Assembly (NCBI GenBank): GCA_000092065.1 | Contig: CP000585.1 | Length of the DNA stretch: 64,000 bases | Direction: 5' to 3' (one strand) | Origin: Ostreococcus lucimarinus | Taxonomy: Eukaryota | In this document: in pieces, positions 1-64,000 of the stretch | Layout of the letters: every line of letters starts with the position of its first letter | How positions within the stretch are numbered: the stretch's first letter is position 1 | Position numbers and translations under genes: made by a program | The notes under the pieces: model-generated | What the model was told of the DNA's origin: nothing | The model's input: only the letters and a program-made list of their open reading frames with translations | Database searches by the model: none

Positions 1-908
1 GACGTCGACCCCGATCCCCCCAGTCACGTGCGTCGCGTTCTTATCCTTGCTCGTGATCGCGAGCGCGTCCAAATTAATTCGTTCTACGAGCGCCACTCGA
101 CTCTCTCCGAAGCTGTACATGGACGCCTCCTCCGCGCTCGTCGACGGCGCCGCGAATCGCGGCACTTCGCACATCACGAGCGCGCTCGACACGTACACGC
201 CCATGCCGGCGTAAGAAACCTCGAACCCTCCGCTCGTCGCCCCTCGCCACTCGCACTCGCGCGCGCGCCCGACGATGTCCGGACTCCCGTCTTTCGGCAG
301 CGCGTTTCGTCCCGTCAGCCTCGACACGTCGCCCTCCGTCGCCACGTGCGGCGACGACCTCGTCAGCACGCCGTTCATCTCGCGAACAAAGTTCACCACG
401 CTCGACATTCCGAGCTCGTGAAACAGCACCGCGTCGACGCCACCGTTCGAGCTCAACCCCAACGCGACGAATCCCTCGCGTCCGCTCGGCGTATCGCACC
501 GCACTCCCGTCGTTCCCGCGATGACGCTCGCGTCGTACGACTCCCCCGGCGACCCCCCGAACACGCATCGCAGCTGTCCCGGCACGCTCGCCGCCGCCGA
601 GCTCCCGGGCGGAAAGTTCAACCCGAACACATCCACCCCTCCCGTCGTTCCGAGCGACGTCGTCGTCGACGGCACGCCCACCGCCAGCAAACCGACGTCC
701 GACGCGTGCGTGTATCCTCGCGCGCCGCGTCCTCGCGCGCGCCACCACGCCGCGCACGCCGCGACCGCGCGCGCGTCGAAGCGCCGTCGCGCGCGCGTCC
801 GCGTCGTCGTCCTCGCCTTCGCTCGCCTCGACCGTCGCGCGTCGTCGACGCGATCGCGCGTCGCGCGCGCGCGTTCGCGCGTCGCCCGCGACCGTTCGTC
901 CCGCGGCA
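1..908 (-). CDS. Partial CDS running off the window start: hypothetical secreted/extracellular protein with IPT/TIG-like repeats. The frame is not in the ORF track.
   Basis: My own translation of the minus strand in a frame absent from the track (it has no stop before position 1) gives ...GVDVFGLNFPPGSSAAASVPGQLRCVFGGSPGESYDASVIAGTTGVRCDTPSGREGFVALGLSSNGG...YSFGESRVALVERINLDALAITSKDKNATHVTGG. The composition is diverse and the codons are GC3-biased like neighbouring genes. The C-x-FGG...C-x-TP spacing resembles an IPT/TIG fold. A possible ATG sits at 908..906 with an R-rich N-terminus. The track ORFs in other frames (28..1368 +, 74..757 -) are R-rich and less protein-like. Confidence 0.4.
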
Positions 909-1380
909 TCGAATCGAATCGAATCGCGCGCGCGTCGTCGTCGTCGCGTCGCGCGTCGTCACCGCGCGCCGTCTCGCGCGTCCGACGCGCGTCGCCGCAT
1001 CGCGCGCGCGCCTCGCGATCGCCGCGGTCGCCGGTCGCGCGCGCGTCCGTGTGCGGGCGCGGCGCCGCGACGTCGCGCGCGAACCGATCGATCGATCGAT
1101 CGATCGATCTCGATCGCGATCGACGCGTCGTCGATCGCGGGTTCGATTCGATCGACGACGCGTCGATCGCGATGGGTTCGATTCGAGCGATCGACGCGCG
1201 CGCGCGATGCCTCGCGATCGCGCGCGATCGCGATCGCGATCGACAGACGACGACGCGACGGACGCGTCGGCGCGAACGACGCGCGACTCGCGCGCGAGGC
1301 ATCGCGCGGGCGATCGCGGCGATCGACGCGGCGCGCGACGCGGCGCGCGACGCGCGGGGACACCGTGAATCGATAATCAT
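780..1380. repeat. GC-rich simple-sequence region (GATCG/CGATCG and GAATC microsatellites) in the intergenic/promoter region
   Basis: Seen directly: cgatcgatcgatcgatcgatc at ~1082-1103, gaatcgaatcgaatcg at ~909-925, and repeated gcgatcgcgatcgcg blocks. It lies between the minus-strand partial gene and the plus-strand gene starting at 1402. Confidence 0.6.
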
Positions 1381-1401
1381 CCACGTGTTCGCATCTTGCG
1401 G

Positions 1402-1595
1402 ATGAGCGCGTCCGTGGCGTCGCCGGAGACGGCGAAGAAACAGCGAGAGGAAGACGCGCAGGCGTTGAAGCGCGCGATGGACGCGGTGGCGAACCCGACG
1501 CGAGTGGAGGCGACGACGGAGACGACGGAGACGACGGAGACGACGGAGACGACGACGAAGGACGCGAGCGAAGAGGCGAAAGAGGACGCGGTGGA

Positions 1596-1633
<38 letters not shown>

Positions 1634-2229
1634 ATGAAACGGAACGACCGCAACAGACGGCGACGGACGAGGACTACGCGCGATTGGATGCGTATTTGAG
1701 TACCGGGTTCGGTTTGGTGCACGCCGACGGGAAAGACGGCGAGGGGCGAACGGTGGTGACGGTGAACGCGACGCGGATTCCGGGCTGGGCCGGCAGCGCG
1801 GATCGCGATAACTCGATGAATCTCATCATCAATACGCTCGAACGCGTGGCGGCGGCTGGGGAGTACGTCGTCGTGGTGTATTTCGGCGACGACGACCGAT
1901 CGAAGGGCGTCGTGCCGACACACTCGCTCAACTGGCTCGGCGACCTCCACGACAAGTTGGCGTACGCGGTGCGGAAAAACGTGCAAAGAATTGTCTTCGT
2001 GAACGCGACGTGGATCATGAGCAGCATCATCTCGTTGACGATGACGTTCGCCACGTCAAAGGCGAGCAAGAAATTCGCGTGGACCAAATCCCTGGACGAC
2101 ATGGACAAGGACACGGGATACAACGTCCACCAAGCGATGTGCGGCGAAAAGTTTCTTGCCTCGGTCGGTAGAAAAGTCGTGTACGCCGAATCCGAAGCCG
2201 CCGCGCCCGCGCCCGCCGCATCGTCGTAA
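1402..2229 (+). CDS. CRAL-TRIO_2/BCH-like domain protein with an N-terminal acidic, T-rich low-complexity region
   Basis: The track ORF at 1396 starts on TTG; the first ATG is at 1402. The C-terminal YVVVVYFGDD...NWLGDLHDKLAYAVRKNVQRIVFVNATWIMSSIISLTMTFATSKASKKFAWTKSLDDMDKD matches the divergent CRAL/TRIO (BNIP-2/Cdc42GAP homology) pattern ...YIVVYFS...[22 protein letters not shown]...KKVIYFNYLSEL. The (GAGACGACG)n and (ACG)n coding repeats at 1499-1633 give (ETT)n and T(13). Confidence 0.55.
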
Positions 2230-2347
2230 ATAGTAGTCGAATTTTAATCGAATGCAAGAGTTGATACTCGTCCACGTCGCGCGCGGCGTTTCGATTTCTC
2301 ATATGAATGGGATTTTATTAATCAATTACGTACGTTAAGGAGGGGTA

Positions 2348-3340
2348 TTACTTCTTCACCGCCTTCAACACGGCGGAGAAATCTTCGTCGTCGCATCCAT
2401 CGCGTCTCGCGCGCTTGTACAACTCGTTCGCCGCGGCGGCGACGGGCATCTCTTGGGCGAGCTCGTCGGCCAACGCGATGGCCAATCGCATATCCTTTTG
2501 CTGGTGCTTGAGCGGGAACGCCGGAGCGAATTTCCCGGCGTTCATCGACGGACCTTTGAGAGCGAACATCGGCGACGCGATGGCGCCCAAAGAGATCACT
2601 TGAAGCAAAGTGTCCGGATCCAAGTCGCACTTTTCCGAAAGCGTCAAGCCTTCGGCGAAGGCGCCCATCATGCTTCCCATGATCATGTTCACCACGAGCT
2701 TCATCTTCGCCCCTTGACCGACTTCGCCCAGGAAGAAATGCGCTTTGCCCATGGTTTCCAGCGGCGCCTGGCACCTTCCGTACAGCGCTTCATCCCCGGC
2801 GCACAAAAAGATGAGCGCGCCGTCCTCGGCGGGTTTCTTCGACCCGCTCACCGGCGCCTCCAAAAATTCCGCCCCCGTCGATCGCACGATCGCCGCAATC
2901 TCGCTCGACGTCTTCGCATCGACCGTGGACACGTCCACGTATCCCTTTCCAGCGCTCAATCCATCCTTCGCCGCGCGCGCCACCGCCAGCGCCGCCTCCG
3001 GCGTGCTCACCATGACGAACGTCACCTCCGCCGCCGCGCACGCCTCGCTCGCGCTCTTCGCCTCGCGCGCGCCCGCCTCGACCACCGGCGCCGTCGCCGC
3101 GCTCGTGCGATTCCACACGATCACCTCGTGTCCCGCGTTCAACAGGTTCTTCGCCATGGGCACGCCCATGATCCCGCATCCCAGAAACGCGATCTTCATC
3201 GCCTTCGTCGACGCGTTCGCGACGCGCGGAGACGCGCGGTTCGCGACGACGCGCGATCGATCGAGCGCGCGTCCGCGCGCGTTCGACGACGCGTTCGAGT
3301 GTGCGCTCGAGTGTGTGCGCGCACCGAGGGCGCACGACAT
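2348..3340 (-). CDS. NAD(P)-dependent 3-hydroxyisobutyrate dehydrogenase / glyoxylate (succinic semialdehyde) reductase family (HIBADH/GLYR-like), with a possible ~47-aa targeting peptide
   Basis: MKIAFLGCGIMGVPMAKNLLNAGHEVIVWNRT... is a Rossmann GxGxxG motif at a 6PGDH-like N-terminus, with the typical HIBADH-family central and C-terminal blocks. The ATG at 3340 gives an S/R/A-rich presequence; an alternative ATG at 3199 starts directly at MKIAFLG. Confidence 0.85.
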   Translation of the reverse strand: MSCALGARTHSSAHSNASSNARGRALDRSRVVANRASPRVANASTKAMKIAFLGCGIMGVPMAKNLLNAGHEVIVWNRTSAATAPVVEAGAREAKSASEACAAAEVTFVMVSTPEAALAVARAAKDGLSAGKGYVDVSTVDAKTSSEIAAIVRSTGAEFLEAPVSGSKKPAEDGALIFLCAGDEALYGRCQAPLETMGKAHFFLGEVGQGAKMKLVVNMIMGSMMGAFAEGLTLSEKCDLDPDTLLQVISLGAIASPMFALKGPSMNAGKFAPAFPLKHQQKDMRLAIALADELAQEMPVAAAANELYKRARRDGCDDEDFSAVLKAVKK

Positions 3341-3472
3341 AGTCTGCGGGACGGCGTCCGCGTCCGCCCTCTCGCCGTCGCGTCGTCGTCGACGATGACG
3401 GCGCGCGACGCCGCGATTCGAAACCGCGATGCGTTGAATCGCTCACGCGCGTGATGCGTTACATCTACATCG

Positions 3473-3829
3473 CTAACGCGCCGACCCCTCGAGCTCGTCT
3501 CGCAGGCGCATCTCCAACTCGCGCTTGGCGGCGAGAATCTTCGACACCTCGGAGACCGCGGCGCGGAGCTGGCTCTCGAGCATGGACTTGGCCGTGCGCT
3601 CCGTCGCGAGGTCGCGCTCGAGCTCGGCGACGCGAGCCCTGAGCGCGGAGAGCTCGTCGGGGGCGTCGTCCTTGGACGGACCGGGCATGCCGCCGGTGTA
3701 CGCGCGGGGTGAAGACGCGCGCGCGCCGGCGCGCGCGCTCGATGACGTGGACGCGGCTGTCGACCGACGCGCTCGGTGCGCGTCGGCGCGCGCGGGATTG
3801 GGAGCGAGGGCGACGGAAGACGCGAGCAT
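3473..3829 (-). CDS. Hypothetical small coiled-coil protein
   Basis: An ATG-initiated 118-aa ORF sits between two minus-strand genes. The C-terminal half (ELSALRARVAELERDLATERTAKSMLESQLRAAVSEVSKILAAKRELEMRLRDELE) has heptad periodicity. The N-terminal half is A/R/S-rich and could be a presequence or noncoding. Confidence 0.3.
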   Translation of the reverse strand: MLASSVALAPNPARADAHRARRSTAASTSSSARAGARASSPRAYTGGMPGPSKDDAPDELSALRARVAELERDLATERTAKSMLESQLRAAVSEVSKILAAKRELEMRLRDELEGSAR

Positions 3830-3931
3830 GGCGACGCGCGGCGCGCGCTTCGCGCAGTGCGGCGCGCGGGTCGGTTGACGCGGTTTTTTGTTTTTCGTTT
3901 ATACAACATCGTTAGGCGATGATCGCGCGGA

Positions 3932-5020
3932 TTACCTGTTTTCGCTGTAAATCTTGGCACCTTCGGTGGTGAAGTCGGCGTTTTTGAAGTTGAACGTGCG
4001 CACTTTGTGCTTGGCGCCGCCGTAGTTGAGGACGCCGTCGGACACGCCCGTGCCTTCGTATTGTAATAAGCGATCCCACTCTTCAGTTTGCTTGCCGTAA
4101 CGGAACAGAGCGAGAGTGCTCGGGAAGTGCGTGTCGTCGCACACGTTGGCTTCGGCTTGCGCGGACGCCAGCGCTTCGGCTTCATCGCTCGATTGTAAGA
4201 GCGCGCGGCGTCTGCCCGGCGCGTCGAAGCAGGTGCTAATCTTCAAGCAGCGGGGAGCGCTCTGCAAGTGCACGGAAATGCGCGAGCCACCGATCAAGGG
4301 TTCGTGGATGAACGCACCCTGCTGATCGGCCAAGTAGCCCCAGCCCTTCTCCGCGCGCTTTTGCCACGCGTGCGTCGCGCTCTCGCTCGCGAGCTCAAAC
4401 GACTGCGCGGCGAGTTCGTCTTTGCAGTCGTCATCCGAGTACAACATTAACCCACTCAAGTCCCACTGGTTGTGCGTCTTACTCGGTGACTCGCTCCCCT
4501 TCAGCGATTCTAATCGCCACCAGTCACCCAATCGCCCCGCCTCCTCGTCTGCCTCGTCTTCGCCGTCCATCAACTCCACCGTAGGTCGTCCCGTCTTCGG
4601 ATCCTTCTTCACGTTGTTGAATTGATGTCTCTCCGTCGGTGAAGACAGCGCGAACTTCGTCACCGCGTCTCGCGTCGCCGGATTTACCATCGTGTACACC
4701 AACAACGCCATGCTTGCGATCAACAAGATCGAACTCGCGAGATTACACCGGCAAAACACATTCGTCGAGTTGGCGTTTTGCTTCGCCTCCTCCGAGGAGT
4801 CGAATATATCATCCACGAGATCGCTCTCGTCCGCGTCGACGCCAGGTCCGATCTCCACATCTTTCTGTTGTTCGTACGCACCCACGGCGTGCGCGGGCGG
4901 GGCGTCAGGGCCGAGAGACGCGAGTAATCGCGCCTTATCGTCATCCTCCAATCCTCCGTCGTCGTCGACGAAACCGCCCTCGTCGTCGTCGTCCACGGTG
5001 AATTGCGCGCGTTTAGACAT
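3932..5020 (-). CDS. Hypothetical type-II membrane protein (acidic N-terminus, one TM helix, ~250-aa lumenal/extracellular domain)
   Basis: An ATG at 5020 opens a 362-aa ORF with mixed composition. The single hydrophobic segment is LASSILLIASMALLVYTMV. I do not recognise any family motif. Confidence 0.5.
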   Translation of the reverse strand: MSKRAQFTVDDDDEGGFVDDDGGLEDDDKARLLASLGPDAPPAHAVGAYEQQKDVEIGPGVDADESDLVDDIFDSSEEAKQNANSTNVFCRCNLASSILLIASMALLVYTMVNPATRDAVTKFALSSPTERHQFNNVKKDPKTGRPTVELMDGEDEADEEAGRLGDWWRLESLKGSESPSKTHNQWDLSGLMLYSDDDCKDELAAQSFELASESATHAWQKRAEKGWGYLADQQGAFIHEPLIGGSRISVHLQSAPRCLKISTCFDAPGRRRALLQSSDEAEALASAQAEANVCDDTHFPSTLALFRYGKQTEEWDRLLQYEGTGVSDGVLNYGGAKHKVRTFNFKNADFTTEGAKIYSENR

Positions 5021-5284
5021 CGGCCTCGCGTGCGCGAAAGTAGTTTCTTCTCAACCGTCCGTTCGAGCGTCCGCGTGTCGCTCGCACGCGTCAACGTCTG
5101 CGGCGAGATCGCGGTCCGATGCGATCCACACGAGGTGGCGCCGAGACTCGCGGCGCGTTGACAGAGGCGGACGCGGCGTCGATCGTCGAGGCGGAACGCG
5201 GCGGCGGGGATTACCGTGAAGTAATGACGGTAAAGTAATGAAAAATAATCAATAATGACAACACGGAGAGAACGACGCGCGCAC

Positions 5285-6168
5285 TCATAACTCGCTCTTC
5301 GCCGCGAGCTCGTCCTTCGCTGCGAGCAGCGCGGCGGCGGTCGCTTGTTGAGTCGACGCGCCCGAGTCTTTCAGTTCGCCAAACGTTTGCGAAATCGATC
5401 GCACCATCTTAGCTATGTCTTCCGACGACGCCGACGCGCTGTTCGCGGTGGCTTTCTGTTTGCGAGGCTTGGCGCCCAAATCCGGCAGTCCGGCGATTTT
5501 CTTCGGCACGGCGTCTTCGACGGCGCCCGGCGCCAAACATTCTCCGAGCGCGCTCGTCCCCGAAGTGTGCCGCATGCGCTGTTCAAACATTCCCAACATC
5601 GGTCCCAACGCTTGACCGATTTCCGTCGACAAGAACACGTCCGGTAAATCCAGAATCTGCTGCGGAATGTCTTTACCGACGAGAAACATCGCCGCCTCCG
5701 AGGTAAAGTTGTTGCAGTTGTGTCTCAATAAATTGTACGTTTCCGACGTGTATCGCGGTTGCACCTCGCGCAAGAAATCGCGAAACATCTCCTCGTCCAC
5801 CTCCGTCGTCCCCAACGCCTCGACGCGCAACGGCGCCCCGAACTGCGTCTGCACGTGCGACGCCGGCGCGCACTGCAAGCCTTGCCCGAACCAATACTCC
5901 TTCCCGTGCACGACGATGCCGGTGTGATACACCGCCTCGATCTCCTTCCCCAGCAACTGCTGCGACATCATTCGCGCCATTCCACCGCTATCGAGCGCGA
6001 GTCGTCGTTTCGTCAGTCACCGCGTCGCCGCCGTCGCGTCGTCCGCGTCGTCGCGTCTTCTAGAAGATGCTTCATCGCGTCGCGTCGCGTCGCGTCGCGT
6101 CGCGTCGTCGCGTCCTCGCGCGCGCACCTCAGGTCGTACACGTGCAACGAGACGTCGTGCGTCGTCAT
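5285..6168 (-). CDS. DeSI-1-like desumoylating isopeptidase (PPPDE peptidase domain), 2 exons
   Basis: Exon 2 (5987..5285) encodes ...MARMMSQQLLGKEIEAVYHTGIVVHGKEYWFG...YNLLRHNCNNFTSEAAMFLVGKDIPQQILDLP, which matches human DeSI-1 (IMLGKQLEGIWHTSIVVH...[25 protein letters not shown]). The missing LYVYDLS N-terminus is supplied by exon 1 (6168..6128: MTTHDVSLHVYDL + AG). Donor GTGCG is at 6127 and acceptor AG at 5988/5989. Joined across the junction the protein reads ...HVYDLSGGMARMMSQQ. Confidence 0.8.
5988..6127 (-). other. Spliceosomal intron (140 nt, GT-AG) of the DeSI-1 gene
   Basis: Donor GTGCGCG, internal GGTGACTGAC branch-like motif ~25 nt upstream of the acceptor TCGATAG. It contains a (CGCGTC)n run. 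Confidence 0.75.
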
Positions 6169-6332
6169 CGCGTCGCGTTCGGGCGCGCTCGACGTTCGTT
6201 ATCCCTCGTCGCGCGAGCGAGTGACGTCGAGTCGGTCGTCGGTCGGCGGCTCGTCTCGACGCGCGATCGCCATCGCGCGACGCGGACGCGCGATACGCGC
6301 ACCGACGCGCGCCGACGTCGAGCTCGACGAGA

Positions 6333-6333
<1 letters not shown>

Positions 6334-6366
<33 letters not shown>
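6334..6366. repeat. (ACG)11 trinucleotide microsatellite 2 nt upstream of the LACS start codon
   Basis: gagacgacgacgacgacgacgacgacgacgacgacgcgATG, seen directly. Confidence 0.8.
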
Positions 6367-6368
<2 letters not shown>

Positions 6369-8516
6369 ATGCCCGCGCGCGCGAGCGCGAAGCACGCCCT
6401 CGGATGCCTCGCCGTCGGCGCGATGCTGCGGAAATGCGTGGACGCGCGACGACCGAGATATAAAAAGCGACGCGGTGCGTACTCGACGCGGACGCGGGCG
6501 AGCGCGGACGGCGCGGTCGCGCGGTGGCACAACGCGGATTTACCGCACGCGAAAGCGTTTCGCGTCGAACCGTTCGAGGGGTGCGGGACGGTGCACGAGG
6601 TGTTCGAGTACGCGGTGAAGCGACACGCGAGCAGACCGGCGCTGGGCGAACGGGACGTCGAGGAGACGACGAAGACGACGACGAGCGACGGGCGAGAGGT
6701 GGAAAAATTACGATTGGGAGGGTATAAATGGATGACGTTTCGAGAGGCGAGCGAACGGGTGAGCGCGATCGCGAGTGGGTTGGTGGATCTCGCGGGGTTG
6801 AAGCCGCAAGACAAGGTGATAATCTACGCCGATACCAAGCGCGATTGGCAGCTCACGGCGCAGGCGTGCTTTCGAATGAATCTCACGGTGGTGACGATTT
6901 ACGCCACGCTCGGTGAAGACGGGGTGAAGCATGGGATAAATCAAACCAAGGCAAGCGTCGTCGTGTGCGATGGAAAACTCTTGAAGACGTTGACAAACGT
7001 CGCCGGGGATTGTCCGTCGCTCAAGCACGTGGTGACGATGGGCGAGCCCGAACAAGCGTCGTTGGATAAGTTACCCAAGAGTGTGTTCCAAATCGGACTA
7101 GACGAGGTCGCAACGCTCGGTGCGCGCAAGCCCATGGCGGCGCGGCCGCCGAAATCGACCGACATCGCGGTTTTGATGTACACCAGCGGTACCACGGGGG
7201 CGCCGAAGGGCGTCATGTTGAACCACTCCAACGTGTGCGCGACGATGACTGGCCTCAAAGACGCGGGTGATTTTACCAATAAGGACGTCTACTTGGCGTA
7301 CCTGCCGCTGGCACACATCATGGAGATGGCGGCGGAAACGGTGATGCTCGCTCTCGGTGCCGCGATCGGTTACGGCTCGCCGCAAACGCTCACGGACACT
7401 GGATTGAAGCTCGCGCCGGGCACGCGAGGCGACGCGCCTACGTTGAAGCCGACGTTCATGGTGTTCGCTCCGGCCGTGCTCGATCGAGTCCGTCAAGCCG
7501 TGCAGGCCAAGTTTAGCGCCGCAAAACCGGCGTTGAAGAAACTCATCAACGCGGGCTTGGTAGCGGGTCGTAAAGACTTTGAAAACGGTAAAATCGGCGC
7601 GCCGTTCTTGTACAACGCCATCATCTTTAAAAAGGTGCAAAAGCTCATCGGTGGACGCGTGCGTATCATGATTTCTGGGTCCGCGCCGCTGTCGCGCGAG
7701 ACGCAAATCTTCATGCAAACGTGCTTCCGATGCCCGGTTCGTCAAGGTTATGGGTTAACTGAAACCGGTTCGTGCGGTACCATCGCTTCGTTTGACGATT
7801 ATTCGCCAACCGTCGGTCAAGTCCTCACCTCGGTGAGCATCTCTCTCCGCGATTGGGAAGAAGGTGGATACCGAGTCGCGGACGAAAAAGACCCGTCCAT
7901 CGGTATGCCTCGCGGTGAAGTTCTCATCGGTGGTCCCGTCGTGTGCCAAGGGTACTTCACTGCGCCTCACATGCCCGACCCAGAGCTCGAAGCGAAGAAC
8001 GCATCCGAGTTCTCCGTCATCGACGGCGTGCGTTACTTCCACACCGGCGATGTCGGCCAATTCACCGCTGACGGTCAATTGATGATCATCGATCGCAAAA
8101 AAGACTTGGTCAAGCTTCAACAAGGCGAATACGTCGCCCTGAGCAAGGTCGAGAACGTCTTGAAGCAATCCCCGTACGTCGCCATGGCCATGGCGTATGC
8201 CGATTCCAAGCACTCGTATTGCATCGCCGTCGTCGTCGTCAACGAGGCGCCGCTGAAAAAGCTCGCGTCGAGCAAGGGCATCACCGGCGACGTCGACACG
8301 CTGTGCGCAAACTCCACGATCATCAAGGAAATTTCATCTGCGTGCAAATCGGCGTGTAAGACTGGGAAACTCGTCGGTTTCGAGACGCCGACGACGTACA
8401 TCTTAACCGCCGAGCCGTGGACTCCGGATAACGACTTGGTCACCGCGGCGTTCAAGTTAAAGCGACAAAACATCGTTAAAGCCTTCAAAACAGAAATCGA
8501 TCGCGCGTACGCGTGA
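6369..8516 (+). CDS. Long-chain acyl-CoA synthetase (AMP-binding enzyme family)
   Basis: AMP-binding signature MYTSGTTGAPKGVMLNHSNV, YGLTETG, the C-terminal GDVGQFTADGQLMIIDRKKDLVKLQQGEYVALSKVE and the LACS-type linker. 715 aa. Confidence 0.9.
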   Translation: MPARASAKHALGCLAVGAMLRKCVDARRPRYKKRRGAYSTRTRASADGAVARWHNADLPHAKAFRVEPFEGCGTVHEVFEYAVKRHASRPALGERDVEETTKTTTSDGREVEKLRLGGYKWMTFREASERVSAIASGLVDLAGLKPQDKVIIYADTKRDWQLTAQACFRMNLTVVTIYATLGEDGVKHGINQTKASVVVCDGKLLKTLTNVAGDCPSLKHVVTMGEPEQASLDKLPKSVFQIGLDEVATLGARKPMAARPPKSTDIAVLMYTSGTTGAPKGVMLNHSNVCATMTGLKDAGDFTNKDVYLAYLPLAHIMEMAAETVMLALGAAIGYGSPQTLTDTGLKLAPGTRGDAPTLKPTFMVFAPAVLDRVRQAVQAKFSAAKPALKKLINAGLVAGRKDFENGKIGAPFLYNAIIFKKVQKLIGGRVRIMISGSAPLSRETQIFMQTCFRCPVRQGYGLTETGSCGTIASFDDYSPTVGQVLTSVSISLRDWEEGGYRVADEKDPSIGMPRGEVLIGGPVVCQGYFTAPHMPDPELEAKNASEFSVIDGVRYFHTGDVGQFTADGQLMIIDRKKDLVKLQQGEYVALSKVENVLKQSPYVAMAMAYADSKHSYCIAVVVVNEAPLKKLASSKGITGDVDTLCANSTIIKEISSACKSACKTGKLVGFETPTTYILTAEPWTPDNDLVTAAFKLKRQNIVKAFKTEIDRAYA

Positions 8517-8647
8517 GTGTTCTTGTCAATCATCGCATCAAAGCATCTTCTCAACGTCGTCGCGTCTCGCGTCTCGAGTCCCAGCCAGTCGCGTCGAGTG
8601 GTCATTCCACGAACCCATCGTCGCTCGCGCCCCAATCCGCGACGCGT

Positions 8648-9803
8648 CATGCCGCTCGCGACATCGCGCGCTAAGAAACACGACGCCATCGACGACGCGT
8701 TGACGGCGGAAGACGCGCGAGAACACGCGGATAAGTTGGCGAAATCTTTGTCCATCTTCGCCACGATCCCGCGCGCCATCGCCGAGGCGCACATTCGTTT
8801 ACGAGGTCGAGCGTGTCCAGACGAGCGCGCGAGCGACGCCGACGTGCGAGGCGCGCTACTGAAAGCGCTGAGCGATGAAGTCTTGGCCGAGCGAGAGTGT
8901 AAGCTAAAGGGAACGAAGTTTGAGCCGTACGTGAACGCACGGCCGAAGCCGGCTGCGGCTGCAGCGGCGGCTCGAACGGGACGGACGACGACGCGCGCGG
9001 TGGTCGATGGCGATCGTCGAAGCGCGTCGAGAGAGACGAAAATAATCGGTGGCGATCGTGGAGACGGCTCCGATAGCGATAGTTCGGTTGGTGTGGCGAG
9101 CAAATTCGTGCCACGGGAAATCGAAGACGAAGACGAAGACGAAGACGAAGACGAAGACGAAGACGAAGACGCGACGACGAGCGACGACGAGGAAGAAGAG
9201 TATAGCAGTGACGGAGATTATAGCGGCGAAGATGACTACGCCGATGACGGTGGAAATTTCTTCGGTCGAGCGGCAGAGGAACCGCCGGCACCTGAAGGGG
9301 CGAATCCGTTCGCGAGCATGGGGGACGTCGATTTCGGCGAAGAGGCGCGCGCACAAATCGAAGAAGCGAAGCGTATCGTGGCCGAACGCAAGGCGCAAGC
9401 GTCGAATTTAGCGGATGCATTAGCGAGCCTACAAACGTCGGACCCGGTGTCGCCGACGCCTTCAGGCCGTGTCGCGTTCAGCGACAAGGGCGACGACGTT
9501 GCCAGCATCGCCGGCTCCATCGCGGGTTCAGACTTCACCGACCGCTTCGATGCGATATCAATAGCTTCCATCGCCGCCACGCTCGGATCTGACGCCACAG
9601 ATCGAGTTGCAGACGTCGACGGGAGTGAATTCGACGTCGCCAGTCTCGCATCTCATGGCACGCATCGTGCGACCACCGACCTCGGCTCGGACGACGAGCG
9701 CGAAGCCGCAATTTTCGAGAGCGAGGACGAGCGCGACAGCGTCAGTTCGGACGAGCGTCACGGCGCCAAGGAAAATGCTCCACCATCGCCTCCATCACCG
9801 TAG
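8648..9803 (+). CDS. Hypothetical acidic low-complexity protein
   Basis: The track ORF at 8517 starts on GTG; the first ATG is at 8648. It contains a (GAAGAC)8 repeat encoding EDEDEDED... and S/D-rich stretches. No recognised domain. Confidence 0.4.
9123..9170 (+). repeat. (GAAGAC)8 in-frame hexanucleotide repeat
   Basis: Seen directly; encodes (ED)8 in the acidic ORF. Confidence 0.8.
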
Positions 9804-10019
9804 TAGCTCGCTTTAACACAACGCACCGTACGCGATACTCGCGCTCGACGGGCGCGAACGCCGCGCTCGGGGCAAACTGAAATCGCCACGTCACCGTCGC
9901 CGAAAAGGTCAATCGAAACGCGTCGTCCCGCACTTCTCGACCGCCTCGGTGCGCGCGCGCGACGCGCGCCCGACGACGCACGCCGCGCTTCGTAAACTCT
10001 CGCGTCTCGCGCGGTCGTC

Positions 10020-11708
10020 ATGACGGCGCCGAGCGTGAGCAACGGCACGACGCGTTCGCTGATTTGGTTTCGCAAAGCGCTGCGCGTCCACGATAATCCC
10101 GCTCTCGCCGCGGGCATCGCGCGCGCGAAGAGCGCGCAACCGGTGTTCGTGCTCGATCCGTGGTTCTGTAAGCCCTCGCGGGTGGGGGCGAATCGCATGC
10201 GGTTCTTGTTGCAATCGCTGCGCGACTTGGACGCGACGCTGCGAGAACGCGGCAGTTCGCTGCTGGTGCTGCACGGCGAACCGCGAGTGGTGTTGCCGCG
10301 AGCGTGCAAGACGTGGAAGGTTGATTTGGTGACGTGGGAACACGATATCGAACCGTATGCGAAAATGAGAGACACCGCGGTGCGAGGCGCGCTGGAGCGC
10401 GCGGGAGTAGAGTGCGCGTCGTCGAGCGGACACACGCTGTACGACGTGGAGGAGATGTTGGCGAAGTGTCATGGGAAACCACCGACGACGTATTCGCAGT
10501 TTTTGAAGATTGTAGATAAAATGGGTGCACCTGCGGCCGCTTTGGATGCGCCGAAGGCGATGCCGGCGCCGTTCACGGGGACAGCAGAGGAGACGAAGGA
10601 ATTAGTCGCGGGAGTGGCGGATGCGTACGGGATCCCCACTTTGGAGGAGCTCGGTTACGAAGCCATGCATGACGACGAAGGTTTTCAAGCGATCGGAGGT
10701 GAAACCGAAGGCTTGAGACGTCTACGCAGACAACTGTCGCGCACGGAATGGGTGCACACGTTTCAAAAGCCAGATACAAATCCCACGACGCTTTTTCATG
10801 CCTTGGGCGCGAAAAAGCCAAAGCCAAAGAGTCCGTTCGAAATCGCAGCGCGAGACGCGGGAAGCAAAAATGACGCAACAAACACTGCAGCGAATAGTGA
10901 TATGCTGATGACACCGTCCACGACAGCGCTGAGTCCGTACATGAAATTCGGTTGCGTGTCGCCGCGAGTGTTTTATCACGAGCTCAACGCCGTGCTCGCA
11001 AAGTTTGAGGGCAAAGGTCAACCTTCGCAACCGCCGGTGAGTCTCATGGGACAACTGATGTGGCGCGAATTCTACTATCTCGTCGGCGCGGGGACGCCGA
11101 ATTTCGATAAGATGGAAGGAAATCCAATCTGCAGGCAAATTCCTTGGAACAAGGATCGTGAGCTCTTCGCGGCTTGGGAGAACGCGCAAACCGGGTTCCC
11201 TTGGATCGACGCCGCGATGACCCAGCTTCGCCTCGAGGGATGGATCCATCACTTGGCTCGACACGCCGTGGCGTGCTTCCTGACCCGTGGTGATCTATTC
11301 GTGCACTGGGAGTGGGGCAGAGACACGTTCGATCGCGACCTCGTCGACGCCGATTGGGCGCTGAACAACGGCAACTGGATGTGGCTCTCGTGTTCGTGTT
11401 TCTTTTACCAATATTTCCGAGTGTACGGTCCGCACTCGTTCGCGAAAAAGTACGACAAGGACGGCGCGTACGTCAAGCACTACCTCCCCGTGCTGAAGAA
11501 TATGCCCGCCAAGTACGTGTACGAACCTTGGCTCGCCCCTCTCGACGTGCAGAAGAAAGCCGGTTGCGTCGTCGGCGTCGATTATCCCGCTCCGATCGTC
11601 GACCACGCCACGGCGAGCAAGGCGTGCATAGATAAGATCGCCACCGCTTACGCCGCTCACAAGGACGCCACCGCGGTGGCTGGGAAGAAGCGTAAAGCCG
11701 GCGAATAA
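10020..11708 (+). CDS. Cryptochrome/photolyase family: (6-4) photolyase or animal-type cryptochrome
   Basis: N-terminal LIWFRKALRVHDNPAL (photolyase alpha/beta domain). C-terminal WLSCSCFFYQYFRVYGPHSFAKKYDKDGAYVKHYLPVLKNMPAKYVYEPWLAP matches the FAD-binding-domain consensus of (6-4) photolyases (WLSCSSFFQQFF..YCP....DPNGDYIRRYLP.L...PAKYIYDPW.AP). Confidence 0.9.
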   Translation: MTAPSVSNGTTRSLIWFRKALRVHDNPALAAGIARAKSAQPVFVLDPWFCKPSRVGANRMRFLLQSLRDLDATLRERGSSLLVLHGEPRVVLPRACKTWKVDLVTWEHDIEPYAKMRDTAVRGALERAGVECASSSGHTLYDVEEMLAKCHGKPPTTYSQFLKIVDKMGAPAAALDAPKAMPAPFTGTAEETKELVAGVADAYGIPTLEELGYEAMHDDEGFQAIGGETEGLRRLRRQLSRTEWVHTFQKPDTNPTTLFHALGAKKPKPKSPFEIAARDAGSKNDATNTAANSDMLMTPSTTALSPYMKFGCVSPRVFYHELNAVLAKFEGKGQPSQPPVSLMGQLMWREFYYLVGAGTPNFDKMEGNPICRQIPWNKDRELFAAWENAQTGFPWIDAAMTQLRLEGWIHHLARHAVACFLTRGDLFVHWEWGRDTFDRDLVDADWALNNGNWMWLSCSCFFYQYFRVYGPHSFAKKYDKDGAYVKHYLPVLKNMPAKYVYEPWLAPLDVQKKAGCVVGVDYPAPIVDHATASKACIDKIATAYAAHKDATAVAGKKRKAGE

Positions 11709-11795
11709 ACTCGTTGATTCGTTAATTTAAAAAGCCTCTCGCGCGCGGCGTCCACCACACTGCACAGGCGCCTCACAACGCGACGCGCGTTCGTC

Positions 11796-13418
11796 ATGTC
11801 GCTCGAGCGCGAGCGCTTGCTCGATCGCGCGACGTCGAACGCGGCCGCGTCGTCGCGCGATGACAGACGAACGCGCGCTGTTCGTCTCATCGCCACCGCT
11901 TCGTGCGTCGGCGTCGCGACGTACGCGCTCGCGCGCGCCAGCGGGATGATGTTCGCACCGTCGCTCGGTAACACCCAACGCGATTCGCGCTTCGGCGCAT
12001 CGTCCATCGACGCTACCGAGCGAACGGTGCGAGAGTATAAGGACGAATTGTCAATCCTCTCGTGGTCGCACGATCGCGGATTCGAGACGCACAGAGGATC
12101 GTGGAGGCAGGAGGCGCGAAGCGCCGACGCGAACGAGACGCCGGACGCGCCGGCGAAGGACGAGCGCGACGTGTCGAATCGTCAACGAGGGGCGGCAACG
12201 CTGATGGCGCAAACGATCGCAAAGTACATGCCTGGTCGATTATCGGAGACGTCGGCGCCGTTCGAGTTGTTGTACTCGACGTGGGACATGCCGTCGACGC
12301 CGTGCTTGGACGCCGAGTACGCGCAGAAGTTGTGCGAGTTTGATCGATGGGTACCTATATTTAACTTTGGGAGCTCGTTCAAGGATCAAACCGTGCTGCC
12401 GACAATGGTGCCAGCCACGCTCGGCGCGCTTCGTAGTTGTTTCATCGAGGGTTTGAATCCGCATTTAGGCTTTAGCGCGGACGACGAGCCACAGTGCGAC
12501 TTTTTACGCTTCCCGACGACAAAGTATTCCGAGCAAGGAAAGTGCGACGCCAAGCTCGCTCAGTGTCGGTATCACGGATTGTTTTCGCTCAATGCCGTGG
12601 ATGATAAGTCGATGTACGAGTGGGATAATCTCAAACCGCAGGTGGAATGGCGCGGGAGCGACTATTCGTTTCTCGCGCCCCGGGTACCGGGGCACAAGCC
12701 TGACGCGAATGAGTTTTTGAGCGAAATCGCGTCTTCAGCCAATGTTTCGCAGGCCTTACACGATATGGCGTTTTCCACCGATATTGGACCACGTCTCAGG
12801 GCGGTACTGTTTTCAAAGTTGTACCCCGAGCTCATCGACGCCAAGTTTTTCAACTGGAAAAATCAGTCGAGCGCGCGCGACAAGATGGCCGCCGAACTCG
12901 GTATTGACGCCACGGAACGCTTAACTGAAGAGGCGCTGGGCAAATACAAGTATCATCTCGACCTCGGCGGTGGTGGAGGGACGACGTGGAGCGGACTGAT
13001 TCCCAAACTCACCATGCCGGGCGTGCTGTTGCACCACGAGACGTCGATGAAGGATTCGTACTTTGACACTCTGAAGCCGTGGGTGCACTACGTGCCCGTC
13101 GCAGAAGACCTACACGACGTTTTTGAGAAGATTTCTTGGTGCGAAACGCACCCCGAGGAAGCACGAAATATCAGCGCCAACGCCAACGACTGGGTTCGCG
13201 ACTTCCGAGGCTTGAAATCGCTGCTTCGTCACAACTATCAAGCCCTGGCGATTCCCTTGGCGAAAACGCTCGATCCCTCTGGCGAGACGCTGCTAGACTT
13301 TGAAGCCGCGCACGTGGCCGCGCGCGCCGAGCGCCTGGCCGCGCGCGCCGCAAAACTCGCCATCAAAGCGTCCAGAGACGCCGCCAAAGCCGCGAAGGCC
13401 ACCAACGTTTCCGATTAA
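11796..13418 (+). CDS. GT90-family glycosyltransferase (CAP10 domain; Rumi/POGLUT1 protein O-glucosyltransferase-like), type-II membrane topology
   Basis: KYKYHLDLGGGGGTTWSGLIPKLTMPGVLLHHETSMKDSYFDTLKPWVHYVPVAEDLHD aligns with Rumi/POGLUT1 [30 protein letters not shown]...LKPWVHYIPVKTDLSN, and WRGSDYSFL lies upstream. The N-terminal TM segment is CVGVATYALARA. Confidence 0.8.
   Translation: MSLERERLLDRATSNAAASSRDDRRTRAVRLIATASCVGVATYALARASGMMFAPSLGNTQRDSRFGASSIDATERTVREYKDELSILSWSHDRGFETHRGSWRQEARSADANETPDAPAKDERDVSNRQRGAATLMAQTIAKYMPGRLSETSAPFELLYSTWDMPSTPCLDAEYAQKLCEFDRWVPIFNFGSSFKDQTVLPTMVPATLGALRSCFIEGLNPHLGFSADDEPQCDFLRFPTTKYSEQGKCDAKLAQCRYHGLFSLNAVDDKSMYEWDNLKPQVEWRGSDYSFLAPRVPGHKPDANEFLSEIASSANVSQALHDMAFSTDIGPRLRAVLFSKLYPELIDAKFFNWKNQSSARDKMAAELGIDATERLTEEALGKYKYHLDLGGGGGTTWSGLIPKLTMPGVLLHHETSMKDSYFDTLKPWVHYVPVAEDLHDVFEKISWCETHPEEARNISANANDWVRDFRGLKSLLRHNYQALAIPLAKTLDPSGETLLDFEAAHVAARAERLAARAAKLAIKASRDAAKAAKATNVSD
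12824..13117 (+). repeat. 294-nt tract 100 % identical to 14570..14863 in the tandem paralog (gene-conversion tract); a second 39-nt identical tract sits at 13170..13208 = 14916..14954
   Basis: Direct comparison of the two gene sequences. Identity begins at ccccgagctcatcgacgccaag and ends at gaagacctacacga, with flanks diverged on both sides (e.g. gtacc vs gcacc just upstream). The two identical tracts are separated by ~50 nt of unrelated sequence. Confidence 0.85.
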
Positions 13419-13529
13419 CCCCCGTTCCGCGCTGTATCAACAGTATCAACACCATCCGTCCACCAGCCGCGCGACGCTCCGTTTTCAAGCCTCCGCCATC
13501 GATCGCTCGACGCGCCACACGCGCGCGCG

Positions 13530-15209
13530 ATGCTCGGTCGCGCGCGCGATGACGTCGCCGAGCGCGCGGCACTCCTCGACGTCCCCGACGCCCCGTCGTC
13601 GTCGCGCGTCGCCGACGTCGACGTCGACGTCGACCGACGCGCGCGCGCGGGACACCAACACCCAAGCGCTTCGCCCGTGTTTCGCTCGCGAGTGCTCGGG
13701 TTCGCGTGCGCGTTCATCCTCGTCGCGTGCGCGTCGCGCGTGGGAAACGTTCCCCTGAGACTGCGACCGCCGATCGAGAAGCGCACGGCGCGCACGGTGA
13801 AAGAGTACGGACACGAGGGGGAGTTGCACTTGCTGCGCTGGACGTCGGCGGGTGGATTCGAAGCCGTCGAGTTGGGTCAGTCGACGGATGGCGTCAAGCA
13901 GCGCGCGGTGGAGGCGGTGAAGGTGATGATTGAAACGATAAAGAGGTATTACCCGCATCGGCTCGAGGATGGGCGGAATCCGTTCGAGTTGCTTTTCGAA
14001 GTATCGGACAAGCCGTCGACGCATTGCGTGTCCGCGCAGGCGAAGTGCGCGACGAGAGCGTGGGCACCGATATATGCGTTCGGTAGCGTGCCGAAAAACG
14101 TCGAGCACGTGTTACCGACGATGATTCACGCGCCCTTGGTTCCGCTCGCGTCTTGTTACACTGAGAACATCGCGACGTACAACGTGTCCATGAGTGGGCT
14201 TGACGCTGAGACGACGTCGTGCCCGTTTCTGAATTACCCGACGAAAAAGTATAGCGAGTTGGCCAAGTGTGATCCGGACGGCGATGTGAGCGGACAAGCT
14301 GCGTGTACGCCATACGCCCACGGATTATTTTCGCTCGACGCCGTGGAGGACAAGTCGTTGTACGAATGGAACTCGTTGGTTAACAAAGTCTTTTGGAGAG
14401 GGAGCGATTACGCGTTCTTGACGCCGTCGTACCCGGATTTTGCCTCGACGTCCGAAAACTTTTTGCCATGGTTGATGGAAGAGGCGAACAAAATGAAAGC
14501 GATGAAGATGTTGTTGCGAAATAGTGACGTCGGTCCGCGCTTTAGGGCGGTTCTGATGTCGAAGTTGCACCCCGAGCTCATCGACGCCAAGTTTTTCAAC
14601 TGGAAAAATCAGTCGAGCGCGCGCGACAAGATGGCCGCCGAACTCGGTATTGACGCCACGGAACGCTTAACTGAAGAGGCGCTGGGCAAATACAAGTATC
14701 ATCTCGACCTCGGCGGTGGTGGAGGGACGACGTGGAGCGGACTGATTCCCAAACTCACCATGCCGGGCGTGCTGTTGCACCACGAGACGTCGATGAAGGA
14801 TTCGTACTTTGACACTCTGAAGCCGTGGGTGCACTACGTGCCCGTCGCAGAAGACCTACACGATCTTGCTGAACGCGTGCGATGGCTCGAAACCCATCCG
14901 ACCGCGGCGCAGCGCATCAGCGCCAACGCCAACGACTGGGTTCGCGACTTCCGACGCCTGCGATCGCTCTTGGCGTACAACTATCGCCTTCTCGCAGTTC
15001 CGCTGTCGCTCTCCCTCGACGCCAAGCCGTTACCGTTATTTGCACCCTCCGCGAGCGTCCAAGCGACGAAATCCGAAGCCGAAGCCATCGACGCTGACCT
15101 CGCGTCGCCGCAACATCGCGCCGCCGTCGCCGCCGCCGGCGCGTCTCGCCGCCGTCGCGCGTCGGCTCGCCCCGCGGCGCGCGACACCCCCCGCGCGCCG
15201 TCGCTCTAG
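13530..15209 (+). CDS. GT90-family glycosyltransferase, tandem paralog of 11796..13418
   Basis: Same domain order as the upstream gene: TM helix VLGFACAFILVACA, a conserved PFELL...DKPSTHC block, WRGSDYAFL, and a C-terminal block identical at nucleotide level to the upstream paralog (see the repeat feature). It ends in an A/R-rich tail. Confidence 0.8.
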   Translation: MLGRARDDVAERAALLDVPDAPSSSRVADVDVDVDRRARAGHQHPSASPVFRSRVLGFACAFILVACASRVGNVPLRLRPPIEKRTARTVKEYGHEGELHLLRWTSAGGFEAVELGQSTDGVKQRAVEAVKVMIETIKRYYPHRLEDGRNPFELLFEVSDKPSTHCVSAQAKCATRAWAPIYAFGSVPKNVEHVLPTMIHAPLVPLASCYTENIATYNVSMSGLDAETTSCPFLNYPTKKYSELAKCDPDGDVSGQAACTPYAHGLFSLDAVEDKSLYEWNSLVNKVFWRGSDYAFLTPSYPDFASTSENFLPWLMEEANKMKAMKMLLRNSDVGPRFRAVLMSKLHPELIDAKFFNWKNQSSARDKMAAELGIDATERLTEEALGKYKYHLDLGGGGGTTWSGLIPKLTMPGVLLHHETSMKDSYFDTLKPWVHYVPVAEDLHDLAERVRWLETHPTAAQRISANANDWVRDFRRLRSLLAYNYRLLAVPLSLSLDAKPLPLFAPSASVQATKSEAEAIDADLASPQHRAAVAAAGASRRRRASARPAARDTPRAPSL

Positions 15210-15422
15210 TCCTAGAACACCGTCCGTTAGTTTATCACGCACCACTTCGTTCATCGCGCGCGTCGCTTTCGCGCCCGCTCGCGGCCGTCTCCTTCTTCTC
15301 TCCTCTCCTCTCTTCGCGCGTCCGCGGCGGCTCGCGGTCCCGGTCCTTCTCAAGATGTCCCGCCCGATCGACGCCCACTTCGATCGGCATCGCGCGACGC
15401 GCGCGTGGACGTTGGACGCGCG

Positions 15423-16541
15423 ATGCGACGCCGCGCGCGCGAGTCGACGCGCGGTGCGTTCGCGTGCGTTCTGTTCGCGCTGCTCGCCGCGGTGTGCGCG
15501 CGCGCGAGCGATTACTACGCCGCGCTCGGCGTGTCGCGCGGCGCGGAGGAGTCCCAGATCAAGCGCGCGTACCGAAAGCTCGCGCTGAAGTACCACCCGG
15601 ATAAGAACCCGAACGACGAGCGCGCGAAGAAAAAGTTCACGGAAATCTCGCAGGCGTACGAGGTGCTGAGCGATAAGGAGAAGCGGTCGATATACGATCG
15701 GTACGGCGAGGACGGGGTGAAGCAACACGAACAGAGCGGCGGACGAGGCGGCGGCGGGGCGCAAGATATCTTTAGTCAGTTCTTCGGCGGCGGTGGACCG
15801 TTCGGAGGATTCGGGGGATTCGGAGGAGAACAGGAAGAACCGGAAACGCCGAAAGGGACGACGATTAAGGTTGATTTGGGGATGACGGTGAAGGAAATTT
15901 ATCTCGGGGCGACGGCGCCGGTGACGCGGGAAAAGTTGGTGACGAAGAGCGCGAGAGGGACGAGGAAGTGTAACTGCCGACAGAAGCTCGTGACGCGACA
16001 AGTCGGACCGGGGATGTATCAGCAGTACACCGAGCAAACGTGCGAGGATTGCCCGAACGTTAAATTGGTGCGCGAGCGCGCGGATCTAAAAGTCGAGGTC
16101 GATGCGGGCGCCCCCGTCGGGCACGAAATTCTATTTTTTGAAGAAGGCGACGCGATGATCGATGGCGACCCCGGAGATTTGCTCTTCGTCGTGCAAACTT
16201 TGGAGGATAAAGAGAACAGGATCACGCGCGTCGGTAAGAGCGATTTGCACATGACGTACGAAATTACCCTCGTCGAGGCGCTCAACGGATTTTCTAAAAT
16301 CTTCAAGCACTACGACGGCCACGACGTCGTCATCGCTCGAACCGGGGTGACGGTACCTTTCGACAAAATGACGCTCAAGGGCGAAGGCTTGCCGAAGCAC
16401 AATCAATTCAAAAAGTTCGGTGACATGTTCATCACGTTTCAAGTCCAGTTCCCGGCGTCGTTGGACCAGAAGCAACGCGACGTCGTCTCGAAGACGTTCG
16501 CCTCGTCGAAATTTGTCGAGGTCGGCAAAGTGGTCGTATAA
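15423..16541 (+). CDS. DnaJ/Hsp40 co-chaperone, ER-lumenal ERdj3/DNAJB11-like (signal peptide + J domain + G/F region + Cys-containing substrate-binding domain)
   Basis: The track start at 15405 is GTG; the ATG is at 15423. Predicted signal peptide [17 protein letters not shown], then [55 protein letters not shown] (J domain with HPD), GGFGGFGG, and a CxC...C...CxxC cluster. Confidence 0.85.
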
Positions 16542-16681
16542 ATCAATTACAACGTTGCGATGGTATATTTCACCAATAACCTATCGATTCTTGGATGATG
16601 TTAAACGTTCTTATTATTTGTTCTTCACCGTCTCGCGCGCTTGAAACGTTGTGTCGCGATTTCACGTCGGGAGTCGCGCTT

Positions 16682-17356
16682 TTACTTGAGCAGCAAATCC
16701 AGTTCGATTCGCGAAAAATCGACAGTCGCCGGCGACGTTTCGAGCTTCTTCCCCTTTCTACCGCCCATCGTCGTCGAACCGAGGATCAAGCTCGCCTCGA
16801 CGTTGGCCGTGAAGGCGGTCTTGTCGCCGTCGTGCAGCTCGAGATTCCTCTTCACGCAAAAGCCGTTTTGCATCGCCGGAGACGTCACGCCATTCGTCGT
16901 CAAAAACTGAAACCCGACGTACGGTTCGTGATCCTTGTAATCGAAGTTCCCGCTCACCTTCAGCTGCACCGCGTCCAAATCGAACGTCTTCTCGTAAAAC
17001 ACCGTGTGCTTGCGCGTGTCGAGATTAATGTCTCCGTTGAACCACGAATCCGTCACCTTCCACTGCAGGTTGGGCTTGTAATTGAAGACCTCCTTCCCGA
17101 ACGCCTCGCCATCGTTCGCCGCCTGCAGCGGCACGTCCGTCCCCGCCGTGACGACCACGTCCGGCGCGATCGGTATCCGCAATCGAAACTGCTTTCGAAT
17201 CCGCAGCAGCACCTCGGGCGCGCTTCCAAACTTGACGTACTTTTGCAGCGAATCGAGCCCGCTCTCCACCTTTCCCGTCAAGTCTTCCAGCGTGTCGACC
17301 GCGGCGTCGCGCGCGTCTTCCACGTGCTCGTTCCACGATTGTTGTTTTCGGTTCAT
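16682..17356 (-). CDS. Hypothetical protein with alternating-polarity (beta-strand-like) pattern; possibly an organellar outer-membrane beta-barrel (OEP21/24-like)
   Basis: An ATG at 17356 opens a 224-aa ORF of diverse composition, containing LRIPIAPDVVVTAGTDVPLQAANDGEAFGKEVFNYKPNLQWKVTDSWFNGDINLDTRKHTVFYEKTFDLDAVQLKVSGNFDYKD. There is no hydrophobic helix. The OEP-like assignment is a guess from sequence style only. Confidence 0.5.
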   Translation of the reverse strand: MNRKQQSWNEHVEDARDAAVDTLEDLTGKVESGLDSLQKYVKFGSAPEVLLRIRKQFRLRIPIAPDVVVTAGTDVPLQAANDGEAFGKEVFNYKPNLQWKVTDSWFNGDINLDTRKHTVFYEKTFDLDAVQLKVSGNFDYKDHEPYVGFQFLTTNGVTSPAMQNGFCVKRNLELHDGDKTAFTANVEASLILGSTTMGGRKGKKLETSPATVDFSRIELDLLLK

Positions 17357-17548
17357 CGTCGCCGCGCTCGAGCGTCTCGCGCCTCGCGCCTCGCGTCGGG
17401 GCGTCGGGGCGTCTCGGAATCCGGTCGCGCGACCGGACGTCGACCGCGACCGCCCGGACGAGTCGCGAACGGTCGACGCGACCCGCAGACGGCGACGGCG
17501 ACCCGCGGACGGCGACGGGCGCGATGGACGATAGAAAAAGTGCGCGCG

Positions 17549-18055
17549 ATGACGAGCGATGATGGCGACGACGCGACGACGCGACGCGCGCGAGGGAACG
17601 ACGCGACGACGCGAGGACTGACGGCGACGACGACGGGACGAATTGCATCGTTTGTAGAAATCGGTATCGGGTTGACGAGCTTTGGATGCGGATTCACCGC
17701 GCTCGGGGTGGTGTTTTTCTTCGACCGAGGGTTGTTAGCGATGGGGAATCTGATGTTCCTGTCGGGGGTCACGCTCACGATCGGGCCGAAGCAGACGGTG
17801 AAGTTTTTCGTGAGGCCGAGGAACCAACGCGGGGCGTTTTGTTTTCTCTTCGGGCTGGCGTTGGTGCTGTACGGGTGGCCGTTTATCGGGTTATTGGTGG
17901 AAGGGTACGGGTTTGTGGCGCTGTTTAGTGCGTTCTTCCCGACGGTTTTGATATTTTTAAAGAGGGTTCCGGTGTTGGGGTCGTTTCTGTCGCTTCCGGG
18001 CGTGAAACACGTGACGACGAGCATCATAGGAAAATCGCAAACGCTGCCGGTGTGA
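17549..18055 (+). CDS. Got1/SFT2-like vesicle transport protein (Golgi transport 1)
   Basis: GVVFFFDRGLLAMGNLMFLSGVTLTIGPKQTVKFFVRPRNQRGAFCFLFGLALVLYGWPFIGLLVEGYGFVALFSAFFPTVLIFLKRVPVLG matches GOT1B almost motif-for-motif (FDRGLLAMGNLLFLAG..IGPKKT..FF......G...FF.G..LVL.GWP..G...E.YGF..LF..FFP....FL...P.LG). It occupies only the 3' third of the long track ORF 16595..18055, whose upstream part is antisense to the neighbouring gene. Confidence 0.8.
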   Translation: MTSDDGDDATTRRARGNDATTRGLTATTTGRIASFVEIGIGLTSFGCGFTALGVVFFFDRGLLAMGNLMFLSGVTLTIGPKQTVKFFVRPRNQRGAFCFLFGLALVLYGWPFIGLLVEGYGFVALFSAFFPTVLIFLKRVPVLGSFLSLPGVKHVTTSIIGKSQTLPV

Positions 18056-18198
18056 TCGCGTTCGCGGGGCGAAGGCGGAACTACCTAGAATAATAAGAAT
18101 CATTGTTGTGAATGGATGAATGTCATAGGGCGTATCTATATCTAGCGTTGTGTCGGCGTTGTCGTGTGTGTGTGCACGCGTGCGCGCGCTCGCGCGAT

Positions 18199-20058
18199 TT
18201 ACGCGCAGGCGGATGAATCCGCCGTGACGGTGTCGAACGCGGCTTCGTCGTCTTGCGCAGCTAATCGTTCCAGCGCTTCGATCGCGCTCGTACCGAAACC
18301 TTTCGGTTCACGGCTGGAGACGGAATCAACCACGAAGTCAAGCGTCACGATAGCCACTGCCGGTGTCGGCAAGCGCTTCGCGAACGGAACGTAAACGTCG
18401 GCGTACGGCGCTCGATGCGCGGACTTGTTGGGAGCCATATCGACGACGACGACGACGGGAGAGTTCCTCGGGGACGAGGGCGACAATGAATCGCCGATGT
18501 CTTCGATTCGCGTCACCACGGCGCCATCGGCTCGAGCGAATTGCATGTTCATCTCGAGCTGATTCGAGTCGCGAAATTTGCCGAGATAGACGAAGTGCCA
18601 GGTCGAGAAAACTTTTGCGCCACCGTTCTCTCGCGCTCGTTTCGGTCCACCGAGATTTCCGCACGAGTCGCCTTGGATCTCGAACGCATCTTCATCCACG
18701 CAGCGTTGCTGTTCCAAACACGATTTCACCCACGCGCTGCTCAAGATCCAGCACCCTTGGATGAGCGCTTCGTAAAATTTGGCGCTCTTCTTTCGTAAAA
18801 CCATGCTTCCGGAATCAACCTTGCCTTTGCCGAAGACGACGTGCGTCGTTTGAGGCGAAAACATCGACTCATAGACGAAGTCAAACTGCTTGCAGAACTT
18901 TTCCAATTCCTTCTTTTCGGCGTCAGACAAGAGAGAGCCGCACACGCGAGTCTCGCGCGTCGTCTTGAGAAGTTCGTAGCTGGAATCCGAAGGATCGATG
19001 GAAACGAGCGACTTTTGACGCTTTGTCGCAGACTTGCCGTTCGTCGGCGCTTGTGCGCGCTTCAAACTGGGCGCTCTCGTAGCCGGTCGCTGCGCGGGCA
19101 GAAGCGCGAGAGGAAGAGTCGAGTGCGCCGGGCACGAAATTGAAAAGTGCTCGCCGTCGTACGTCGTTCCCTGAACCAGTCGCGCGCACCAAATATGATA
19201 CGATTTCTTGCATCTCGATTCGCTGCACCCCGACGGAGCACCCACTTTCTTGCAGTAGGCACACTTCAGACTTTTCGCTCTCCGGACCTCCGCGCAAACG
19301 TTCGTCAAGCCTCCGTCGACTGAGCTCACGACGAGCGGCGCCCAAAGCGCGCACGTCGTGTGACAGTGTTCCACGACCGTTTTCCTCGAAATCTTCTCCT
19401 CGAAACGTTCGACGCTTTCCCCAACCTCGCTCCCACGCTTGCAAAACGCGCACGGATGGCGACCCTGGACGGCAGCGTTCGGATCGATCACCGCTCCCGT
19501 CCACGGCGCGCGCGTCTCCCTCTCCACCGTCTCCTCCGTCGCCGTCGACGCTTCTTCTAATTCCCCCACCAACTCCTCAAACGCCCCGTTCCCACGTCGC
19601 CCACCTCCGTTTTCATCTCCAAACGCATGCGGTAGCGTTGGAAGCTTTCGCATGTTCGCCATGATCTCCTTCAACTGCGACACGCTCGTTCTTCGCTGCG
19701 GCGCTCGCGCGTTGTGCTTCCTCAGCTGCGTCGCCGGAATCTGTGACCCATACGGCACTTCCGTCTCCATCACCGACGCCACCGCCGCCAAAACGTTCGT
19801 ATACGCGCTCACAATCTTCTCAAACCGCTCATCCTTCCGCGACTCTCGCTTCGTGCACGGCGCTCTGCACGTCGGGCACGGCTGTTTCCTATCGAACAAC
19901 GTCTTCGCGCACGCCGCGCAAAAATAATGCGAGCACGCCAGCTTCGTCGGCTTTTTCGGCAGGCTCAGGCACACCGCGCAGCACAAGTGTTGTCCGAGCG
20001 CGTCCAGCGACGTCGTCAGCGTCGTTTTCGCCGTCTCCAGGCACGCGTCCAGCGTCAT
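18199..20058 (-). CDS. BRCA1/BARD1-like protein: N-terminal C3HC4 RING, extended PHD-like Cys/His module, C-terminal tandem BRCT
   Basis: RING: CCAVCLSLPKKPTKLACSHYFCAACAKTLFDRKQPCPTCRAPC. Middle: CAFCKRG...HTTCALWAP...CAYCKKVGAPSGC...CKKSYHIWCARL...SCPAHS (ePHD, as in plant BRCA1/BARD1). C-terminus: THVVFGKGKVDSGSMVLRKKSAKFYEALIQGCWILSSAWVKSC...WHFVYLGKF (BRCT repeats). Confidence 0.85.
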   Translation of the reverse strand: MTLDACLETAKTTLTTSLDALGQHLCCAVCLSLPKKPTKLACSHYFCAACAKTLFDRKQPCPTCRAPCTKRESRKDERFEKIVSAYTNVLAAVASVMETEVPYGSQIPATQLRKHNARAPQRRTSVSQLKEIMANMRKLPTLPHAFGDENGGGRRGNGAFEELVGELEEASTATEETVERETRAPWTGAVIDPNAAVQGRHPCAFCKRGSEVGESVERFEEKISRKTVVEHCHTTCALWAPLVVSSVDGGLTNVCAEVRRAKSLKCAYCKKVGAPSGCSESRCKKSYHIWCARLVQGTTYDGEHFSISCPAHSTLPLALLPAQRPATRAPSLKRAQAPTNGKSATKRQKSLVSIDPSDSSYELLKTTRETRVCGSLLSDAEKKELEKFCKQFDFVYESMFSPQTTHVVFGKGKVDSGSMVLRKKSAKFYEALIQGCWILSSAWVKSCLEQQRCVDEDAFEIQGDSCGNLGGPKRARENGGAKVFSTWHFVYLGKFRDSNQLEMNMQFARADGAVVTRIEDIGDSLSPSSPRNSPVVVVVDMAPNKSAHRAPYADVYVPFAKRLPTPAVAIVTLDFVVDSVSSREPKGFGTSAIEALERLAAQDDEAAFDTVTADSSACA

Positions 20059-20334
20059 CCTTCGGTGCCTCGTTTGAATTCAATCGAATGCAATCCACCA
20101 CCGTTTCCTCGTTTCCGCCTCGTTTCCGCGTCGCGTCGCGTCGCGTCGCGCGCGCGCGTCGACGGCGTCGCGTCGCGTCGCGCGCGCGTCTCGTCGTCCG
20201 TCCTCGCGCGCCGTCGCGCGTCGCGCTCTCCCGTCGCGCGCGCCGCCGTCTGTCGCGTCCGAGAGCGTCTTCTCGGACGCGCCGATCGATCGATCGGATC
20301 GATCGATCGATCGAATGATCGGCACTCGGCGACG

Positions 20335-20919
20335 ATGATGATGATGGTGAGGACGACGACGACGAGGACGACGACGACGACGACGACGCGCGCGAACGCG
20401 CGCGCGACGAAGCGACGAACGACGCGCGTCGCGACGCGCGCGCGCGCGAACGGCGAACGAGGAACGTCGGCGTCGGCGGCGTCGACGTCGCGGGACGACG
20501 GGCGTAACCGTATCGGGGAAATCGTCGCGACGACGGCGAGCGCTTTGGCGCTCGCGATGGGCGCGCCGGACGCGCGGGCGATCGACATGCAAATAGTGGA
20601 TTCGACGACGTCCGAGTACATGCGACGACGGGACGAGGCGGCGAGTTTTAAGTGCTCGGGCGGGATGTTCGATTGCGATTCGGATAGACGAGAGTACGCG
20701 CGCGCGCAGACGGAGCGCCTGCGAGCGAGAATCGCGACGAGGGATCCGGAGATGGACGCCGAGGAGGTTTCGCCGTGCACGGTGGAGGATCCGTGCACGG
20801 ATAACGTGCTGCAGGCGGCGTTGGCGGGGGTGCAAGGCTTGACGACGAGCGAAAAATTGGAAAAGATGGGACGACCGACGGACGCGGTGAATTCGTCGAG
20901 TCAGTATTTCGGTTTTTGA
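20335..20919 (+). CDS. Hypothetical small protein (T/R-rich N-terminus, two Cys pairs)
   Basis: An ATG at 20335 (ATGATGATGATG) sits in an ORF divergent from BRCA1-like. The C-terminal 90 aa have diverse composition (FKCSGGMFDCDSDRREYARAQTERLRARIATRDPEMDAEEVSPCTVEDPCTDNVLQAALAG). The N-terminus is encoded by a (GAC)n microsatellite. No recognised domain. Confidence 0.35.
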   Translation: MMMMVRTTTTRTTTTTTTRANARATKRRTTRVATRARANGERGTSASAASTSRDDGRNRIGEIVATTASALALAMGAPDARAIDMQIVDSTTSEYMRRRDEAASFKCSGGMFDCDSDRREYARAQTERLRARIATRDPEMDAEEVSPCTVEDPCTDNVLQAALAGVQGLTTSEKLEKMGRPTDAVNSSSQYFGF

Positions 20920-20956
20920 AAATGAATGCGGCGTGTAATCGAATCAATCTAAACAT

Positions 20957-23203
20957 CTATGCTTCTATTAGGTGCGTGGCTTCGTCGACCGCGCTGTCTT
21001 CCTCGCGCAGCTCGCCCCAAGACGTGCCGACGGCGAGTTTGATTGGCGTCGGCACGGCGAGTTTGATCGCGTTCTCCATGACGTTCTTCACCGCTCGCGC
21101 GCACTCTGGGACGTAGTCTTCGTCGACTTCGAACAAAAGTTCGTCGTGGATCTGTGCGACGAGAGTGACGCGCTTTTTATTCACTGATCCCGGCGCGACG
21201 TCGTTTGCAAATCTTCCCGCGCCGACGGCGCTCGTCCATCGCAGCATCGCCGTCTTCATCATGTCCGCGGCTGTTCCTTGAATGATCGTATTCACAGCTT
21301 GCCTTTGCGCCTCGCTGCGTTCGCTGAAGACTTTGGAGTGGATTTTCGGCAACGCGCGATGTCGACCGGACATCGGAAGCGTCACCGCTCCGGTTTGTTC
21401 CGCGCGTTGCAACACGCGAGTTATCCATTGATTCACCTTTGGAAACGCTCGATGAAACGCGGCGATGTATCCCTGCGCCTCGCTCTTCGGTACGCCGAGT
21501 TTTTCGGCCAAACCCGTGGCGTGTTGGCCGTACACGATTCCGTACGCCGTGCGCTTGGCGATGTCACGCGTGCTCTTTTCCGCTGGCGCGTCGAGCGGTA
21601 AGCCTTTACCGGCGTTCCAAATCGCCACGAACACGTCGCCTTTCGCCTGTCGTAACAGCGATATGAGGCGATCATCGCCGCTCAAGTGTGCCAAAACTCG
21701 CAGTTCAATTTGACTGTAATCCGCCGCGATGAATGTGCGCCCGGTGGGTGCGACGAAGCAGTTTCGCATCGTTCCCCGACCTACTTGCTGAATGTTAGGA
21801 TGACTCGAGGACAATCTCCCGGTCGCCGTCTTTGTGTTGTTCCATTGCGTGTGAATTCTGGCGCGACCGTCGGCGGCGATGACGGCTGATTTGTCGTAAT
21901 TGTCGCACATCGCTCTTTCTTTCAACGCGCCTCGATGATTCAACACGATTTGTGCGAAATGATGATGCTTCACTAGCGACTGCAGGACTTCGACACTCGT
22001 CGATAAATGGCTCGACTTGGAACCTTTCATCGCGTGCGCGCTCGGCGTCGGTAGCTTGAGCTTGTTATACAAGACGTCGGCGACTTGCTGCGCGCTCGCC
22101 AAATTGATGTCGACTCCGATGCACTTTTGGGCCTCGCGCTCAAGCTCTTCGACGCGACGATTCGCGGCCCGTCTCTGCTCGTCCGCGCGCGTCCGATCGA
22201 ACCCAACACCGTGGTGTTGAAGCACGCCGAGAGCGACTGCGACTTTGGCTTCGACGTCTCGCGCGAGCGGGGCGTCGCCTCGAGGGACGAACGAAAGCGC
22301 CGCGGTCAAGTCGGATTGAAAACACCCGAGCGCGTCGCTCCATGATGCATCTTTACACGCGCCCGTGTCCGCGATGCCCCCATCGTAGGCGCGATCGGGA
22401 TTGGCCAACCACGCGTCGATGCGACAATCGACGACGCGCGTCGTCGACGCGTCCACGCCAGTCACGCCCGCGTCCATCGCCGCGTGAACGATGTCTTGCG
22501 CGTGATACGTCACAACTCGACACTTCGCAAAAATCTTTTCTAAACGCGCTCTCGTCGTCGCGCGGTTCGCGGCGCGCAAAAAAAACGCCTCTCCCGTCGA
22601 CGCCATCACCGCGCCGAAACCGAGCACCGCTCGATCGACGGCGGACGCGTCGTCGTCGTCGCCATCGTCAGCATCACCACCGACCGCCGAAAGAGTCGCG
22701 AAGCGTTTCGCCGCCTTTTTCGCCGCCTTCTTTTCGTTCGCATCGACGTCACGAAAATTCGAACTGTACCCGAACCAAATCTCCAAGTCTCCCGCCACGC
22801 GCGCGACGTCTCTTCGCAGCACGCCGAGCGCGCACGTCGCGTCCTCGCCGCCATCCTCCAACGCTCGATCGAACGCCTCTCCGCTGTGGTCCGCATCGCA
22901 CCACGCCGCATTTTTCTCGAAATCAATCCCCTCCATCGCGTCTCCTCGTCCGGTCTCGAACGCCAACGCCATCGCCTCCGCCTCCGCGCTCGGTTTCGCC
23001 TTCGCCTTCGCCTTCGCCTTCGCCTTCGCGCGTCGCTTCTCGCCGCCGCCGCGCGTCGTCGTCGTCGTCGTCGTCGCCGGGCGTTTCCGCGTCGCCGACG
23101 CGTCGGCGTCGACGAACACCGGCGCGACGGTCGTCGTCGTCGTCGTTTCCGTCGCGTCGCCGGGCGGCGGTTTGGTTTTCCATCGCCATCGAAACGTCGC
23201 CAT
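20957..23203 (-). CDS. Family-A (Pol I-like) DNA polymerase; stand-alone polymerase domain with a degenerate exonuclease-like N-terminal region and no helicase or 5'-nuclease domain
   Basis: Motif A DYSQIELRVLAHLSGDD, motif B RDIAKRTAYGIVYGQHATGLAEKLG, motif C VAQIHDELLFEV, O-helix region. 748 aa with an N-terminal (AK)n/T-rich low-complexity stretch. Its length and architecture resemble Pol nu/Pol theta-polymerase-domain or organellar POP-type enzymes; I cannot discriminate without alignment. Confidence 0.9.
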   Translation of the reverse strand: MATFRWRWKTKPPPGDATETTTTTTVAPVFVDADASATRKRPATTTTTTTRGGGEKRRAKAKAKAKAKAKPSAEAEAMALAFETGRGDAMEGIDFEKNAAWCDADHSGEAFDRALEDGGEDATCALGVLRRDVARVAGDLEIWFGYSSNFRDVDANEKKAAKKAAKRFATLSAVGGDADDGDDDDASAVDRAVLGFGAVMASTGEAFFLRAANRATTRARLEKIFAKCRVVTYHAQDIVHAAMDAGVTGVDASTTRVVDCRIDAWLANPDRAYDGGIADTGACKDASWSDALGCFQSDLTAALSFVPRGDAPLARDVEAKVAVALGVLQHHGVGFDRTRADEQRRAANRRVEELEREAQKCIGVDINLASAQQVADVLYNKLKLPTPSAHAMKGSKSSHLSTSVEVLQSLVKHHHFAQIVLNHRGALKERAMCDNYDKSAVIAADGRARIHTQWNNTKTATGRLSSSHPNIQQVGRGTMRNCFVAPTGRTFIAADYSQIELRVLAHLSGDDRLISLLRQAKGDVFVAIWNAGKGLPLDAPAEKSTRDIAKRTAYGIVYGQHATGLAEKLGVPKSEAQGYIAAFHRAFPKVNQWITRVLQRAEQTGAVTLPMSGRHRALPKIHSKVFSERSEAQRQAVNTIIQGTAADMMKTAMLRWTSAVGAGRFANDVAPGSVNKKRVTLVAQIHDELLFEVDEDYVPECARAVKNVMENAIKLAVPTPIKLAVGTSWGELREEDSAVDEATHLIEA
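22995..23030 (-). repeat. (GGCGAA)n / (TTCGCC)6 in-frame hexanucleotide repeat encoding (AK)n in the polymerase N-terminus
   Basis: ttcgccttcgccttcgccttcgccttcgccttcgcg, seen directly; encodes AKAKAKAKAKAK on the minus strand. Confidence 0.8.
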
Positions 23204-23467
23204 CGCGCGCCGTCGCGTCGCGCGCGCCGCTCGCGCGTCGCGACGCCGCGAGAACTACGCGCGATGCGCCTCGCGCGCGCGCGTGACGGCGTCGGCGCGC
23301 GATGGCGTCGCGTCGCGTCGTCGCATCGTCGTCGCGAAGTGCGGTGACGCGCGCGTCACATCGAAGCGACGCGCGCGTTCGCCGCGCGACGCTTCGACGG
23401 ACGCGACGGACGCGCGCGCGCGCGTCTTCAGCGCGCGCGTCGTCGTCGCGTGCGCGATCGCGATCGC

Positions 23468-24539
23468 GATGGCGTCCGGACGCGCCGGGACGCCGGCGGC
23501 GACGCTCGGGACGCTGCGCGCGCACGACGCGAAGCGCGCGCTCGCGGTGGATCGGTTGATCCTGGGGGCGTCGCCGCTGGCGGGAATATACCGCGGCGTC
23601 GACGCGAGCGAGGCCGCGGCGACGGTGCGCGCGGCGCTCGACGTCGGGTTCACGCGGTTCGACACGGCGCCGCACTACGGGTTGGGGCTGAGCGAGACGC
23701 GCCTGGGCGAGGCGCTGCGAACGCACGCGAAGAAGGCGGTGAAGGTGTACACCAAGGTGGGAAGGGTGATGAAACCGATGGATGAAGTGACGGAAAGCGA
23801 ACGCGAGTCGGTGGTCGAGTGGGGGAACGTGCCGGGAAACGACGGGTGCATATTTCCAGACGCCCCGCGAGACGTGTTGCCCGTGCTCGATTATTCCGCG
23901 AATGGGTTCGTGCGATCGCACGCCGATAGTTTAAACAGGCTTGGGATTGATAGAATAGAGGGATTGAGGATTCACGACGCCGAGACGCCCGAAAGGTTCG
24001 AGGCGGCGACGACCGGGGGCGGCGTGCGCGCGTTGACGGCGCTTCGCGACGCGGGAACCATTTCAGAGGTATCGCTCGGGATGAACGACGCCTCGTACGT
24101 GTTGCGAATGATTCGCGAGAATCCCCCAGGAACGTTCGACTCGGTCATGATGGCCGGTTCGTGGAACTTGCTCGATCAAGACGGTCTCGAAGTCTTGCTC
24201 GAGTGCCAAGCGCGAAACATCAAGGTGCACAACGCCGGCGTCTTCGCCAGCGGCGTCCTCGTCGGCGGTTCGCACTACAAGTACGGCCCCGCTCCCGACG
24301 AGATCAAGCGGCGCACCGAAAAGTGGAACGTCTTGGCGCGCGCGTACGACATCCCTCTCCCCGCCATCGCCCTCGCCTTCGCCCTCACTCCCGAAGTCGT
24401 CGACTCGTGCGCCGTCGGCGTCAAGTCCCCCGACGAGGTCGCCCAATCCGTCGCCTGGCTCGCCGACGCCGCCCGCGTCCCGCGCCAGCTTTGGCTCGAC
24501 GCGTTTTCTCAAGGTTTACTCGCGTGGATCCCGTCCTAG
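23468..24539 (+). CDS. Aldo-keto reductase (L-galactose/L-fucose dehydrogenase-like AKR)
   Basis: ILGASPLAGIYRGVDASEAAATVRAALDVGFTRFDTAPHYGLGLSETRLGEALR is the AKR N-terminal (alpha/beta)8 signature, closely similar to plant L-galactose dehydrogenase (GASPLGSVFG...FFDTSPYYGGTLSEKMLGKGLK). The track ORF at 23172 extends upstream into the antisense of the polymerase start with no additional ATG, so 23468 is taken as the start. Confidence 0.85.
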
Positions 24540-24681
24540 GCCCTCGTTCGTCGCGACGACCACGTAATTCAGAAACTTTCGGAAACGCTCGTGCCCACAC
24601 CCGATCTCGCCTTTTCGCGCGCGAAGATCTCCGCTGACGGGGATCGATCTGGGGAACATTTCGACACATCGCGACGCGCGG

Positions 24682-25430
24682 TGATGCGCGCGACGACGCG
24701 CGCGCCCTCGCGACCGCCGAGTCGGTTGCGGCGATCGTCCGTCGACGCGCGCGACGACGCGCGCGCGCGCGCGTCGTCGTCGTCGTCGTCGACGTCGTCG
24801 GAGGGACGGCATCGCATCTCCGCGCGCGACGCATCGTTCGGCGCGGGCGAACGAGACGCGGGCGACGACGCGCGCGCGGCGACGCGAGATGACTGCGCGA
24901 TGATGGAAGACGACGCGCGAACGTACGAGACGGACGATAGCGACGGGAGCGACACGGTGACGGCGCTGATCGAGAGAACGACGGAGACGGAGAAGATTAC
25001 GCGAGATTACTGCGCGACGGAGGATTCGGCGCGCGAGCGAACGGGAGACGCGAACGCGAGCGATGCGATGATCGAGGCGTTGGAGGGGAAGATAAAGGCG
25101 TGCGAAGGCGCGAGCGCGTCTGGGAAGGGGGCACAGGCGCTGTATGCGAAGAAAGCGGCGGCGGAGACGGCGTTGGGGAAACTCTCCGACGCGTTGACTT
25201 CGTCTAAAAGAGTGATCGAGATAGCGCCGCTCTGGTTTCGTGGTTACGTGCTGCTCTCCGAAGTGACGTTGCGACAGTGTTGCGACTCATCATCGGTGAA
25301 CGACGTGGACGCGGCGAAAGAAATCGCAAAGGCGGCGCTCGAGAGAGCGCTTTTTTTGGAACCAAACGTCTCGAAAGATTCAAAGTTTCTTAGTTTATGC
25401 GCGAAAATTGGCGCCATGTCGGCTTCATAG
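24682..25430 (+). CDS. Hypothetical protein (acidic middle, helical C-terminus)
   Basis: The track ORF at 24591 starts on GTG; in-frame ATGs are at ~24682 and ~24901. The C-terminal 120 aa have a diverse helical composition (AMIEALEGKIKACEGASASGKGAQALYAKKAAAETALGKLSDALTSSKRVIEIAPLWFRGYVLLSEVTLRQCC...). No recognised domain; the start is uncertain. Confidence 0.3.
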
Positions 25431-25465
25431 GTCGCCGGCGCGCGGGTCGACATTTAGGTTACGAC

Positions 25466-25483
25466 GATAAGACGCGTCTTATC
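25466..25483. other. Perfect 18-bp palindrome gataagacgcgtcttatc in the convergent 3' intergenic region
   Basis: Seen directly; the reverse complement equals itself. It lies between the 3' ends of 24682..25430 (+) and GPN3 (-). Confidence 0.7.
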
Positions 25484-25571
25484 ACACGTCGCGTCTTTCG
25501 TCCAGTTTTGCTAGCACTACTCTCTTCTAATACACGTTTTGACTGGTTGTACTAAGCCGCTCTTCGATCGA

Positions 25572-26402
25572 TCACTCGAGCGACAGATTGCTCATGTCTG
25601 GTTCATCGCCGTGCTCCACGTCTCTGCTCGTGCGCACGTCCGCGTCTTCGCCGTAACCGATGGCGCAATCGCACTGATACAGCATGAATTGCAAACTGTC
25701 TTCGTCGGAAATGTCCAGCGGTACGAATGAAATCAGGGAAAAATCCTCCATGACGCTCGCGATCGCGCGATTGAGCTTGCGATACTTTGGATCCATTCTT
25801 TCATCGAGCTCGTCCGCCAACGCGGTGTGATCTGGGGTGAGATATGGGTCCAAAACCGTCTTGTCCTCCAACATGTCCACCTTGCTGAACACGTTGACGT
25901 GCGGCAGCTCCAAATGCAACATCGCGCTCTGCGCTTGCAAGCATCCGGCGATAAATTTCGAGCCGTCGGTGATAAATTGCGAATCGAGCACGTACACGCA
26001 CACCATTCGCCACCCCCAGTTCATCATCTGTTTCGTGAACGATCGAAACGCCGTGTGATGCGAGTACAGCTCGAGTTGCCCGGGGCAATCGAAGATCACC
26101 ATGTCGTCCTCCGTGTACCCTTCCAGCTGTTCGGCCAGCCAATCGTCCATGTTATCCTCGAAGTACTCCATGCAGAACATGAGCGCGCCGTTCGGGCCGA
26201 GGTCTTCCTCCTCCATGACGTCTTCGAGGGAGATGAGTTCGCGAACGTCCGCAGTCACCGGGTAGCGGAAGTCGTCCGCCGCCGGGTCGAGGTTGATCAC
26301 GTGCACCGTTCGACCGATCGAGGCGCAGTGCTGATGGATGTTGTAACAGTACGTCGATTTACCCGAACCCGCGGGACCGACGACGAGTTGAGCGTACGGC
26401 AT
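25572..26402 (-). CDS. GPN3: GPN-loop GTPase 3 (GPN3/XAB1 family)
   Basis: [81 protein letters not shown] matches human GPN3 ([20 protein letters not shown]...VNLDPAAE.F.Y.V.ADIRELI...DVMED..L.FGPNGGLVFCMEYF), including the GPN loop. The true ATG is at 26402 (the track ORF extends to 26489). Confidence 0.9.
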   Translation of the reverse strand: [276 protein letters not shown]

Positions 26403-26537
26403 GGCGGCTGACGAGACGCGAGCGAGGCGACGACTGAGGCGACGACGACGACCGAGGGGCGACTGTCGCGGGGATTTTGATACAAACAAAATGCGTCGAA
26501 TTGATGATGAGAATAGAGACGCGCGAATCGAATAGAG

Positions 26538-27383
26538 CTACAGCCTATCCTTACGTTTGCGTCCGGTAAATTTGCTATCGCTTGCGACTTGGACGCCGCG
26601 ATTTCTGTACTGCTCCTTCTTCTTGTGCACCCACGCTTTGCCTTTGATATTCTTCCCTTTCTTGTACTTCCCGCTCCTATCGCTCTTTCTTCCGTCCATG
26701 CGCATTCCTCGTCGCTCGATGTCGTCGTCATCGTCGAACTCTCCCTTCGGCGTCGGCAACTGTTCGGGCGGACCCGCGGCGAGGGCTAAGAAATACTTCT
26801 TCGCGCGCGTGGAGTTTGGATAATCCACGACTAAACCACCGCTAAATCCAACGCGAAGCGCCGCCGTCGTGATCATCTCCGCCTGCCTCGGCCCATCGGG
26901 GTAGATTTGTAAAATCGCCTTGGCGCCGCGTTTCAGGCTCTTGTACAACTGCGTGAAAAACGTCTTCAATCTTCTTTGCGGCACGTGCGCGCTGTTATCG
27001 GCGTTGCACAACCACTGCACCGCGGAAATACTCACGCACCCATCGAATACGCCCGGTCGAAACGGCACTCCGTGTCCCATATCATTCCTCAACACGTCTC
27101 CCTCCACCTCGCGCTCCTTCGCCACCTCCAGCATGCTCGCCGACAAATCCATTCCGATCCATTCGTGTCCGAGCTCGGTCAAGCGATCGCCCGACAGCCC
27201 GCTCCCGCATCCAACATCGAGCAATAACCTCGGGACGCCGTCGTCCGGGAAGTTTAACAGCTCCACCGCGCGTTCGGTGAGCCGCTCTTGAATCTCCACC
27301 ACGCGCGAGCTCTGCGAGTACTTTCGAGCCTCGGTGTCGTTATAAAACACGTCCGCGGGCGCGGTGAGCTCGGGACGAGACAT
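26538..27383 (-). CDS. BUD23: 18S rRNA (guanine-N7)-methyltransferase Bud23/WBSCR22
   Basis: MSRPELTAPADVFYNDTEARKYSQSSRVVEIQERLTERAVELL...LLDVGCGSGLSGDRLTELGHEWIGMDLSASMLEVA (SAM-binding motif I) and a basic C-terminal KK-rich tail. Confidence 0.9.
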   Translation of the reverse strand: MSRPELTAPADVFYNDTEARKYSQSSRVVEIQERLTERAVELLNFPDDGVPRLLLDVGCGSGLSGDRLTELGHEWIGMDLSASMLEVAKEREVEGDVLRNDMGHGVPFRPGVFDGCVSISAVQWLCNADNSAHVPQRRLKTFFTQLYKSLKRGAKAILQIYPDGPRQAEMITTAALRVGFSGGLVVDYPNSTRAKKYFLALAAGPPEQLPTPKGEFDDDDDIERRGMRMDGRKSDRSGKYKKGKNIKGKAWVHKKKEQYRNRGVQVASDSKFTGRKRKDRL

Positions 27384-27591
27384 CTGTGACCGTGTTCGTC
27401 CTTCTCACGACGCGTCGCGCGCGCACACGTCCGCGTCGCGGTGTGCGACGACGCGAAAGTGCTCGGTGCGTGGCGGCGGCGTTTTCCGGTGCGGTCGATC
27501 GAAGCCGCATCGCGCGCCGCATCGCGCGCGTTTTCGACGTTCGCGCGCGCAACGCAGCGTGAGCGCACGCTGAGCGCACTCGACGTTCTCG

Positions 27592-29196
27592 ATGGCGTCC
27601 ATCGCCGGCGTGGACGACACGCTGGACGTCGACGCGACGGACGTGGTGAAAATCATCCTGCAGTGGGCGAGAGAATCCGGACTCGACGCCACGCACGCGG
27701 CGCTGTCCGCGGAGACGAACACGTCGTTGAACGCGATTGAAGACGTGGATGCGTTTAAACGCGACGTCACGCACGGAAGGTGGGACGCGGTGCTGCCACA
27801 GTTGGCGAAACTGCGACTGCCCAAGAATGTGCTGGAGGATGCGTACGAGCACGTGACGCTGGAGATGTGCGAACTGGGTGAACAAGACACCGCACGGGCG
27901 ATTCTGAGGCAATCAAACGTCATGCGAGTGATGAAAGAGGAACAGAGTCGGCGGTACGGACGATTAGAGCATTACGTGAGCGCGAGGACGTTCACCGCGG
28001 AGGACGCGTACGCGGGGACGACGAAGGAAAAGCGACGGGAAAAGTTAGCCGAGGCGCTCTTGCGAGAGGTGGTCGTCGTGCCGCCGTCGAGATTGTTGGC
28101 GCTCATCGGCCAGGCGTTGAAATGGCAGAAGAGCACTGGGGCGCTGCCGCCTGGGACGGCGTTTGATTTGTTTCGAGGCCAAGCGCAGGTGGAGGAGGAA
28201 GAGGAAGAGCAGTGTCCGACGACGTCGCACAAGAGGATCAAGTTTTCCAAAAAGTCCTTCCCCGAGTGCGCGCGATTCAGTCCTTGCGGTGGTATGTTGG
28301 CCACGGGTTCGGCGGATGGATTCATAGAGATTTGGGATCCGTACAGTGGTAAGTTGAGAAAGGATTTGAAGTATCAGGCGGAGGATACGTTGATGATGCA
28401 CGACGACGCCGTGCTCGCGCTCGCCTTTAGCCAAGACTCCGATATGCTCGCTTCGGGTTCACAAGATGGTAAGATCAAGGTCTGGCGCGTGAGCACGGGT
28501 ACGTGTTTGAGAAAATTCGAAAAAGCTCATCAAGGCGGCGTCACGAGCGTCACCTTTAGCAAGGATGGTTCGCAGGTGCTCAGCGGATCTTTCGACGGTC
28601 TCGTTCGAGTGCACGGATTAAAGAGCGGTAAATTATTGAAAGAGTTTAGAGGGCATACGTCGTATGTGAACTCGGTGGCTTTCACAGAAGATGAGACGGA
28701 TGTCGTCTCTGCGTCGAGCGACGGTTCAGTCAAGGTCTGGGACGCGAAGACGTCCGAGTGCAAGTGCACTTTCAAGCCGCCACCGCCGGTTAATCCGAAC
28801 AAAGACGATGACGAAGAGACATATCAAACTGGTACAGTCCCAGCCGTGTTGTCTGCGATTCCACATCCGAAAAATGACGCACAAATTATCGTCACTTCGA
28901 AATCAAACGCCGTCGTCGTGTGCACGCTCGCGGGCGACGTCGTGGAAACGTACTGGACGAACAAGACCGCGCTACCGCACACCATCGTCGCGGCGACGCC
29001 TTCACCGCGAGGTGAATGGATTTACGCCACGAGCGAAATCGGTGAACTGTATTGCTTTAGCACCGAAACCAAAAAGCTCGAGTCCACCGTCTTCAACCTG
29101 CACGAGAGCTCCACGCTCGGCGTCGCTCACCATCCTCGAAGAAACCTCGTCGCCACGTTTAGCTCTATCGGCGAACTCAAGACTTGGAAACCGTGA
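27592..29196 (+). CDS. SMU1: WD40-repeat protein SMU1 (LisH/CTLH N-terminus + 7 WD40)
   Basis: N-terminal IEIDSADVIRLIMQYL-like LisH (DVVKIILQWARESGLDATHAALSAETN), a CTLH region, then canonical WD repeats (GH...WD: ASGSQDGKIKVWRV, LSGSFDGLVRVHGL, SASSDGSVKVWDA). Confidence 0.85.
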   Translation: MASIAGVDDTLDVDATDVVKIILQWARESGLDATHAALSAETNTSLNAIEDVDAFKRDVTHGRWDAVLPQLAKLRLPKNVLEDAYEHVTLEMCELGEQDTARAILRQSNVMRVMKEEQSRRYGRLEHYVSARTFTAEDAYAGTTKEKRREKLAEALLREVVVVPPSRLLALIGQALKWQKSTGALPPGTAFDLFRGQAQVEEEEEEQCPTTSHKRIKFSKKSFPECARFSPCGGMLATGSADGFIEIWDPYSGKLRKDLKYQAEDTLMMHDDAVLALAFSQDSDMLASGSQDGKIKVWRVSTGTCLRKFEKAHQGGVTSVTFSKDGSQVLSGSFDGLVRVHGLKSGKLLKEFRGHTSYVNSVAFTEDETDVVSASSDGSVKVWDAKTSECKCTFKPPPPVNPNKDDDEETYQTGTVPAVLSAIPHPKNDAQIIVTSKSNAVVVCTLAGDVVETYWTNKTALPHTIVAATPSPRGEWIYATSEIGELYCFSTETKKLESTVFNLHESSTLGVAHHPRRNLVATFSSIGELKTWKP

Positions 29197-29341
29197 GCGC
29201 TGATCCCGTTAAAATTTGTATCTCATTAGTTGGAATGCGTATCGTCGCGAGAGACGCTCGAATCCGACCTCGCCGTTCTCCAGTCTCGTCGTCGCGGCAA
29301 CAACACTTAGACTTCACTTCCACGCGCTGATCTCGCGCTCC

Positions 29342-30154
29342 ATGGACGGTCACTACCGCAAAAATGCAAAATCCATCGAAGGCATGATTCGGCGCGCTTC
29401 TACGAAAGAGAAAGCCGCGGTCGCGTGCTCGGTGGTCACACTGATCCTCCTCGCGATGCGCTTCTTCATCACCGATCACGACGTGCTCTTCTTGCTCGCC
29501 GAGTTCGTGCACTTCGTCGGAATCGGGTTTCTGGCGTACAAGCTGCTGAAACATAAAAACTGCACCGGATTGAGCCTGAAGACGCAGCAGTTGACGGCGG
29601 CATTCCTTGCGATTCGGTTGTATTGTTCGTTGATGATGGAGTACGACTGGCACACGCTGTTGGACGCGTTGACGTTGGCGGCGACGATATGGGTGTGTAA
29701 GATGATGAAGACGAGCGTGCGGACGACGTATAATGAAAATTTAGATCCAACGCCGCTGGCGATCATCGTCGGGCCGTGCGTGGTGTTGGCGGTGTTCGCG
29801 CACCCGACGACGCGACACTGGTGGATTAATCGCGTGGCGTGGGCGACGTGCGTGTACTTGGAGGCGATCAGCGTGCTCCCGCAGTTACAGATGATGCAAA
29901 AGGCGAGGGTAGTGGAGAGGTTTACGGCGAATTACGTGTTCGCGTTAGGCGTGGCGCGATTTTTGTCGTGCGCGCACTGGATTTTGCAAGTGTTTGACGG
30001 GAAATCATACTTGCAGACGGCGCTCGGCAAAGGGATCTGGCCGGTGATGGTGTTGGTCAGCGAGATCGTGCAGACGGGAATTTTAGCTGATTTCTGTTAC
30101 TACTACGTCTTGTCTTTTGCGCAGGGAGACGCCAACGTCCACCTTCCTGTGTGA
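29342..30154 (+). CDS. ERD2-like (ER lumen protein-retaining receptor family) multi-pass membrane protein
   Basis: 7 predicted TM helices. VLPQLQMMQKARVVERFTANYVFALGVARFLSCAHWILQVF resembles KDEL-receptor helix 5-6 (ILPQL.M..KTGEAE..T.HY.F.LG.YRALY...WI.RY). The track ORF at 29216 starts upstream; the ATG is at 29342. Confidence 0.65.
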   Translation: MDGHYRKNAKSIEGMIRRASTKEKAAVACSVVTLILLAMRFFITDHDVLFLLAEFVHFVGIGFLAYKLLKHKNCTGLSLKTQQLTAAFLAIRLYCSLMMEYDWHTLLDALTLAATIWVCKMMKTSVRTTYNENLDPTPLAIIVGPCVVLAVFAHPTTRHWWINRVAWATCVYLEAISVLPQLQMMQKARVVERFTANYVFALGVARFLSCAHWILQVFDGKSYLQTALGKGIWPVMVLVSEIVQTGILADFCYYYVLSFAQGDANVHLPV

Positions 30155-30198
30155 CGAACTTGTGTCATAATCAGTTGCTCCATCAAATTAAAAACGCG

Positions 30199-31200
30199 CT
30201 ACGCGACGTTATCGTGTCCTACGTTCGCCACGATGACCGATGCCTTCGGTGCTATCTTTTCTAAAGTTAACCTCACCGTGCAATCGTACTTGACGTGCGC
30301 GCCGGGGCACTCGAGCAACAAACACTGCTCGATCGAAGACAAGTCTTTTCCTTGTGCCACCATTCGAGCGAACACGACTTGCAACGGACTCATCGACGGA
30401 TTGTACGCGGCGCATTCCAGCGACCATCCTACGAACACTCCACCACAGCTCGTTTTGATCGCAATACCAGCGCGCGATGAGCTATAAGGCGCGTACGCTT
30501 TACGCATCGCCTCGAGCGCGAGCGGCACCAGCGCGTTCCAGTCGTCGCCGTGACGCTCCAGCAAGTGCGTCAACGGCATCAAGTCAGCCGACGGAGGCAC
30601 CTTCTCTCCGTGCACGTAAGCTAACGTAGCGAATTGTGCGTTCATACCAGAATCATCGACCCACGACTTTTCCAACAGCAGCGTTCTCGCGCTCTCGTCC
30701 TCGCCGTCGTCTAACAAATCCATCGGCCCAAACGCGTGCGGCAAAAGCTCCGCCAGCGGCGACCGCCACTTCCTCGTCACGCACCGCAAGCCCCCGGCGT
30801 CGCGTAATTCATTCATAAATTGTCTACAGTGTCCACACGGCGCCTCCGTGGTCGCGATGGCTTCTACTTTCCGTTCCTCGTTCGCCATCGCCGTGACGAG
30901 CGCAAACTGCTCCGCGTGTATGGAGTGATTCAGCGGTACCGCGCTGATTTCCACGTTCACCCCCAAGTACACGTTCCCGCTCGCCCCTCGAGCCGCGGCG
31001 CCGACGTGAAATCGACTCGTCGGCGGTCTGGCGTACCTCGACACGCTCTGCGCGAACCGCAGGAGCAACGCATCCGCGTCATCGGTGGATAGCGCGCGCC
31101 GCGTCGTGCTCACGACGCTCTCGAGAACGACAAAGCTCCCTCGAGCGACGGCGTCGTCGACGACGCGCGCGACGATGTCTTCGTGCGCGTCCGCGGGCAT
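30199..31200 (-). CDS. Cytidine deaminase, two-domain (dimeric-type) CDA
   Basis: Zinc-binding motif HAEQFALV...PCGHCRQFMNE (H-A-E / PCxxC), a preceding GNVYLGVNVE block, and a second degenerate CDA-like domain, as in E. coli/plant dimeric CDA. Confidence 0.85.
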   Translation of the reverse strand: MPADAHEDIVARVVDDAVARGSFVVLESVVSTTRRALSTDDADALLLRFAQSVSRYARPPTSRFHVGAAARGASGNVYLGVNVEISAVPLNHSIHAEQFALVTAMANEERKVEAIATTEAPCGHCRQFMNELRDAGGLRCVTRKWRSPLAELLPHAFGPMDLLDDGEDESARTLLLEKSWVDDSGMNAQFATLAYVHGEKVPPSADLMPLTHLLERHGDDWNALVPLALEAMRKAYAPYSSSRAGIAIKTSCGGVFVGWSLECAAYNPSMSPLQVVFARMVAQGKDLSSIEQCLLLECPGAHVKYDCTVRLTLEKIAPKASVIVANVGHDNVA

Positions 31201-31302
31201 CGCGCGCGAGCGAGCGCCGAGACGACGTGTGACGACGGCGCGTCCAGAAGGAAATATTCAATGAAAAATGTGCTATGGCGTGCTCGCGTCGCGACGGCGC
31301 GT

Positions 31303-32610
31303 TTACTCGGAAGGGGCTTCGATCGGCGCTTGGTCGACGGCGGGCTTCGTTTCGTTGACGAGATTTTCGGCGCCGTCGACGATCTTCATGGAGATGATCT
31401 CGTCGTCGACCTTGAGATCGCGCAGGAGCTCTTGGTTCTCGACGACGTAACCGAAGATGGAGTAGCGACCGTCCAAAATGTTGGTGCCGGACGGCGTGAG
31501 TTCGGATTCGCGAAGGAGGAAGAAGAACTGGGACGACGCCGAGTTCGGTTCCGCTTCGCGACGCGCCATCGCGAGCGTACCGAACGCGTTGAACGGCAGC
31601 ACCGGCTGGTCGCGGTAACGGCCGAGTTCCTCCAGCGTCAACTCGTATTCCGGCACCTTGTCGCCTTGCACCATGATTTCCAGAGGAACCGTGCGCTCGA
31701 CGCCGCCAAGCTTGAAACCGTCACCGCCCTTCGGCTTACCGCTTTGTACGACGAAACCATCGGAGCGCTGGATCGGCATCTTGTCGTAAAAACCCAAGTT
31801 GATCAAATCGGCAAAGTTACCCGCGCTCACCGGGGCGTTGTAACCGTCGAGGACGATCTTCAACACGCCGCCATCCGTGTTCGCGTTGTCCTTGATTTTC
31901 ACCAGCATGTCCACCGTCGCCCGACCCTTCAACAACGGCCTGTCCGCGTATTGCGCGGGGACGTCAAATGGGAAACCATCAATCATATCTTCCTCGATGC
32001 GACCGACGAGCGAGAGCGCCTCTTGTTGCTGCAACGGCACCTCTTGCTTGTCCTTTTGAGCGACGATGACTTGGAAATCCGTCAACACACTCTCGAGCTC
32101 TTTCAATGCCTGCTCACCGTCCGCCTTCTTCCCCGACGCGAGAGCCTCAACGATCTTACCGCGTTGCTCCTTGACAATCTTCAAAGAGCCGTTCACGCTC
32201 GATTCGACGCCGGAGAATTTCACTCCCGGCACGCGCAAGTCGTCGCTGATGCTCTCGAGCTTCTTCTGAATGGCGCGAATCGGCTTATTGCTCACCGGCA
32301 ACGCGTTTCGCAACAGCGCCTTGGCGTTCGTGATGGGATTCGCTTCCAATCCAGCGACTTGGCCGATCTCCATCGGCGTCACCGGCGACGCGAACGCTTC
32401 CAGAGTCGGCGCGGAGACGCACGCCGTCGCGGCGATCGCCATCAAACTCTTCGCGATCGATTTCGCCGCGCTCGGGGCGTCTTCGCCCGCAGCGTGCGCG
32501 CGCACGACGGTCAACGCGCTTTGCTTGCGCGTGTTGACTGTTTTCGCGCGCAAAGCGCGCGCTGGGCGCGCGCACGCGCGTCCGATGGTGGGTGACGTCG
32601 ACCCCGGCAT
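31303..32610 (-). CDS. Thylakoid-lumen peptidyl-prolyl isomerase CYP38/TLP40-like (N-terminal helical domain + cyclophilin domain) with plastid transit peptide
   Basis: A green-type S/T/R/A-rich transit peptide. The C-terminal cyclophilin-like block is LKIVLDGYNAPVSAGNFADLINLGFYDKMPIQRSDGFVVQSGKPKG...FGTLAMARREAEPNSASSQFFFLL...LDGRYSIFGYVVEN. Overall length and N-terminal helical region are as in CYP38. Confidence 0.85.
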   Translation of the reverse strand: MPGSTSPTIGRACARPARALRAKTVNTRKQSALTVVRAHAAGEDAPSAAKSIAKSLMAIAATACVSAPTLEAFASPVTPMEIGQVAGLEANPITNAKALLRNALPVSNKPIRAIQKKLESISDDLRVPGVKFSGVESSVNGSLKIVKEQRGKIVEALASGKKADGEQALKELESVLTDFQVIVAQKDKQEVPLQQQEALSLVGRIEEDMIDGFPFDVPAQYADRPLLKGRATVDMLVKIKDNANTDGGVLKIVLDGYNAPVSAGNFADLINLGFYDKMPIQRSDGFVVQSGKPKGGDGFKLGGVERTVPLEIMVQGDKVPEYELTLEELGRYRDQPVLPFNAFGTLAMARREAEPNSASSQFFFLLRESELTPSGTNILDGRYSIFGYVVENQELLRDLKVDDEIISMKIVDGAENLVNETKPAVDQAPIEAPSE

Positions 32611-33466
32611 TTTGGATAAAGTCGTCCTTTACGAGCGTCCACCAACGCGCTGAGTCGCACGAACGCGCTCGGGCGCGACGAAAAGCGCGTCGAAGCGAGT
32701 TTCCGTCTTCGGAGTCGTGCTGCGACGAGCGCGCGCGAATGTGCGGTCGCCCCGCGCGCGCGCCGCGGTTTTCGCAAACTATCGGCTACTCTAACGCTAC
32801 AAACTCTAGACGCGCGCGTCGTCACCTGCGCCCGGCGGGCTCGCGATACGCCCTATTCGCGCGATACAACGCGTAGATTTCATCCCCTCCGATCGACGCG
32901 TCCGTCGGGCGGCTGCCCAGTCCCGCGCGCGCGGGTCCGTCTGTCTCGCGCGCGTTCGCCGTCGGCGCCGCGCGCGTCGGCGCCGCCGCCGTCCCCGCCC
33001 GACCGCGTTCCGACGCCCGCGCGCGCTCATCGTGCTCCAACATCGATTTCGCCGACGCCGAGGCGTCGTATCCGCGCACGTCGCGATCGAACCGCTCGAG
33101 TCGACGCTCGACGTACGCTCGCGGCGGTTCCCGCGCCGCCCTCGTCGTCGTCGCCTCCACCGCGCGGTACAGCCCCGCGACGCCCGCGTTCGCGCGTCGC
33201 GCGCGCATCGCGAGCGTCCCGACCGCCGTTCCCGTCCCGCGCGTCTCGCGCGTCGTCGCGCGCGCGTCGAGATCGATCTCGTTCGCGTCGCCCGCGCCCG
33301 AGTCTCGCGCGTCGTCCCGCGCGCGCGCCCCGAGCGCCGCCGCGATGCGCTCGGCGCGCCTGCGCGCCTCCTCCACCATCGCGCTCGCGGGCGCGGGCTC
33401 CATCGCGCGCGGCGCGTCGCCGCGTCGCCGCGTCGTCGGCGCGCTGTGTCGACGCCGTGTCATTTC

Positions 33467-34198
33467 ATGTCGCGCGCGTCGCGGCTCGTCTCGCTCGCCC
33501 CGCGCGCTCGCGTCGCGCGCCGACGCGCGACGCGCGCGATGGCGGGACCGCCGACGCCCGCGCGACCGCTCGGGCGCGTCGCGCGCGGCGCGGCGACGGC
33601 GAGGGTGAAGATCGACGCGTGGTTGGACTTTGCGTGCCCGTTTTCGGGACGGTTTTGGAGAAACTGCACGGCGGCGTGGGCGAGTTACGACGGGAAAGCG
33701 GACGTCGCGATCGTCGTGTACAATCAACCGCAACCGTGGCACGCGCAGAGCGCGCTGGCGCACGAGGTGTCGTTGGGGGTGGAACGACTGCGCGGCGAGG
33801 ACGCGTTCGTCGCGTTTTGCGAGGCGGCGTTTAGCGAGAAAAACTGGGACAAGTTCACGGATAAGTTCACGGAAAAGATGACCAAGGGGGAGATGTACGA
33901 TTTGTACGTCGACGTCGCGCGCGAGGCGATGACGGGCGCGATGGGCGCGGACGCCGCGGCGTCGACGGCGGGCGAAGTGCGAAAACTTTTGGAATTGGAC
34001 GCCGAGGCGTTGGCGCGCGGGGAGAAGAATCCGGGCAACGCGATGACGCAGCAGTTGAAGTTTTACGTCAAACTCGGACGGCAAACGGGCGTGCACGTGT
34101 CGCCGAGCGCGTACGTGAACGGACTGTTCGCGGATACCTCGAGCGGGTGGAGCGAGAGCGAGTGGCACGCGTTTTTCGACGCCGCGCGTGGCAAGTGA
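33467..34198 (+). CDS. DsbA-like thioredoxin-fold protein (CxxS active-site variant)
   Basis: RVKIDAWLDFACPFSGRFW... is a DSBA-family N-terminal CPxS motif within a beta-alpha fold; C-terminal VHVSPSAYVNGL resembles the cis-Pro region. The start is uncertain (ATG 33467 or ~33540). The track ORF start 33032 lies in the antisense of an A/R-rich region. Confidence 0.65.
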   Translation: MSRASRLVSLAPRARVARRRATRAMAGPPTPARPLGRVARGAATARVKIDAWLDFACPFSGRFWRNCTAAWASYDGKADVAIVVYNQPQPWHAQSALAHEVSLGVERLRGEDAFVAFCEAAFSEKNWDKFTDKFTEKMTKGEMYDLYVDVAREAMTGAMGADAAASTAGEVRKLLELDAEALARGEKNPGNAMTQQLKFYVKLGRQTGVHVSPSAYVNGLFADTSSGWSESEWHAFFDAARGK

Positions 34199-34281
34199 GC
34201 GCAGCGATCATCGCGCCGCAGCTTCTCGTCAGTCTTAGCGAATGCCTTTTAAACTCTAATTACAGACAAAGCGAGATAACA

Positions 34282-35024
34282 TCACGGATCCTCTGACTTT
34301 TCTTCGTTCGCCTCGGCGGCGTCGCGTTCGGCGAGCTCCGCCTTGGCCTGGTCGAGCAGATCCTTGCCGTCGAAATAATCCAGCGTCTTTTGTCCGGCGA
34401 GCGCGATCAATCCGACGCCGTTCGCCGCGTACACGAACGTGGCCAAGTACGTCAGCCCCTCGACGATCGTGCGCACGGTGATGGAAATTTGTCGCACCGT
34501 CTCGCTCTCCGGCAGCGCCTTCCCGTCGAACGACGCGCTCACCTTGGACGCGAACGCGTACAGCACGACAGAGATCCCGATCCCCGTCAAACCTCCGGTA
34601 AAACTCTGCATCGCCGTCAGCTCTTTCGTCTTCTTCGCGCGCTCTTCGTCGATTTTCGCTCGTTCCTCCTCCGGCAACCTATTCGCCACGCGAAACTCCC
34701 TCGCCTTCCCGCTTCGCTTCTGCACCGCGCGCGCAAAGTACCAGAACGAAAACCCCGTGAACAGGACGCCGAACACGTTCTGCAGCGGCGTCGCCTCTTC
34801 CGTGGGCACGCCGTACGAGTCGTACACCCCCGCGACGGCGACGCCGCCGTCGACCGCCGCGACCCACGCCGCCGCCGCCGCCGCGCGCGCCGTCGCCGTC
34901 GCCGTCGCCCGCCCTCGCGCGCGCGCGTCCGCGTCCGCGCGCGCGACGCCGTTTCTCGCGTCACCGTCCTCGTCCGCGCGCGTCGTCGTCGTCGTCGCCG
35001 TCGTCGCGCGCGTCGTCGTCCTCA
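34282..35024 (-). CDS. Hypothetical membrane protein (3 predicted TM helices, T/A-rich N-terminus)
   Basis: The ATG at 35024 opens MRTTTRATTATTTTT.... TM candidates are LQNVFGVLFTGFSFWYFARAV, LTGIGISVVLYAFASKV and LTYLATFVYAANGVGLIALAG, followed by an acidic C-terminus. The upstream 300 codons of the track ORF 34282..35949 are an R-rich antisense of the SR gene and are not included. Confidence 0.45.
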
Positions 35025-35214
35025 TCTTTCGTTCGCCGTCGCCGCGCGTCGCCGTCCACCGTCGCGTCGCGCGCGCGCGTCGCGCCGCGGGCGCCGCGCG
35101 CGCGCGCGCGCGCGCGCCCGTCCGCGCCCGCATCGCCCCGTCTCGCGTTCGCGCGCGCGTGTGCGGCGCGCCCGCGCGGCGCCGCGTCACATCGAGTCGC
35201 GCCGTCGTCGATCG

Positions 35215-36240
35215 ATGTCGCGCGACGCCGACGCGCGCGGGCGCGCGGTGTACGTCGGGAACCTGCCGCTCGACGCGTCGTCGCGCGACGTCGACCGACG
35301 GTTCGCGGCGCACGGCGTCGTGGCGCGCGTCGAGGTCAAGCGACCGCGACATCCGCCGGCGTTCGCGTTCGTGACGTTCGACGACGCGCGCGACGCCGAG
35401 CGCGCGGCGCGGGCGGAGGACGGGACGACGTTCGATGGGAGACGCGTGCGCGCGGAGCTGGCGCGGGGACGACGGGACGGCGGGAGGGAGAGGGAGAGGG
35501 AGAGGGAGAGGGAGGCGCGCGGCGACTGGGACCGCGGCGACCGGGACGACGGCGACGGGCGCGATAGATACGCGGGACGGATGCGAAGCGATCGAGAGGG
35601 GCCGTACGATCGACCGCGATGGCGCGATGGCGCGGACGCGCGATCGATGGTGCGGGAGCGCGCGGCGACGCGAAAGACGGAGCATTCGGTGAAGGTGGAG
35701 GATTTGCCGCGAGGCGCGGATTGGCGAGACGTGAAGGACGCGTTTCGACGCGCGGGACGGGTGACGTACGCGAGCACGTTCGTCGATCGCGATGGACGGA
35801 GGTGCGCGGAGGTACACTTTGAGAGCGCGGACGACGTCGAACGAGCGATCGACGCGTTCGACGATAGGGAGTTTGAGATTTCCGGCGGCGCGCGCGAGTA
35901 CGTGCGGGTGTTTCGTCGAGCGCCGAGACGTCGTCGAGAGGGCGGGCATCGACCGCGGAGTTACTCGCGCGAGCGGTACTCCGATGACCGCGTCCGGCGC
36001 GCGCGAAGTCGCAGCCGTAGCTTCAGCCGTAGCTTCAGCCGGTCGCGCAGCCGCAGTCGCGACGAACGCGACGACGGCCCGTCGCGGAGCCCGTCGCCCG
36101 AAATCATCGAGCGACGCCGCTCGCGCAGCAGAACGCCGTCGCGGCGCGACGACGATTCGCCTCGGCGCGGGCGGTCGCCCACGCCGCGGGGCGCGCGATC
36201 GCGCGAGCCCTCATTCGACGACCTCGCGGCGAACGATTAA
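35215..36240 (+). CDS. SR splicing factor, SRSF1 (ASF/SF2)-like: RRM + pseudo-RRM + RS domain
   Basis: RRM1 RAVYVGNLPLDASSRDVDRRFAAHGVVARVEV...AFAFVTFDDARDAERA. Pseudo-RRM with the SWQDLKD-type signature (ADWRDVKDAFRRAGRVTYA). C-terminal RSRSRS/SPRR repeats. The ATG is at 35215; the long upstream track ORF from 34390 is an artefact. Confidence 0.85.
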   Translation: MSRDADARGRAVYVGNLPLDASSRDVDRRFAAHGVVARVEVKRPRHPPAFAFVTFDDARDAERAARAEDGTTFDGRRVRAELARGRRDGGREREREREREARGDWDRGDRDDGDGRDRYAGRMRSDREGPYDRPRWRDGADARSMVRERAATRKTEHSVKVEDLPRGADWRDVKDAFRRAGRVTYASTFVDRDGRRCAEVHFESADDVERAIDAFDDREFEISGGAREYVRVFRRAPRRRREGGHRPRSYSRERYSDDRVRRARSRSRSFSRSFSRSRSRSRDERDDGPSRSPSPEIIERRRSRSRTPSRRDDDSPRRGRSPTPRGARSREPSFDDLAAND

Positions 36241-36273
36241 CGAACGATTCAATTTCTAAAATTCTTCACAAAA

Positions 36274-36885
36274 TCACTTCATCTTTTCAATCGCCGCTCG
36301 ACAGTCGACGCTCGCGCCGCGTCCTTTCCCTCGCTCGAACGCCTCGAGCACGCGCCAAATCAACGCCTCGTACTCATCCTCTAAAAACTCCCCATCCTCC
36401 GTCACGAACTCTTCGCACCGCACGTCGCATCGCACCGCGTCCTTCGCCTCGCACTTCCCGTCGCTCTTCGCGCTCACGATCACCTCGAGCGTCTCCGCCA
36501 GTCGCGCGCACCGCACGTGCACCGTCAGCCCATCCTTCGACCGTTCGTTTCTCGCCCACGCCGCCGGTTCGCGTCCATCGCAATCCACCCCTCGCGCTCG
36601 CGTCAGCAGCAGCGCGTCTCGCTCCGCGTACTTCGCCACGCACGGCGCCCCGCACGCCAGCGCCCCGTACGCCGCCGCGCACGCCCATCGCGTCGCGTCG
36701 TTCGTCATCGTCACCGCGTGCGCCGCGCACGCCGCGCCGATCGCCGCGATCGACAGCGCGATCTTCGCGTCCACCGTGCGCGTGTCCTCGTCGTAGCCCG
36801 CGTCGAGGACCGCGCACACCGTCGCGTCGTCGTACGCGCGCCGCACCGCGACGTGGTCGTACACGTTCGAGATCGGCGTCGCCAT
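36274..36885 (-). CDS. Hypothetical protein
   Basis: An ATG-initiated 203-aa ORF with diverse composition (MATPISNVYDHVAVRRAYDDATVCAVLDAGYDEDTRTVDAKIALSIAAIG...EEFVTEDGEFLEDEYEALIWRVLEAFERGKG). No family recognised. Confidence 0.4.
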   Translation of the reverse strand: MATPISNVYDHVAVRRAYDDATVCAVLDAGYDEDTRTVDAKIALSIAAIGAACAAHAVTMTNDATRWACAAAYGALACGAPCVAKYAERDALLLTRARGVDCDGREPAAWARNERSKDGLTVHVRCARLAETLEVIVSAKSDGKCEAKDAVRCDVRCEEFVTEDGEFLEDEYEALIWRVLEAFERGKGRGASVDCRAAIEKMK

Positions 36886-37121
36886 CGCGCGTCGCGGTCG
36901 CGATCGAGCGTCGCGATTTCGGGGTCGCGCGCGTCGTGCGCAGCGCGCGTCGCGCGGCGCTCGCGCGCGTCGTCGCGCGCGCGCGTGTGCGGGACGGCGT
37001 CGAACGCGTTCGCGACGCCATCGCGCGCGTCCCGCACACGCGCGCGCGGCGTCGCGCTCGATCGCGCTCGATCGCGCTCGATCGCGCGCCGCGACGCGGC
37101 GTCGAACGCGGCGCGCGCGCG

Positions 37122-38585
37122 ATGGCGCGCGAGCGACGCAGGGACGACGTGACGCTGCCGCGAGCGACGAAACTCGCGCTGATTCGCTTCCCGGGATACG
37201 TCGACGACGTCGACGCGTGCGAACGGATGCTGGGCGGACGCGCGGCGCTGTCCGAGGCGTGCTTTCCGAGAGAAACCTCGCGGCGACGCGCGGCGGGAGG
37301 GCGCGCGACGTCGGAGGACGGCGCGACGACGGGGCGACGACGACGGGACGGCGGGCGGTTGGAGCTGCGATTCGCGAACGCGAACGCGAACGCGAAGGCG
37401 AAGGCGAACGGGCGTCGGTCGGTGGCGTACGGCGAACGAAGGGAGACGCGGTCGATCGTGTTGAAAATGACGGAACGCGCGGACGCGAACGGCGGGACGA
37501 GGACGGAGGTGGAGGCGATCGGGTTGGCGCGGCGAGTGTTTTTGTTTCGAGGCGCGGCGGATTTCGGACGACGAAACGAGGGACGAGACGACGACGCGGG
37601 ACGACGGGACGCGGTTGACGGGGTGAAGTGGTTGAAGGATGCGAAGGGAGGGGCGAACGATCCGTTCGAGCTCGGGAACGAGGGCGATGGGGGGGTCGGG
37701 GGGATGGGCGCGACGTCGCTGCGGCCGCCGTTGTACACGCGAGACGACATTCCCGTGGCGAATTATTTTGAGCAAAACGATACGGGGGCGACGACGACGC
37801 GGGAGGTTGATTTCCACGAGATCGCGGTGCCTACTCGAGGTTTGGCGATGGAAGACGCCTCGAGCGCGGCGGTGAGCGCGATGCGGGCGTTGATGGAAGA
37901 GAGAGACGTTTGGGCGCCGCTCGCGGCGTTGGCGCGTCTGCCGAAATCGTTGGCGGACGAAATCGTTTCGCGAAAGCTTCACGCGACGACGTGTTATCAG
38001 TTCTCGAGCGGGCCTTTTAAGAAGTCGTGGATTAAAGTCGGCGTCGACCCGCGATTTGATAGGACGTACGTGCGTCATCAAACCGTGACGCTTCGATTAC
38101 CCGCGAATTGGTTTCGGGACGACGACGAAGAGGGCGCGCGTCGCAAAGAGCGATTCTCCCTCAGCTCGCGCGCCGATCGCGGATATCACGCCGCCATTCA
38201 CGGGTTTCGAGCGATACCGGACGCGAGACACCCAGTCTTATCGCTCGCTGATATCGATCTGCCGAGCGTGCGCGCCGCGGTGGAACGCGCGGCGACGTGC
38301 GAGGACCCGCCGAGCGCGTGCGACGAGCGTCGCGGCTGGCTATCCGCCGCGCTTCATCGCAAGATCCAGCGCGCCATACTTCGCGGCTACCAAACATTGC
38401 TGAACGGTGGTGACCCGATCGCCGTCGACGAAGCCTCGATGGCCGACGCGGACGACGCCGCGGTGGACGACGATTTCATCGCGAACGACGCCGCCGCGCC
38501 CAAAGTCGCCGCCGACGACGACGAAGGCGACGAGTACGAAATTCTCGCCGGCGACGATGATTCCGGCGACGACGACATCGCGTAG
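37122..38585 (+). CDS. General transcription factor IIIC subunit 5 (tau95/Sfc1-like)
   Basis: N-terminal LALIRFPGYVDDVDACERMLGG matches GTF3C5 VCVEYPGVVRDVAKMLPTLGG. The central TTCYQFSSGPFKKSWIKVGVDPRFDRTYVRHQ matches ITGPWRSLWIRFGYDPRKNPDAKIYQ. The C-terminus is acidic (DDDEGDEYEILAGDDDSGDDD), as in tau95. The ATG is at 37122. Confidence 0.7.
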   Translation: MARERRRDDVTLPRATKLALIRFPGYVDDVDACERMLGGRAALSEACFPRETSRRRAAGGRATSEDGATTGRRRRDGGRLELRFANANANAKAKANGRRSVAYGERRETRSIVLKMTERADANGGTRTEVEAIGLARRVFLFRGAADFGRRNEGRDDDAGRRDAVDGVKWLKDAKGGANDPFELGNEGDGGVGGMGATSLRPPLYTRDDIPVANYFEQNDTGATTTREVDFHEIAVPTRGLAMEDASSAAVSAMRALMEERDVWAPLAALARLPKSLADEIVSRKLHATTCYQFSSGPFKKSWIKVGVDPRFDRTYVRHQTVTLRLPANWFRDDDEEGARRKERFSLSSRADRGYHAAIHGFRAIPDARHPVLSLADIDLPSVRAAVERAATCEDPPSACDERRGWLSAALHRKIQRAILRGYQTLLNGGDPIAVDEASMADADDAAVDDDFIANDAAAPKVAADDDEGDEYEILAGDDDSGDDDIA

Positions 38586-38754
38586 AAATAGATTGTGTAA
38601 CGAAATAGACGCACGCTTTGATTCGCGCGTTCGCGTTCGCGTTCGCGTTCGCGTTCGGCGCCTAGGGCAACAGTCCCGCGCGCGCGCGCCGCCCGACATT
38701 CGCCGTCGCGCGCGTCGCGCCGCGTCTCGCACGCGACAAACACGCTTCGCGCGC

Positions 38755-39195
38755 ATGTCCACCACCGCGCTCGCGCGCGCGGCGTCCAGAATCGCGCGCG
38801 CCGCGCTCGAAACTTCCGCGTCGACGCCTCTGACGCGATCGATCTCCTCCACCGCCGCGGCGTCGCGCGCGCACGGTCTAGACGCCTTCGTGGACGCGAA
38901 CAGAGACGAAAAAACCTTCGTCGGTCGCGAGTGGCTCGCGAGCGACCTGCGGAACAAGTCGTACGAGGACCTGCACGAGCTGTGGTACGTGCTGCTCAAG
39001 GAGCGAAACATGCTGCTGACGGAACGATACCTGGCGAGAACGAATCGCGAACCCATGCGAGCGCCGCAGAGGATGACCAAGGTGAGAAAGAGCATGGCGA
39101 GGATTAAACTCGTGCTCACGGAGCGGGCGAGAGAGGAAGCGGGAGGAGATCCGCAAAAGTTATTCGAGATGATGCGTTTGATAAACGCCAAGTGA
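38755..39195 (+). CDS. Mitochondrial ribosomal protein L47 (uL29m family)
   Basis: [39 protein letters not shown] matches the MRP-L47 signature ([33 protein letters not shown]). The N-terminal presequence is [18 protein letters not shown]. Confidence 0.8.
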   Translation: [146 protein letters not shown]

Positions 39196-39292
39196 GCGCG
39201 CGTCTCGTTTGTAAATAGCCACGTTAGCGACTTCGTTCACGCGCGACGTTCGCCGCTGGGCTAATGGGCTAATGGCCTAATGAGCTAAGCGT

Positions 39293-40261
39293 CTACTGGG
39301 CGTCGCTATGATTATGTTCGCCGAGCGCGTCGGTCTCGCCGCCGTCGTCGTCGTCGTCGTCGTCGCTCGCTCGACCGAGTTCAATCCAGCACGACAGCGC
39401 AGTCTCTTCGCGTTCGCGGACTCCGAGCATTAATCGAGGGATGCGATGTCGTAAATCGACGATGCACGAACACCCGGTGAATTGAATGTCATTCTCGACG
39501 CCGATCCTGTTCGCGCACACGAAGTACGGGCTCATTGTTTTGCCTAAAAGAGGCTGCAGCCTCGACATCCAGTAAGACACCGTCTCGCCGAAATCGACAG
39601 GCTTCCGTTTGATCTCTTCTGGGTCGTCGGGATGCGCCGACGTCCACGCCGAGCTGAAGAGAATCAAATCGCTCCCGACGCACGCGTTCGCGAGCTCGAA
39701 ATCCGTCCAAGGCGCCTCGAATTTGTACGGATTAATATCCATGCAAATCGCCGACACGCACTTCACGTCCCGAACCACCTCGGCGTACGCCGACCCCGCG
39801 CCACGGACGAAGCACTTCATCGCGAGCGTGAAAACCTCAAAACCTCGGCGTCCCTCGACCGCCCACGCCTCGTCCACGAAGTACAGGTGCGATTTGTCGT
39901 ACCGACGCGCGACGTCGCCGTCGGGCGCGAAAACCGTCTGCGAGTTGAACAACTCCCCGCTCGTCGCCTCCTCCCTGCAGTGTCCGAGCGCCACGTGCGT
40001 GTCGTACGTCATCGCGATCTCGCGCGCCCACGCGAGCGCGCGCGCGCTCTCGCGCGCCACCGCGCGCGCGTCGTCCTCGTCGCGCAACGCGTAACGACTG
40101 AAACCGAGCTCCGGGCAAACAACCATCCCCACGCCTCGATCGCGCGTCAGCGCCGCGCGCACGCGCGCGTCGACGCGCGCGACGTTCTCCGCCACCGTTT
40201 CCGCGCGCGTCGGGTCCGTCTGCACGACGCACACGCGCGCGCGCGCGTCCTCACCGCGCAT
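39293..40261 (-). CDS. Carbon-nitrogen hydrolase (nitrilase superfamily), possibly protein N-terminal amidase (NTA1-like)
   Basis: CN-hydrolase layout: the start VCVVQTDP...VDARVRAALTRDRGVGMVVCPELGF carries the catalytic-Glu region, and AICMDINPY carries the catalytic-Cys region. The acidic DDDDDDD tail is not part of the domain. The ATG is at 40261; the ~180 upstream codons of the track ORF are S/A low-complexity overlapping the PWP1 start and are excluded. Confidence 0.65.
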   Translation of the reverse strand: MRGEDARARVCVVQTDPTRAETVAENVARVDARVRAALTRDRGVGMVVCPELGFSRYALRDEDDARAVARESARALAWAREIAMTYDTHVALGHCREEATSGELFNSQTVFAPDGDVARRYDKSHLYFVDEAWAVEGRRGFEVFTLAMKCFVRGAGSAYAEVVRDVKCVSAICMDINPYKFEAPWTDFELANACVGSDLILFSSAWTSAHPDDPEEIKRKPVDFGETVSYWMSRLQPLLGKTMSPYFVCANRIGVENDIQFTGCSCIVDLRHRIPRLMLGVREREETALSCWIELGRASDDDDDDDGGETDALGEHNHSDAQ

Positions 40262-40346
40262 GCCCGCCGCCGCCGCCGGCACACTGTGACGCCGCGCGTC
40301 GTCGCGCGCGCGCGCGCTCGGCCCTCGCCGCGCGAACGCGCGCGCG

Positions 40347-41963
40347 ATGATCTCCAGCCTCGCCTGGGTGCCTCCCGGCGCCGCGAGCGCGTCGCCCAAG
40401 TACGCGGACGTCCCCGAAGAGGAGCTCGAGCGGCTCGCGCATCGCGCGCGCGACGTCGCGCGTCGCCGCGACTCGCGACGGCGCGACTCCGACGCCTCGG
40501 ACGCGTCGGAAGACGAGGATGGGATGACGGACGATGATTCGGACGCGTCGAGCGGCGACGCGTCGGACGAGAGCGACTGGGAAGAGGTCGAGGCGGACGC
40601 GGAGGAGGATTTGGACGAAATGGCGGCGGACGAAGAAGACGCGAAAGAAACGACGACCAAGGCGGTGGCGAAGGCGAAGGCGGTGGCGAAAGCGGCGAAA
40701 GGAATGGTTGATGATCTCGCGGAACTGAACATGGACGCGTACGACGATGAAGAGGAGGATGAACGCGCGGCGGCGGGACGGTTGTTCGGAAGCGGACGCA
40801 TGACGCACTACGACGGAAACGAGGACGATCCGTACATGACGATTAAGGATAGCGATGACGACGAGGATGAGATGCCGGACGATATGACGATGGCGGAGAC
40901 GGATTTGGTGATATTGGCGGCGCGAACGGACGAGGATGTGTCGCATTTGGAGGTGTGGGTGTACGAGGAGGCGGGAGTGACGGGGAACGCGGAGACGAAT
41001 TTGTACGTGCATCACGACGTGCTTTTACCGGCGTTTCCGTTGAGTGTGGCGTGGATGAATTGCGCACCCAAGAGCGGGACGAATGAAGTCAACTGTGCGG
41101 CGATCGGGACGATGTATCCAGGGATCGAGATTTGGGATTTGGATTGCGTGGACGCCGTCGAGCCGGTGACGACGCTGGGGGGATATTCAGACGAGGCGAT
41201 CAAGGCTGCGAGTAAAAAGGGTAAGAAGGGCGGCAAGAAAGAGTCGAAAGCGTTGAAAGGCGGCTCACACGAAGACGCCGTCATGGGATTGTCGTGGAAT
41301 CGCGAGTTTAGAAACGTCCTGGCGTCGGCGAGCGCCGACACGACGGTTAAGATTTGGGACATCGCGACGGAAACCGCCTCGCAAACGCTGAATCATCACA
41401 AAGGGAAAGTGCAGGCGTGCGAATGGAACCCAGCTGAACCTACTGTGCTTCTCACAGGATCTTACGATAAAACGGCTCAAGTTGTAGACGTCCGCGCGCC
41501 CGATAATGCATCACTTACGTGGAAAGTCGGCGCCGACGTCGAGAGCGCAATTTGGCACGTCGGATCGCCGACGCAGTTTTTAGTATCGAACGAAGATGGG
41601 CTCGTGATGTGCTTCGATACACGCATGGGATCAAAGTCGGACTGTGTTTTCAAGCTCCAGGCGCACGACAAGGCCACAACAGGGCTGAGCATGGCGTCTG
41701 GTGCGCCCAACCTATTGACGACGTGCTCCACGGACAAGTCGATCAAATTGTGGGATTTGAACGATGGTAAACCGTCCTTACTGTGTCAGCACTCTCCTCA
41801 AGTGGGAGCTATTTTTGCGTGTGGATTTTCGCCTTCGGTGCCGTATTTGATAGCCGCCGCTGGCTCCAAGGGCACCGTGGCGGTTTGGGACATCCTGTCG
41901 GAAGCCGCAGTCAAGCAAACTCACGGAAAAACTCTCGAACAATACTATCGCGTGTCAAAGTAA
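40347..41963 (+). CDS. PWP1: Periodic tryptophan protein 1 (PWP1), WD40
   Basis: MISSLAWVPPGAASASPKYADVPEEELE matches the PWP1 N-terminus (ISALAWV.RG.A...P.KY). The region is acidic, followed by WD repeats (HEDAVMGLSWN, ASASADTTVKIWD, LLTGSYDKTAQVVD). Confidence 0.9.
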   Translation: MISSLAWVPPGAASASPKYADVPEEELERLAHRARDVARRRDSRRRDSDASDASEDEDGMTDDDSDASSGDASDESDWEEVEADAEEDLDEMAADEEDAKETTTKAVAKAKAVAKAAKGMVDDLAELNMDAYDDEEEDERAAAGRLFGSGRMTHYDGNEDDPYMTIKDSDDDEDEMPDDMTMAETDLVILAARTDEDVSHLEVWVYEEAGVTGNAETNLYVHHDVLLPAFPLSVAWMNCAPKSGTNEVNCAAIGTMYPGIEIWDLDCVDAVEPVTTLGGYSDEAIKAASKKGKKGGKKESKALKGGSHEDAVMGLSWNREFRNVLASASADTTVKIWDIATETASQTLNHHKGKVQACEWNPAEPTVLLTGSYDKTAQVVDVRAPDNASLTWKVGADVESAIWHVGSPTQFLVSNEDGLVMCFDTRMGSKSDCVFKLQAHDKATTGLSMASGAPNLLTTCSTDKSIKLWDLNDGKPSLLCQHSPQVGAIFACGFSPSVPYLIAAAGSKGTVAVWDILSEAAVKQTHGKTLEQYYRVSK

Positions 41964-41997
41964 TAAAAACTACCAATCACTAGATTTCACTACAAAG

Positions 41998-44268
41998 TTA
42001 CGCGTTCAACTGTCGCGTGAGGGTCTCAAACTTCTCTTGAAGAAGCTTTTCGCGCGTTCGCGCGGCTTCCACAAGCTCGAGCCAGTATTCGATTCTATTA
42101 GGCGCTGCGCGTTCTTCTTGCACGTGCAAAACGGCGTAAGACGCCGCCTCAGTGGACAAAGCCTTGACTTCCTCCACAGTCTTCTTCAGTTTGTTGCACA
42201 ATTCTCCATTCCGCTTCTGAAGCCCGGCCGTGAGGAGGATACATTTTTGCTCCAACTTGGCTGCGCGTTTTGCGTCCTTCTCCATTTCCCCTCTAACGAG
42301 TTCGAAAGTCGCTTTTGCCGCTTCGAGCTGTTGTTCTTTCGACGCTTCATCGACAGAGATCTGCGCATTGAGACTCGGTACGAAAATAAGTTTCTTCCGC
42401 TCCGCGACGAGCGCAGCGGAGAAGGCTTCGGCGAAATCTTCTCTCGACACGTTTTGCTCTCGCAACATCTCATCAGCCTCCGTATCGACGAGTCGACGGG
42501 CCGCCACGAGCAAAGATTCGTCAAAATCTTCGAGTGCGGGCGCGGACTTGGACTTCTTGCCATATTTGGCGATGTCGTTCTCAAGCAAGGCGTGCGCCTC
42601 TTCGTTGACGAGCTTCGAAATCGAATCCTCGGCGAGCGGCGCGACTGGCGTCAACTCAGTCGGTCGAGGTAAATCGCGCTGGACAGCTTGGGAGCGCTTA
42701 CGGCGTTGAATCGCTTCATACTCCGCCAAGGCCGCGGCTTCGCGCGCACGAACGTCGGCTTCATCTTCCACGACGGCGTCCTCCATCGGCTCGTCTTCCA
42801 TCGGCTCGTCTGGGAGATCAATTTGATATTCGTTTTGTGGCTTCGGAAGCGACATGAACGCACTCTTCAATGAGGCAGCAGTCGACGCAGTGTGTGCACG
42901 TCGCTCTCGCGCCGAGAGATCGCCGAAGTGCGAGGCATACTGGTCGTTGATGTTCAATCCGTCGCGAATGGGCGTTTGCCCGTGCAGTGACGGCGTCGCG
43001 CCCATGTGCGAGCTCACATCACTTCGCGACGGCGTCGGTGCCGCTTTCGCGTGGCTTGGCGTCGCACCAGCAAAGTCAGTGGGCATGACGGCCGCCGCCT
43101 CTTCAGCACCACCGAATAAAGTCGACTGTTGTTGACGTCGGGCGGCTTGCTGCTGGGCCTCGATCAAAATCGCGTCGCCCCCGACTTGAGGCGTTCGCAT
43201 CGGCGTTCGCCCGGCTAATCCGGACGAGGTCGCCGGCGTTTGCCCGTATGATCCTAATAGCCCAGATGCAGGCGTCGCGCTGCCGTCGTCGAGCAAGCCG
43301 ACGCCTCCTTTGCCAATCTTTGCGATGTCCTCCAGCTCTCGGTCAGACACTTGCGGCGTCGGTAACATGAGCTTCGATCGTCGAAAAAACGACGCGTCGT
43401 TCACTTTGAGCGCTTGTTGTACTGCACCGGGCATATCGCGACGCTCTTGCATTTTCTGTTTCGCCGCCTCACGCTTCTTGCTCTCTTCGTCTAATTGCTT
43501 TGCGCTCTTCTTCCCTTCGAGCTCGGCGAGCGAAATTGGTTTAAACACCTTTGCAGATTGCTGCTTTGCAAATGCTTCGTCTTCTTCGCGCGTATCGTAC
43601 ATCACTGCGTCCGGCTTTCGTTCAAACGCGATTTCGGCGTTGTAATCCACGCCTCGAACGCGCTTTGCGCGCCGCACGTGTGCGATTCCTGCCGCCTTCA
43701 GTTCGCGCTTCTTTTGCAACTCAGCCAACCTTCTCGCCTCCTCCAACTGCTTCTCCCGTGCTTTTCGCTTCGCTTTTTTACCCTTCGTGTTCGCAAGTCT
43801 CGCTCGAGCCTCAGCGAGCATCTCCTTCTCGTCTTCATCCATATCCACCGCATCCGGTTTCGCCGGCTTCGTCTCTGGGTTAGGGTCAATTTCCCCCGGA
43901 CGCAGTCTTCTCGGATCATCTCCGGCGTCGTAATCGTCATCCTTCGCGCACGCCGCATCGAGTAACTTCTCATATCTCTCCAAGCACTGACTCGGCGTCC
44001 GTCCGACCACGGGCGCGATCGTTCTCCACTGCGTCGGCATCAATTTCGCCAGGTGCAGCAGCTTTTCGTCCTCCTCCCGCGTCCACTCCGTCTTTTTGAT
44101 GCTCGGATCGAGCCATTCGAACCATCGCGCTTTGCACTGCTTCGCCGACTTCCGATTCAACAGCGACGCGATTCTCGGCCACTGGTTCTTGCCGTACTTC
44201 ATCACCGCCGCCTTTAAGATCTCATCTTCGGTGTTTTTCCACACGCCGCCTTTGATTTGGATGCGCAT
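41998..44268 (-). CDS. CDC5: CDC5/CEF1 (CDC5L) pre-mRNA splicing factor, Myb-repeat protein
   Basis: MRIQIKGGVWKNTEDEILKAAVMKYGKNQWPRIASLLNRKSAKQCKARWFEWLDPSIKKTEWTREEDEKLLHLAKLMPTQWRTIAPVVGRTPSQCLERYEKLLD is nearly identical in pattern to the CDC5L Myb repeats; a long coiled C-terminus follows. Confidence 0.95.
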   Translation of the reverse strand: MRIQIKGGVWKNTEDEILKAAVMKYGKNQWPRIASLLNRKSAKQCKARWFEWLDPSIKKTEWTREEDEKLLHLAKLMPTQWRTIAPVVGRTPSQCLERYEKLLDAACAKDDDYDAGDDPRRLRPGEIDPNPETKPAKPDAVDMDEDEKEMLAEARARLANTKGKKAKRKAREKQLEEARRLAELQKKRELKAAGIAHVRRAKRVRGVDYNAEIAFERKPDAVMYDTREEDEAFAKQQSAKVFKPISLAELEGKKSAKQLDEESKKREAAKQKMQERRDMPGAVQQALKVNDASFFRRSKLMLPTPQVSDRELEDIAKIGKGGVGLLDDGSATPASGLLGSYGQTPATSSGLAGRTPMRTPQVGGDAILIEAQQQAARRQQQSTLFGGAEEAAAVMPTDFAGATPSHAKAAPTPSRSDVSSHMGATPSLHGQTPIRDGLNINDQYASHFGDLSARERRAHTASTAASLKSAFMSLPKPQNEYQIDLPDEPMEDEPMEDAVVEDEADVRAREAAALAEYEAIQRRKRSQAVQRDLPRPTELTPVAPLAEDSISKLVNEEAHALLENDIAKYGKKSKSAPALEDFDESLLVAARRLVDTEADEMLREQNVSREDFAEAFSAALVAERKKLIFVPSLNAQISVDEASKEQQLEAAKATFELVRGEMEKDAKRAAKLEQKCILLTAGLQKRNGELCNKLKKTVEEVKALSTEAASYAVLHVQEERAAPNRIEYWLELVEAARTREKLLQEKFETLTRQLNA

Positions 44269-44603
44269 GGTTCGCGTCTCTCTTCCGTCGTCGTCGGCGT
44301 CGTCGTTCGCACGAAGGGCGCGGCGCTGAAAGCGTCTTTACCTTCGTCTTCGTCGCGAGACCGCGCGCGTCGGTCGGTCGGTCGTGACGCGCGCGCGCGA
44401 CTGGCGCACGATCGCGGGGCGAGAATGCGCCGGCGAGGCGGCGAGACGCAAGGTTGCTTGTTATTATTTCAACGCGGCGGCGCCGAGGCCCCTACGCGAC
44501 GCGTCGTGCGCCGTGATAAGTAGTAAAGTATACGAAAGCGCATATTAAGTCGCAACATCGCTTCGGACGACCGAAGGAGTGCGTTATTGACGTTTACGTT
44601 AAT

Positions 44604-44677
44604 GACTGTTAACGACGACGACTGTTCGACGCCGGTTATTGACTGTTAACGACGACGACTGTTCGACGCCGGTTATT
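44604..44677. repeat. Perfect tandem duplication, 2 x 37 bp (gactgttaacgacgacgactgttcgacgccggttatt), immediately 3' of the ammonium transporter stop
   Basis: Seen directly. Confidence 0.9.
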
Positions 44678-44693
44678 GAGGGGAGTAATATCG

Positions 44694-45950
44694 TTAGACG
44701 TTGACGGCGCCGCCCTTCTTGGAGCCGCTCGGGTCTTCACTGTACGCCTTCGCGCCGTGCATGGAGACGTCCAAGCCCATCCTGCGGTCGCCTTCGCGGG
44801 GGACGACATCCATGAACTTTTCGAGAACCTTGATGATGGCGTAGCCCATGACGAAGGAGTACGCGGCGCAGCCGACGGCGGCGAGCAGCTGCTTGCCGAA
44901 GAGCTTACCGCCAGCTTCGAAGGCATTCCCAGTCATGGCGGCGCTGGAGAAGATGCCGACGCAGAGGGTACCGAAGAAACCACCCATACCGTGCACGGCC
45001 CACACATCGAGCGCGTCGTCGAGGTTGTACTTCTTCGTGAGTTCGATGCACGCGTAGCACCACGGCACGCAGAGCGTACCGATGGTGAGCGCGGCCCACG
45101 GCTTGACGTACGCGGCGCACGGCGTGATGGTGGCCAAACCAGCGATAGCGCCGACGCAGGCGCCAACAAGGGTGGGCTTGCCTTCCATCTTCCACTCGAG
45201 CATGAGCCAGAAGAAGAGAGCGGCGGAGGCGGAGATTTCAGAGTTCATCGCGGCGAGCGCGGCCGACTCGTTCGCCGCAAGGGCGGAGCCGCCGTTGAAA
45301 CCGAACCAGCCGAACCAGAGAAGACCGGTGCCGAGGGCAACGAAAGGGATGTTGTGCGGGTTGGTGTCGACGTCGTCACCCTCGAGCTTTCGGCGGTTGG
45401 GCAGCGCCACGACGGTGGCCAAGGCGGAGAAGCCCGCGGTGATGTGCACGACGATGCCGCCGGCGAAATCCTTGACGCCGTTGCGAGCCATCCAGCCCCC
45501 GCCCCACACCCAGTGGGCGAACGGGAAGTACACCAAGTGCACCCAGAAGAAGATGAACAGGACGTACGGCACGAATCGCACGCGATCCGCGAACGCGCCC
45601 GTCATCAGGCTCGGCGCGATGACGGCGAACATGCCTTGGAATCCCGCGAACACGAGCCCCGGCATCCCCTCGGCGTACGGCAATTCTTGCGTCGCCAAGT
45701 TTTCCAGGAAGTAGTGCGTGCGCGCGCTGCCGATCACGCCGTTCTTCGACGTCCCGAAGCACAGCGAGTACCCCCAGACGGCCCAAACCAGCGTGATCAA
45801 TCCCATCGACACGTAATTTTGCATCATGATCGTCAGCACGTTGGACGATCGCACGAGACCGCCGTAGAAGAACGCCAGTCCCGGCGTCATGAGGTTCACG
45901 AGCGCCATGGAGACGATCATGAACGCGGTGGTGCCCGCATCGATGGCCAT
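44694..45950 (-). CDS. AMT: Ammonium transporter (Amt/MEP/Rh family)
   Basis: TAFMIVSMALVNLMTPGLAFFYGGLVRSSNVLTIMMQNYVSMG is the Amt signature (D.AW.L.S.ALV..M.PGLA.FYGG). 11 TM helices; 418 aa. Confidence 0.9.
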   Translation of the reverse strand: MAIDAGTTAFMIVSMALVNLMTPGLAFFYGGLVRSSNVLTIMMQNYVSMGLITLVWAVWGYSLCFGTSKNGVIGSARTHYFLENLATQELPYAEGMPGLVFAGFQGMFAVIAPSLMTGAFADRVRFVPYVLFIFFWVHLVYFPFAHWVWGGGWMARNGVKDFAGGIVVHITAGFSALATVVALPNRRKLEGDDVDTNPHNIPFVALGTGLLWFGWFGFNGGSALAANESAALAAMNSEISASAALFFWLMLEWKMEGKPTLVGACVGAIAGLATITPCAAYVKPWAALTIGTLCVPWCYACIELTKKYNLDDALDVWAVHGMGGFFGTLCVGIFSSAAMTGNAFEAGGKLFGKQLLAAVGCAAYSFVMGYAIIKVLEKFMDVVPREGDRRMGLDVSMHGAKAYSEDPSGSKKGGAVNV

Positions 45951-46039
45951 CTTCGCTCGCTCGCGTGCGGCGCGCTGTTCTGCGGCGCTGTGCTGCGGCG
46001 CGCGCCGCCGCGTCGGCGCGAACCGCCGCGCGTCCGAAC

Positions 46040-46140
46040 GAAATCTATATCTATATATTAGAAGGCTTTAAATACGTATTTCTCTGTGAGTATGATTTAT
46101 CTTGCGTGTAGATACTGTATGTACAAACAGTGACACATTA
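46040..46140. promoter_or_regulatory. AT-rich island (about 30 % GC) with TATA-like runs inside an otherwise >65 % GC intergenic region; candidate core-promoter region
   Basis: aatctatatctatatattagaaggctttaaatacgtatttctctgtgagtatgatttatcttgcgtgtagatactgtatgtacaaacagtgacacattagatacg, seen directly. It lies ~100 bp upstream of the AMT start on the minus strand. A regulatory function is inferred from composition only. Confidence 0.3.
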
Positions 46141-46820
46141 GATACGACGCCCCGGGGGAACTTCGGCGAATTCAATCGACACCGCCGCGCGCGCGCCATC
46201 GAGCGACGCGGGCGGCGCGCATGTCGCGCGCGCGCGCGAGATGCGACGCGATGCCGTCGACGATCGCACCCCGCGCGCCCGCGCGCGCGTTCGCGTCCAA
46301 ACGCGCGCTGGACGCGATGCGAAAGCTGCGCGAACGATGCGACGACGGGCGTCGCGCGGTGCGCGACGCGCTCGCGGCGAGCGCGGACGCGCTCCGAGGG
46401 ACGCGCGCGAGCGCGAAGGAGACGGAGACGGCGATGGAGGCGTTCGTGAACGGGGCGAGGGAGGTGCTGACGCGATCGGGCGATCGGACGGGGGTGGGGA
46501 AGGAGAACGAGAGGTGCGACGCGGCGACGCGAGCGACGCGCCAACAGTTATCTCGCGAGACGCGAGGACGAGACGAGAGACGAACGGGACGGGCGCGATG
46601 GACGACGCGGGAGGGCGGTCGAGGGATGAAATCAATTGTGGTGACGCGTGGATCAGCGCGATCGGTGGTCAGAGCTCGAGGCGCGCGAGGGTGAAGACGA
46701 ATGGAAGACTGACGACGAAGACGCGCCGCGCGGCGCGCGACGGCGACGCGCAGCGCGAAAGCGACGACGACGACGCGCGGGAGCGCGAGGAAGAGCGGCG
46801 GCGCGCACGCCTCGAAAGGT

Positions 46821-48707
46821 GTGACGCCTGGTAAGGGGTTACGCGCGAGAGGGGGGGAGAATGTTGGGGATTCGAAGGGAGAGACGGCGAGGGCGAGGGC
46901 GACGGATGGCGCGACGGTTCCCCCCGAGGCGAGCGCGAGCGAGGCGAGCGAGGGACGAACGGTTGAGGTTAGCGGTGCGGGCGGCGAGGAAACGGGCGCG
47001 AACAAGTCTGAAAAAGATGGCGTGATGGCCGATGACACTGCGCGAGACGGTGGACATTCGACCGAGGCGTCTGGCGGCGCGCGCGTATCCGCGGCGCGCG
47101 CGTACGCCGACGTGCAGACGCCAAAGAACGTGAAGAAGATTGCGTGGCAAACCGCGGGGGCGTCGAACGAGCGCGTGACGAGAAAGAGTATGCGAAGTGC
47201 GACGCGGGGCGGTGCGCCGGTTTCGACGGTGAAGAACGTGAACGAAGATGCTGAGATGAAGGACGGCGCGGCGCCGCTCGACGACGCGCCGAAGAGCAAA
47301 TCTGTCGACGCCGCGAAGATTGAAGAGCAGCAGGATCCATCCTCGGCCGGGCAGTCGAGCGAAAAGCGGAAGCGCGCCAAAGCGCGAGCAAACGGTATGG
47401 CTTTTCTTAAGGCTGATATCCCCGCGCTCGCCGCACAGAATCCCAAAGCCGGCGGCGCGGTGGTTTCGACCGAGTTGAGAATTTCCCCCCGCACGCTCGC
47501 GATGGACAAGGCAAAGCAGAGTGCGTCGAAGGAACCCGCGGCGGCACCAGGGACGGCGACGATGACGTCTGAATCGAAAGAACCCGCATCAGCGCCCACA
47601 GTGGTGGCACCCGTCCTAGCGCCGCGCACCGTCGCTCCCAAGCATCCAGTCGATCAGCGCAGTTTGATGGAGTCGTTTATGATTCAGCCTGAGAATGTAT
47701 CGGCCGCGGTCGATCTCGCACCGTTGTCATCGTTCCAAAAAATGTCGGCGACGCCTTCTCAGGTGAAGGCTTTCCAATCTATGAGCTTGAACACGCCTTC
47801 TCACCAGGCAACTCTCGGCGAGCAATCCGCGCAACGTCCCAAACCGCCGTCTTCGCTGGCGCCGGTGACGACGGCGGCTGAGGCGAACGATGTCATGAGT
47901 CGACTCAAGCGCGCGATGGAGGCTCGATCACGCGCGGACGAAGAGAACAAGCGTCAATTAGAGAGTGCGCTTCGACAAAAGGAAGAAGAGCGCAAGCGAC
48001 GCGAGATGGAGATGCAGGCGCGAAAGGCCAAGCAAGCTGATCAGGAAGCGCGCGAGCGAGAAGAACGACGCCTGCGTCAAGAGCGTTTGGCTCAGTTTCG
48101 ACTTCAAGAAGAAGAGGCGCAACGAAAGGCGGCGATGGAGAAGAGTAAGTGGGCAAAGATGCTTGAGGAACAAAAGAAGGCGACGTTTGACGTGTCGACG
48201 AAGCCAATGCCAGTGTCGTTGAAACGCACGAGCGGTCAATCTGGTTTCACGTCTTCCGCTTCTCACGAAGCAGAAAAGCGTCGCCGACTGCTCGAGAACG
48301 CGCAAGCGGCAATTCATGGCCATTCCCATCAATCTTCGGCCGCCATGCGCACACCCACTCGCTCCATCTTCAGGACCAATTTTGCTTCGTCTTCGTCGCA
48401 GCAGCAACGCACGCCGTTGGATTCGTATCCGATTTCACCCTATTGCAGCAGCGACAGCGAAGACGATGAGCGACCGAAAAAAATGATCCCGGGATGGGCT
48501 CGTGGCGACGCCCTCGTTCCCCAGTTGAAAGCGCAGTCTTATGTGGACCCGGATGACATCTTCCCGAACCCCAGCCTCACGTGCAGCCTCGGCAAAATCT
48601 TCAAAAAGTCTAGCCACGACCGCCGACGTAGCAGTAGCAACTGGGCGCACGACAGGTTAACGCTCCAAGAGGAGTTAAGTTACAAGCAAAAGATGGGATT
48701 TCGCTAA
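46821..48707 (+). CDS. INCENP: INCENP (inner centromere protein)-like: SAH coiled-coil + C-terminal IN-box (Aurora-binding); 5' end uncertain
   Basis: IN-box KMIPGWARGDALVPQLKAQSYVDPDDIFPNPSLTCSLGKIFKKSSHDRRRSSSNWAHD matches human [67 protein letters not shown]. Preceding it is an E/R/K-rich single alpha-helix region (EEERKRREMEMQARKAKQADQEAREREERRLRQERLAQFRLQEEEAQRKAAMEK). The track start 46821 is GTG; the first in-frame ATG is at 47025. GT motifs at 46827/46841 and R-rich upstream ORFs (46221..46694) allow an additional 5' exon. Confidence 0.7.
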   Translation: MTPGKGLRARGGENVGDSKGETARARATDGATVPPEASASEASEGRTVEVSGAGGEETGANKSEKDGVMADDTARDGGHSTEASGGARVSAARAYADVQTPKNVKKIAWQTAGASNERVTRKSMRSATRGGAPVSTVKNVNEDAEMKDGAAPLDDAPKSKSVDAAKIEEQQDPSSAGQSSEKRKRAKARANGMAFLKADIPALAAQNPKAGGAVVSTELRISPRTLAMDKAKQSASKEPAAAPGTATMTSESKEPASAPTVVAPVLAPRTVAPKHPVDQRSLMESFMIQPENVSAAVDLAPLSSFQKMSATPSQVKAFQSMSLNTPSHQATLGEQSAQRPKPPSSLAPVTTAAEANDVMSRLKRAMEARSRADEENKRQLESALRQKEEERKRREMEMQARKAKQADQEAREREERRLRQERLAQFRLQEEEAQRKAAMEKSKWAKMLEEQKKATFDVSTKPMPVSLKRTSGQSGFTSSASHEAEKRRRLLENAQAAIHGHSHQSSAAMRTPTRSIFRTNFASSSSQQQRTPLDSYPISPYCSSDSEDDERPKKMIPGWARGDALVPQLKAQSYVDPDDIFPNPSLTCSLGKIFKKSSHDRRRSSSNWAHDRLTLQEELSYKQKMGFR

Positions 48708-48781
48708 CATTATTCTAGCAATGTAAACGATACGCTACATACGGTACTGCTGTTCGCTTGCTCGCTCGCTTACTCGCTCGC

Positions 48782-50590
48782 CTATGTCTTGACGGGATGG
48801 CCGTTTTCATCCAAACCTTCGACGCGCGGAAAGAGAGCGAGCTTTTCAACCTTAGTTCCCGGCTTCAATCCGCCCCATTTCGTTCGTTGTGCGATCGATC
48901 CCTCACCAAGGCCGACTCCAGCGTCGAATTCCGCCATCTTGTTGGGCATCAAAGGCTCCAACAACACCGCGGCGATGCGAAGCGCTTCGAGGCACTGGTA
49001 CAAACAAGCCGCCAATTCGGCGCTCTTTGACTCGTCCTTAGCCATGCGGAAAGGCTCGGTTTCCGTGATGAATAAATCGACATCCATGACGATGTTTTTC
49101 GCCGCCGCTGCGGCGCGAGGAAGGTCCAACTTGTCGTACGCCGTCAACGCGTCTTGAACGTGCGCGCTCGTGCGCGCCGGCCAGTCCCAGTTATCGAACG
49201 TCACCCGCGCACCGTTCGCCTCTTCGCTTCGCACTTCGCCGTCGAAGTACTTGTTAATCATCGCGGTCGTACGACTGACGCTGTTACCCATGGTATTCAC
49301 TAGATCGCTCGAATAGATTTCTTGAACGCGTTCGGCGCTAAAGTTGGCGTCTTGCGCGCCGATCGGTCCTTCGACGGCGAGATAGTATCGCATCGCATCC
49401 AAACCGTAATGCTCCTTGAATCGATCCATGCAAGCCAAATCAACGAAGTTACCTAGTGATTTCGACATCTTGCGTCCCTCGCGAATCCAGAAAGCGTGCG
49501 CGTGCACGCGCTGAGGAAGCGGCAAATCGAGCGCCATGAGGAGCGCGGGCCAAATCACCGAGTGAAACCAAGAAATTTCCTTGGCCATGATGTGCATGCT
49601 CGCGGGCCAGTACTTGGATCGATCGGCGTAAACGATGGAATCCTTACCATCGCCAAGACCGATAGCGGTGATGTAATTCATCAACGCGTCGATCCACACG
49701 TAAATGACGTGCTTTTCGTCATCCGGCATCGGGATGCCCCACTTGAAGTTGGTACGCGAAATCGGCACGTCGTTCAACCCTTCATTCAATCGACCGATCA
49801 TCTCGTTACGCCTCGCGCTGGGCGTCAAAAAATCTGGGTTATCAGCGTGCAGCGCCTCGAGCTCCTTCTGGAACTTGCTCAATCGAAAGTAATAATTTTC
49901 CTCGCTCGAGCGAACCATATCCTTTCCGCTAATCGGGCTCTTGTAATCGAGCTCCTTCGCCTTGGATTCGGTGTAATACTCCTCTTGTCCTTCGTCGTAC
50001 CACCCCTCAAAGCGACCCAAGTACACCGCATCCTTCTCCTGCAGCACCTTCACCAACGCCCGCACTTGTCTCTCGTGATAATCATCCGTCGTGCGAATAA
50101 ACTCGTCGAAGGAAATATCGTACGCCGTCATGACGTCGCGAAACTTTTGACTATTCTCATCCGCCAACGCCTGCGGTTCGATCCCTCGCTTCTCCGCGCT
50201 TTGCTCCACCTTCAATCCGTGTTCATCCGTGCCCGTGAGAAAGAACACGTCCTCCCCACGCGCCCTTCGATACCTCGCGTACGCGTCCGCCACCGTCGAC
50301 GTGTACACGTGCCCGATGTGCGGCTGATCGTTCACGTAATATATCGGCGTCGTCACGAACGTCGGCCCTTCGCTCGCGCGCGCCGCGACCGCGCATCCCC
50401 GTCCGCGCGTCGTCGCTCGCGTCGTCGCCGCGCGCGCGACGCATCCGCGCGTCGCCGTCGCCGTCGCCGCCGTCGCCGTCGTCGTCACCGCCGTCGTCCG
50501 CGTTCGTCCCGCGACCGTCGTCGCGCGTCGCGCGCGCGCCGTCCGTCGCGACAGCATCATCACCCGCGACGTCGCGGACGCGAGCGCCAT
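48782..50590 (-). CDS. MARS: Methionyl-tRNA synthetase, organelle-targeted type (class I aaRS)
   Basis: [44 protein letters not shown] (HIGH region) and KMSKSLGN motifs. T/A/R-rich N-terminal presequence. The true ATG is at 50590 (the track ORF extends to 51049 in the antisense of the SPO11 start). Confidence 0.9.
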
Positions 50591-50771
50591 CGCGCGCCGT
50601 CTCGCGCGTCGACGCGTGGCGCCGGCGTCGACGCCGCGCGCGCGTCCGACCGCGCGAGATTTCGCCGCGCGAGGGCGAACGCTGGTTTCGCCACTCGAGG
50701 GCGAAAAGACGGATTCGGATTCGAACGCGCGTCGCGACGGGCGCGACCGGCGCACGTCGACGCGCGCCGCG

Positions 50772-52046
50772 ATGGCGCCCGGACGGGCGAAGAAGCGCGC
50801 GACGCCGGACGAGGGCGTGAACTTCGCGCTGAAACGCCTGCGCGACGGGCGCGATGGACGCGAGGGCTCGCTCGATGAGGTGCTCGCAAAGGTGCGGGCG
50901 CTCGAGCGCGCGGTGAAGGCGAAGCGAGGCGGACGGCGGACGCTGGACGATCTCGGATTGGCGACGACGTATCGCGAGGTCGAGGACAGGGACGCGAGGG
51001 AGATCGCGGCGGCGATCGAGCAGGTGATGATCGCGGCGGCGAAGAGCATCGTGGCGGGCGACGGGTTCGAATACGTGCTGCCGAGTCGAGGGGCGACGGA
51101 TCAGGTGTACGTGGAGGCGCTCGATCGAATCGTGCTGAAGAATAAGACGACGAAAGCGAATTTTGCGGCGGTGTCGAGCGTGCGGAAGGTGACGATTCTG
51201 ACGCGGGTGATGCAGTTGGTGCACGGGGTGCTGAGTCGCGGGATTCACGTCACGAAGCGGGATTTGTTTTACACCGACGTCAAGTTGTTCAAGGATCAGA
51301 AGGATTCCGACGCGGTGTTGGACGATATTTCGTGCATGCTCGGATGCACGCGTAACTCGCTGCACGTCGTGGCGTCGGAAAAGGGCGTCGTCGTCGGACG
51401 GTTGCAATACAAGGAGGACGGCGACGAAATCGACTGCACGAAGATGGGAGTGGGCGGTAAGGCGATTCCGAGCAACATCGATAAAGTGAGGGATATGCGC
51501 ACCGACGCCAAGTTCGTACTGCTCGTCGAGAAAGATGCGGCGTTCATGCGCCTCGCCGAGGACCGATTTTACAACAAGTACCCGTGCATAATCATAACCG
51601 CCAAAGGACAACCCGACGTCGCGACGCGCTTGTTCTTGAGCAAGGTGAAGAGAGATTTGAAAATCCCGGTGTTAGCGCTGGTTGACGCCGATCCGTACGG
51701 GTTGAAAATCATCTCAGTGTACATGCAAGGTTCGAAGAACATGGCTTTCGATAGCGGAAACCTCACCACGCCCGATATCAAATGGCTCGGCGTCCGCCCG
51801 AGCGATTTGGACAAGTTCAAAATCCCCGAACAGTGTCGCCTAGAGATGACGGCAAAGGATATTGAAACGGGGCATCACATGCTCAACGAGGATTTCATTA
51901 AAAGCAACCCGGAGTGGGTGAAGGAAATCAACATCATGCTCGAAACGAAAACCAAGGCGGAAATTCAGTCGTTGAGTAGCTACGGCTTTCAATACCTGAG
52001 CGAGGTGTACTTGCCTTTGAAGCTGTTAGAAGGGGACTGGATTTAG
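50772..52046 (+). CDS. SPO11: SPO11/topoisomerase VI subunit A family (meiotic DSB-forming transesterase or Top6A)
   Basis: Toprim region [73 protein letters not shown] (E...DxD metal site, classic SPO11 motif V). The catalytic-Tyr winged-helix region is upstream. The ATG is at 50772 (track start 50616 is GTG). Whether this is SPO11-1/2 or TOP6A cannot be decided by eye. Confidence 0.85.
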
Positions 52047-52127
52047 ACGTTTGTACAATAGAAGACGACTCGAACGTAAATTTACTCGCTAAGAATCAAT
52101 CACTTGCACGGGCTATACTACTATTTG

Positions 52128-53231
52128 CTAGAACCAATGGAGCATCTTCCTTCCATTTGTGATGCTTTTTATCTCCGACTCGTGTTGCCGCACGATTCCG
52201 TCGCAACTGACGTAAATTTTGAGCTCGTTCAGGCGCAGCAGGCGCGCGAGGTACATGTCGATCACGAGGCTCGATGGCAAATGACGTAATATCTGCATAG
52301 CGCCTTTCCAGCTCACGACGATGACGGTCGTTCTCGAAAACGTCGTGAACGCCCTGAACAATTTCACTCCTTCGTCGGCGTTCGTCGGGCGACGAACTCT
52401 CACGCGGTGCAACCATGACGACGGGGCACGCCATACAGACTCGCGACAATACTCCGGATTCGCATCCAACGATATGATGTCGTAATCATCGGGTACTGAA
52501 TTCAGCAAGGTGCCAAACTTGCGCTCGAACAACTCAAAGTCTACGTTTGCGTCGTCTTCAAAGATTACGATGGATTGTTCGCGCACGGCGCGGTCTCTAC
52601 GCTCAGCCTCCATCCCAACCCTCAACGCCGTTTGAACGTCCGGCCACGGTTCCTCGCGCTCACCGTTTTGCGCCGACACGAAATTCGCCAGAATCCCAAA
52701 CGACGCTAAGTTTCCAATGGCGCTAAACCGAATCGCGTCGCCCTGGTACAACCGATGCTTCTCGATGTCCGCCGTGACGCTCGCGTACGCCGCTCGCGGA
52801 TGCACCAGCGCGTTCGCGTACGTGCGCCACGCGTTCTCCCCATCCCGTCTCGACCAAAACGTCCGAATCTTCCTGTTCTCCTCGTAGCGAACGACGTATC
52901 CTCGCCCCTCGATCTCTCGCGCCTGCTCCGCTCGCTCGAGCTTCGTCGCGTTCGTCGCCGCGCACGCCGTCGCGTGCCTCGACCGTTCCAACATCGCGCA
53001 CAACCGCCGCGCGTTCTCCGCGCGCTCGGGAATCCACGACGACGTCAACACGCGCGCCCGCGTCGGCGTCGCGCGCGCGCCCGCGTCGTCCCGCGTCGAC
53101 GCGCCGAACCACGCGTCCGTCCTCGTCCCAACCGACCCAAACGTTCGCGCCAAAACCAACGCGCAGACGACCGCCAGCGCGCACGCGCGCGCGCACCGTC
53201 GCGGTTTACGCCGCGCGACGCTCGGCGCCAT
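52128..53231 (-). CDS. Glycosyltransferase family 25-like (type-II membrane, LPS/collagen galactosyltransferase-type fold)
   Basis: N-terminal TM helix CARACALAVVCALVLA. IVIFEDDANVDFELFERKFGTLLNSVPDDYDIISLDANPEY fits the GT25 pattern ILEDDV.F...F...L...LP.DWDLIYLG, and the later VIDMYL fits the P-D-x-L block. Assignment is by motif memory only. Confidence 0.55.
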   Translation of the reverse strand: MAPSVARRKPRRCARACALAVVCALVLARTFGSVGTRTDAWFGASTRDDAGARATPTRARVLTSSWIPERAENARRLCAMLERSRHATACAATNATKLERAEQAREIEGRGYVVRYEENRKIRTFWSRRDGENAWRTYANALVHPRAAYASVTADIEKHRLYQGDAIRFSAIGNLASFGILANFVSAQNGEREEPWPDVQTALRVGMEAERRDRAVREQSIVIFEDDANVDFELFERKFGTLLNSVPDDYDIISLDANPEYCRESVWRAPSSWLHRVRVRRPTNADEGVKLFRAFTTFSRTTVIVVSWKGAMQILRHLPSSLVIDMYLARLLRLNELKIYVSCDGIVRQHESEIKSITNGRKMLHWF

Positions 53232-53342
53232 CGCCGCGCGCTCGGACGCGCGCGCGGTCGCCGCGGCGGCGCGCTCTGCCGTTCGAATCGTTTCGAGCGC
53301 TCGTCAGACGGCCGCGCGCGACGACCCGCGCGCGCGACGCGA

Positions 53343-53624
53343 ATGTCGCCGCCGTCCGTCCCGCGCGAGCTCGTGTACGCCATCGCGCGCGCCGCGTGGG
53401 TCGCGGACGACGATCGCGAGCGCCGCGAGCGCGGCGTCGAGCGCGAGTTCGACGCGACGGCGAAGCCGGAGGCGCTGGAGGTGATGGCGACGCTCGTCGA
53501 GGCGTTCGTCGAGGAGGCGACGCATCGCGCGTGCGCGCTGGCCACGCTCGAGGGCGCGCGCGCGGTGGACGGAGAACACCTCGAACGCGTGTTGCCGCAG
53601 TTGATGCTGGATTTCGCGGGGTGA
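53343..53624 (+). CDS. CENPX: CENP-X / MHF2 (FANCM-associated histone-fold protein 2)
   Basis: The 93-aa ORF MSPPSVPRELVYAIARAAW...KPEALEVMATLVEAFVEEATHRACALATLEGARAVDGEHLERVLPQLMLDFAG aligns along its whole length with human CENP-X (FRKELVSRLLHLHF...[49 protein letters not shown]), including the terminal [12 protein letters not shown] motif. It is embedded in the 3' end of a longer R-rich track ORF (52755..53624) and overlapped by antisense ORFs, so it is easy to miss. Confidence 0.75.
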   Translation: MSPPSVPRELVYAIARAAWVADDDRERRERGVEREFDATAKPEALEVMATLVEAFVEEATHRACALATLEGARAVDGEHLERVLPQLMLDFAG

Positions 53625-53831
53625 GCGCGACGGCGACGGCAGCGCGAGACGTCGCGGCGGCGGCGGCGACGGCGGCGACGATAGAGCGCGAGGATAGAAT
53701 GTAAAGAAATTAGAGGTTCACGCGCTTGAGTGCGTTAAAAGTGGTCGTCGCGCGCGCGGGGGACGAACGAGGCGGCGTCGAAACGGCGCCTCGTTCCAAC
53801 CGTCAAAGCTCCGAATCGCGGAAAACGATAA

Positions 53832-54416
53832 TCATCTCTCCGGTTCGGGATTACCGGCGACGGAGACTAAGTTGATGCAGTAGCGGTTACCGTTACGGTC
53901 TGGCAAATTATGTCCCAAGTGCGTTCCCGTCGTGCTGACGCACTCGCCGTCGCGCAAACATCGGACGTTTTCTTGCACCATCTCCGCGTCTCTGAAGCTC
54001 GGCCAACCGTGCGCTCTGGACTCCTTCTCGAATTCCGCCCACGTTCGCCCTCGAGGTGCGATGAAAAGCGGCGCGCCCGTCACTGAATCGTAATACGTCA
54101 CCTCGCCTTTATCCTTCACCTCGGAGATCCAGTTCGTGCTCCACGCGTACCCGGCGTGTTCCGCGTAGTGCCTGTTAAAGTTGCAAATTCGATCCGCGAG
54201 TTCGCGATCGCTGCCGTAGCGCAGATTCTTCATCACCGCGTGCTCGCTCGTGCCGTGCGCCTTTTGCGACATCACGCTCTCGTCGGCGACGATCGGCAGG
54301 CCCTTCAAACCTTCGGGTATCGGGGCGCCTTTGCATCCATCGGACACGCCCGGAATCTTCGCGCCGTCGAGGAACGCGCGCGTCGCGGGCGACGATCGCG
54401 ACGCGCTCGCGCCCAT
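53832..54416 (-). CDS. MsrB (SelR)-domain protein, methionine-R-sulfoxide reductase-like, with N-terminal MGxxxS motif
   Basis: C-terminal GWPSFRDAEM...HLGHNLPDRNGNRYCINLVS matches the MsrB signature (GWPSF...HLGHVF.DGP...RYCINS) with the catalytic Cys retained. The ATG at 54416 gives MGASASRSS (N-myristoylation-like). In-frame upstream ATGs (54476, 54608) would add an R-rich extension. Confidence 0.6.
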   Translation of the reverse strand: MGASASRSSPATRAFLDGAKIPGVSDGCKGAPIPEGLKGLPIVADESVMSQKAHGTSEHAVMKNLRYGSDRELADRICNFNRHYAEHAGYAWSTNWISEVKDKGEVTYYDSVTGAPLFIAPRGRTWAEFEKESRAHGWPSFRDAEMVQENVRCLRDGECVSTTGTHLGHNLPDRNGNRYCINLVSVAGNPEPER

Positions 54417-54553
54417 GATGGACGCCTTCGCGCGGAGTGGTCGCGCGATCAGGGACGCCCGCGCGGTGCGCATCGCGTCGACGAGTGGCGCGCGCGTCGC
54501 GGTCGAGCGATGACGTGTCCCGCTGGCGCGACGTCCGGACAGCTCGACGCGCG

Positions 54554-55753
54554 ATGCGGGCGTCGACGGCGACCGCGGCGCGCGCGCGCGCGCGCGGAAA
54601 CGTCGCACCGTCGACGCGACGCGCGGAGGCGACGCGGGCGCGCGCGGTGAGCCGACGCGAGGGTGTTTTACTCGCGACGATGCTTTCGGTGAGTCTCGCG
54701 GGACGACGACGCGCGACGGCGGCGGAGGAAGACGAGGACGGCGCGACGACGACGACGACGACTGAGACGAAGAAAAGGGTCGTGATTACCGGGTCGAACT
54801 CGGGGATCGGGCTCGACGCGGCGACGAAACTCGCGGCGAGCGGGGACTGGGTCGTCGTGTTGGCGTGCCGAACGCGCGCGAAGGCGGAGGCGGCCAAGGC
54901 GAATATATTGTCTGCGACGAACGCGGACGGGGCGAACATCGAGTGCGTCGAGTGCGATTTGTCGAGTTTGGACTCGGTGCGCGCTTTCGTGCGCGAGGTG
55001 AGGAAAACGGGCGGTGTCGACGCTTTGTGTCTGAACGCCGGCGTGGAATACAGCGGCGATCCCGTGGTGCATCGAACGAGGGACGGTTTCGAGGAGACGT
55101 TCGGTGTGAACCATTTGGGGCACTTTTTGCTCGCCAACTTGTTATTGGAGGATCTCGAAAAGTCGAGCGAGGCGCATCCGCGAATCGTCGTGACGGCGAG
55201 CGAGGTGCACGACCCGGCGTCGCCGGGAGGATCGGTGGGCAGCGGCGCGCACATCGGCGACTTGCGAGGCCTCGAACGCGACGGCGCGGCGTTCGAGATG
55301 GCGGACGGTGAAGCGTTCGACGCCGATAAGGCGTACAAAGACTCTAAGTTGGCGAACATGCTCTTCATGTACGAGCTCGAGCGACGCCTGCAGGCGAGAA
55401 ACTCGAAAATCACGGTGAACGCGTTCGGTCCGGGACTCATCACGCGCACCGGCTTATTTCGCAACCAAAATCCTCTCTTCGTCAAAGTCTTCGACTTCGC
55501 CACGAACGAGATTTTCCACGTCGCAGAAACCGTTTCCGGAGGTGGGAACTGCTTAGTCTTCATGCTCACCGACCCTTCGCTCGAGGGCAGCGGGGGCGTG
55601 TACTGGAACAACGATTTGTCGCCCGGCGCGCCGCCGTCCCTCGTCGCCGCCGGACACAAATTCGCTCAAACCAACTCTTCTGTCGAATCAAACGATGCCG
55701 TCGAAGCGCAAAAGCTTTGGAAGCTCAGCGAATCGCTCGTCGGGTTGGCCTAG
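54554..55753 (+). CDS. Short-chain dehydrogenase/reductase, light-dependent protochlorophyllide oxidoreductase (POR)-like
   Basis: [45 protein letters not shown] matches POR [63 protein letters not shown] matches POR YKDSKVCNMLTM (catalytic Y-x3-K), and GVYWNND matches POR GVYWSWNN. The start is either ATG 54554 (S/T/R/A-rich transit-peptide-like extension) or 54680. Confidence 0.8.
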   Translation: [399 protein letters not shown]

Positions 55754-55847
55754 CGCCGCGTCGCGCTCGTTGTTATATACTCGATACGTCGCGTACGCTC
55801 GCGCTCGCGCTCTCGCACTCGCTCGCTCGTCACAACTCGTCGTCGCC

Positions 55848-56660
55848 ATGCGCACCGTCGCCCACGCGCGCGTCTCCCCGACGTCGTCGTCCCGGCCATC
55901 GACGTCGGCGTCTGCGTTGGCGCGTCGCGCCTCCTTCCGCGTCGCCGTGCGCGGCGACACCGCGCGCGACGCGTTTTTCGCGCTCGGTCCCGCTCGACCG
56001 CGCGCGCGCCGCGCGCACGCCGCGCCGCGCGCGTTCCTGTGGTGGAGCCGCGAGAAGGAGCTGCGCAAGCGATGGAAGCAGCTCGCCGACTTCGCCGCGG
56101 ACGAGATCCCGGAGAGCTCGCCGTTGGCACGCTCGAAAGGACTCATCCAGTGGGTGGGTGAATATCCGCTCACGGCGGCGTCCGCGGCGACGGCCATCGC
56201 CGGCGGCGTCAGCGCGCTGATCTCCGCCGCGGTGTTGCCCGTCGTCGTCGGCGTCGCCGTGCTCGCGCTGCCGGGCTTGCTGTTCGCGTTCGTCGGTACG
56301 GCGGCGGTGGCGTCGCTCGTCGGAGCGCTCGTGCTGCTGCTGTCGCTGCCGGCGTTGGGATTTTTGTCGGTGTTCGGAGGGACGATCGCCGCGGCGGCGA
56401 GCGCAAAGTTATTACCGATCGCGATCATCGGGTCGGGACTGTTGTTCGGCGCGAACGCGATCAAGTGGGGGATGTCGGGCGACGCTCGCGCGGAGCGCTT
56501 GAAGGCGGGCGCCGACGTCGACGACGACGCTTGGTCGCCTCGAAACGTCAACGCCGTCGACGACACGGACGAAAGCAGCAGCTCGGAAGATTACGAGGAA
56601 ACAGTTAAACGTAATTTCGACGCGCGTTTGCGCGCCTTAGACGAAAAGAAGAAGAAGTGA
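55848..56660 (+). CDS. Hypothetical membrane protein with plastid-transit-peptide-like N-terminus and G/A/V/L-rich TM helices
   Basis: The ATG at 55848 opens MRTVAHARVSPTSSSRPSTSASALARRASFRVAVRG.... Two or three long hydrophobic segments (AAVLPVVVGVAVLALPGLLFAFVGTAAVASLVGALVLLLSLPALGFLSVFGG) are followed by an acidic C-terminus. The opposite-strand ORF 55688..56566 is A/S/T-rich and judged antisense. Confidence 0.45.
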   Translation: MRTVAHARVSPTSSSRPSTSASALARRASFRVAVRGDTARDAFFALGPARPRARRAHAAPRAFLWWSREKELRKRWKQLADFAADEIPESSPLARSKGLIQWVGEYPLTAASAATAIAGGVSALISAAVLPVVVGVAVLALPGLLFAFVGTAAVASLVGALVLLLSLPALGFLSVFGGTIAAAASAKLLPIAIIGSGLLFGANAIKWGMSGDARAERLKAGADVDDDAWSPRNVNAVDDTDESSSSEDYEETVKRNFDARLRALDEKKKK

Positions 56661-56718
56661 TGTTGTAGCCCGTGTAAAGCGTCACTCCTCGCCGCGCTCT
56701 ATCCAGTAACCACCGACG

Positions 56719-57650
56719 ATGACCGCGCTCGAAGAAATCTCCACCGACGAGCTCATGCGCGAGATTCAGCGGCGGCTGGAGTGCCAAAATAAGCCAGACA
56801 AGCGCTTGATCCTCATCGGTCCGCCGGGATGCGGCAAGGTGCGCGTTTTCGACCGTCAACTTCGACCGTCAAAACCTCAAAAAGCGCGCTTCGGGACACC
56901 CGACTGACGACGCGTCTCGACGCCGAACAGGGAACGCAATCGCCTAAGATTAAATCCGACCACTGCCTGTGCCACCTCGCGACGGGGGACATGTTACGCG
57001 CGGCGGTGGCGGCGAAAACGCCGAACGGCGTGAAGGCCAAGCAAGCCATGGAGAGCGGAGCGCTCGTGAGCGACGATATCGTGGTCGGGTGCGTGTGGAG
57101 CGTTGCGATGGCGCGTTCGAGCGCGAGTGATGATACACGAGGCCCTACGCTGTGTTCTTGTGTCCTGCGCGGTGACTGACAGAGATGCTTCACTTGTGAA
57201 TGTAGGATTATCGAGGAAGCCGTCAAGGCGCCCGAGTGCCGAAACGGTTTCATTTTGGACGGGTTCCCGAGAACGGTGCCGCAAGCGGTGAAGTTGGACG
57301 AGATGCTCTCTGCGAAAGGGGTATCGATCGATGCAGTGCTGAACTTTGAAGTGCCGGATGAGGTACTCGTAGAAAGGGTGGAGGGACGATGGATCCACCC
57401 CGCGAGCGGGCGATCGTACCACACGAAGTTTGCTCCGCCGAAGGTTGAAGGGAAGGATGATTTCACGGGAGAACCTTTAATTAAGCGTAAGGATGACAAC
57501 GCGGAGACCCTTAAGTCACGCTTGCAAGCGTTTCACACGCAAACGCAACCGGTTATCGATTACTACGCGATAGCAAAGAAGGTTACTGAAATTCACGCCA
57601 ACAAACCAGCCAGCGATGTCGAAGCGCAAATTGCAGCGGCGTTGAAGTAG
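56719..57650 (+). CDS. ADK: Adenylate kinase (AK2/ADK-type, long LID), 3 exons
   Basis: Exon 1 56719..56838 (MTALEE...[12 protein letters not shown]-loop). Exon 2 56931..57088 ([53 protein letters not shown]). Exon 3 57206..57650 ([34 protein letters not shown]...[61 protein letters not shown]). The joined protein is colinear with AK2. Donors are AAG|GTGCGCG and GG|GTGCGTG; acceptors are AACAG| and TGTAG|. Confidence 0.9.
56839..56930 (+). other. Spliceosomal intron 1 of adenylate kinase (92 nt, phase 0)
   Basis: GTGCGCG...CCGACTGACGACG...GAACAG; the ACTGAC branch-like motif lies 23 nt upstream of the acceptor. Confidence 0.8.
57089..57205 (+). other. Spliceosomal intron 2 of adenylate kinase (117 nt, phase 2)
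   Basis: GTGCGTG...GGTGACTGACAGAG...AATGTAG; the ACTGAC motif lies ~30 nt upstream of the acceptor. Confidence 0.8.
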
Positions 57651-57685
57651 TTGAGTGCAAATCACGGTGTAACAAAACAAAAGGA

Positions 57686-59557
57686 CTACTCTTCATATGT
57701 GTATGTACTCGCGTCAGACTTACCAAACATGAGCTCTGCCGTCGAAAGCTCGCTTTCGTCAAACTCTTCCTCGTCTTCGTCGTCCGAATCTCCAGGCGCC
57801 TCCAAGCCAAGAATGGACGAAAGCCGTTCCAACAGGGGGCGGAAAGTGCTCGCCGCCGGCGACAAGTCCGTGGCCCCAACAGAAGCTTCGGCCATTTGCT
57901 GCGAGCACATGTTTCTGATCTCGATCGCCCGAACGTCGTCGCCTTCTCTCTCCTCCATCATGGCCCACGTAAGCCACGTGCGCTCGCTGCTCGCGTCGAC
58001 GTTAACCGCACATTTGAAGAGCTGTCGCGCGAGGGAGATATTTTCTTCTCGCGATTCCAATACCCCCCATGCATGAAACAAGCGCGCGGCGTCTCGATTC
58101 TTTGGATTAACCCATACGCCTCGTTGAAACAGATTGCGCGCGCGATCGATTTCTCCCGCTCGCCACTCCGCCATCGCCCATGCGTTCCAGTTCGCCTGGT
58201 GTTGGGGATCCATCATCGTCCCTTGCTCAAAGTACTTGCGCGCCTGTTCCAGATTCCCTTGCTCTGCCTCGAGCTTTGCGAGTGCTTGAAGCAAATGCGT
58301 GTCCAAGGGATTCAATTTGCATCCCTTGGTCAGGAGCTCCTTCGCGCGGTCGCAATACCCGAGCTTGGCTTCCCACACCCCCCACGCGAGCCAAATAAAC
58401 TTGCTCTTCGGGGCAACCATCAAACCCTTTTGAAAAAGCTTGCGCGCTTGCTCTTCGTCGCCCGCTTTCGCTTCTAACATGGCCCAAGAGCGCCAGATGG
58501 CGCCAGATTTCGCTCCCGCCTCTGTGCGAACGCCTTGCCTGAAATGTTCCCTCGCCTCGGAGATACGCCCGCGCTCGAGCGCCATGACGCCGAGCGAGTG
58601 GTACAGATGGGCAGACGCATCCATCGGCGGCACCAACCGCACACCTTTGATGTACAATTCTCTGGCGCGCTGATAATTTCCCAAGTTCTTTTCCATCGAT
58701 CCCCATCCGTGCCAAGCCGCGGCGTGCGTTTTATCCGCCGCCGTCGCCGCGTCGTAATACTTTCTCGCCAGCGCAATGTTCCCAGCCTTTTCCTCGAGCA
58801 CGGCGAGAGCAACCCACAAATACGCGTTGTCTCCTCCCTTGGCGTCGCATCCAGCTTGGTAAATCGCGCGCGCATCATCCAACCGACGCATCTGCACCAG
58901 TGTCTGCCCTATTCCGCAGTACGCGCGCCCATCCGTGACGTCGTACGACATCGCCTTCTCGAACATCGCTATCGCCTCTAAGCGCTTTGCGTTCCTCTCA
59001 TCCACGGATTTCATGAAGCCCGCCTCATTTCGCAATTTCCGCGCGCGGTACAGCGCCAAGTCTTGATTGATCTTGAGCGGCTTCGCGTCTCCGCTCGTCG
59101 CCTCGACGCTCCCCAACATCTGCATCTTCGATCCCGGACTCGCGATCGTCGACGACTCCCCGCTGCGACGACTTCTTTCCAACACCGCGTTCTCGTACGT
59201 CAGCTCGGGCATGGCGCGCGATCTCGCGCCGTTCGCGCTCGTCCGCTCCGTCGTCCCCGCGCCGGCGTCCCGTCGCCTTATCTCCCGCCCATCGCCATCG
59301 TCGTCGTCGTCCAGGCTCATCGACGCGCTCGACGCGCGACACGTTGATCGTTGCGTCCTCCCGCGCCATCGTCGCGCCGTTCGCATCGCTCGCGCGTCGA
59401 CGCGCCGCGCATTTCCCATCGGGACGTCACGATGCGTCGACGTTCGCGTCGACGTCGTCGCGCGTTCCGTCGCCCCGACGCATCGCGCGCGGGCGAGCGC
59501 GCGGGCGTCGACGCTCGCGAGCATCATCGACGCGCTCGCACCGAGGGCGTGGGCCAT
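57686..59557 (-). CDS. HAT (half-a-TPR) repeat protein with plastid transit peptide, HCF107/Mbb1-like (chloroplast mRNA stability/PSII biogenesis)
   Basis: More than 9 tandem HAT/TPR-like repeats with the W-x-x-W-A-x-x-E motif (IWRSWAMLEAKAGDEEQARKLFQKG, FIWLAWGVWEAKLGYCDRAKELLTKG, ANWNAWAMAEWRAGEIDRARNLFQRG, RTWLTWAMMEEREGDDVRAIEIRNM). S/T/R-rich N-terminus. The HCF107/Mbb1 orthology is inferred from architecture. Confidence 0.8.
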   Translation of the reverse strand: MAHALGASASMMLASVDARALARARCVGATERATTSTRTSTHRDVPMGNARRVDARAMRTARRWRGRTQRSTCRASSASMSLDDDDDGDGREIRRRDAGAGTTERTSANGARSRAMPELTYENAVLERSRRSGESSTIASPGSKMQMLGSVEATSGDAKPLKINQDLALYRARKLRNEAGFMKSVDERNAKRLEAIAMFEKAMSYDVTDGRAYCGIGQTLVQMRRLDDARAIYQAGCDAKGGDNAYLWVALAVLEEKAGNIALARKYYDAATAADKTHAAAWHGWGSMEKNLGNYQRARELYIKGVRLVPPMDASAHLYHSLGVMALERGRISEAREHFRQGVRTEAGAKSGAIWRSWAMLEAKAGDEEQARKLFQKGLMVAPKSKFIWLAWGVWEAKLGYCDRAKELLTKGCKLNPLDTHLLQALAKLEAEQGNLEQARKYFEQGTMMDPQHQANWNAWAMAEWRAGEIDRARNLFQRGVWVNPKNRDAARLFHAWGVLESREENISLARQLFKCAVNVDASSERTWLTWAMMEEREGDDVRAIEIRNMCSQQMAEASVGATDLSPAASTFRPLLERLSSILGLEAPGDSDDEDEEEFDESELSTAELMFGKSDASTYTYEE

Positions 59558-59735
59558 CGCGCGTGCGAACGCGCGCGCGTGTGCGGATACGATGATTGGA
59601 ATGCGGCGACTCCAGCGCTGGACGCCGGGCTCGCGGCGAAAGACCCGAACCGAGCGACGGCGAGTCGAGCCAAACGCGCGCGCGGGGTCTACGAGCTAGA
59701 GCTGATTCACTAAATAACTAACGAAGTTGCGCGCG

Positions 59736-61073
59736 CTATCGCGGCGCGTCGGAGGCGTCCGGGGAGACGACCGTCGCGCGGCGTCGCGAGGTGAGGCGAC
59801 CGCCGTCCGCGCCGGCGATGCCGGTGTTCCAAGCGTCCGTCTCTCTCGGGCCCGTGGAGATGATGCGCGGGGCCTGGCCGGATGGCGTGGCGACGCGCAT
59901 GTTCCCGACAACACGCGCACCGCCGGCGTTGGTGTTATCGACGTGCGGACGACGCGCGCGACGACGATCTCCCATGCCGAAAATGTCGGCGCCGACGAAA
60001 CTTGGACCAGTGTGCATGCGCGGCTGATTTTCAGCTTCGGCGGCCTCGGGGTCGTCCTTGGCGAGGCGCCTTCTGATCAAGTACCCGATCGCCGCGGTGA
60101 TAGAAAGTGCGAGCCATATGGCGATGAGGCCCCAAAGCGATCCGCAGCGAGCGATGGTGGCGAAAGCGCGCTCGCGCACCACGTGCTCGTCCGACGGACG
60201 CGTGTCCTCGTACGTTCCCTTGGTGATGGTTTCCATCGCTCGCTGCACCTTGATAAACATCTCCTTCTTCTTCTGATCGTTCCCAGTCTTATCGGGATGA
60301 TACTTCATGCTTAAGTCTCTGAATCTCTTACGAATTTGAGTCGACGTCGATGTACGACTGACCCCGAGCACGCGAAACGGATCCTCACCCTCCTCGGTTT
60401 CGTATCCCAACAGCGACGCGTATTGCTCGAAATACCACCACAGCTTTTGGTACTCCGGTTTCTTCCGTCGCCGAATTACGCGCTCGAACCAATTCGAATG
60501 AAAATATGCCGCGCCGAATATCAACAGTATGGGCATCACCGCCGCGAACGCTACGAGCCAAATGGCGAGCGACCAAAACGCGTTCGGGCCAAAGTACCAC
60601 CCGCGCACCTCTTGCGCCGTGCTCACCCCTTGATACAGCGTCAACCCGACAAAAAGCTCGCGCACGCCCTCCAAACGCCACACCGTATGCAATATGAACC
60701 CAAGAAACGGCACGATCGGCCACAGGTACGGGTACGTCGCGCATTTGAACACCGGAAGCACGCCGGCGGTGATTATCAAAAAGTATCCCAATCTCGCCCT
60801 TCCCGCGGCGTGTAACCCCCACTGCACGCCCGCCGACACCGCGCCGTAAAATGCGATCGAAACATACGGCACGCGCGCGCGCCGCCACGACTCTGGATGC
60901 ACCTTTCCAGCGCGCACGAGCTTTGGAATCATGATCATTTGCTGGCAAATGCCGAAAAACTCGCGCAGGGACCAACTCAAGATGACGTGCGCGATGCTCG
61001 CGCACACGCCCTCGACGTCGTCGGAGGACATCATGGCGATCATCATGGCGATTCTGAACCATGGCACGCCCAT
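59736..61073 (-). CDS. Multi-pass membrane J-domain protein (DnaJ family, DNAJC25/Sec63-type topology)
   Basis: J domain DPFRVLGVSRTSTSTQIRKRFRDLSMKYHPDKTGNDQKKKEMFIKVQRAMETIT (HPD), flanked by hydrophobic helices (FVGLTLYQGVSTAQEV..., IWLVAFAAVMPILLIFGAAYF, LWGLIAIWLALSITAAIGYLI). Confidence 0.75.
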   Translation of the reverse strand: MGVPWFRIAMMIAMMSSDDVEGVCASIAHVILSWSLREFFGICQQMIMIPKLVRAGKVHPESWRRARVPYVSIAFYGAVSAGVQWGLHAAGRARLGYFLIITAGVLPVFKCATYPYLWPIVPFLGFILHTVWRLEGVRELFVGLTLYQGVSTAQEVRGWYFGPNAFWSLAIWLVAFAAVMPILLIFGAAYFHSNWFERVIRRRKKPEYQKLWWYFEQYASLLGYETEEGEDPFRVLGVSRTSTSTQIRKRFRDLSMKYHPDKTGNDQKKKEMFIKVQRAMETITKGTYEDTRPSDEHVVRERAFATIARCGSLWGLIAIWLALSITAAIGYLIRRRLAKDDPEAAEAENQPRMHTGPSFVGADIFGMGDRRRARRPHVDNTNAGGARVVGNMRVATPSGQAPRIISTGPRETDAWNTGIAGADGGRLTSRRRATVVSPDASDAPR

Positions 61074-61278
61074 GGTGGCGACGGCTCTGGACGACCGCCG
61101 ACCGGTCGTCCACGCCCACCCAGGAGTGAGGTTGTTAGCGGGCGAACGCGCGAACGCCGGGGACGGGCTATTTTAAGCTCTTCACACGCGGTCGCGGATC
61201 GACTCGAGGCGCGCGTGGGTTTGAGAGCGATTTTCGACGCTCGGCGGGTTTGCCTCGAAAGCGCGCGCGCGATCGGTG

Positions 61279-62180
61279 ATGGGGACGGATACATTGGAAA
61301 AGTTGCGCTCGGCGGCGATGGACGAATTGGACGCGTTTGCGGCGCGCGAGCCCGAGAGGGCGTTGGAGTTAAAGGTGCGATCGGTGAACGGTTCACGCGT
61401 GGGATGTGCACACGAATGGGAGCACGTGTCGTCACGTGTGCGTGAGACTGAATGACGCGTTTGTCGTGATTGCGTTAGAAACTTTGCGAAGACGCAGAGG
61501 CGAGGCGCGGTCAAATGCGCCGACTCAGAACTCGACTCGAGCAAGTCGCCGATTTTGAACGTGAGACCGCGGCGCAGACGCGAGAAAGCATCGATGCGTT
61601 GGAAGCACGCATACGCACGTTAGAAGATCTCGTGCGTGCGCGAGACGCGGCCGTACGGGAAAGCGAACAGGCGAGGCTGACGTTGCTCGAGAAGACGAAA
61701 CGCCTTCAAGCCGAAGCGTCGACGCGAGCGGACGATCTTGAACTCAACGTGCAACGCGCGAAGCGAATGGAGGAAACAGTTGCGCTATTGACGAGTAAGG
61801 TAGCCGATCTCGAGCGCGTGCGCTTGGAAAACACCGAGCTTTACGGTGAGTTGGATGAAAATAAACGCGCCGCCGTCGCGCTCGAACGACAGGTGGACTT
61901 GTACAGAGAAACCGCGCGAGCCGCGGAGAGCCGGCAACTCACCGCCGAACTCGCGGCGGCAAAGAGCGAAGCGCTATTGAAGCAATACCTCTCCTCTCCA
62001 GCGGGCGAAGACCGTTTACGTCTCGAAAATCGCATCGGCGCGTTGCAAGAAAAGATTCGAGACTTGTCCACGAAGGAATCCCGCCTCGCCGAGCGCTTTC
62101 GCACGGTGCTCACCGACGAGCTCGCGAGCACTCGACACGCGCTCGCACTCGAAAAGCTTCGCACGACTAGCACTTTTTAA
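61279..62180 (+). CDS. Hypothetical coiled-coil protein, 2 exons
   Basis: Exon 1 61279..61374 (MGTDTLEKLRSAAMDELDAFAAREPERALELK), donor AAG|GTGCGATCGG, acceptor CGTTAG|, exon 2 61479..62180. Both exons are in phase 0. The joined protein continues ...KLCEDAEARRGQMRRLRTRLEQVADFERETAAQ... with long heptad-periodic helices. An in-frame TAG lies immediately upstream of the acceptor, which supports splicing rather than read-through. Confidence 0.5.
61375..61478 (+). other. Spliceosomal intron (104 nt) of the coiled-coil gene
   Basis: GTGCGATCGG...GTGAGACTGAATGACG...TTGCGTTAG; same donor consensus as the other introns. Confidence 0.5.
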
Positions 62181-62322
62181 TTTAACCCTATGAGCGTGGC
62201 GCGCATGGCGCGATTCAGTTAAAATACTACTAAGCCGCCGTCGTCTCGCTAAGCGCTCTCGTCGCTACGCGTCCGATCGCCCCGCTCGCTCGATCTCGAC
62301 GCCCCCAAAGACTAATACAAAC

Positions 62323-62775
62323 TCAATTAATCTCTAAGCTCGGCGCGCTCGCGCTCTGCGCTTGCAGCGCGTTCACCTTGCGCAGACTATCCGCCACCGC
62401 TTCCTCGGGCGACTCGTAGCTCTGAAAATCCACCTCCACCGCGCCCTCGTTGTACGTGGACGTCGCGTAAAATCCCGCCCCCGCGGCGACGATCCCGATC
62501 ACCAGCAGCGCGTACTGCGCCGCGTTTCCGAGCCCCTCGAAGCTTTCGCTCTCCCACGGGTCGTCGACGAGCATTTCCGGCGGGAGCGATCGCTGTTTGT
62601 CAGCGCTGAGCGGGGTGGGGACGTCGTCTTGCGTCGAGGATTGCGACGTCGCGCGACCGCCTTCGGAGATGATCTTCGGCGTGACGCTCGATCGTTTCTT
62701 TGCCGAGCACTTCACGGCGGTGCGCGCGCGCGCGACGGGGGCGCTCGTGGACGCGAGGGCGACGAGCGTGGTCAT
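62323..62775 (-). CDS. Hypothetical small plastid-targeted protein with a single C-terminal-half TM helix
   Basis: ATG 62775: MTTLVALASTSAPVARARTAVKCSAKK (transit-peptide-like), then an acidic region and one TM (AAQYALLVIGIVAAGAGFYATS). Its size and topology resemble small thylakoid-complex subunits; no family recognised. Confidence 0.4.
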   Translation of the reverse strand: MTTLVALASTSAPVARARTAVKCSAKKRSSVTPKIISEGGRATSQSSTQDDVPTPLSADKQRSLPPEMLVDDPWESESFEGLGNAAQYALLVIGIVAAGAGFYATSTYNEGAVEVDFQSYESPEEAVADSLRKVNALQAQSASAPSLEIN

Positions 62776-62881
62776 CGCGCGAGGCGCGGTGTGCGGATAA
62801 GCGCGTCGTAGCGGCGAGCGAGCGGTGCGTTACGACGACGACGCGAACGATGAATCGCGCTCTGAAGATGATGACTGTATA

Positions 62882-64000
62882 TTACTTCGCGGATGTCTTG
62901 CGCTTGCGGGCGGGCTTGCGCTTGCGTTTGGATTTGCCGGTGCCCGCGGGCGCGCGCTTCTTCGGCGGCGCCTTGGCGGCGACGGCGATGGCCCAGTCGT
63001 CGTCGTCTCTGGGGAGTCGACCGGCGCGACGGAGGCAGTTATCGCAGGATTCACCGCAGACTTCGCGAGAAATATGCTCGCCGAGGTACGCGAGCAGAGC
63101 AACGCGGCGGCAGCGCGTGCGATCCTCGAGAAAGTCTTGCACCGCCTCGAGAAGCGGCATGGATTTCTCAAGCCGGCTTCGCTTCGAGACGCCTTTTTGG
63201 GGCATCTTGATGAGTCGCTCGATGCGGCCGATATCGCCACGAGCGTAGAGCACGACACCCTTGGCTGGAAGTCCATCGCGACCGGCGCGCCCGACTTCTT
63301 GATACAAGCCTTCAAGACTTTTTGGCGCGCAATGATGGACAACCCAACGCACGTTTGGCTTGTCGATGCCCATTCCGAAAGCGATTGTGGCGCAGCACAC
63401 GGAGACTTCGCCGCTCATCCATTTATTCTGCACAGCGAGACGTTGTGAATCTGTCATCCCGGCATGATACGCCGCCGCACTCGGACCCGGTGGAAGATGT
63501 TCGCGCTGACGACGCAAGCGTGCGTCATTCAGCGCTTTCGCCACGTTCGCTGTTTCGTCGCGCGAGAGGCAGTACACGATGCCGGCGTTGTTGGGGCCAA
63601 ACTCTTGGGCGATCCAATCGGCAAACTTTTCCAAGTCGTACAAATCTCGTTTAGGCATCACCGTGAATGAAATATTCGGGCGGTTGAAAGTCACGACGAA
63701 AGACTTTGCCGTCTTCGCAATCTTTAATATCTTCATCACGTCGGTGCGAACCGCCATCGTCGCCGTCGCCGTCAACGCCGTGATGGGAACGTTTGGATAA
63801 TTTTTCCGAAGCGAGCCCAAAGCCTTATAATCTGGTCTAAAGTCGTGCCCCCAGGACGACACACAGTGCGCTTCGTCGATGACGAACCGCGTCAACAACC
63901 CATTCCTGTCTAACTGATCCATTATGTCTGCCAGCGTCGAGCTCGATGCGAGTTTTTCTGGGGTCACGTACAGCAATCGAATCGTCGGCTTTCGCTTTCG
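62882..64000 (-). CDS. RECQ: RecQ-family ATP-dependent DNA helicase (partial; N-terminus beyond window end)
   Basis: Helicase motifs II-VI: FVIDEAHCVSSWGHDFRPDY, ITALTATAT, IVYCLSRDETANVAKAL, FGMGIDKPNVRWVVHHCAPKSLEGLYQEVGRAGRDG. RQC zinc motif REVCGESCDNC. The reading frame continues past 64000. Confidence 0.9.
   Translation of the reverse strand, partial: RKRKPTIRLLYVTPEKLASSSTLADIMDQLDRNGLLTRFVIDEAHCVSSWGHDFRPDYKALGSLRKNYPNVPITALTATATMAVRTDVMKILKIAKTAKSFVVTFNRPNISFTVMPKRDLYDLEKFADWIAQEFGPNNAGIVYCLSRDETANVAKALNDARLRRQREHLPPGPSAAAYHAGMTDSQRLAVQNKWMSGEVSVCCATIAFGMGIDKPNVRWVVHHCAPKSLEGLYQEVGRAGRDGLPAKGVVLYARGDIGRIERLIKMPQKGVSKRSRLEKSMPLLEAVQDFLEDRTRCRRVALLAYLGEHISREVCGESCDNCLRRAGRLPRDDDDWAIAVAAKAPPKKRAPAGTGKSKRKRKPARKRKTSAK

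Follow-up and report, generated by a model that had tools for sequence, protein, structure and literature searches.

Evidence for recurrent gene conversion of a donor-domain core between two tandem GT90 glycosyltransferase genes of Ostreococcus

Interlocus gene conversion with partial concerted evolution is known from the human HBG1/HBG2, RHD/RHCE and red/green opsin genes, and fusion genes of the haemoglobin Lepore type arise by unequal crossing-over. The marine picoalga Ostreococcus lucimarinus is haploid and rarely sexual, and its genome is very compact; its sexual cycle is not known to have been observed. In the GT90 family, POGLUT1 contacts the sugar and phosphate of its donor through residues 272-279 and Arg218; its EGF-contacting residues are Phe104, the Ala172/Trp174/Pro178 loop and Gln240, and its catalytic Asp133 lies in the N-domain (PMC5543122). 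The Cryptococcus beta-1,2-xylosyltransferases Cap10 and Cxt1 and the Xanthomonas pisi apiosyltransferase XpApiT act on polysaccharide or glycolipid, not on EGF (PMC6193724). GT90 enzymes are therefore not limited to Notch-type substrates, and several UDP-sugars are used.

Here we describe two neighbouring GT90 genes, A and B, of Ostreococcus lucimarinus CCE9901, located in a 64-kb stretch of DNA (hereafter the window). The assignment to a Mamiellales green alga in the initial annotation agrees with this source. It is highly probable that they are old tandem paralogs in which the core of the donor domain has been overwritten repeatedly by interlocus gene conversion, and which would share a donor and serve distinct acceptors. 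No earlier description of the locus or of algal GT90 function was found in the literature searched. A (11796..13418) and B (13530..15209) are tandem genes on the + strand, as are the neighbouring genes, tracts and sites given below, and are separated by a spacer (13419..13529) of 111 nt, versus 122 nt on conspecific environmental contigs. A is a 540-aa ORF corresponding to XP_001417652.1, and B (559 aa) matches XP_001417653.1 and UniProt A4RWX5 exactly; a cluster look-up gave this identity for B, and a look-up of its exact protein among contigs had no match. RefSeq places the start of A at Met51, giving 490 aa rather than 540; the longer N-terminus is kept in the orthologs S3_A and S2_A. Both ORFs are as described in the initial annotation of two adjacent same-strand CAP10/GT90 genes, and both exceed the gathering cut-off (24) of Pfam PF05686 (Glyco_transf_90), at 46.4 bits for A and 64.3 bits for B, with matches that span only profile positions about 174-316 of 396. 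Upstream lies a photolyase/cryptochrome gene (10020..11708; PF00875, PF03441) and downstream an ERdj3/DNAJB11-like DnaJ gene (15405..16541; PF00226, PF01556). These serve as synteny anchors and are neighbours in all related loci, the order photolyase-GT90-GT90-DnaJ being present in four Ostreococcus lineages. No GT90 copies besides A and B occur within the 64-kb window. The window copies are denoted W, and the syntenic loci of three other Ostreococcus lineages S2, S3 and S4. Contigs of the sister lineage, S3, carry Flye-like names and frameshifted gene calls and were read as likely long-read assemblies.

Two blocks of exact nucleotide identity link A and B. Tract 1 occupies 12823..13117 in A (codons 344-440, PELIDAKF...VAEDLH) and 14569..14863 in B (codons 348-444), at an offset of 1746. 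It had been reported as 294 nt long; its exact identity stands, including zero synonymous differences in an alignment of A with B, and its length is corrected to 295 nt. Tract 2, whose 39 nt are exactly as reported, occupies 13170..13208 in A (codons 459-471, ISANANDWVRDFR) and 14916..14954 in B (codons 463-475). Outside these blocks, A and B share ~51% protein identity and their synonymous divergence is saturated. The 52 nt between the blocks (13118..13169 in A, DVFEKISWCETHPEEARN; 14864..14915 in B, DLAERVRWLETHPTAAQR) had been called unrelated, but are in fact homologous, in frame, equal in length and strongly diverged, with 29 of 54 codon-aligned nucleotides differing and A-versus-B divergence saturated. 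They are conserved among the orthologs of each paralog: W and S3 differ at 0 positions on the A side and 4 on the B side, and S2 and S4 at 2 positions on either side. This segment, the acceptor-side N-domain and the tails are never converted.

Chance falls far short of explaining the identity. When the string of matches and mismatches in the codon alignment of A with B was permuted 10,000 times, the longest identical run averaged 13 nt and reached at most 32 nt, versus the 295 nt observed. Where A and B encode the same residue outside the blocks, the codon is identical in 48% of cases. Based on this rate, the probability that all 91 degenerate codons of the 295-nt block are identical by chance is ~8e-30, and that for all 12 degenerate codons of the 39-nt block is ~1.5e-4. 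No signal of GC-biased conversion was seen, GC3 being 0.74 in the O. lucimarinus tract versus 0.72-0.76 in the rest of the genes.

Distance matrices were calculated by region for the four lineages. In the N-domain, dS between A and B is 1.3-1.8 within every genome versus 0.08-0.35 between orthologs, and the N-domain tree separates the A copies from the B copies, indicating that the A/B split predates the divergence of the sampled Ostreococcus lineages. The flanking regions likewise group A with A and B with B across lineages; in the core (174 nt, KYKYH..DLH), each copy either equals the other copy of its own genome or has it as its closest relative. W_A and W_B show 0 differences there and S3_A and S3_B show 1, whereas comparisons of W with S3 give 9-10 differences, only one of them outside third codon positions, with 0 amino-acid changes. 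Derived states are found in both W copies at alignment columns 469, 508 and 518 and in both S3 copies at columns 485 and 494, and in S3 the two copies are identical over a tract of 149-179 nt whose sequence differs from that of W. Core dS between A and B is 0.34 in S2 and 0.18 in S4, versus 0.7-1.7 to the W/S3 clade and 1.3-1.5 between the S2/S4 paralogs outside the core. These values show that the core was homogenised independently in the sister lineage and in the more distant lineage pair. The comparison of related loci proposed alongside the initial annotation yielded the tandem pair with the same neighbours in four lineages and a homogenised core in each. As for direction, the 5' half of tract 1 in W is B-type (18 differences to S3_B versus 32 to S3_A), and the 39-nt block, alike in all four W and S3 copies bar one base, is B-like in sequence; in O. 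lucimarinus, B was the source of at least the 5' half of tract 1 and of the 39-nt block in A, and the most recent events there produced the 295-nt identity. Since the 39-nt block is common to W and S3, it is older than their split, whereas only W has the 5' extension of tract 1.

These comparisons also bear on whether the copies are kept identical by purifying selection on the nucleotides, through an embedded RNA, a regulatory element or codon constraint, and not by copying. Tract 1 does encode the part of the protein that the family conserves most. However, a single selected sequence cannot give tracts that differ between lineages and are identical within each genome, because W and its sister lineage show 9-10 silent differences. 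The 5' half of tract 1 is also poorly conserved among the ortholog proteins, yet W_A equals W_B throughout it, and no Rfam family that would point to an embedded RNA matched on either strand. We give this explanation next to no credence.

Conversion between the copies also has a trace within the species. At position 12874 in A and the equivalent position 14620 in B, both inside tract 1, the reference carries C in both copies (Ala360 and Ala364), while 16 of 16 environmental contigs carry A in both (Glu/Glu) and none carries C. As the two copies hold the same allele and this allele differs between strains, conversion acts on within-species time scales; together with the core pattern in multiple lineages, the coupled alleles mark it as recurrent and recent. 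The exact blocks, the concerted evolution in four lineages and the shared polymorphism agree with the original proposal of recent, patchy conversion of the catalytic core in diverged paralogs. By contrast, a single replacement in O. lucimarinus with no ongoing process is very improbable. One event per block would be enough for the window alone, but S3 and S2/S4 each show homogenisation of their own, W as well as S3 has derived substitutions that are fixed in its two copies, the 39-nt block predates the W/S3 split while the 5' extension of tract 1 is found only in W, and the coupled Ala/Ala versus Glu/Glu polymorphism needs a further event within the species.

The exact identity in CCE9901 rests on one reference assembly, and the support lent to it by metagenome short reads is weaker than it looks, because de Bruijn graphs can merge near-identical repeats. 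We therefore weighed the possibility that two similar segments were merged during assembly or consensus building and written to both copies. Short-read assemblers demonstrably go wrong at this repeat: the 1746-bp unit is missing from at least 10 contigs, giving an A/B hybrid, one scaffold passes through the repeat twice and then joins unrelated DNA, and a MEGAHIT contig (L011) that starts about 90 nt into the A copy of the block has only the final 127 codons of A. The CCE9901 genome, in turn, was presumably sequenced by the Sanger method; since the 295-nt block is shorter than one such read and its flanks are strongly diverged, each reference copy would be anchored in unique sequence. Furthermore, the sister lineage has its own 149-179-nt identical tract of other sequence on contigs that are likely from long reads. 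In S2 and S4, the core shows the reduced dS (0.18-0.34 versus 1.3-1.5 outside) with no long exact repeat, so assembly collapse is impossible there. The polymorphic site, which is A in every environmental contig and C in none, also speaks against an artefact. An assembly origin of the identical tract is accordingly judged highly unlikely.

The hybrid contigs raise a different prospect, in which unequal crossing-over homogenises the pair by deletion to a hybrid followed by re-duplication, the hybrids being real intermediates. At least 11 contigs, built from several samples by several assemblers, encode an A/B hybrid protein of 555 aa (P0106); all have the order photolyase, one GT90, DnaJ, and a reciprocal B/A hybrid of 544 aa (P0090) exists. 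Crossing-over would nevertheless homogenise all sequence to one side of the exchange point, and the pattern here is an internal patch with sequence both 5' and 3' of it that is paralog-specific and orthologous between lineages. The hybrid contigs carry no private flanking SNPs, one flank haplotype occurring in both tandem and hybrid form, and the sole reciprocal hybrid sits on the scaffold that circles the repeat two times before running into unrelated DNA, as expected when an assembly graph is mis-traversed. On these two grounds, the absence of private SNPs and the chimeric scaffold, we rejected the hybrids as a real deletion allele and treated them as assembly products; the A/B hybrid contigs most likely stem from short-read assembly. 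Crossing-over as the homogenising process retains only a slim chance. Gene conversion remains the preferred explanation, and the sequence comparisons show a central-sheet segment that was repeatedly overwritten from the copy 1.7 kb away, through non-reciprocal homologous repair.

A and B are predicted to be membrane-anchored GT-B glycosyltransferases of family GT90. Their fold is of the two-domain GT-B type, with GT90 enzymes as its closest solved structures, and a PDB profile search gave a hit at 2e-21. Alignment by hhalign of a 65-sequence profile with human POGLUT1 (numbering in agreement at 14/14 residues named in PMC5543122) placed B 287-480 on POGLUT1 165-355 with a probability of 98.9. 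P336-R337, invariant in 65 homologs, aligns to POGLUT1 P216-(E)-R218, which contains the phosphate-binding Arg218, and LKPWVHYVPV of the algal proteins aligns to LKPWVHYIPV of POGLUT1. In the modelled secondary structure, tract 1 supplies the C-terminal, donor-binding Rossmann-like domain with its central strands and helices, covering strands E351-355, E388-393, E414-418 and E436-439 in B. It aligns to POGLUT1 residues about 228-320, including the 272-279 contact turn, and contains the invariant residues D393, G396, G398-T400, P412-G413, H417-H418, D424, H435 and P438.

The label Rumi/POGLUT-like in the initial annotation applies only at the level of family and fold, including the PWVHY[IV]PV core, but the glucose-binding turn, a KDEL-type end and an alignable N-domain are all missing. 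The algal proteins are ~15-20% identical to POGLUT1/Rumi and POGLUT2 (PDB 5L0R, 5F84 and 9W47). Where POGLUT1 has its turn for glucose/xylose and phosphate, RGVAASFR (272-279, including Phe278 and Arg279), the algal proteins have a Gly-rich loop, GGGGGTTWSG, as an invariant feature; opposite Phe278 stands a Gly, and opposite Arg279 a position that varies (Leu/Thr). POGLUT1 has a signal peptide and a KTEL/KDEL end, whereas A and B have an N-terminal membrane anchor instead: a hydrophobic helix follows a disordered N-terminal tail at residues 53-71 in B, with a comparable stretch at 31-48 in A. No KDEL-like C-terminus was found, the proteins ending in ...KATNVSD and ...PRAPSL. The N-domain, which HMMER and hhalign do not reach (both cover only the C-terminal half), is not alignable by sequence, so Asp133 has no aligned counterpart, and a single-sequence search of the PDB with it returned chance matches only (Tob1, GAPDH). 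The invariant D160 of B, which follows strand 152-157, is a candidate catalytic base by position only. Of the EGF-contacting residues, Gln240 has a variable Lys as its counterpart, within a segment over which the orthologs differ, and POGLUT1 residues 104-133 fall in the unalignable part. Given the replaced turn, the membrane anchor, the missing KDEL and the unalignable N-domain, an EGF O-glucosyltransferase function should not be assumed. The literature search returned nothing on acceptors with C-X-S-X-(P/A)-C EGF repeats in Ostreococcus, and no enzymology of any algal GT90. Cap10/Cxt1 and XpApiT have the CAP10/GT90 domain in common with A and B.

Based on general GT-B architecture, A and B most likely use one nucleotide-sugar donor on two different secretory-pathway acceptors. 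Conversion would start where strong protein constraint keeps the copies alike enough for strand invasion. It may be halted by divergence leading to heteroduplex rejection, by selection against converted alleles, or by both, with the acceptor-side N-domain, the 52-nt paralog-specific helix segment and the tails as the putative stopping places. The N-domain of B has a dN/dS of ~1.2 between close lineages. It is conceivable, if rather doubtful, that homogenisation of the donor module, maintained in at least four Ostreococcus lineages, is itself favoured and does not simply follow from sequence similarity, an identical module for the same nucleotide sugar or partner being kept alongside fast-diversifying acceptor domains, and that the repeat is a hotspot for real A/B fusion alleles in the wild. 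The cell-surface glycans of these algae are plausible virus-contact structures. A virus connection of A and B themselves was dropped, as no relatives were present in IMG/VR and the fold matches in BFVD were generic CAP10/GT90 domains of unrelated giant viruses.

As an instance of conversion between gene duplicates, the A/B locus is new but of a familiar kind, and it leaves the understanding of gene conversion and of GT90 enzymes unchanged. It provides sequence-level evidence for ectopic homologous repair between neighbouring genes, active within the species in a haploid picoalga, and offers a hypothesis for two algal GT90 enzymes, in which both have the same donor module and each has an acceptor module of its own. 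It also shows that a 295-nt exact repeat misleads short-read metagenome assemblers, with the result that fusion proteins, most likely false, are now in public collections. Hybrid P0106 has exactly the structure that would result if A and B recombined within the identical block and one 1746-bp unit dropped out, as in haemoglobin Lepore; unlike Lepore, the algal hybrids are most likely products of short-read assembly. As in HBG1/HBG2, RHD/RHCE and the opsins, same-strand paralogs lie a few kb apart and combine an internal tract of synonymous identity with anciently diverged flanks, copies in the same genome are closer than orthologs, and the tract falls in the most constrained region and recurs across lineages. 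Unlike in those genes, the tract in Ostreococcus coincides with a single module of the protein structure, the donor-binding sheet, in an enzyme that has two domains.

Two GT90 genes stand in tandem on the same strand of the Ostreococcus lucimarinus window: gene A (11796..13418, + strand, 540 aa) and gene B (13530..15209, + strand, 559 aa). The reference has a 111-nt spacer between them (13419..13529); in same-species environmental contigs its length is 122 nt. As the initial annotation proposed, both ORFs encode GT90 proteins, each scoring higher than the gathering cut-off of Pfam PF05686 (Glyco_transf_90). The pair is flanked by a photolyase/cryptochrome gene on the upstream side and a DnaJ gene on the downstream side, and the 64-kb window contains no third GT90 copy. 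Public databases already list both genes, under the description "predicted protein / CAP10 domain-containing protein". In Ostreococcus lucimarinus CCE9901, XP_001417653.1, from the record of an 847,696-bp chromosome, is identical to B, and A corresponds to XP_001417652.1, annotated from Met51 (490 aa). The shorter model lacks a conserved N-terminal tail (M..ERE.LLD) and a hydrophobic anchor (residues ~31-48), encoded at 11796..11945, both of which are present in the 540-aa ORF, its orthologs and metagenome gene calls. A short imperfect tandem repeat (13580..13639; period 22-28) encodes a VDVDVD stretch in the N-terminal tail of B. G+C content is 0.68-0.69 at 1..2000 and 32001..38000, compared with a window average of ~0.61.

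The two copies share an exact 295-nt tract (12823..13117 and 14569..14863, + strand), one nucleotide longer than initially reported, and a second exact block of 39 nt (13170..13208 and 14916..14954, + strand), which matches its first description; the offset is 1746 nt in both. The intervening sequence, initially described as ~50 nt of unrelated DNA, is instead 52 nt of homologous, in-frame and strongly diverged coding sequence. Outside the blocks the two genes have diverged widely, with 51% protein identity over 517 residues and an N-terminal domain that shows ~48% nucleotide difference and saturated synonymous divergence (dS ~1.5). When the A/B match/mismatch string was shuffled 10,000 times, the longest identical run averaged 13 nt and never exceeded 32 nt. 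Since only 48% of same-residue codons outside the blocks use the same codon in A and B, agreement at all 91 degenerate codons of the 295-nt tract has P ~8e-30, and that in the 39-nt block P ~1.5e-4. The identity of the blocks is far above chance. An artefact of the reference assembly is an unlikely source of it, as the 295-nt block should be shorter than a Sanger read and its flanks are unique.

Related loci were recovered by protein search and contig look-ups. Three further Ostreococcus lineages have the genes in the same order (AMP-binding enzyme, hypothetical gene, photolyase, GT90, GT90, DnaJ). One of these lineages, S3 (L013-L016), is closely related to O. lucimarinus, with dS of 0.11-0.12 in flanking genes. 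S2 (L001-L006) and S4 (L021) form a close pair (ortholog dS 0.27-0.35) that is remote from O. lucimarinus (dS >1). In every comparison outside the core, A clusters with A and B with B, and the duplication is therefore older than the sampled lineages. A fifth lineage (L017:4269-9053) has a single GT90 between photolyase and DnaJ (P0012, 561 aa), A-type over its full length, which reflects either loss of B or a later origin of the tandem pair. Further GT90 genes lie at L018:6001-7533 and at L020:151-1635 and 6001-7650. Among these, remoter relatives of the B clade (P0031) occur in a different genomic context, and another contig carries two GT90 genes 4.4 kb apart, adjoining an NAD-dependent sugar epimerase/dehydratase-like gene.

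The patchy gene conversion of the catalytic core first proposed from the sequence is borne out across four lineages, in that copies within a genome are closest in the core and orthologs are closest outside it. Over the 174-nt core (KYKYH..DLH, within the 295-nt tract), A and B of O. lucimarinus show no differences, as against dS ~1.5 in their N-domains, and the S3 copies differ at one site. Between the two lineages 9-10 core sites differ; only one of these is not a third codon position, and the encoded amino acids are the same throughout. Polarised by the other lineages, these differences include derived states present in both copies at three sites in O. lucimarinus and two in S3, and copying must therefore have taken place in both lineages after their split. 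In S2 and S4, core paralog dS is 0.34 and 0.18, respectively, compared with 1.3-1.5 in the N-domains of the same lineages and 0.7-1.7 between their cores and those of the O. lucimarinus/S3 clade. At the homologous position, the S3 copies share an exact A/B block of their own, 149-179 nt long. A tract that differs in sequence in the sister lineage, yet is also internally identical, argues against an assembly artefact, as does the same lowered core divergence in lineages that lack a long exact repeat. That the identity is maintained by selection on the nucleotide sequence can be ruled out, given that the lineages differ at silent sites and that no Rfam family matches the tract.

The direction of transfer can be read from the 5' half of the 295-nt tract (PELID..ALG), where S3 retains separate A-type and B-type sequences. 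Both O. lucimarinus copies are of B type there (18 differences to the S3 B copy, 32 to its A copy), which identifies B as donor and A as recipient. The 39-nt block (ISANANDWVRDFR) is the same in all four O. lucimarinus and S3 copies and resembles the B type of S2 and S4, which points to an older B-to-A transfer before these two lineages split. The 52-nt segment has stayed unconverted in every lineage compared; its A and B types each show 0-4 differences among close orthologs and are saturated between paralogs. Several separate conversion events with differing end points have thus occurred, and the 3' end of the longer tract nearly coincides in O. lucimarinus and S3. The tract shows no GC3 excess. 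Unequal crossing-over cannot explain this pattern, as it offers no route to an identical patch that lies inside the gene and is flanked by paralog-specific sequence at either end.

Conversion is demonstrably active within the species. The reference was compared with 16 same-species environmental contigs, of which six have the tandem pair (both copies are complete in five, and L011 is truncated within the A copy) and ten are additional. Across ~4.8 kb of block and flanks the substitutions number only 17, one of them inside the tract. At this site both reference copies have C (12874, Ala360 in A; 14620, Ala364 in B), whereas 16/16 environmental contigs have nucleotide A (Glu); contigs that contain both copies show it in each. 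After the haplotypes separated, a change arising in one copy has thus spread to the other. The shared allele also argues against an assembly artefact, as does the A/B identity reproduced in short-read metagenome contigs, although the latter support is weaker since de Bruijn assemblers can merge near-identical repeats. Given zero differences in 2 x 295 nt and a Mamiellophyceae mutation rate of 4.4-9.8e-10 per site per generation (PMC5455958), we calculate that the last homogenisation took place roughly within ~5e6 to 1e7 generations if all sites are neutral, and within a few-fold larger bound if only silent sites are counted, both as orders of magnitude.

Evolution of the GT90 paralogs and their neighbours between O. 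lucimarinus and the sister lineage is uneven and partly accelerated. DNA divergence (11796..15209 against L013/L016 6001..9463) is 5-14% in the GT90 genes and 1-5% in flanking genes; dS is 0.25 for gene A compared with 0.11-0.12 for photolyase and DnaJ, and the B N-domain combines a low dS (0.075) with dN/dS ~1.2 (A, 0.18). Within the species, five differences between the reference and all environmental contigs fall in 130 nt of B (13621..13750; codons 31-74), at ~15x the average density of the locus. They affect the cytosolic tail and membrane helix, and all are non-synonymous (D31G, P49R, V55M, I63V, V74A), with no synonymous change.

Fusion genes also occur in public data. An A/B chimera of 555 aa (P0106), A through the block and then B, is present in the protein collection and on at least 11 contigs, in a locus of photolyase, one GT90 and DnaJ. 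Same-species environmental contigs L022-L031, from several samples and assemblers, carry such a fusion ORF (P0106, also P0109 and P0114), and correspond to 11796..15209 without 13118..14863. Hybrid contigs came, among others, from ERZ2438138, ERZ2438226, ERZ27252033 and the BILL18 samples. The reciprocal B/A chimera (P0090, 544 aa) was found on one scaffold (L032:1-4755), which reads A, spacer, B 5' end with block and A 3' end, spacer, and a B 5' fragment, followed by unrelated sequence with an NAD-binding-like ORF. This 4.7-kb scaffold is a chimeric assembly that passes twice round the repeat. The fusions may represent a real Lepore-type deletion allele from exchange inside the 295-nt block. 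However, hybrid contigs carry no private flanking SNPs, one flanking haplotype is found in tandem and hybrid form alike, and L032 is chimeric; the fusion ORFs are therefore very probably mis-traversals of the repeat by short-read assemblers.

In an AlphaFold2 model of B (pLDDT 80.8, pTM 0.77), a two-domain body is preceded by a disordered N-terminal tail, a single hydrophobic helix (residues 53-71) and a short stem. The 295-nt tract corresponds to B codons 348-444, which form four strands and intervening helices of the C-terminal Rossmann-like domain, including its Gly-rich loop. In GT-B enzymes, nucleotide-sugar binding is the role of the C-terminal domain, and acceptor binding falls mostly to the N-domain. 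The identical donor modules and diverged N-domains suggest the hypothesis that A and B use one donor sugar and two acceptors.

From the homogenisation pattern demonstrated here we infer a repair pathway and a cause of the boundaries. Strong constraint on the donor module would preserve the similarity that strand invasion requires when one copy is broken and repaired from its neighbour, and each conversion would restore perfect homology and ease the next. Spread into the N-domain, the paralog-specific helix segment and the tails may be blocked by mismatch-triggered heteroduplex rejection and/or selection against losing paralog-specific residues. No earlier account of conversion at this locus, and no function for any algal GT90, was found in the literature searched. 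The feature is real and makes a clean case: it recurs across several lineages, is restricted to a single structural module and operates within a species of haploid alga. It is therefore a good example, though no surprise. Partial concerted evolution between tandem duplicates is well known from textbooks.

The proteins can be compared with animal POGLUT1. The GT90 family includes fungal xylosyltransferases and a bacterial apiosyltransferase (PMC6193724), and membership therefore says little about donor or acceptor. No sequence alignment was obtained between the algal N-domain and that of POGLUT1, which holds the catalytic Asp133 and most EGF contacts. The UDP-phosphate-binding Arg of POGLUT1 (Arg218) corresponds to R337 of B, invariant in 65 homologs, and the PWVHY(I/V)PV strand is kept. 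In contrast, the POGLUT1 turn RGVAASFR (residues 272-279), which holds glucose and the second phosphate-binding Arg (PMC5543122), gives way in the algal proteins to a Gly-rich loop, GGGGGTTWSG, which is invariant. Their topology is that of membrane-anchored enzymes, whereas POGLUT1 is soluble and ER-lumenal, and they lack a KDEL-like C-terminus. With the sugar-binding turn replaced, a different topology and so broad a family, we did not adopt Rumi-type EGF O-glucosyltransferase as a functional label, whereas the designation as GT90 glycosyltransferases stands on PF05686, the conserved Arg and the PWVHY strand.

Follow-up and report, generated by a model that had tools for sequence, protein, structure and literature searches.

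The Pol theta/nu branch of family-A DNA polymerases includes human POLQ and Arabidopsis TEBICHI, and full-length POLQ carries an N-terminal SF2 helicase and a long central linker in addition to its polymerase. In Chlamydomonas, mutation of POLQ removes most random integration and templated repair and confers sensitivity to zeocin (PMC8495919, PMC8604939), and a further protein, POLQ2, is helicase-only (PMC8604939). Trypanosomatids encode the Pol theta helicase and polymerase as two separate genes. POLQ has been annotated as split in some lineages, and Ostreococcus is reported to contain POLQ (Takata et al., PMC5472330); O. tauri integrates foreign DNA by an end-joining-like route (Thomy et al.). 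Pol nu (POLN) is said to occur only in some metazoan groups, and is recognized by intact polymerase motifs, three POLN-specific inserts and an O-helix of (K/R)xxY type, as opposed to the (A/T)xxF of Pol I (Takata et al., 2017, PMC5472330). Plant and protist organellar polymerases (POPs) are also family-A enzymes; they are marked by an N-terminal targeting presequence and dual plastid/mitochondrion localization, and they keep an active Exo I-III exonuclease (PMC4166229). Further family-A polymerases, each specific to a lineage, are known from green algae: chloroPolA, provisionally placed in mitochondria, and pyramiPolA, whose localization is unresolved (PMC10877234).

The window analyzed here is a stretch of 64,000 nucleotides of contig CP000585.1 from Ostreococcus lucimarinus CCE9901. 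The ORF listing with translations confirmed the 748-aa ORF, running from ATG to stop, that a preliminary description made from the DNA alone had reported, and placed it on the minus strand (Table 1). Its GC content of 0.608 and GC3 of 0.71 are in line with the neighboring genes; the ORF is intronless and native to the nuclear genome of O. lucimarinus. It is already present in NCBI as XP_001417901.1, labelled "predicted protein", which is identical to aa 78-748 of the ORF, and the O. tauri orthologue is labelled "DNA polymerase A" (OUS48177.1 in the assembly used by Thomy et al.). Public gene models disagree on the start, giving 671 aa in NCBI and 659 aa in metagenome gene calls as against the 748 aa of the ORF; the true start codon is probably the one 77 codons upstream of the NCBI model start.

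This disagreement would also fit a truncated gene model, in which unrecognized upstream exons encode a helicase or an active exonuclease and the product is a full-length POLQ or POP. However, the sequence has an in-frame TAG 17 codons before the polymerase ATG, and a divergent aldo-keto reductase gene (Aldo_ket_red Pfam match) has its ATG at 23469 on the plus strand. With 265 bp to the ATG of the neighbor and an upstream stop in frame there is no room for further coding exons, and thus none for the hidden upstream exon allowed for in the preliminary description. Many relatives show the same compact layout and encode proteins of similar length (743-829 aa): L005 and L006 have the same divergent pair with a spacer of 196 bp, and the order of aldo-keto reductase, polymerase, small ORF and RING-PHD-BRCT is kept. 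Within the 64-kb window, tblastn gave no match to the helicase C-terminal region of TEBICHI, and a Pfam scan of 20 large ORFs gave no helicase domain, making truncation extremely improbable.

Table 1. Features of the polymerase gene and its upstream region, with positions in the window.
Feature	Position	Strand	Remark
Complete single-exon CDS of a helicase-less family-A DNA polymerase, very probably of the Pol theta/nu clade	20957..23203	-	748 aa + stop
Divergent intergenic region, 265 bp, common to the polymerase and aldo-keto reductase genes	23204..23468	.	Holds the in-frame TAG
N-terminal tail, aa 1-70, predicted disordered	22994..23203	-	pLDDT below 50 for aa 1-63
Inactivated 3'-5' exonuclease-like (pseudo-exo) domain, aa 71-312, DnaQ/DEDD fold	22268..22993	-	
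FGYSSN, aa 144-149, putative degenerate Exo I position (Asp to Gly, Glu to Ser)	22757..22774	-	
YHAQDIV, aa 233-239, degenerate Exo II position (Asn to His, catalytic Asp to Ile/Val)	22487..22507	-	Alignment to bacterial NxKYD
DCRIDAWLANPD, aa 259-270, conserved block of the exo-like domain	22394..22429	-	
Family-A polymerase domain (thumb, palm, fingers), aa 313-735, catalytic motifs all intact	20999..22267	-	Pfam DNA_pol_A
Motif A, DYSQIELRVLAHLSGD, aa 495-510	21674..21721	-	
GDVF, aa 522-525, clade signature	21629..21640	-	Signature-column analysis and alignment
Motif B / O-helix, RDIAKRTAYGIVYG, aa 546-559, contains KRTAYGIVYG	21527..21568	-	
GRFANDVAPGSVNKKRVT, aa 663-680, extra loop of ~12-13 residues compared with Klenow, just before the motif C strand	21164..21217	-	Alignment
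Motif C, QIHDELLFEV, aa 684-693, catalytic H686, D687, E688	21125..21154	-	

The sole Pfam match in the 748-aa protein was DNA_pol_A (aa 340-731, E 5e-104). The scan gave no 5'-nuclease domain (PF02739, PF01367), unlike the bacterial matches, no PF01612 exonuclease domain and no helicase domain, the SF2 helicase-like N-terminus and central linker of POLQ being missing. The architecture as a whole is a disordered, basic, Thr-rich tail of ~70 residues, a pseudo-exo domain of DnaQ fold and an intact polymerase domain. In these respects the preliminary description read the protein well: it had noted the lack of a 5'-nuclease and a helicase, and its canonical motif A, B and C strings, its T-rich tract and its (AK)6 (aa 59-70) were all located in the translation.

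An alignment with 88 homologues showed D495, R546, K550, H686 and D687 to be invariant, and E688 nearly so, and the AF2 model of the polymerase domain had a pLDDT mostly above 90. From the Klenow and Taq literature we take Asp495 to be metal-binding and Glu500 to be the steric gate, equivalent to Klenow E710. The O-helix contains R546, K550, Y554 (the Klenow F762 position) and Y558 in an RxxY pattern, of which the R is not kept across the algal family, several orthologues having T or A instead. With Tyr at the F762 position and no exonuclease, the enzyme would be expected to copy with low fidelity and to discriminate poorly against dideoxynucleotides. Pol theta insert 1 was absent from the Ostreococcus protein in the alignment. 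The insert-2 site is shorter than in Pol I in the Ostreococcus-type members and has ~10-20 extra residues in the P0012-15 subgroup, and the insert-3 site has about 12 to 30 extra residues, varying by member; the GRFANDVAPGSVNKKRVT loop, which sits at this position, is larger in P0012 and smaller in O. tauri.

The preliminary description had found no clear Exo I-III acidic residues, and mapping of the motifs, which relies on a predicted structure, agrees. By strand order in the AF2 models the FGYSSN strand would be beta-1 of the exo fold; the family pattern here is FG(F/Y)(S/R)SN, with F144, G145, S148 and N149 invariant. Alignment by phmmer to the Pol nu pseudo-exo region showed that Pol nu FNAKDFV has the same shifted-Asp arrangement as YHAQDIV. 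The DCRIDAWLANPD block resembles DPRIAAWLIDP of Pol nu, DTRVAAWM of Ectocarpus Pol theta and DPCVLAWM of Volvox, whereas bacterial Pol I has D(T/S)M(L/I)xxYLL at this position. No significant sequence similarity was detected between the exo-like domain and the exo-like regions of Arabidopsis and Ectocarpus Pol theta. In structure the N-terminal domain was closest to the Pol nu pseudo-exo domain, and it combines a DnaQ fold with replaced catalytic DEDD residues, as is characteristic of the exo-like domain of Pol theta/nu.

The tail contains FRWRW (aa 4-8), T-runs (aa 20-25 and 44-50), RKRP (aa 39-42) and KRR(AK)6 (aa 56-70). Predicted to be disordered and with much R, K, T and A, the first 70 residues are loosely compatible with algal transit peptides. 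They would thus allow the organellar reading that the preliminary description had raised, taken here as a divergent POP, or another plastid or mitochondrial family-A polymerase comparable to the extra green-algal types, imported via the tail as a replicase or repair enzyme. However, the orthologues repeat RWR(F/Y) at the extreme N-terminus and a K/R cluster directly before a KPS motif. Both resemble functional motifs or a nuclear localization signal more than a poorly conserved presequence, and the basic cluster is a possible nuclear localization signal. A bona fide POP is already encoded in O. tauri by a separate gene (CAL55440.1), in the same nuclear genome as the orthologue of our polymerase. 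The polymerase domain scored 74-80 bits against the O. tauri and Auxenochlorella POPs (74 for CAL55440.1), compared with 167-224 against Pol theta/nu. POPs have their own motif versions (ADYGQLELR, KVLNFSIAYG, QIHDEVILEG) and POP-specific long insertions, and they prefer bacterial profiles, unlike the algal family. Neighbor-joining (NJ) trees placed them outside the clade of the family and theta/nu, so the grouping with POPs considered in the preliminary description was not seen. Their exonuclease residues are active, and the Exo I-III positions are substituted in the 748-aa protein. Indirectly, a survey of EukProt, in which the proteomes of O. lucimarinus and O. tauri are included, described no organellar type specific to Mamiellophyceae after setting aside relatives of known types, Pol theta among them (PMC10877234). 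A POP identity was rejected on the separate gene, the low scores, the trees and the Exo positions, and an organellar enzyme of any kind is very improbable.

Related algal protein clusters, about 15 in number, conserve the ORF at 54-74% identity, with remoter members at 35-43%; given this and the conserved synteny, the ORF is real, far beyond chance. It is very probably the Mamiellophyceae representative of a helicase-less Pol theta/nu-type polymerase. Raw similarity alone does not separate theta/nu from bacterial Pol I, as the best bacterial match scored 235 bits, Pol nu 224, Arabidopsis TEBICHI 215, Klenow 209 and human Pol theta 194. Bacterial Pol I had the top raw scores outside the family in single-sequence searches (225-235 bits, 35-38% identity), several of these matches also have Tyr in the O-helix, and the large Pol theta inserts are missing from the Ostreococcus members. 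These points would fit a bacterial Pol I gene that entered through lateral or endosymbiotic transfer in the manner of rgPolA, chloroPolA or pyramiPolA, lost its 5'-nuclease and had its exonuclease inactivated, its grouping with theta/nu being a long-branch artefact.

Against this, NJ trees (402-403 columns, 6-9 theta/nu taxa, 200 bootstraps each) joined the algal family to theta/nu at 99-100% with each of three rate corrections, even with a bacterial set made up of the family's own best matches. When Volvox africanus VaNZ11_009293 (P0245) was added, it joined the family at 96-97%, and the family, theta and nu came together at 100%. Distance trees of this kind are vulnerable to long-branch attraction, and the algal family and theta/nu are both long branches; POPs, likewise long branches, did not attract the family. 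Monophyly of theta/nu excluding the family was supported at 0-44%, so that the family may lie inside or beside theta/nu, and it did not group with TEBICHI.

A theta/nu HMM outscored bacterial HMMs for 11/11 family members, by 5-64 bits, with a margin over the 31-sequence bacterial HMM of only 5-9 bits for some of them. Leave-one-out theta, bacterial and POP controls behaved correctly, and bacterial controls favored bacterial profiles by 100-270 bits, the opposite of the algal result. Residues common to the family and theta/nu were DVF in place of bacterial DIH, W in place of F/Y in xWNxT..TGRLS, and SWGxL in place of NWxEA. At the GDVF site the algal family and Pol theta/nu have F or Y, whereas all 31 bacterial Pol I compared have His. 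Six signature columns were specific to the clade, and at four other columns the family keeps the bacterial-type (ancestral) state. The family has also lost the rigid IPVRxExGxxIR loop of bacteria and is variable in length at insert sites 2 and 3. When a profile of the algal family was run against 5.8 billion proteins, the first outside match was the Volvox theta-type polymerase at 341 bits, with every bacterial Pol I below it at 329 bits or less. The fold of the N-terminal domain and the native base composition and GC3 also speak against a bacterial source. The family is not nested in bacterial Pol I and is without DIH, IPxRxExG and a 5'-nuclease, in a comparison that covered sequences of bacterial Pol I itself; an origin from a bacterial gene is improbable. 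Trees, profile classification, shared derived residues and the N-terminal domain fold thus bear out the Pol theta/nu-like reading offered in the preliminary description, and the gene is very probably a native Mamiellophyceae member, helicase-less and intronless, of the eukaryotic Pol theta/nu (Mus308-type) branch.

Among solved structures, human Pol nu (POLN; PDB 4xvi and others) ranked first, whether the comparison used the sequence, the whole-chain fold or the fold of the N-domain. The catalytic motifs are intact as in POLN, and the O-helix K-RTAY fits (K/R)xxY; TEBICHI also has R here, so this feature is not discriminating, and the K/R is not conserved in the algal family. The algal protein lacks an equivalent of POLN insert 2 (21 aa after NIQ, HPIQITTPKNFKGKEDKILTI), being gapped there in the alignment, and a clade of the family with POLN had 0% bootstrap in NJ trees with Volvox. 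An orthologue of POLN was rejected on the absent insert, the non-metazoan host and the bootstrap value.

Thomy et al. list OUS43494.1 as the O. tauri DNA polymerase theta, by gene-family membership, and this differs from the orthologue OUS48177.1. Our polymerase might then be a second, Pol nu-like paralogue beside a separate full-length POLQ, a green-lineage analogue of animal POLN and not the sole theta-type polymerase, to which the structural match and the RxxY O-helix would correspond. Mamiellophyceae might on this account carry two theta-clade polymerases, the helicase-less one having arisen independently of animal POLN. However, the family is sister to the Volvox theta-type polymerase and not to POLN, the POLN insert is lacking, and OUS43494.1 could equally be helicase-only, as Chlamydomonas POLQ2 is; we regard a second paralogue as unlikely. 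A less radical variant, also doubtful, has the chlorophytes (Mamiellophyceae, Volvocales) encoding the polymerase and helicase of Pol theta as separate genes. If true, the two would act untethered in end joining throughout an algal group that includes genetically tractable species.

Taking the gene as a native theta/nu-type polymerase, we infer that the product would be a nuclear, proofreading-deficient repair enzyme. It may serve polymerase-theta-mediated (microhomology) end joining, by extending 3' ends, and/or lesion bypass, for which the Chlamydomonas POLQ mutants and the integration route of O. tauri are functional precedents. By analogy with trypanosomatids, whose Pol theta is split, and with Chlamydomonas, whose POLQ2 is helicase-only, it could work in trans with a separately encoded POLQ-like helicase, or else alone. 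For annotation, the "predicted protein" and "DNA polymerase A" of the Ostreococcus genomes can be relabelled as repair polymerases of the Pol theta/nu clade. Compact at 748 aa, intronless and free of a helicase, this theta-type enzyme occurs in organisms open to transformation and gene targeting, and is thus a convenient natural system, in which it can be asked what the polymerase half of Pol theta does without a tethered helicase, and whether this polymerase drives the end-joining-like random integration of foreign DNA in O. tauri.

Compared with full-length Pol theta, the Ostreococcus protein shares with human POLQ and Arabidopsis TEBICHI the polymerase clade, the signature residues and an inactive exo-like domain, and with TEBICHI the KR..Y pattern of the O-helix; it differs in having no helicase, linker, insert 1 or insert 2, and a very short insert 3. 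Its closest outside relative, Volvox VaNZ11_009293, likewise has only DNA_pol_A in Pfam, with an exo-like N-terminal region (NAK..DPCVLAWM) and the WNQT..TGRLSS and RWGEL motifs in common, and no helicase signal was found within 10 kb upstream of the gene. The Volvox gene has many introns and long insertions at the insert-2 and insert-3 sites, whereas the Ostreococcus gene is intronless, with a deletion at the former and only ~12-13 extra residues at the latter. We take the Volvox protein to be probably the counterpart of Chlamydomonas POLQ/POLQ1 (Cre16.g664300).

Other helicase-less Pol thetas are known. The polymerase of the split trypanosomatid pair is likened to the algal protein by its described architecture. 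In a published alignment, the Pol theta rows of Ectocarpus (CBJ29252.1), Thalassiosira (XP_002291263.1) and Dictyostelium (XP_003288762.1) are without a helicase part, as deposited, and the stramenopile proteins share with the algal family NxQQ(V/M) after TGRLS and FNLASPxQVADVLF-type thumb motifs. These protist proteins scored 167-175 bits against the window protein and are not its sister group. Their helicase-less state may be of independent origin or reflect incomplete gene models. With these cases and the POLQ reported from Ostreococcus (Takata et al., PMC5472330), the suggestion of the preliminary description that such an enzyme would be unusual in the green lineage was overstated. The polymerase is genuine, yet a fairly ordinary representative of an enzyme family already known; it extends the known pattern and overturns nothing.

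The stand-alone reading frame of 748 aa reported in the preliminary description was present in the ORF listing, and the motif strings quoted for it were all recovered (motif A at aa 495-510, B at aa 546-559 and C at aa 684-693), as was the (AK)6 repeat of the N-terminal tract (aa 59-70). The window has ~61% GC and is gene-dense, typical of the nuclear DNA of O. lucimarinus, and both GC and GC3 of the polymerase coding sequence agree with those of the neighboring genes. The 90%-identity cluster of the protein includes XP_001417901.1 / ABO96194.1 ("predicted protein [Ostreococcus lucimarinus CCE9901]", 671 aa), a model that begins at Met78 and matches the ORF exactly over aa 78-748. The O. tauri ortholog XP_003079129.2 ("DNA polymerase A", 743 aa) covers the region equivalent to aa 1-77, and in the alignment the orthologs repeat RWR(F/Y) at their very N-terminal end and, immediately ahead of a conserved KPS..AEA..ALAFE..GRG segment, a K/R cluster. 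As aa 1-77 are in frame and carry features that recur in orthologs, the 748-aa ORF was taken as the likely product of the gene, and the start in XP_001417901.1 is probably under-annotated. Closer relatives (743-829 aa, 54-74% identity) and remoter ones (680-990 aa, 35-43% identity) were found in marine metagenomes and genome-scale contigs. The gene has already been deposited publicly without finer classification; it belongs to a known kind of polymerase.

Features of the polymerase region and the rest of the window, and the Volvox polymerase gene
Feature	Coordinates	Strand	Remarks
748-aa polymerase ORF	20957-23203	(-)	ATG-initiated
aa 1-77 of the polymerase ORF, left out of the NCBI model	22973-23203	(-)	in frame, ortholog-conserved motifs
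619-aa protein: RING finger + PHD-like zf-HC5HC2H + BRCT	18199-20058	(-)	directly downstream of the polymerase, same strand
330-aa ORF without Pfam match	19927-20919	(+)	converges on the polymerase gene, with 37 nt between the stop codons
Photolyase/cryptochrome family gene (DNA_photolyase + FAD_binding_7)	10020-11708	(+)	~9 kb from the polymerase gene
Two tandem paralogs, each with a glycosyltransferase family 90 domain	11796-13418, 13530-15209	(+), (+)	
Volvox africanus 832-aa polymerase gene	L010 (BSDZ01000024.1) 10001-15495		at least 12 coding segments

A Pfam scan of the protein gave DNA_pol_A as the sole significant domain (aa 340-731, E 5e-104), a faint match, below threshold, to the pseudo-exonuclease model of Pol nu (E 0.17) and no match to the exonuclease PF01612; neither a 5'-nuclease nor a helicase was detected in it, in agreement with the preliminary description. 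NCBIfam models of bacterial Pol I matched over the polymerase domain only, far under their cut-offs. An AlphaFold2 model built with an 89-sequence alignment (mean pLDDT 87, pTM 0.86) placed a disordered tail at aa 1-63, a compact alpha/beta domain at ~71-312 and the polymerase at 313-735, where each catalytic residue invariant over 88 homologs is retained. A PIP-box reading of the N-terminal helix was discarded, as aa 73-81 are confidently modeled (pLDDT about 91) as a helix belonging to the folded domain. When the whole chain was searched by fold against the PDB, Pol nu, Bst Pol I and Pol theta were practically tied, and a second PDB sequence search with E up to 10 returned nothing further.

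The N-terminal domain is conserved inside the family (the window protein with its Mamiellophyceae orthologs and relatives) and, judged by sequence, is essentially confined to it. Of 1.84 billion representative proteins searched exhaustively with phmmer, nine matched, all of them family members or fragments; a profile search of the 5.8-billion-protein collection was uninformative, being dominated by low-complexity words and missing known family members. Local hhalign comparison of the domain profile with active bacterial exonuclease domains was insignificant (probability <1%), and the family HMM of the domain gave no significant match to the exo-like regions of Pol theta from Arabidopsis or Ectocarpus. 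We mapped the Exo motifs by MAFFT alignment to bacterial domains with canonical DxE, NxKYD and YxxxD, together with the strand order of the AlphaFold2 model. On this mapping Exo I would correspond to a conserved FG(F/Y)(S/R)SN (in the window protein FGYSSN, with Gly for Asp and Ser for Glu) and Exo II to YHAQD(I/V)V (His for Asn, Ile/Val for the catalytic Asp), with a shifted Asp as in FNAKDFV of Pol nu, and the Tyr and Asp of Exo III appear to be lost. The mapping, which depends on a predicted structure, agrees with the degenerate exonuclease region that had been read from the sequence.

An unrecognized upstream exon encoding an exonuclease had been considered as a way in which the gene could prove to be organellar. 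There is no room for one: only 265 bp separate the ATG of the polymerase (23203) from that of a divergent aldo-keto reductase (23469), and an in-frame TAG lies 17 codons 5' of the polymerase ATG. No helicase domain was found in any of the 20 large ORFs scanned in the window, and tblastn with the C-terminal part of the helicase of TEBICHI, the Arabidopsis Pol theta, gave no match there. Given this spacing and the helicase-negative scans, the helicase and an active exonuclease are missing from the gene itself and not from a truncated model. The gene order (divergent aldo-keto reductase, polymerase, small ORF, RING-PHD-BRCT protein) is kept in one relative, and the RING/PHD/BRCT neighbor adjoins the polymerase ortholog at loci L005 and L006 of a relative; its domains suggest a DNA-damage-response E3 ligase.

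The 330-aa ORF runs into the RING-BRCT ORF at the latter's 5' end. Because the gene called at the corresponding site in L005 encodes 185 aa, the true product is probably shorter, from an internal Met. Elsewhere in the window, G+C reaches 0.68-0.69 at 32001-38000 and 1-2000, compared with about 0.55-0.65 in the remainder, and ORFs in these two stretches overlap on both strands, so that gene models there are uncertain.

To place the polymerase domain, reference sequences were taken from PDB chain alignments and the NEXUS alignment deposited with PMC7238167. Two simple discriminators had to be dropped: raw bit scores, as the best bacterial matches score equally high (best bacterial match 235 bits, human Pol nu 224, TEBICHI 215, Klenow 209, human Pol theta 194, stramenopile Pol theta 168-175), and the O-helix Tyr, as several of the best bacterial matches have it too. 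NJ trees were built from 402 columns that aligned well; they included Klenow and 30 bacterial Pol I sequences, the latter being the family's own best matches. Under three gamma corrections the family joined theta/nu at 99-100% bootstrap, and 0 replicates united it with bacteria or with POPs (plant/protist organellar polymerases); these trees are distance-based with limited theta/nu sampling, and both the family and theta/nu are long-branched. Branching inside the theta/nu clade lacked support, with the family separate from TEBICHI.

In a profile test, a six-sequence theta/nu HMM was set against bacterial HMMs of 6 or 31 sequences. All 11 family members tested favored theta/nu (by +5 to +64 bits). 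Left-out theta members did likewise, Pol nu tied against the larger bacterial HMM, bacteria favored the bacterial profiles by 100-270 bits, and POPs favored these also. Signature columns showed states rare or absent in bacteria that are common to the family and theta/nu, the clearest being the Phe of GDVF where 31/31 bacteria have the His of DIH; others are the Trp of xWNxT..TGRLS and a C-terminal SWGxL. The family is without the rigid bacterial IPVRxExGxxIR loop and varies in length at the sites of Pol theta inserts 2 and 3.

When the polymerase-domain profile of the family was searched against the 5.8-billion-protein collection, the top match outside the family was the Volvox africanus protein (341 bits); bacterial Pol I all scored <=329, and vertebrate POLN (Pol nu; 310-319 bits) was mixed among the best of them. 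Its long inserts 2 and 3, NAK..DPCVLAWM and RWGEL mark the Volvox protein plainly as theta-type. With it added to the NJ trees, it joined the family at 96-97%, and the family, theta and nu together were recovered at 100%. It has no helicase Pfam annotation, and the 10 kb upstream of the gene gave no tblastn signal for the C-terminal region of the TEBICHI helicase. The chlorophycean Pol theta polymerase may also be helicase-less as encoded, or the Volvox gene model may be incomplete. Trees, profiles, signature columns and the theta-type top match together support the Pol nu/theta-like option of the two first proposed.

The other option, an organellar POP, is rejected. O. tauri has a separate POP, CAL55440.1 (a row in the alignment deposited by Harada et al., 2020), with POP-type motifs; the polymerase domain of the window protein scores only 74 bits to it and 80 bits to the Auxenochlorella POP, no tree replicate joined the family with POPs, and POPs retain an active exonuclease (PMC4166229). 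A survey by Harada et al. (2024) screened EukProt, which contains both Ostreococcus proteomes, put aside those related to types already known, Pol theta among them, and reported no Mamiellophyceae-specific type (PMC10877234), in indirect agreement with the theta/nu placement.

Within the theta/nu clade, POLN as described by Takata et al. (2017) is recognized by three inserts of its own, intact motifs and an O-helix of the form (K/R)xxY, and occurs in some metazoan groups only (PMC5472330). The window protein shares the RxxY O-helix, but its Arg is variable among orthologs and is also carried by TEBICHI; the 21-residue insert 2 of POLN is missing, and 0 NJ replicates paired the family with POLN. 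It is therefore not a POLN ortholog, nor, as the helicase is missing, a full-length POLQ (Pol theta). It is best labeled a Pol theta-clade polymerase without a helicase.

From its intact catalytic motifs, its loss of proofreading and the Tyr where Klenow has F762, the enzyme is predicted to be a repair or bypass polymerase of low fidelity. Mutants of Chlamydomonas in POLQ are sensitive to zeocin and lose most random transgene integration as well as single-strand templated repair (PMC8495919; PMC8604939), and O. tauri integrates foreign DNA in an end-joining-like manner (PMC8002553); on these grounds nuclear theta-mediated end joining, with or without lesion bypass, would be the most likely role. 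A conserved basic cluster is a possible nuclear localization signal. Five distant family members (P0012, found at loci L008 and L009, P0013, P0014, P0015 and P0230) are longer at the N-terminus by ~150-250 residues, in which two short motifs, TLRYVVP and KDPNQVTLSQAFGG, are conserved. The second fits QxxLxxAF, from which we raise, as an idea only, a resemblance to a degenerate PCNA-interacting (PIP) box.

The O. tauri DNA polymerase theta of Thomy et al. is OUS43494.1 (PMC8002553), and the ortholog of the window gene in the same assembly is a different protein, OUS48177.1. The architecture of Ostreococcus POLQ, or of OUS43494.1, was not found in the literature, including the supplements of Takata 2017 and Harada 2024. 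We consider it unlikely that Ostreococcus has a second, full-length POLQ. Chlamydomonas POLQ2 is helicase-only, and its best human BLAST match is POLQ (285, versus 246 for HELQ) (PMC8604939). With this gene and the Volvox polymerase without an upstream helicase signal as analogies, a helicase-only partner gene in Ostreococcus is plausible.

The enzyme is of modest interest: as a natural and compact theta-type polymerase without a helicase, in an alga that can be transformed, it is useful but no surprise to specialists. Its closest solved structure is Pol nu, and it probably works much like Pol nu, as a stand-alone polymerase with a dead exonuclease. Takata et al. (2017) recorded that Ostreococcus "contains POLQ" and that some lineages have POLQ annotated as split (PMC5472330). 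Three Pol theta entries in the supplementary alignment of PMC7238167 (file 3, rows 7-9) are without a helicase as deposited, namely Dictyostelium purpureum XP_003288762.1, Thalassiosira pseudonana XP_002291263.1 and Ectocarpus siliculosus CBJ29252.1, so helicase-less theta-type polymerases, or truncated models, are widespread in protist annotations. In trypanosomatids Pol theta's helicase and its polymerase lie on two genes (PMC12578213), a precedent for the helicase-less gene of O. lucimarinus.

Follow-up and report, generated by a model that had tools for sequence, protein, structure and literature searches.

A probable CENP-X/MHF2 orthologue in an apparent annotation gap of the Ostreococcus lucimarinus genome

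CENP-X (MHF2) and CENP-S are obligate partners, and the members of the CENP-X family are short proteins of about 80-120 amino acids. Arabidopsis MHF1 and MHF2 serve FANCM as cofactors and limit class II crossovers in meiosis (PMC4132730), while the CENP-X of the moss Physcomitrella patens was shown by experiment to lack enrichment at kinetochores and yet to be needed for chromosome segregation and cytokinesis (PMC6433463). CENP-T and CENP-W have been detected neither in Mamiellophyceae nor in land plants. For one member of the former, O. lucimarinus CCE9901, the kinetochore catalogue of van Hooff et al. 2017 (PMC5579357, Dataset EV1) lists a CENP-S but no CENP-X.

We have analysed a window of 64,000 nucleotides of the O. 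lucimarinus genome (the whole stretch of DNA under study, from contig CP000585.1) and conclude, with a probability of about 92%, that it contains on its plus strand a single-exon gene encoding the 93-residue CCE9901 orthologue of CENP-X/MHF2. The family was known already, and its biology is ordinary here and unchanged by the locus. The gene and its immediate surroundings comprise the following features.

53343..53624, plus strand: CENP-X/MHF2 coding sequence, a single exon of 93 codons plus TGA
53232..53342, no strand: divergent spacer of 111 bp between the start codons of the 367-aa gene (minus) and CENP-X (plus)
52128..53231, minus strand: 367-aa lineage-restricted protein, the divergent neighbour, with a predicted N-terminal hydrophobic helix and an EDDAN motif
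53625..53831, no strand: convergent 3' intergenic region of 207 bp, shared with the minus-strand MsrB gene, in which GC drops to about 0.60
53832..54473, minus strand: MsrB (methionine sulfoxide reductase B), convergent downstream gene (Pfam SelR, E=6e-5)

Translation of 53343..53624 on the plus strand gives MSPPSVPRELVYAIARAAW...GEHLERVLPQLMLDFAG followed by the stop, which confirms the 93-codon ORF described in the first-pass annotation of this DNA. Its GC content at the three codon positions (GC1/2/3) is 0.79/0.47/0.93. The proposed start at 53343 is the sole plus-strand ATG in 53100..53420, with none between 53100 and 53343, so that a scanning ribosome coming from any transcription start in the spacer would begin there. 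Sequence comparison indicates orthology to CENP-X/MHF2 within a conserved gene order: the closest named relatives are the O. tauri 'Centromere protein X' (Q019W8) and the MHF2/CENP-X proteins of Sorghum, Selaginella and Zostera, and the order INCENP, MetRS, SPO11, CENP-X, MsrB, SDR is maintained in the loci that we designate L007-L010. The substitutions indicate that the CENP-X frame is under purifying selection, with a dN/dS of about 0.21 (0.32/1.50) between the window and L007, and of 0.38 between the window and its closest relative, L010, the latter value resting on only 14 substitutions; all the amino-acid changes relative to L010 fall within residues 1-46 and the C-terminal half is identical. 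These ratios below 1 at two divergence levels, together with the invariance of the C-terminal half, argue against a conserved but unexpressed relic, or a mere UTR or promoter of the adjacent genes. Such a reading would agree with a reference annotation that seemingly has no gene model here, but several diverged Ostreococcus lineages and hundreds of environmental contigs carry the ORF intact, its orthologue in O. tauri has been annotated as a gene and the partner CENP-S has been kept in the genome, all of which makes it very improbable. Expression of the CENP-X gene and the exact ends of its transcript are predicted.

As judged from the numbering of accessions and from database sources, the gene is apparently missing from the CCE9901 reference proteome: the reference accessions flanking CENP-X leave no room for it, and the exact 93-aa protein has no accession in nr, UniRef or EukProt, whereas its neighbours have accessions. 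The reference annotation of 2007 apparently has a gap of 1.8 kb (52047..53834) that holds both CENP-X and the 367-aa gene, which is the only reason that we can offer for CENP-X looking 'hidden', and this stretch seems to hide in the 367-aa neighbour a second unannotated gene. The word 'hidden', used in the first-pass annotation, is accurate for nr, UniRef, EukProt and the CENP-X set of van Hooff et al., from all of which the protein is absent, but not for metagenomes, where it is both predicted and named. Generic metagenome gene callers predict exactly the 93-aa CENP-X in six of the six places shown (24 contigs read), contrary to the expectation that gene callers would mis-start or miss the gene; the index lists the 93-aa model in 928 blocks, and the IMG-type annotation name of the sequence is 'centromere protein X'. 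Set against the locus found here, the published profile of a CENP-S without CENP-X would reflect an annotation artefact and no gene loss. The van Hooff orthologue set likewise lacks an INCENP-box ORF situated about 5 kb upstream. Our search for literature on Ostreococcus CENP-X and kinetochore retrieved none.

The homology of 53343..53624 extends far beyond chance. A Pfam search, proposed as a check with the first-pass annotation, matched CENP-X (PF09415) with 48.2 bits against a gathering cut-off of 25 (E=1.4e-12), aligning protein residues 41-91 to profile positions 20-74 of 74; the runner-up family, CBFD_NFYB_HMF, was eight orders of magnitude weaker (E=1.8e-4, 22 bits). Searched against the PDB with phmmer, the protein retrieved chicken CENP-X with E=5.8e-9 and human CENP-X with about 4e-7, and a family profile built from 55 sequences reached the chicken protein with E=2.6e-23 (chain residues 4-80) and the human one with about 4e-20. 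The alignment of this profile with CENP-X of chicken and human begins at alpha1 and ends with the final residue. To that extent the alignment had rightly been called end-to-end with human CENP-X, but it is interrupted by an insertion of 14 residues between alpha1 and alpha2 relative to the vertebrate proteins. The product is predicted to be a small single-domain protein made of one histone fold (alpha1-L1-alpha2-L2-alpha3), with an AlphaFold2 model of pLDDT 93.8 and the following helices.

53364..53432, plus strand: predicted helix alpha1, residues 8-30 (AlphaFold2)
53466..53549, plus strand: predicted long central helix alpha2, residues 42-69 (AlphaFold2)
53571..53618, plus strand: predicted helix alpha3, residues 77-92 (AlphaFold2), with the C-terminal signature HLERVLPQLMLDF

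Helix alpha1 carries the motif ELVYAIARAAW, common to plant-type homologues, and is lengthened by the acidic/basic stretch DDDRERRERG. In the 55-sequence alignment, E58 of alpha2 is invariant and F55, R62 and A67 nearly so, while H79, E81, L84, P85, Q86, L89, D90 and F91 are at least 90% conserved. The protein terminates in HLERVLPQLMLDFAG, the extreme C-terminal signature of the family, and the same ending occurs across eukaryotes in the CenpX.fa file of van Hooff et al. 2017. The top five Foldseek matches in the PDB are all MHF2/CENP-X chains, with target-normalised TM values of 0.78-0.82, and other histone folds, Dpb4 included, are about 100-fold weaker. A chance resemblance to CENP-X of a protein from some other histone-fold family (NF-YB/Dpb4-like, TAF12-like or CENP-W-like) could account for the weak Pfam matches to CBFD_NFYB_HMF, just over its cut-off, and to TFIID_20kDa, the more so as Foldseek sees all histone folds as alike. 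It is nevertheless extremely unlikely, given a CENP-X profile score of 48 bits against 22 for NF-YB, an extreme C-terminal LPQL(M/L)LDF that is specific to CENP-X sequences, five best structural matches that all belong to CENP-X and stand well clear of Dpb4, and named orthologues that are CENP-X/MHF2. Profile, predicted fold, selection and named relatives thus support the original proposal of a CENP-X/MHF2 histone-fold gene starting at 53343.

This gene stands head-to-head with the minus-strand 367-aa ORF, whose start codon ends at 53231, so that the distance of 111 bp reported beforehand is exact. The spacer presumably holds a bidirectional promoter and the 5' UTRs; compared with its counterpart in L010, which measures 121 bp, it shows 11 substitutions and 22 gap columns. 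On the other side, 53835..54473 is 100% identical to the 213-aa reference model ABO96205.1 (MsrB). No structured RNA family was returned when 52000..54700 was scanned with Rfam at E<=1. The 367-aa gene has been inserted between SPO11 and CENP-X in the O. lucimarinus lineage: the window and L010 contain it, the syntenic loci L007-L009 do not. Its omega is 0.52, its exact sequence is public as a 'hypothetical protein' and only five homologues were found; the family alignment contains a conserved (F/L)EDDAN motif. The 'GT25-like' identity first given to this neighbour went unconfirmed, its basis being a Pfam GT25 (PF01755) match that stays below threshold (E=0.25, 11.6 bits, cut-off 24), and a similarly weak sub-threshold match was seen in only two of the five homologues. 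The profile of the 367-aa family retrieved only chance matches among PDB sequences, to ribosomal protein uL14, and the AlphaFold2 model, obtained from a 5-sequence alignment with a pLDDT of 36.6, is unusable for fold comparison.

The CENP-X gene is overlapped or extended by several other stop-free frames.

52755..53342, plus strand: in-frame upstream extension (289-aa ORF), a non-coding shadow antisense to the 367-aa gene
53304..53579, minus strand: 91-aa antisense shadow ORF, in register (offset 0) with the CENP-X codons
53045..53545, minus strand: 166-aa antisense shadow ORF, offset 2 (GC1/2/3 = 0.67/0.82/0.80)
53396..53704, plus strand: 102-aa shadow ORF, offset 2 (GC1/2/3 = 0.85/0.78/0.53)

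As the first-pass annotation had pointed out, the six-frame ORF listing shows 53343..53624 only as the tail, in the same frame, of an R-rich 289-aa ORF (52755..53624), and the two overlapping antisense ORFs that it mentioned are those of 166 and 91 aa. Local GC reaches 73-77% at the divergent 5' end, and 49% of the window bases lie beneath at least four stop-free stretches of at least 90 codons; the overlapping ORFs of 289, 166, 102 and 91 aa are by-products of this high GC, which leaves them without stops. The open CENP-X frame, taken by itself, is at chance level too, all six frames being virtually free of stops in the local 73% GC.

It would be tempting to see a genuine overlapping gene in one of the two antisense ORFs or in the plus-strand ORF 53396..53704, since they span 91-166 codons and one antisense frame stays open across the CDS in L007. 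This is exceedingly unlikely: none of the three has a Pfam match, stretches of such length are piled four-deep over nearly half of the window, and the substitution pattern matches the sense frame. The 91-aa ORF is an in-register mirror of a coding frame that has a GC3 of 0.93 and contains no TTA, CTA or TCA codons, the only ones from which mirror-frame stops arise, so that this frame is left without stops and its openness in relatives follows the sense frame. In the lower-GC orthologous locus L007, the antisense frames are broken except for the one already mentioned.

The weakest reading, of practically negligible probability, makes the true product a 289-aa protein starting at ATG 52755 with CENP-X as its C-terminal domain, for which one may cite that, counted upstream from the stop, 305 codons are open in the window (from 52710) and 249 in L010, and that the ORF listing reports just the long ORF, but against which stand a GC1/2/3 of 0.86/0.66/0.64 in the extension, without the coding signature of the real genes here, which have GC3 well over GC2; its position antisense to the 367-aa gene, which has homologues of its own; the spacer length of 111 bp in the window against 121 bp in L010, a difference of 10 bp that is no multiple of 3, so that the extension and CENP-X have different relative frames in the two loci and their frame link is broken; the absence of the extension in L007-L009, with a frame that opens just 25 codons before the ATG in L007 and L008, where the 367-aa gene is absent; the lack of any Pfam match in the ORF outside its CENP-X tail, and of its exact sequence in a collection of 15 billion proteins, in a family of much shorter members; and the need for a transcript from 52755 to cross the promoter and the first 159 codons of the neighbour.

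Three variants of the CENP-X protein (P0034, P0037 and P0040) were considered as evidence of an intron or isoform and rejected: each is a single-member variant from a single contig and jumps to another frame, which points to assembly frameshifts. One of the three comes from a pilon-polished long-read assembly. P0034 switches into the frame of the plus-strand ORF 53396..53704, into which frameshifted contigs read, and looks like an assembly error.

The partner of the single-exon CENP-X gene has been catalogued in O. lucimarinus as OLUC005238 (van Hooff 2017, Dataset EV1), which matches Pfam CENP-S over its cut-off (E=9.8e-14). Within the window, tblastn gave no match with human CENP-S and a chance match (E=0.44) with O. 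lucimarinus CENP-S, and the CENP-S gene lies outside it, elsewhere in the same genome. In a homology search with the histone-fold region of human CENP-S, the best 120 of 590 matches were essentially all vertebrate CENP-S. By analogy with the crystal structures 4DRA and 3B0B (Yan 2010 and Singh 2010, as cited through PMC4132730), CENP-X would pair with CENP-S by a histone-fold handshake, and two S-X dimers would, according to the same sources, form an (S-X)2 tetramer able to bind double-stranded and branched DNA. The CenpT.fa and CenpW.fa files of van Hooff 2017 hold no Ostreococcus, Micromonas or Bathycoccus entries; the same proteome-based set also missed CENP-X, so that the absence of CENP-T and CENP-W there could likewise be a false negative. 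That no CENP-T or CENP-W has been detected, together with the role of the Arabidopsis MHF proteins, favours a FANCM-type cofactor in DNA repair/recombination over a CENP-T-W-S-X kinetochore particle as the most likely role of the O. lucimarinus protein. By analogy with the moss, the protein could also serve chromosome segregation at sites other than the kinetochore.

Across the sampled Ostreococcus lineages, CENP-X adjoins SPO11, and INCENP lies about 5 kb away. Where genomes are closely related and collinear, gene order is by default expected to be kept. To our knowledge, a sexual cycle has never been observed in Ostreococcus. We regard as very improbable a more speculative scenario in which the CENP-S/X of Mamiellophyceae, with its extended charged alpha1, would do a lineage-specific job, which could be tied to cryptic meiosis, and in which the adjacency could reflect a co-regulation of the break-making SPO11 and the crossover-limiting MHF2.

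The significance of the locus is that of a minor annotation correction, both to the reference gene set and to the published kinetochore catalogue. In compact GC-rich genomes, short genes located at divergent 5' ends beneath longer stop-free frames may drop from proteomes, and presence/absence studies based on incomplete reference proteomes inherit such errors.

Among the known systems, the vertebrate CENP-X/MHF2 proteins (human 4DRA, 4E44 and 4NDY; chicken 3B0B) share 31-37% identity with the O. lucimarinus protein, and its predicted fold superposes on theirs. The vertebrate protein also takes part in the kinetochore CENP-T-W-S-X particle, whereas Ostreococcus has no listed CENP-T or CENP-W. 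A CENP-X of the green lineage is also present in Physcomitrella patens, where the recognisable CCAN is limited to CENP-C, O, S and X; Mamiellophyceae seem to lack CENP-T, CENP-W and the remaining CCAN. The plant MHF2 proteins (Arabidopsis At1g78790 and the 'MHF2 homolog' of Sorghum and Selaginella) are only about 32-38% identical to the O. lucimarinus protein, but resemble it in their histone fold, in the motif at the C-terminus, in P-[DE]-L-[IV]-x-x-I-F-K-x-x-W as the alpha1 motif and in carrying, between alpha1 and alpha2, a long insertion not found in vertebrates. This insertion is shorter in O. lucimarinus than in plant MHF2 and is predicted to prolong the helix with a stretch rich in D, E and R. 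Plants and Ostreococcus also agree in having CENP-S/MHF1 and no detected CENP-T or CENP-W. The direct orthologue is the O. tauri 'Centromere protein X' (Q019W8 / XP_003079149.1, 90 aa), a gene included in the O. tauri reference proteome, whereas that of O. lucimarinus is apparently absent from its own. The O. tauri protein matches Pfam CENP-X as well (E=9.4e-12), is 69% identical to the O. lucimarinus protein over 89 residues, and shares with it both the N-terminal ELV.AIAR..W helix and the ...LPQLMLDFAG end.

The plus-strand open reading frame at 53343..53624 is a real, if unremarkable, gene that encodes the Ostreococcus lucimarinus orthologue of CENP-X (MHF2). As stated in the first-pass annotation, it consists of an ATG, 92 more codons and a TGA (translation: MSPPSVPRELVYAIARAAWVADDDRERRERGVEREFDATAKPEALEVMATLVEAFVEEATHRACALATLEGARAVDGEHLERVLPQLMLDFAG), appears in the ORF list only as the tail of a longer ORF, is overlapped by two antisense ORFs and lies head-to-head with a neighbour beginning 111 bp upstream. 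The features concerned are:

53343..53624, plus strand, CENP-X
52755..53624, plus strand, arginine-rich 289-aa ORF in the same frame
53396..53704, plus strand, 102-aa ORF at offset 2 to the CENP-X frame
53045..53545, minus strand, 166-aa antisense ORF
53304..53579, minus strand, 91-aa antisense ORF
52128..53231, minus strand, divergent 367-aa ORF

The CENP-X identity proposed in that annotation is borne out by Pfam (PF09415, E=1.4e-12; score 48.2 bits, gathering threshold 25), with CBFD_NFYB_HMF, the runner-up among histone-fold families, reaching only E=1.8e-4. In a single-sequence search of PDB sequences the significant matches were CENP-X chains only (chicken 3B0B_C, 5.8e-9; human 4NDY, 4E44 and 4DRA, ~4e-7), and HMMER, run exhaustively over 1.84 billion cluster representatives, returned 107 matches at E<=1e-3, nearly all short proteins aligned through the final residue. 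Across a 55-sequence CENP-X alignment E58 is invariant, and conservation is 90% or higher at F55, R62, A67, H79, E81, L84, P85, Q86, L89, D90 and F91. The corresponding profile matches chicken CENP-X (E=2.6e-23, chain residues 4-80), human CENP-X (~4e-20) and yeast Mhf2 (4e-3), its alignment to solved CENP-X requiring one insertion, of 14 residues, after alpha1. Since the profile reaches alpha1, the N-terminal 40 residues, unaligned by Pfam, are homologous too; the alpha1 motif and a long insertion are likewise common to plant MHF2 proteins. The AlphaFold2 model based on the 55-sequence alignment (pLDDT 93.8) has helices at 8-30, 42-69 and 77-92, the histone-fold layout, and the top five PDB hits from Foldseek are without exception chains of MHF2/CENP-X (TM 0.78-0.82 normalised to the target, 31-37% identity), followed by Dpb4-Dpb3, about 100-fold weaker.

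The open frame alone is uninformative, because at the local 73% GC essentially all six frames are without stops; over the whole 64 kb (61.6% GC), stop-free runs of at least 90 codons overlie 49% of bases four or more deep, and runs of at least 289 codons overlie 39% two or more deep. The 91-aa antisense ORF is an in-register mirror of the sense frame, open because its stops can arise only from sense TTA, CTA and TCA, all absent from the CENP-X frame. Pfam gave no match for any ORF overlapping CENP-X, and an Rfam scan of 52000..54700 no family match. The long overlapping ORFs are what extreme GC content can be expected to generate where two 5' ends diverge.

Composition and selection point instead to the 93-codon frame. 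Its GC1/2/3 of 0.79/0.47/0.93 carries the signature of the neighbouring genes, with GC3 well above GC2, against 0.86/0.66/0.64 in the upstream in-frame extension. Compared with the closest related locus, L010 (92% amino acid identity), dN/dS is 0.037/0.098 = 0.38, with all seven amino acid changes within residues 1-46, and compared with the related locus L007 (64% identity) it is 0.32/1.50; judged from these ratios, purifying selection acts on the frame. The 289-aa ORF shares the frame but was rejected as a gene on three grounds. The start-to-start spacer measures 111 bp in the window against 121 bp in L010, so that the extension has no conserved frame relationship to CENP-X. In the related loci L007, L008 and L009 the 367-aa gene is missing and SPO11 is directly followed by CENP-X, and in L007 the open frame starts only 25 codons upstream of the CENP-X ATG. 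Finally, the exact 289-aa sequence had no match in a collection of 15 billion proteins in which the 93-aa sequence was found. As 53343 is the sole plus-strand ATG within 53100..53420, scanning to the first AUG yields the 93-aa product wherever in the spacer transcription begins. Three single-contig protein variants (P0034, P0037 and P0040) keep a normal N-terminal part and switch frame near the C-terminus, P0034 running into the offset-2 ORF at 53396..53704; we rejected them as isoforms, since they look like assembly frameshifts, L009 (5001..5336) belonging to a long-read assembly polished with pilon, where adjacent genes are fragmented too.

The first-pass annotation labelled the 367-aa neighbour 'GT25-like', a label that was not confirmed: Pfam Glyco_transf_25 scores E=0.25 with 11.6 bits, short of the cut-off of 24, with sub-cut-off matches in just two of five homologues, the only ones among 5.8 billion clusters. 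Sequence search found no solved relatives, and the AlphaFold model failed (pLDDT 36.6). The protein's N-terminus is predicted to form a hydrophobic helix, and an (F/L)EDDAN motif is conserved; these features are compatible with a type-II membrane glycosyltransferase without proving one. Present between SPO11 and CENP-X in the window and L010, absent in L007-L009, and evolving faster than its neighbours (omega 0.52 versus 0.13-0.19), the gene looks like a lineage-specific insertion.

The same annotation called CENP-X hidden and expected gene callers to mis-start or miss it. With respect to the reference gene set, and to publications that rely on it, this holds; it does not hold for gene callers generally, which produce exactly the 93-aa model on the metagenome contigs inspected (11-17 differing positions from the window in 12.3 kb). 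The sequence occurs on 401 contigs (NCBI, JGI/IMG, ENA, Logan and Tara sources), one source naming it 'centromere protein X'; together with the O. tauri orthologue (Q019W8, 'Centromere protein X') and plant relatives named 'MHF2 homolog', this means that the family assignment is not new. By contrast, the exact sequence has no nr, UniRef or EukProt accession, whereas its neighbours do. Four proteins of the reference strain CCE9901 are each 100% identical to the window translation (SPO11, ABO95960.1; SDR, ABO95961.1; MsrB, ABO96205.1; TPR protein, ABO96206.1), which makes the window CCE9901 itself or DNA that cannot be told apart from that strain at the four genes. The plus-strand SPO11 and SDR accessions are consecutive (ABO95960, ABO95961), and the UniProt series runs from A4RX02 (SPO11) and A4RX03 (MsrB) to A4RX07 (TPR), the three intervening numbers exactly matching the three genes that separate MsrB from TPR. 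This numbering leaves no slot for CENP-X or the 367-aa gene; we infer that CENP-X lacks a gene model in the reference, and the 367-aa gene seems to be unannotated there as well. Independent literature evidence agrees: the orthologue sets of van Hooff et al. 2017 (PMC5579357), which drew on the CCE9901 proteome, include Bathycoccus and Micromonas but zero Ostreococcus in CenpX.fa, and O. lucimarinus OLUC005238 in CenpS.fa. In O. lucimarinus the pattern of CENP-S without CENP-X arises from annotation and reflects no real loss, and correcting it is the sole added value of a finding already known in kind.

Several features of the surrounding region deserve mention. The 628-aa plus-strand ORF at 46821..48707 clearly matches the INCENP ARK-binding box (PF03941, E=8.5e-13; score 48.4 bits, cut-off 22), yet the INCENP file of the van Hooff catalogue (Incenp.fa, PMC5579357) contains Micromonas and Bathycoccus but zero Ostreococcus, so that INCENP may, like CENP-X, be wrongly missing there. 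INCENP, SPO11/TopoVI-A and CENP-X/MHF2, all three genes of chromosome biology, lie within 7 kb (46821..53624), in the same order in all related loci fetched, most likely the ordinary collinearity of close relatives. Adenylate kinase is split into two consecutive plus-strand ORFs, 116 and 124 aa long and each matching PF00406 (~56829..57179 and 57276..57650; 9487..9837 and 9934..10308 in the related locus L001), and is one 180-aa ORF in L007, probably reflecting a short intron in O. lucimarinus. GC along 50000..57000 oscillates with gene orientation, with peaks of 0.74-0.78 where 5' ends diverge (50300-50900, 53000-53600, 54350-54650, 55850-56300) and troughs of 0.45-0.60 where 3' ends converge (51800-52250, 53750-54200, 55250-55550). 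This implies a steep 5'-to-3' fall in every gene of the interval, and the peaks explain the many shadow ORFs over short genes at divergent promoters. Start codons across this GC-rich region are uncertain: several reference models are N-terminally shorter than the metagenome ORFs (51027..52043, 54761..55750, 53835..54473), SPO11 having 339 aa versus 424 or 476 and the SDR/protochlorophyllide-reductase-like protein, tagged 'partial', 330 versus 399, while MsrB has 213 versus 194.

The CENP-S/CENP-X tetramer has two known contexts, with CENP-T and CENP-W at kinetochores and with FANCM in repair and recombination. The partner is encoded in the same genome (OLUC005238, Pfam CENP-S E=9.8e-14). Extrapolating from solved MHF complexes and such biochemistry as is cited in PMC4132730, CENP-X would pair with CENP-S through a histone-fold handshake, and two such dimers would form a tetramer binding duplex and branched DNA. 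The CENP-T and CENP-W orthologue sets have zero Mamiellophyceae entries (PMC5579357), absences that share the proteome-based approach that missed CENP-X; moss CENP-X is needed for segregation though not enriched at kinetochores (PMC6433463); and in Arabidopsis FANCM with MHF1 and MHF2 limits class II crossovers (PMC4132730). By analogy with these systems, a role as FANCM cofactor would be favoured for O. lucimarinus CENP-X.
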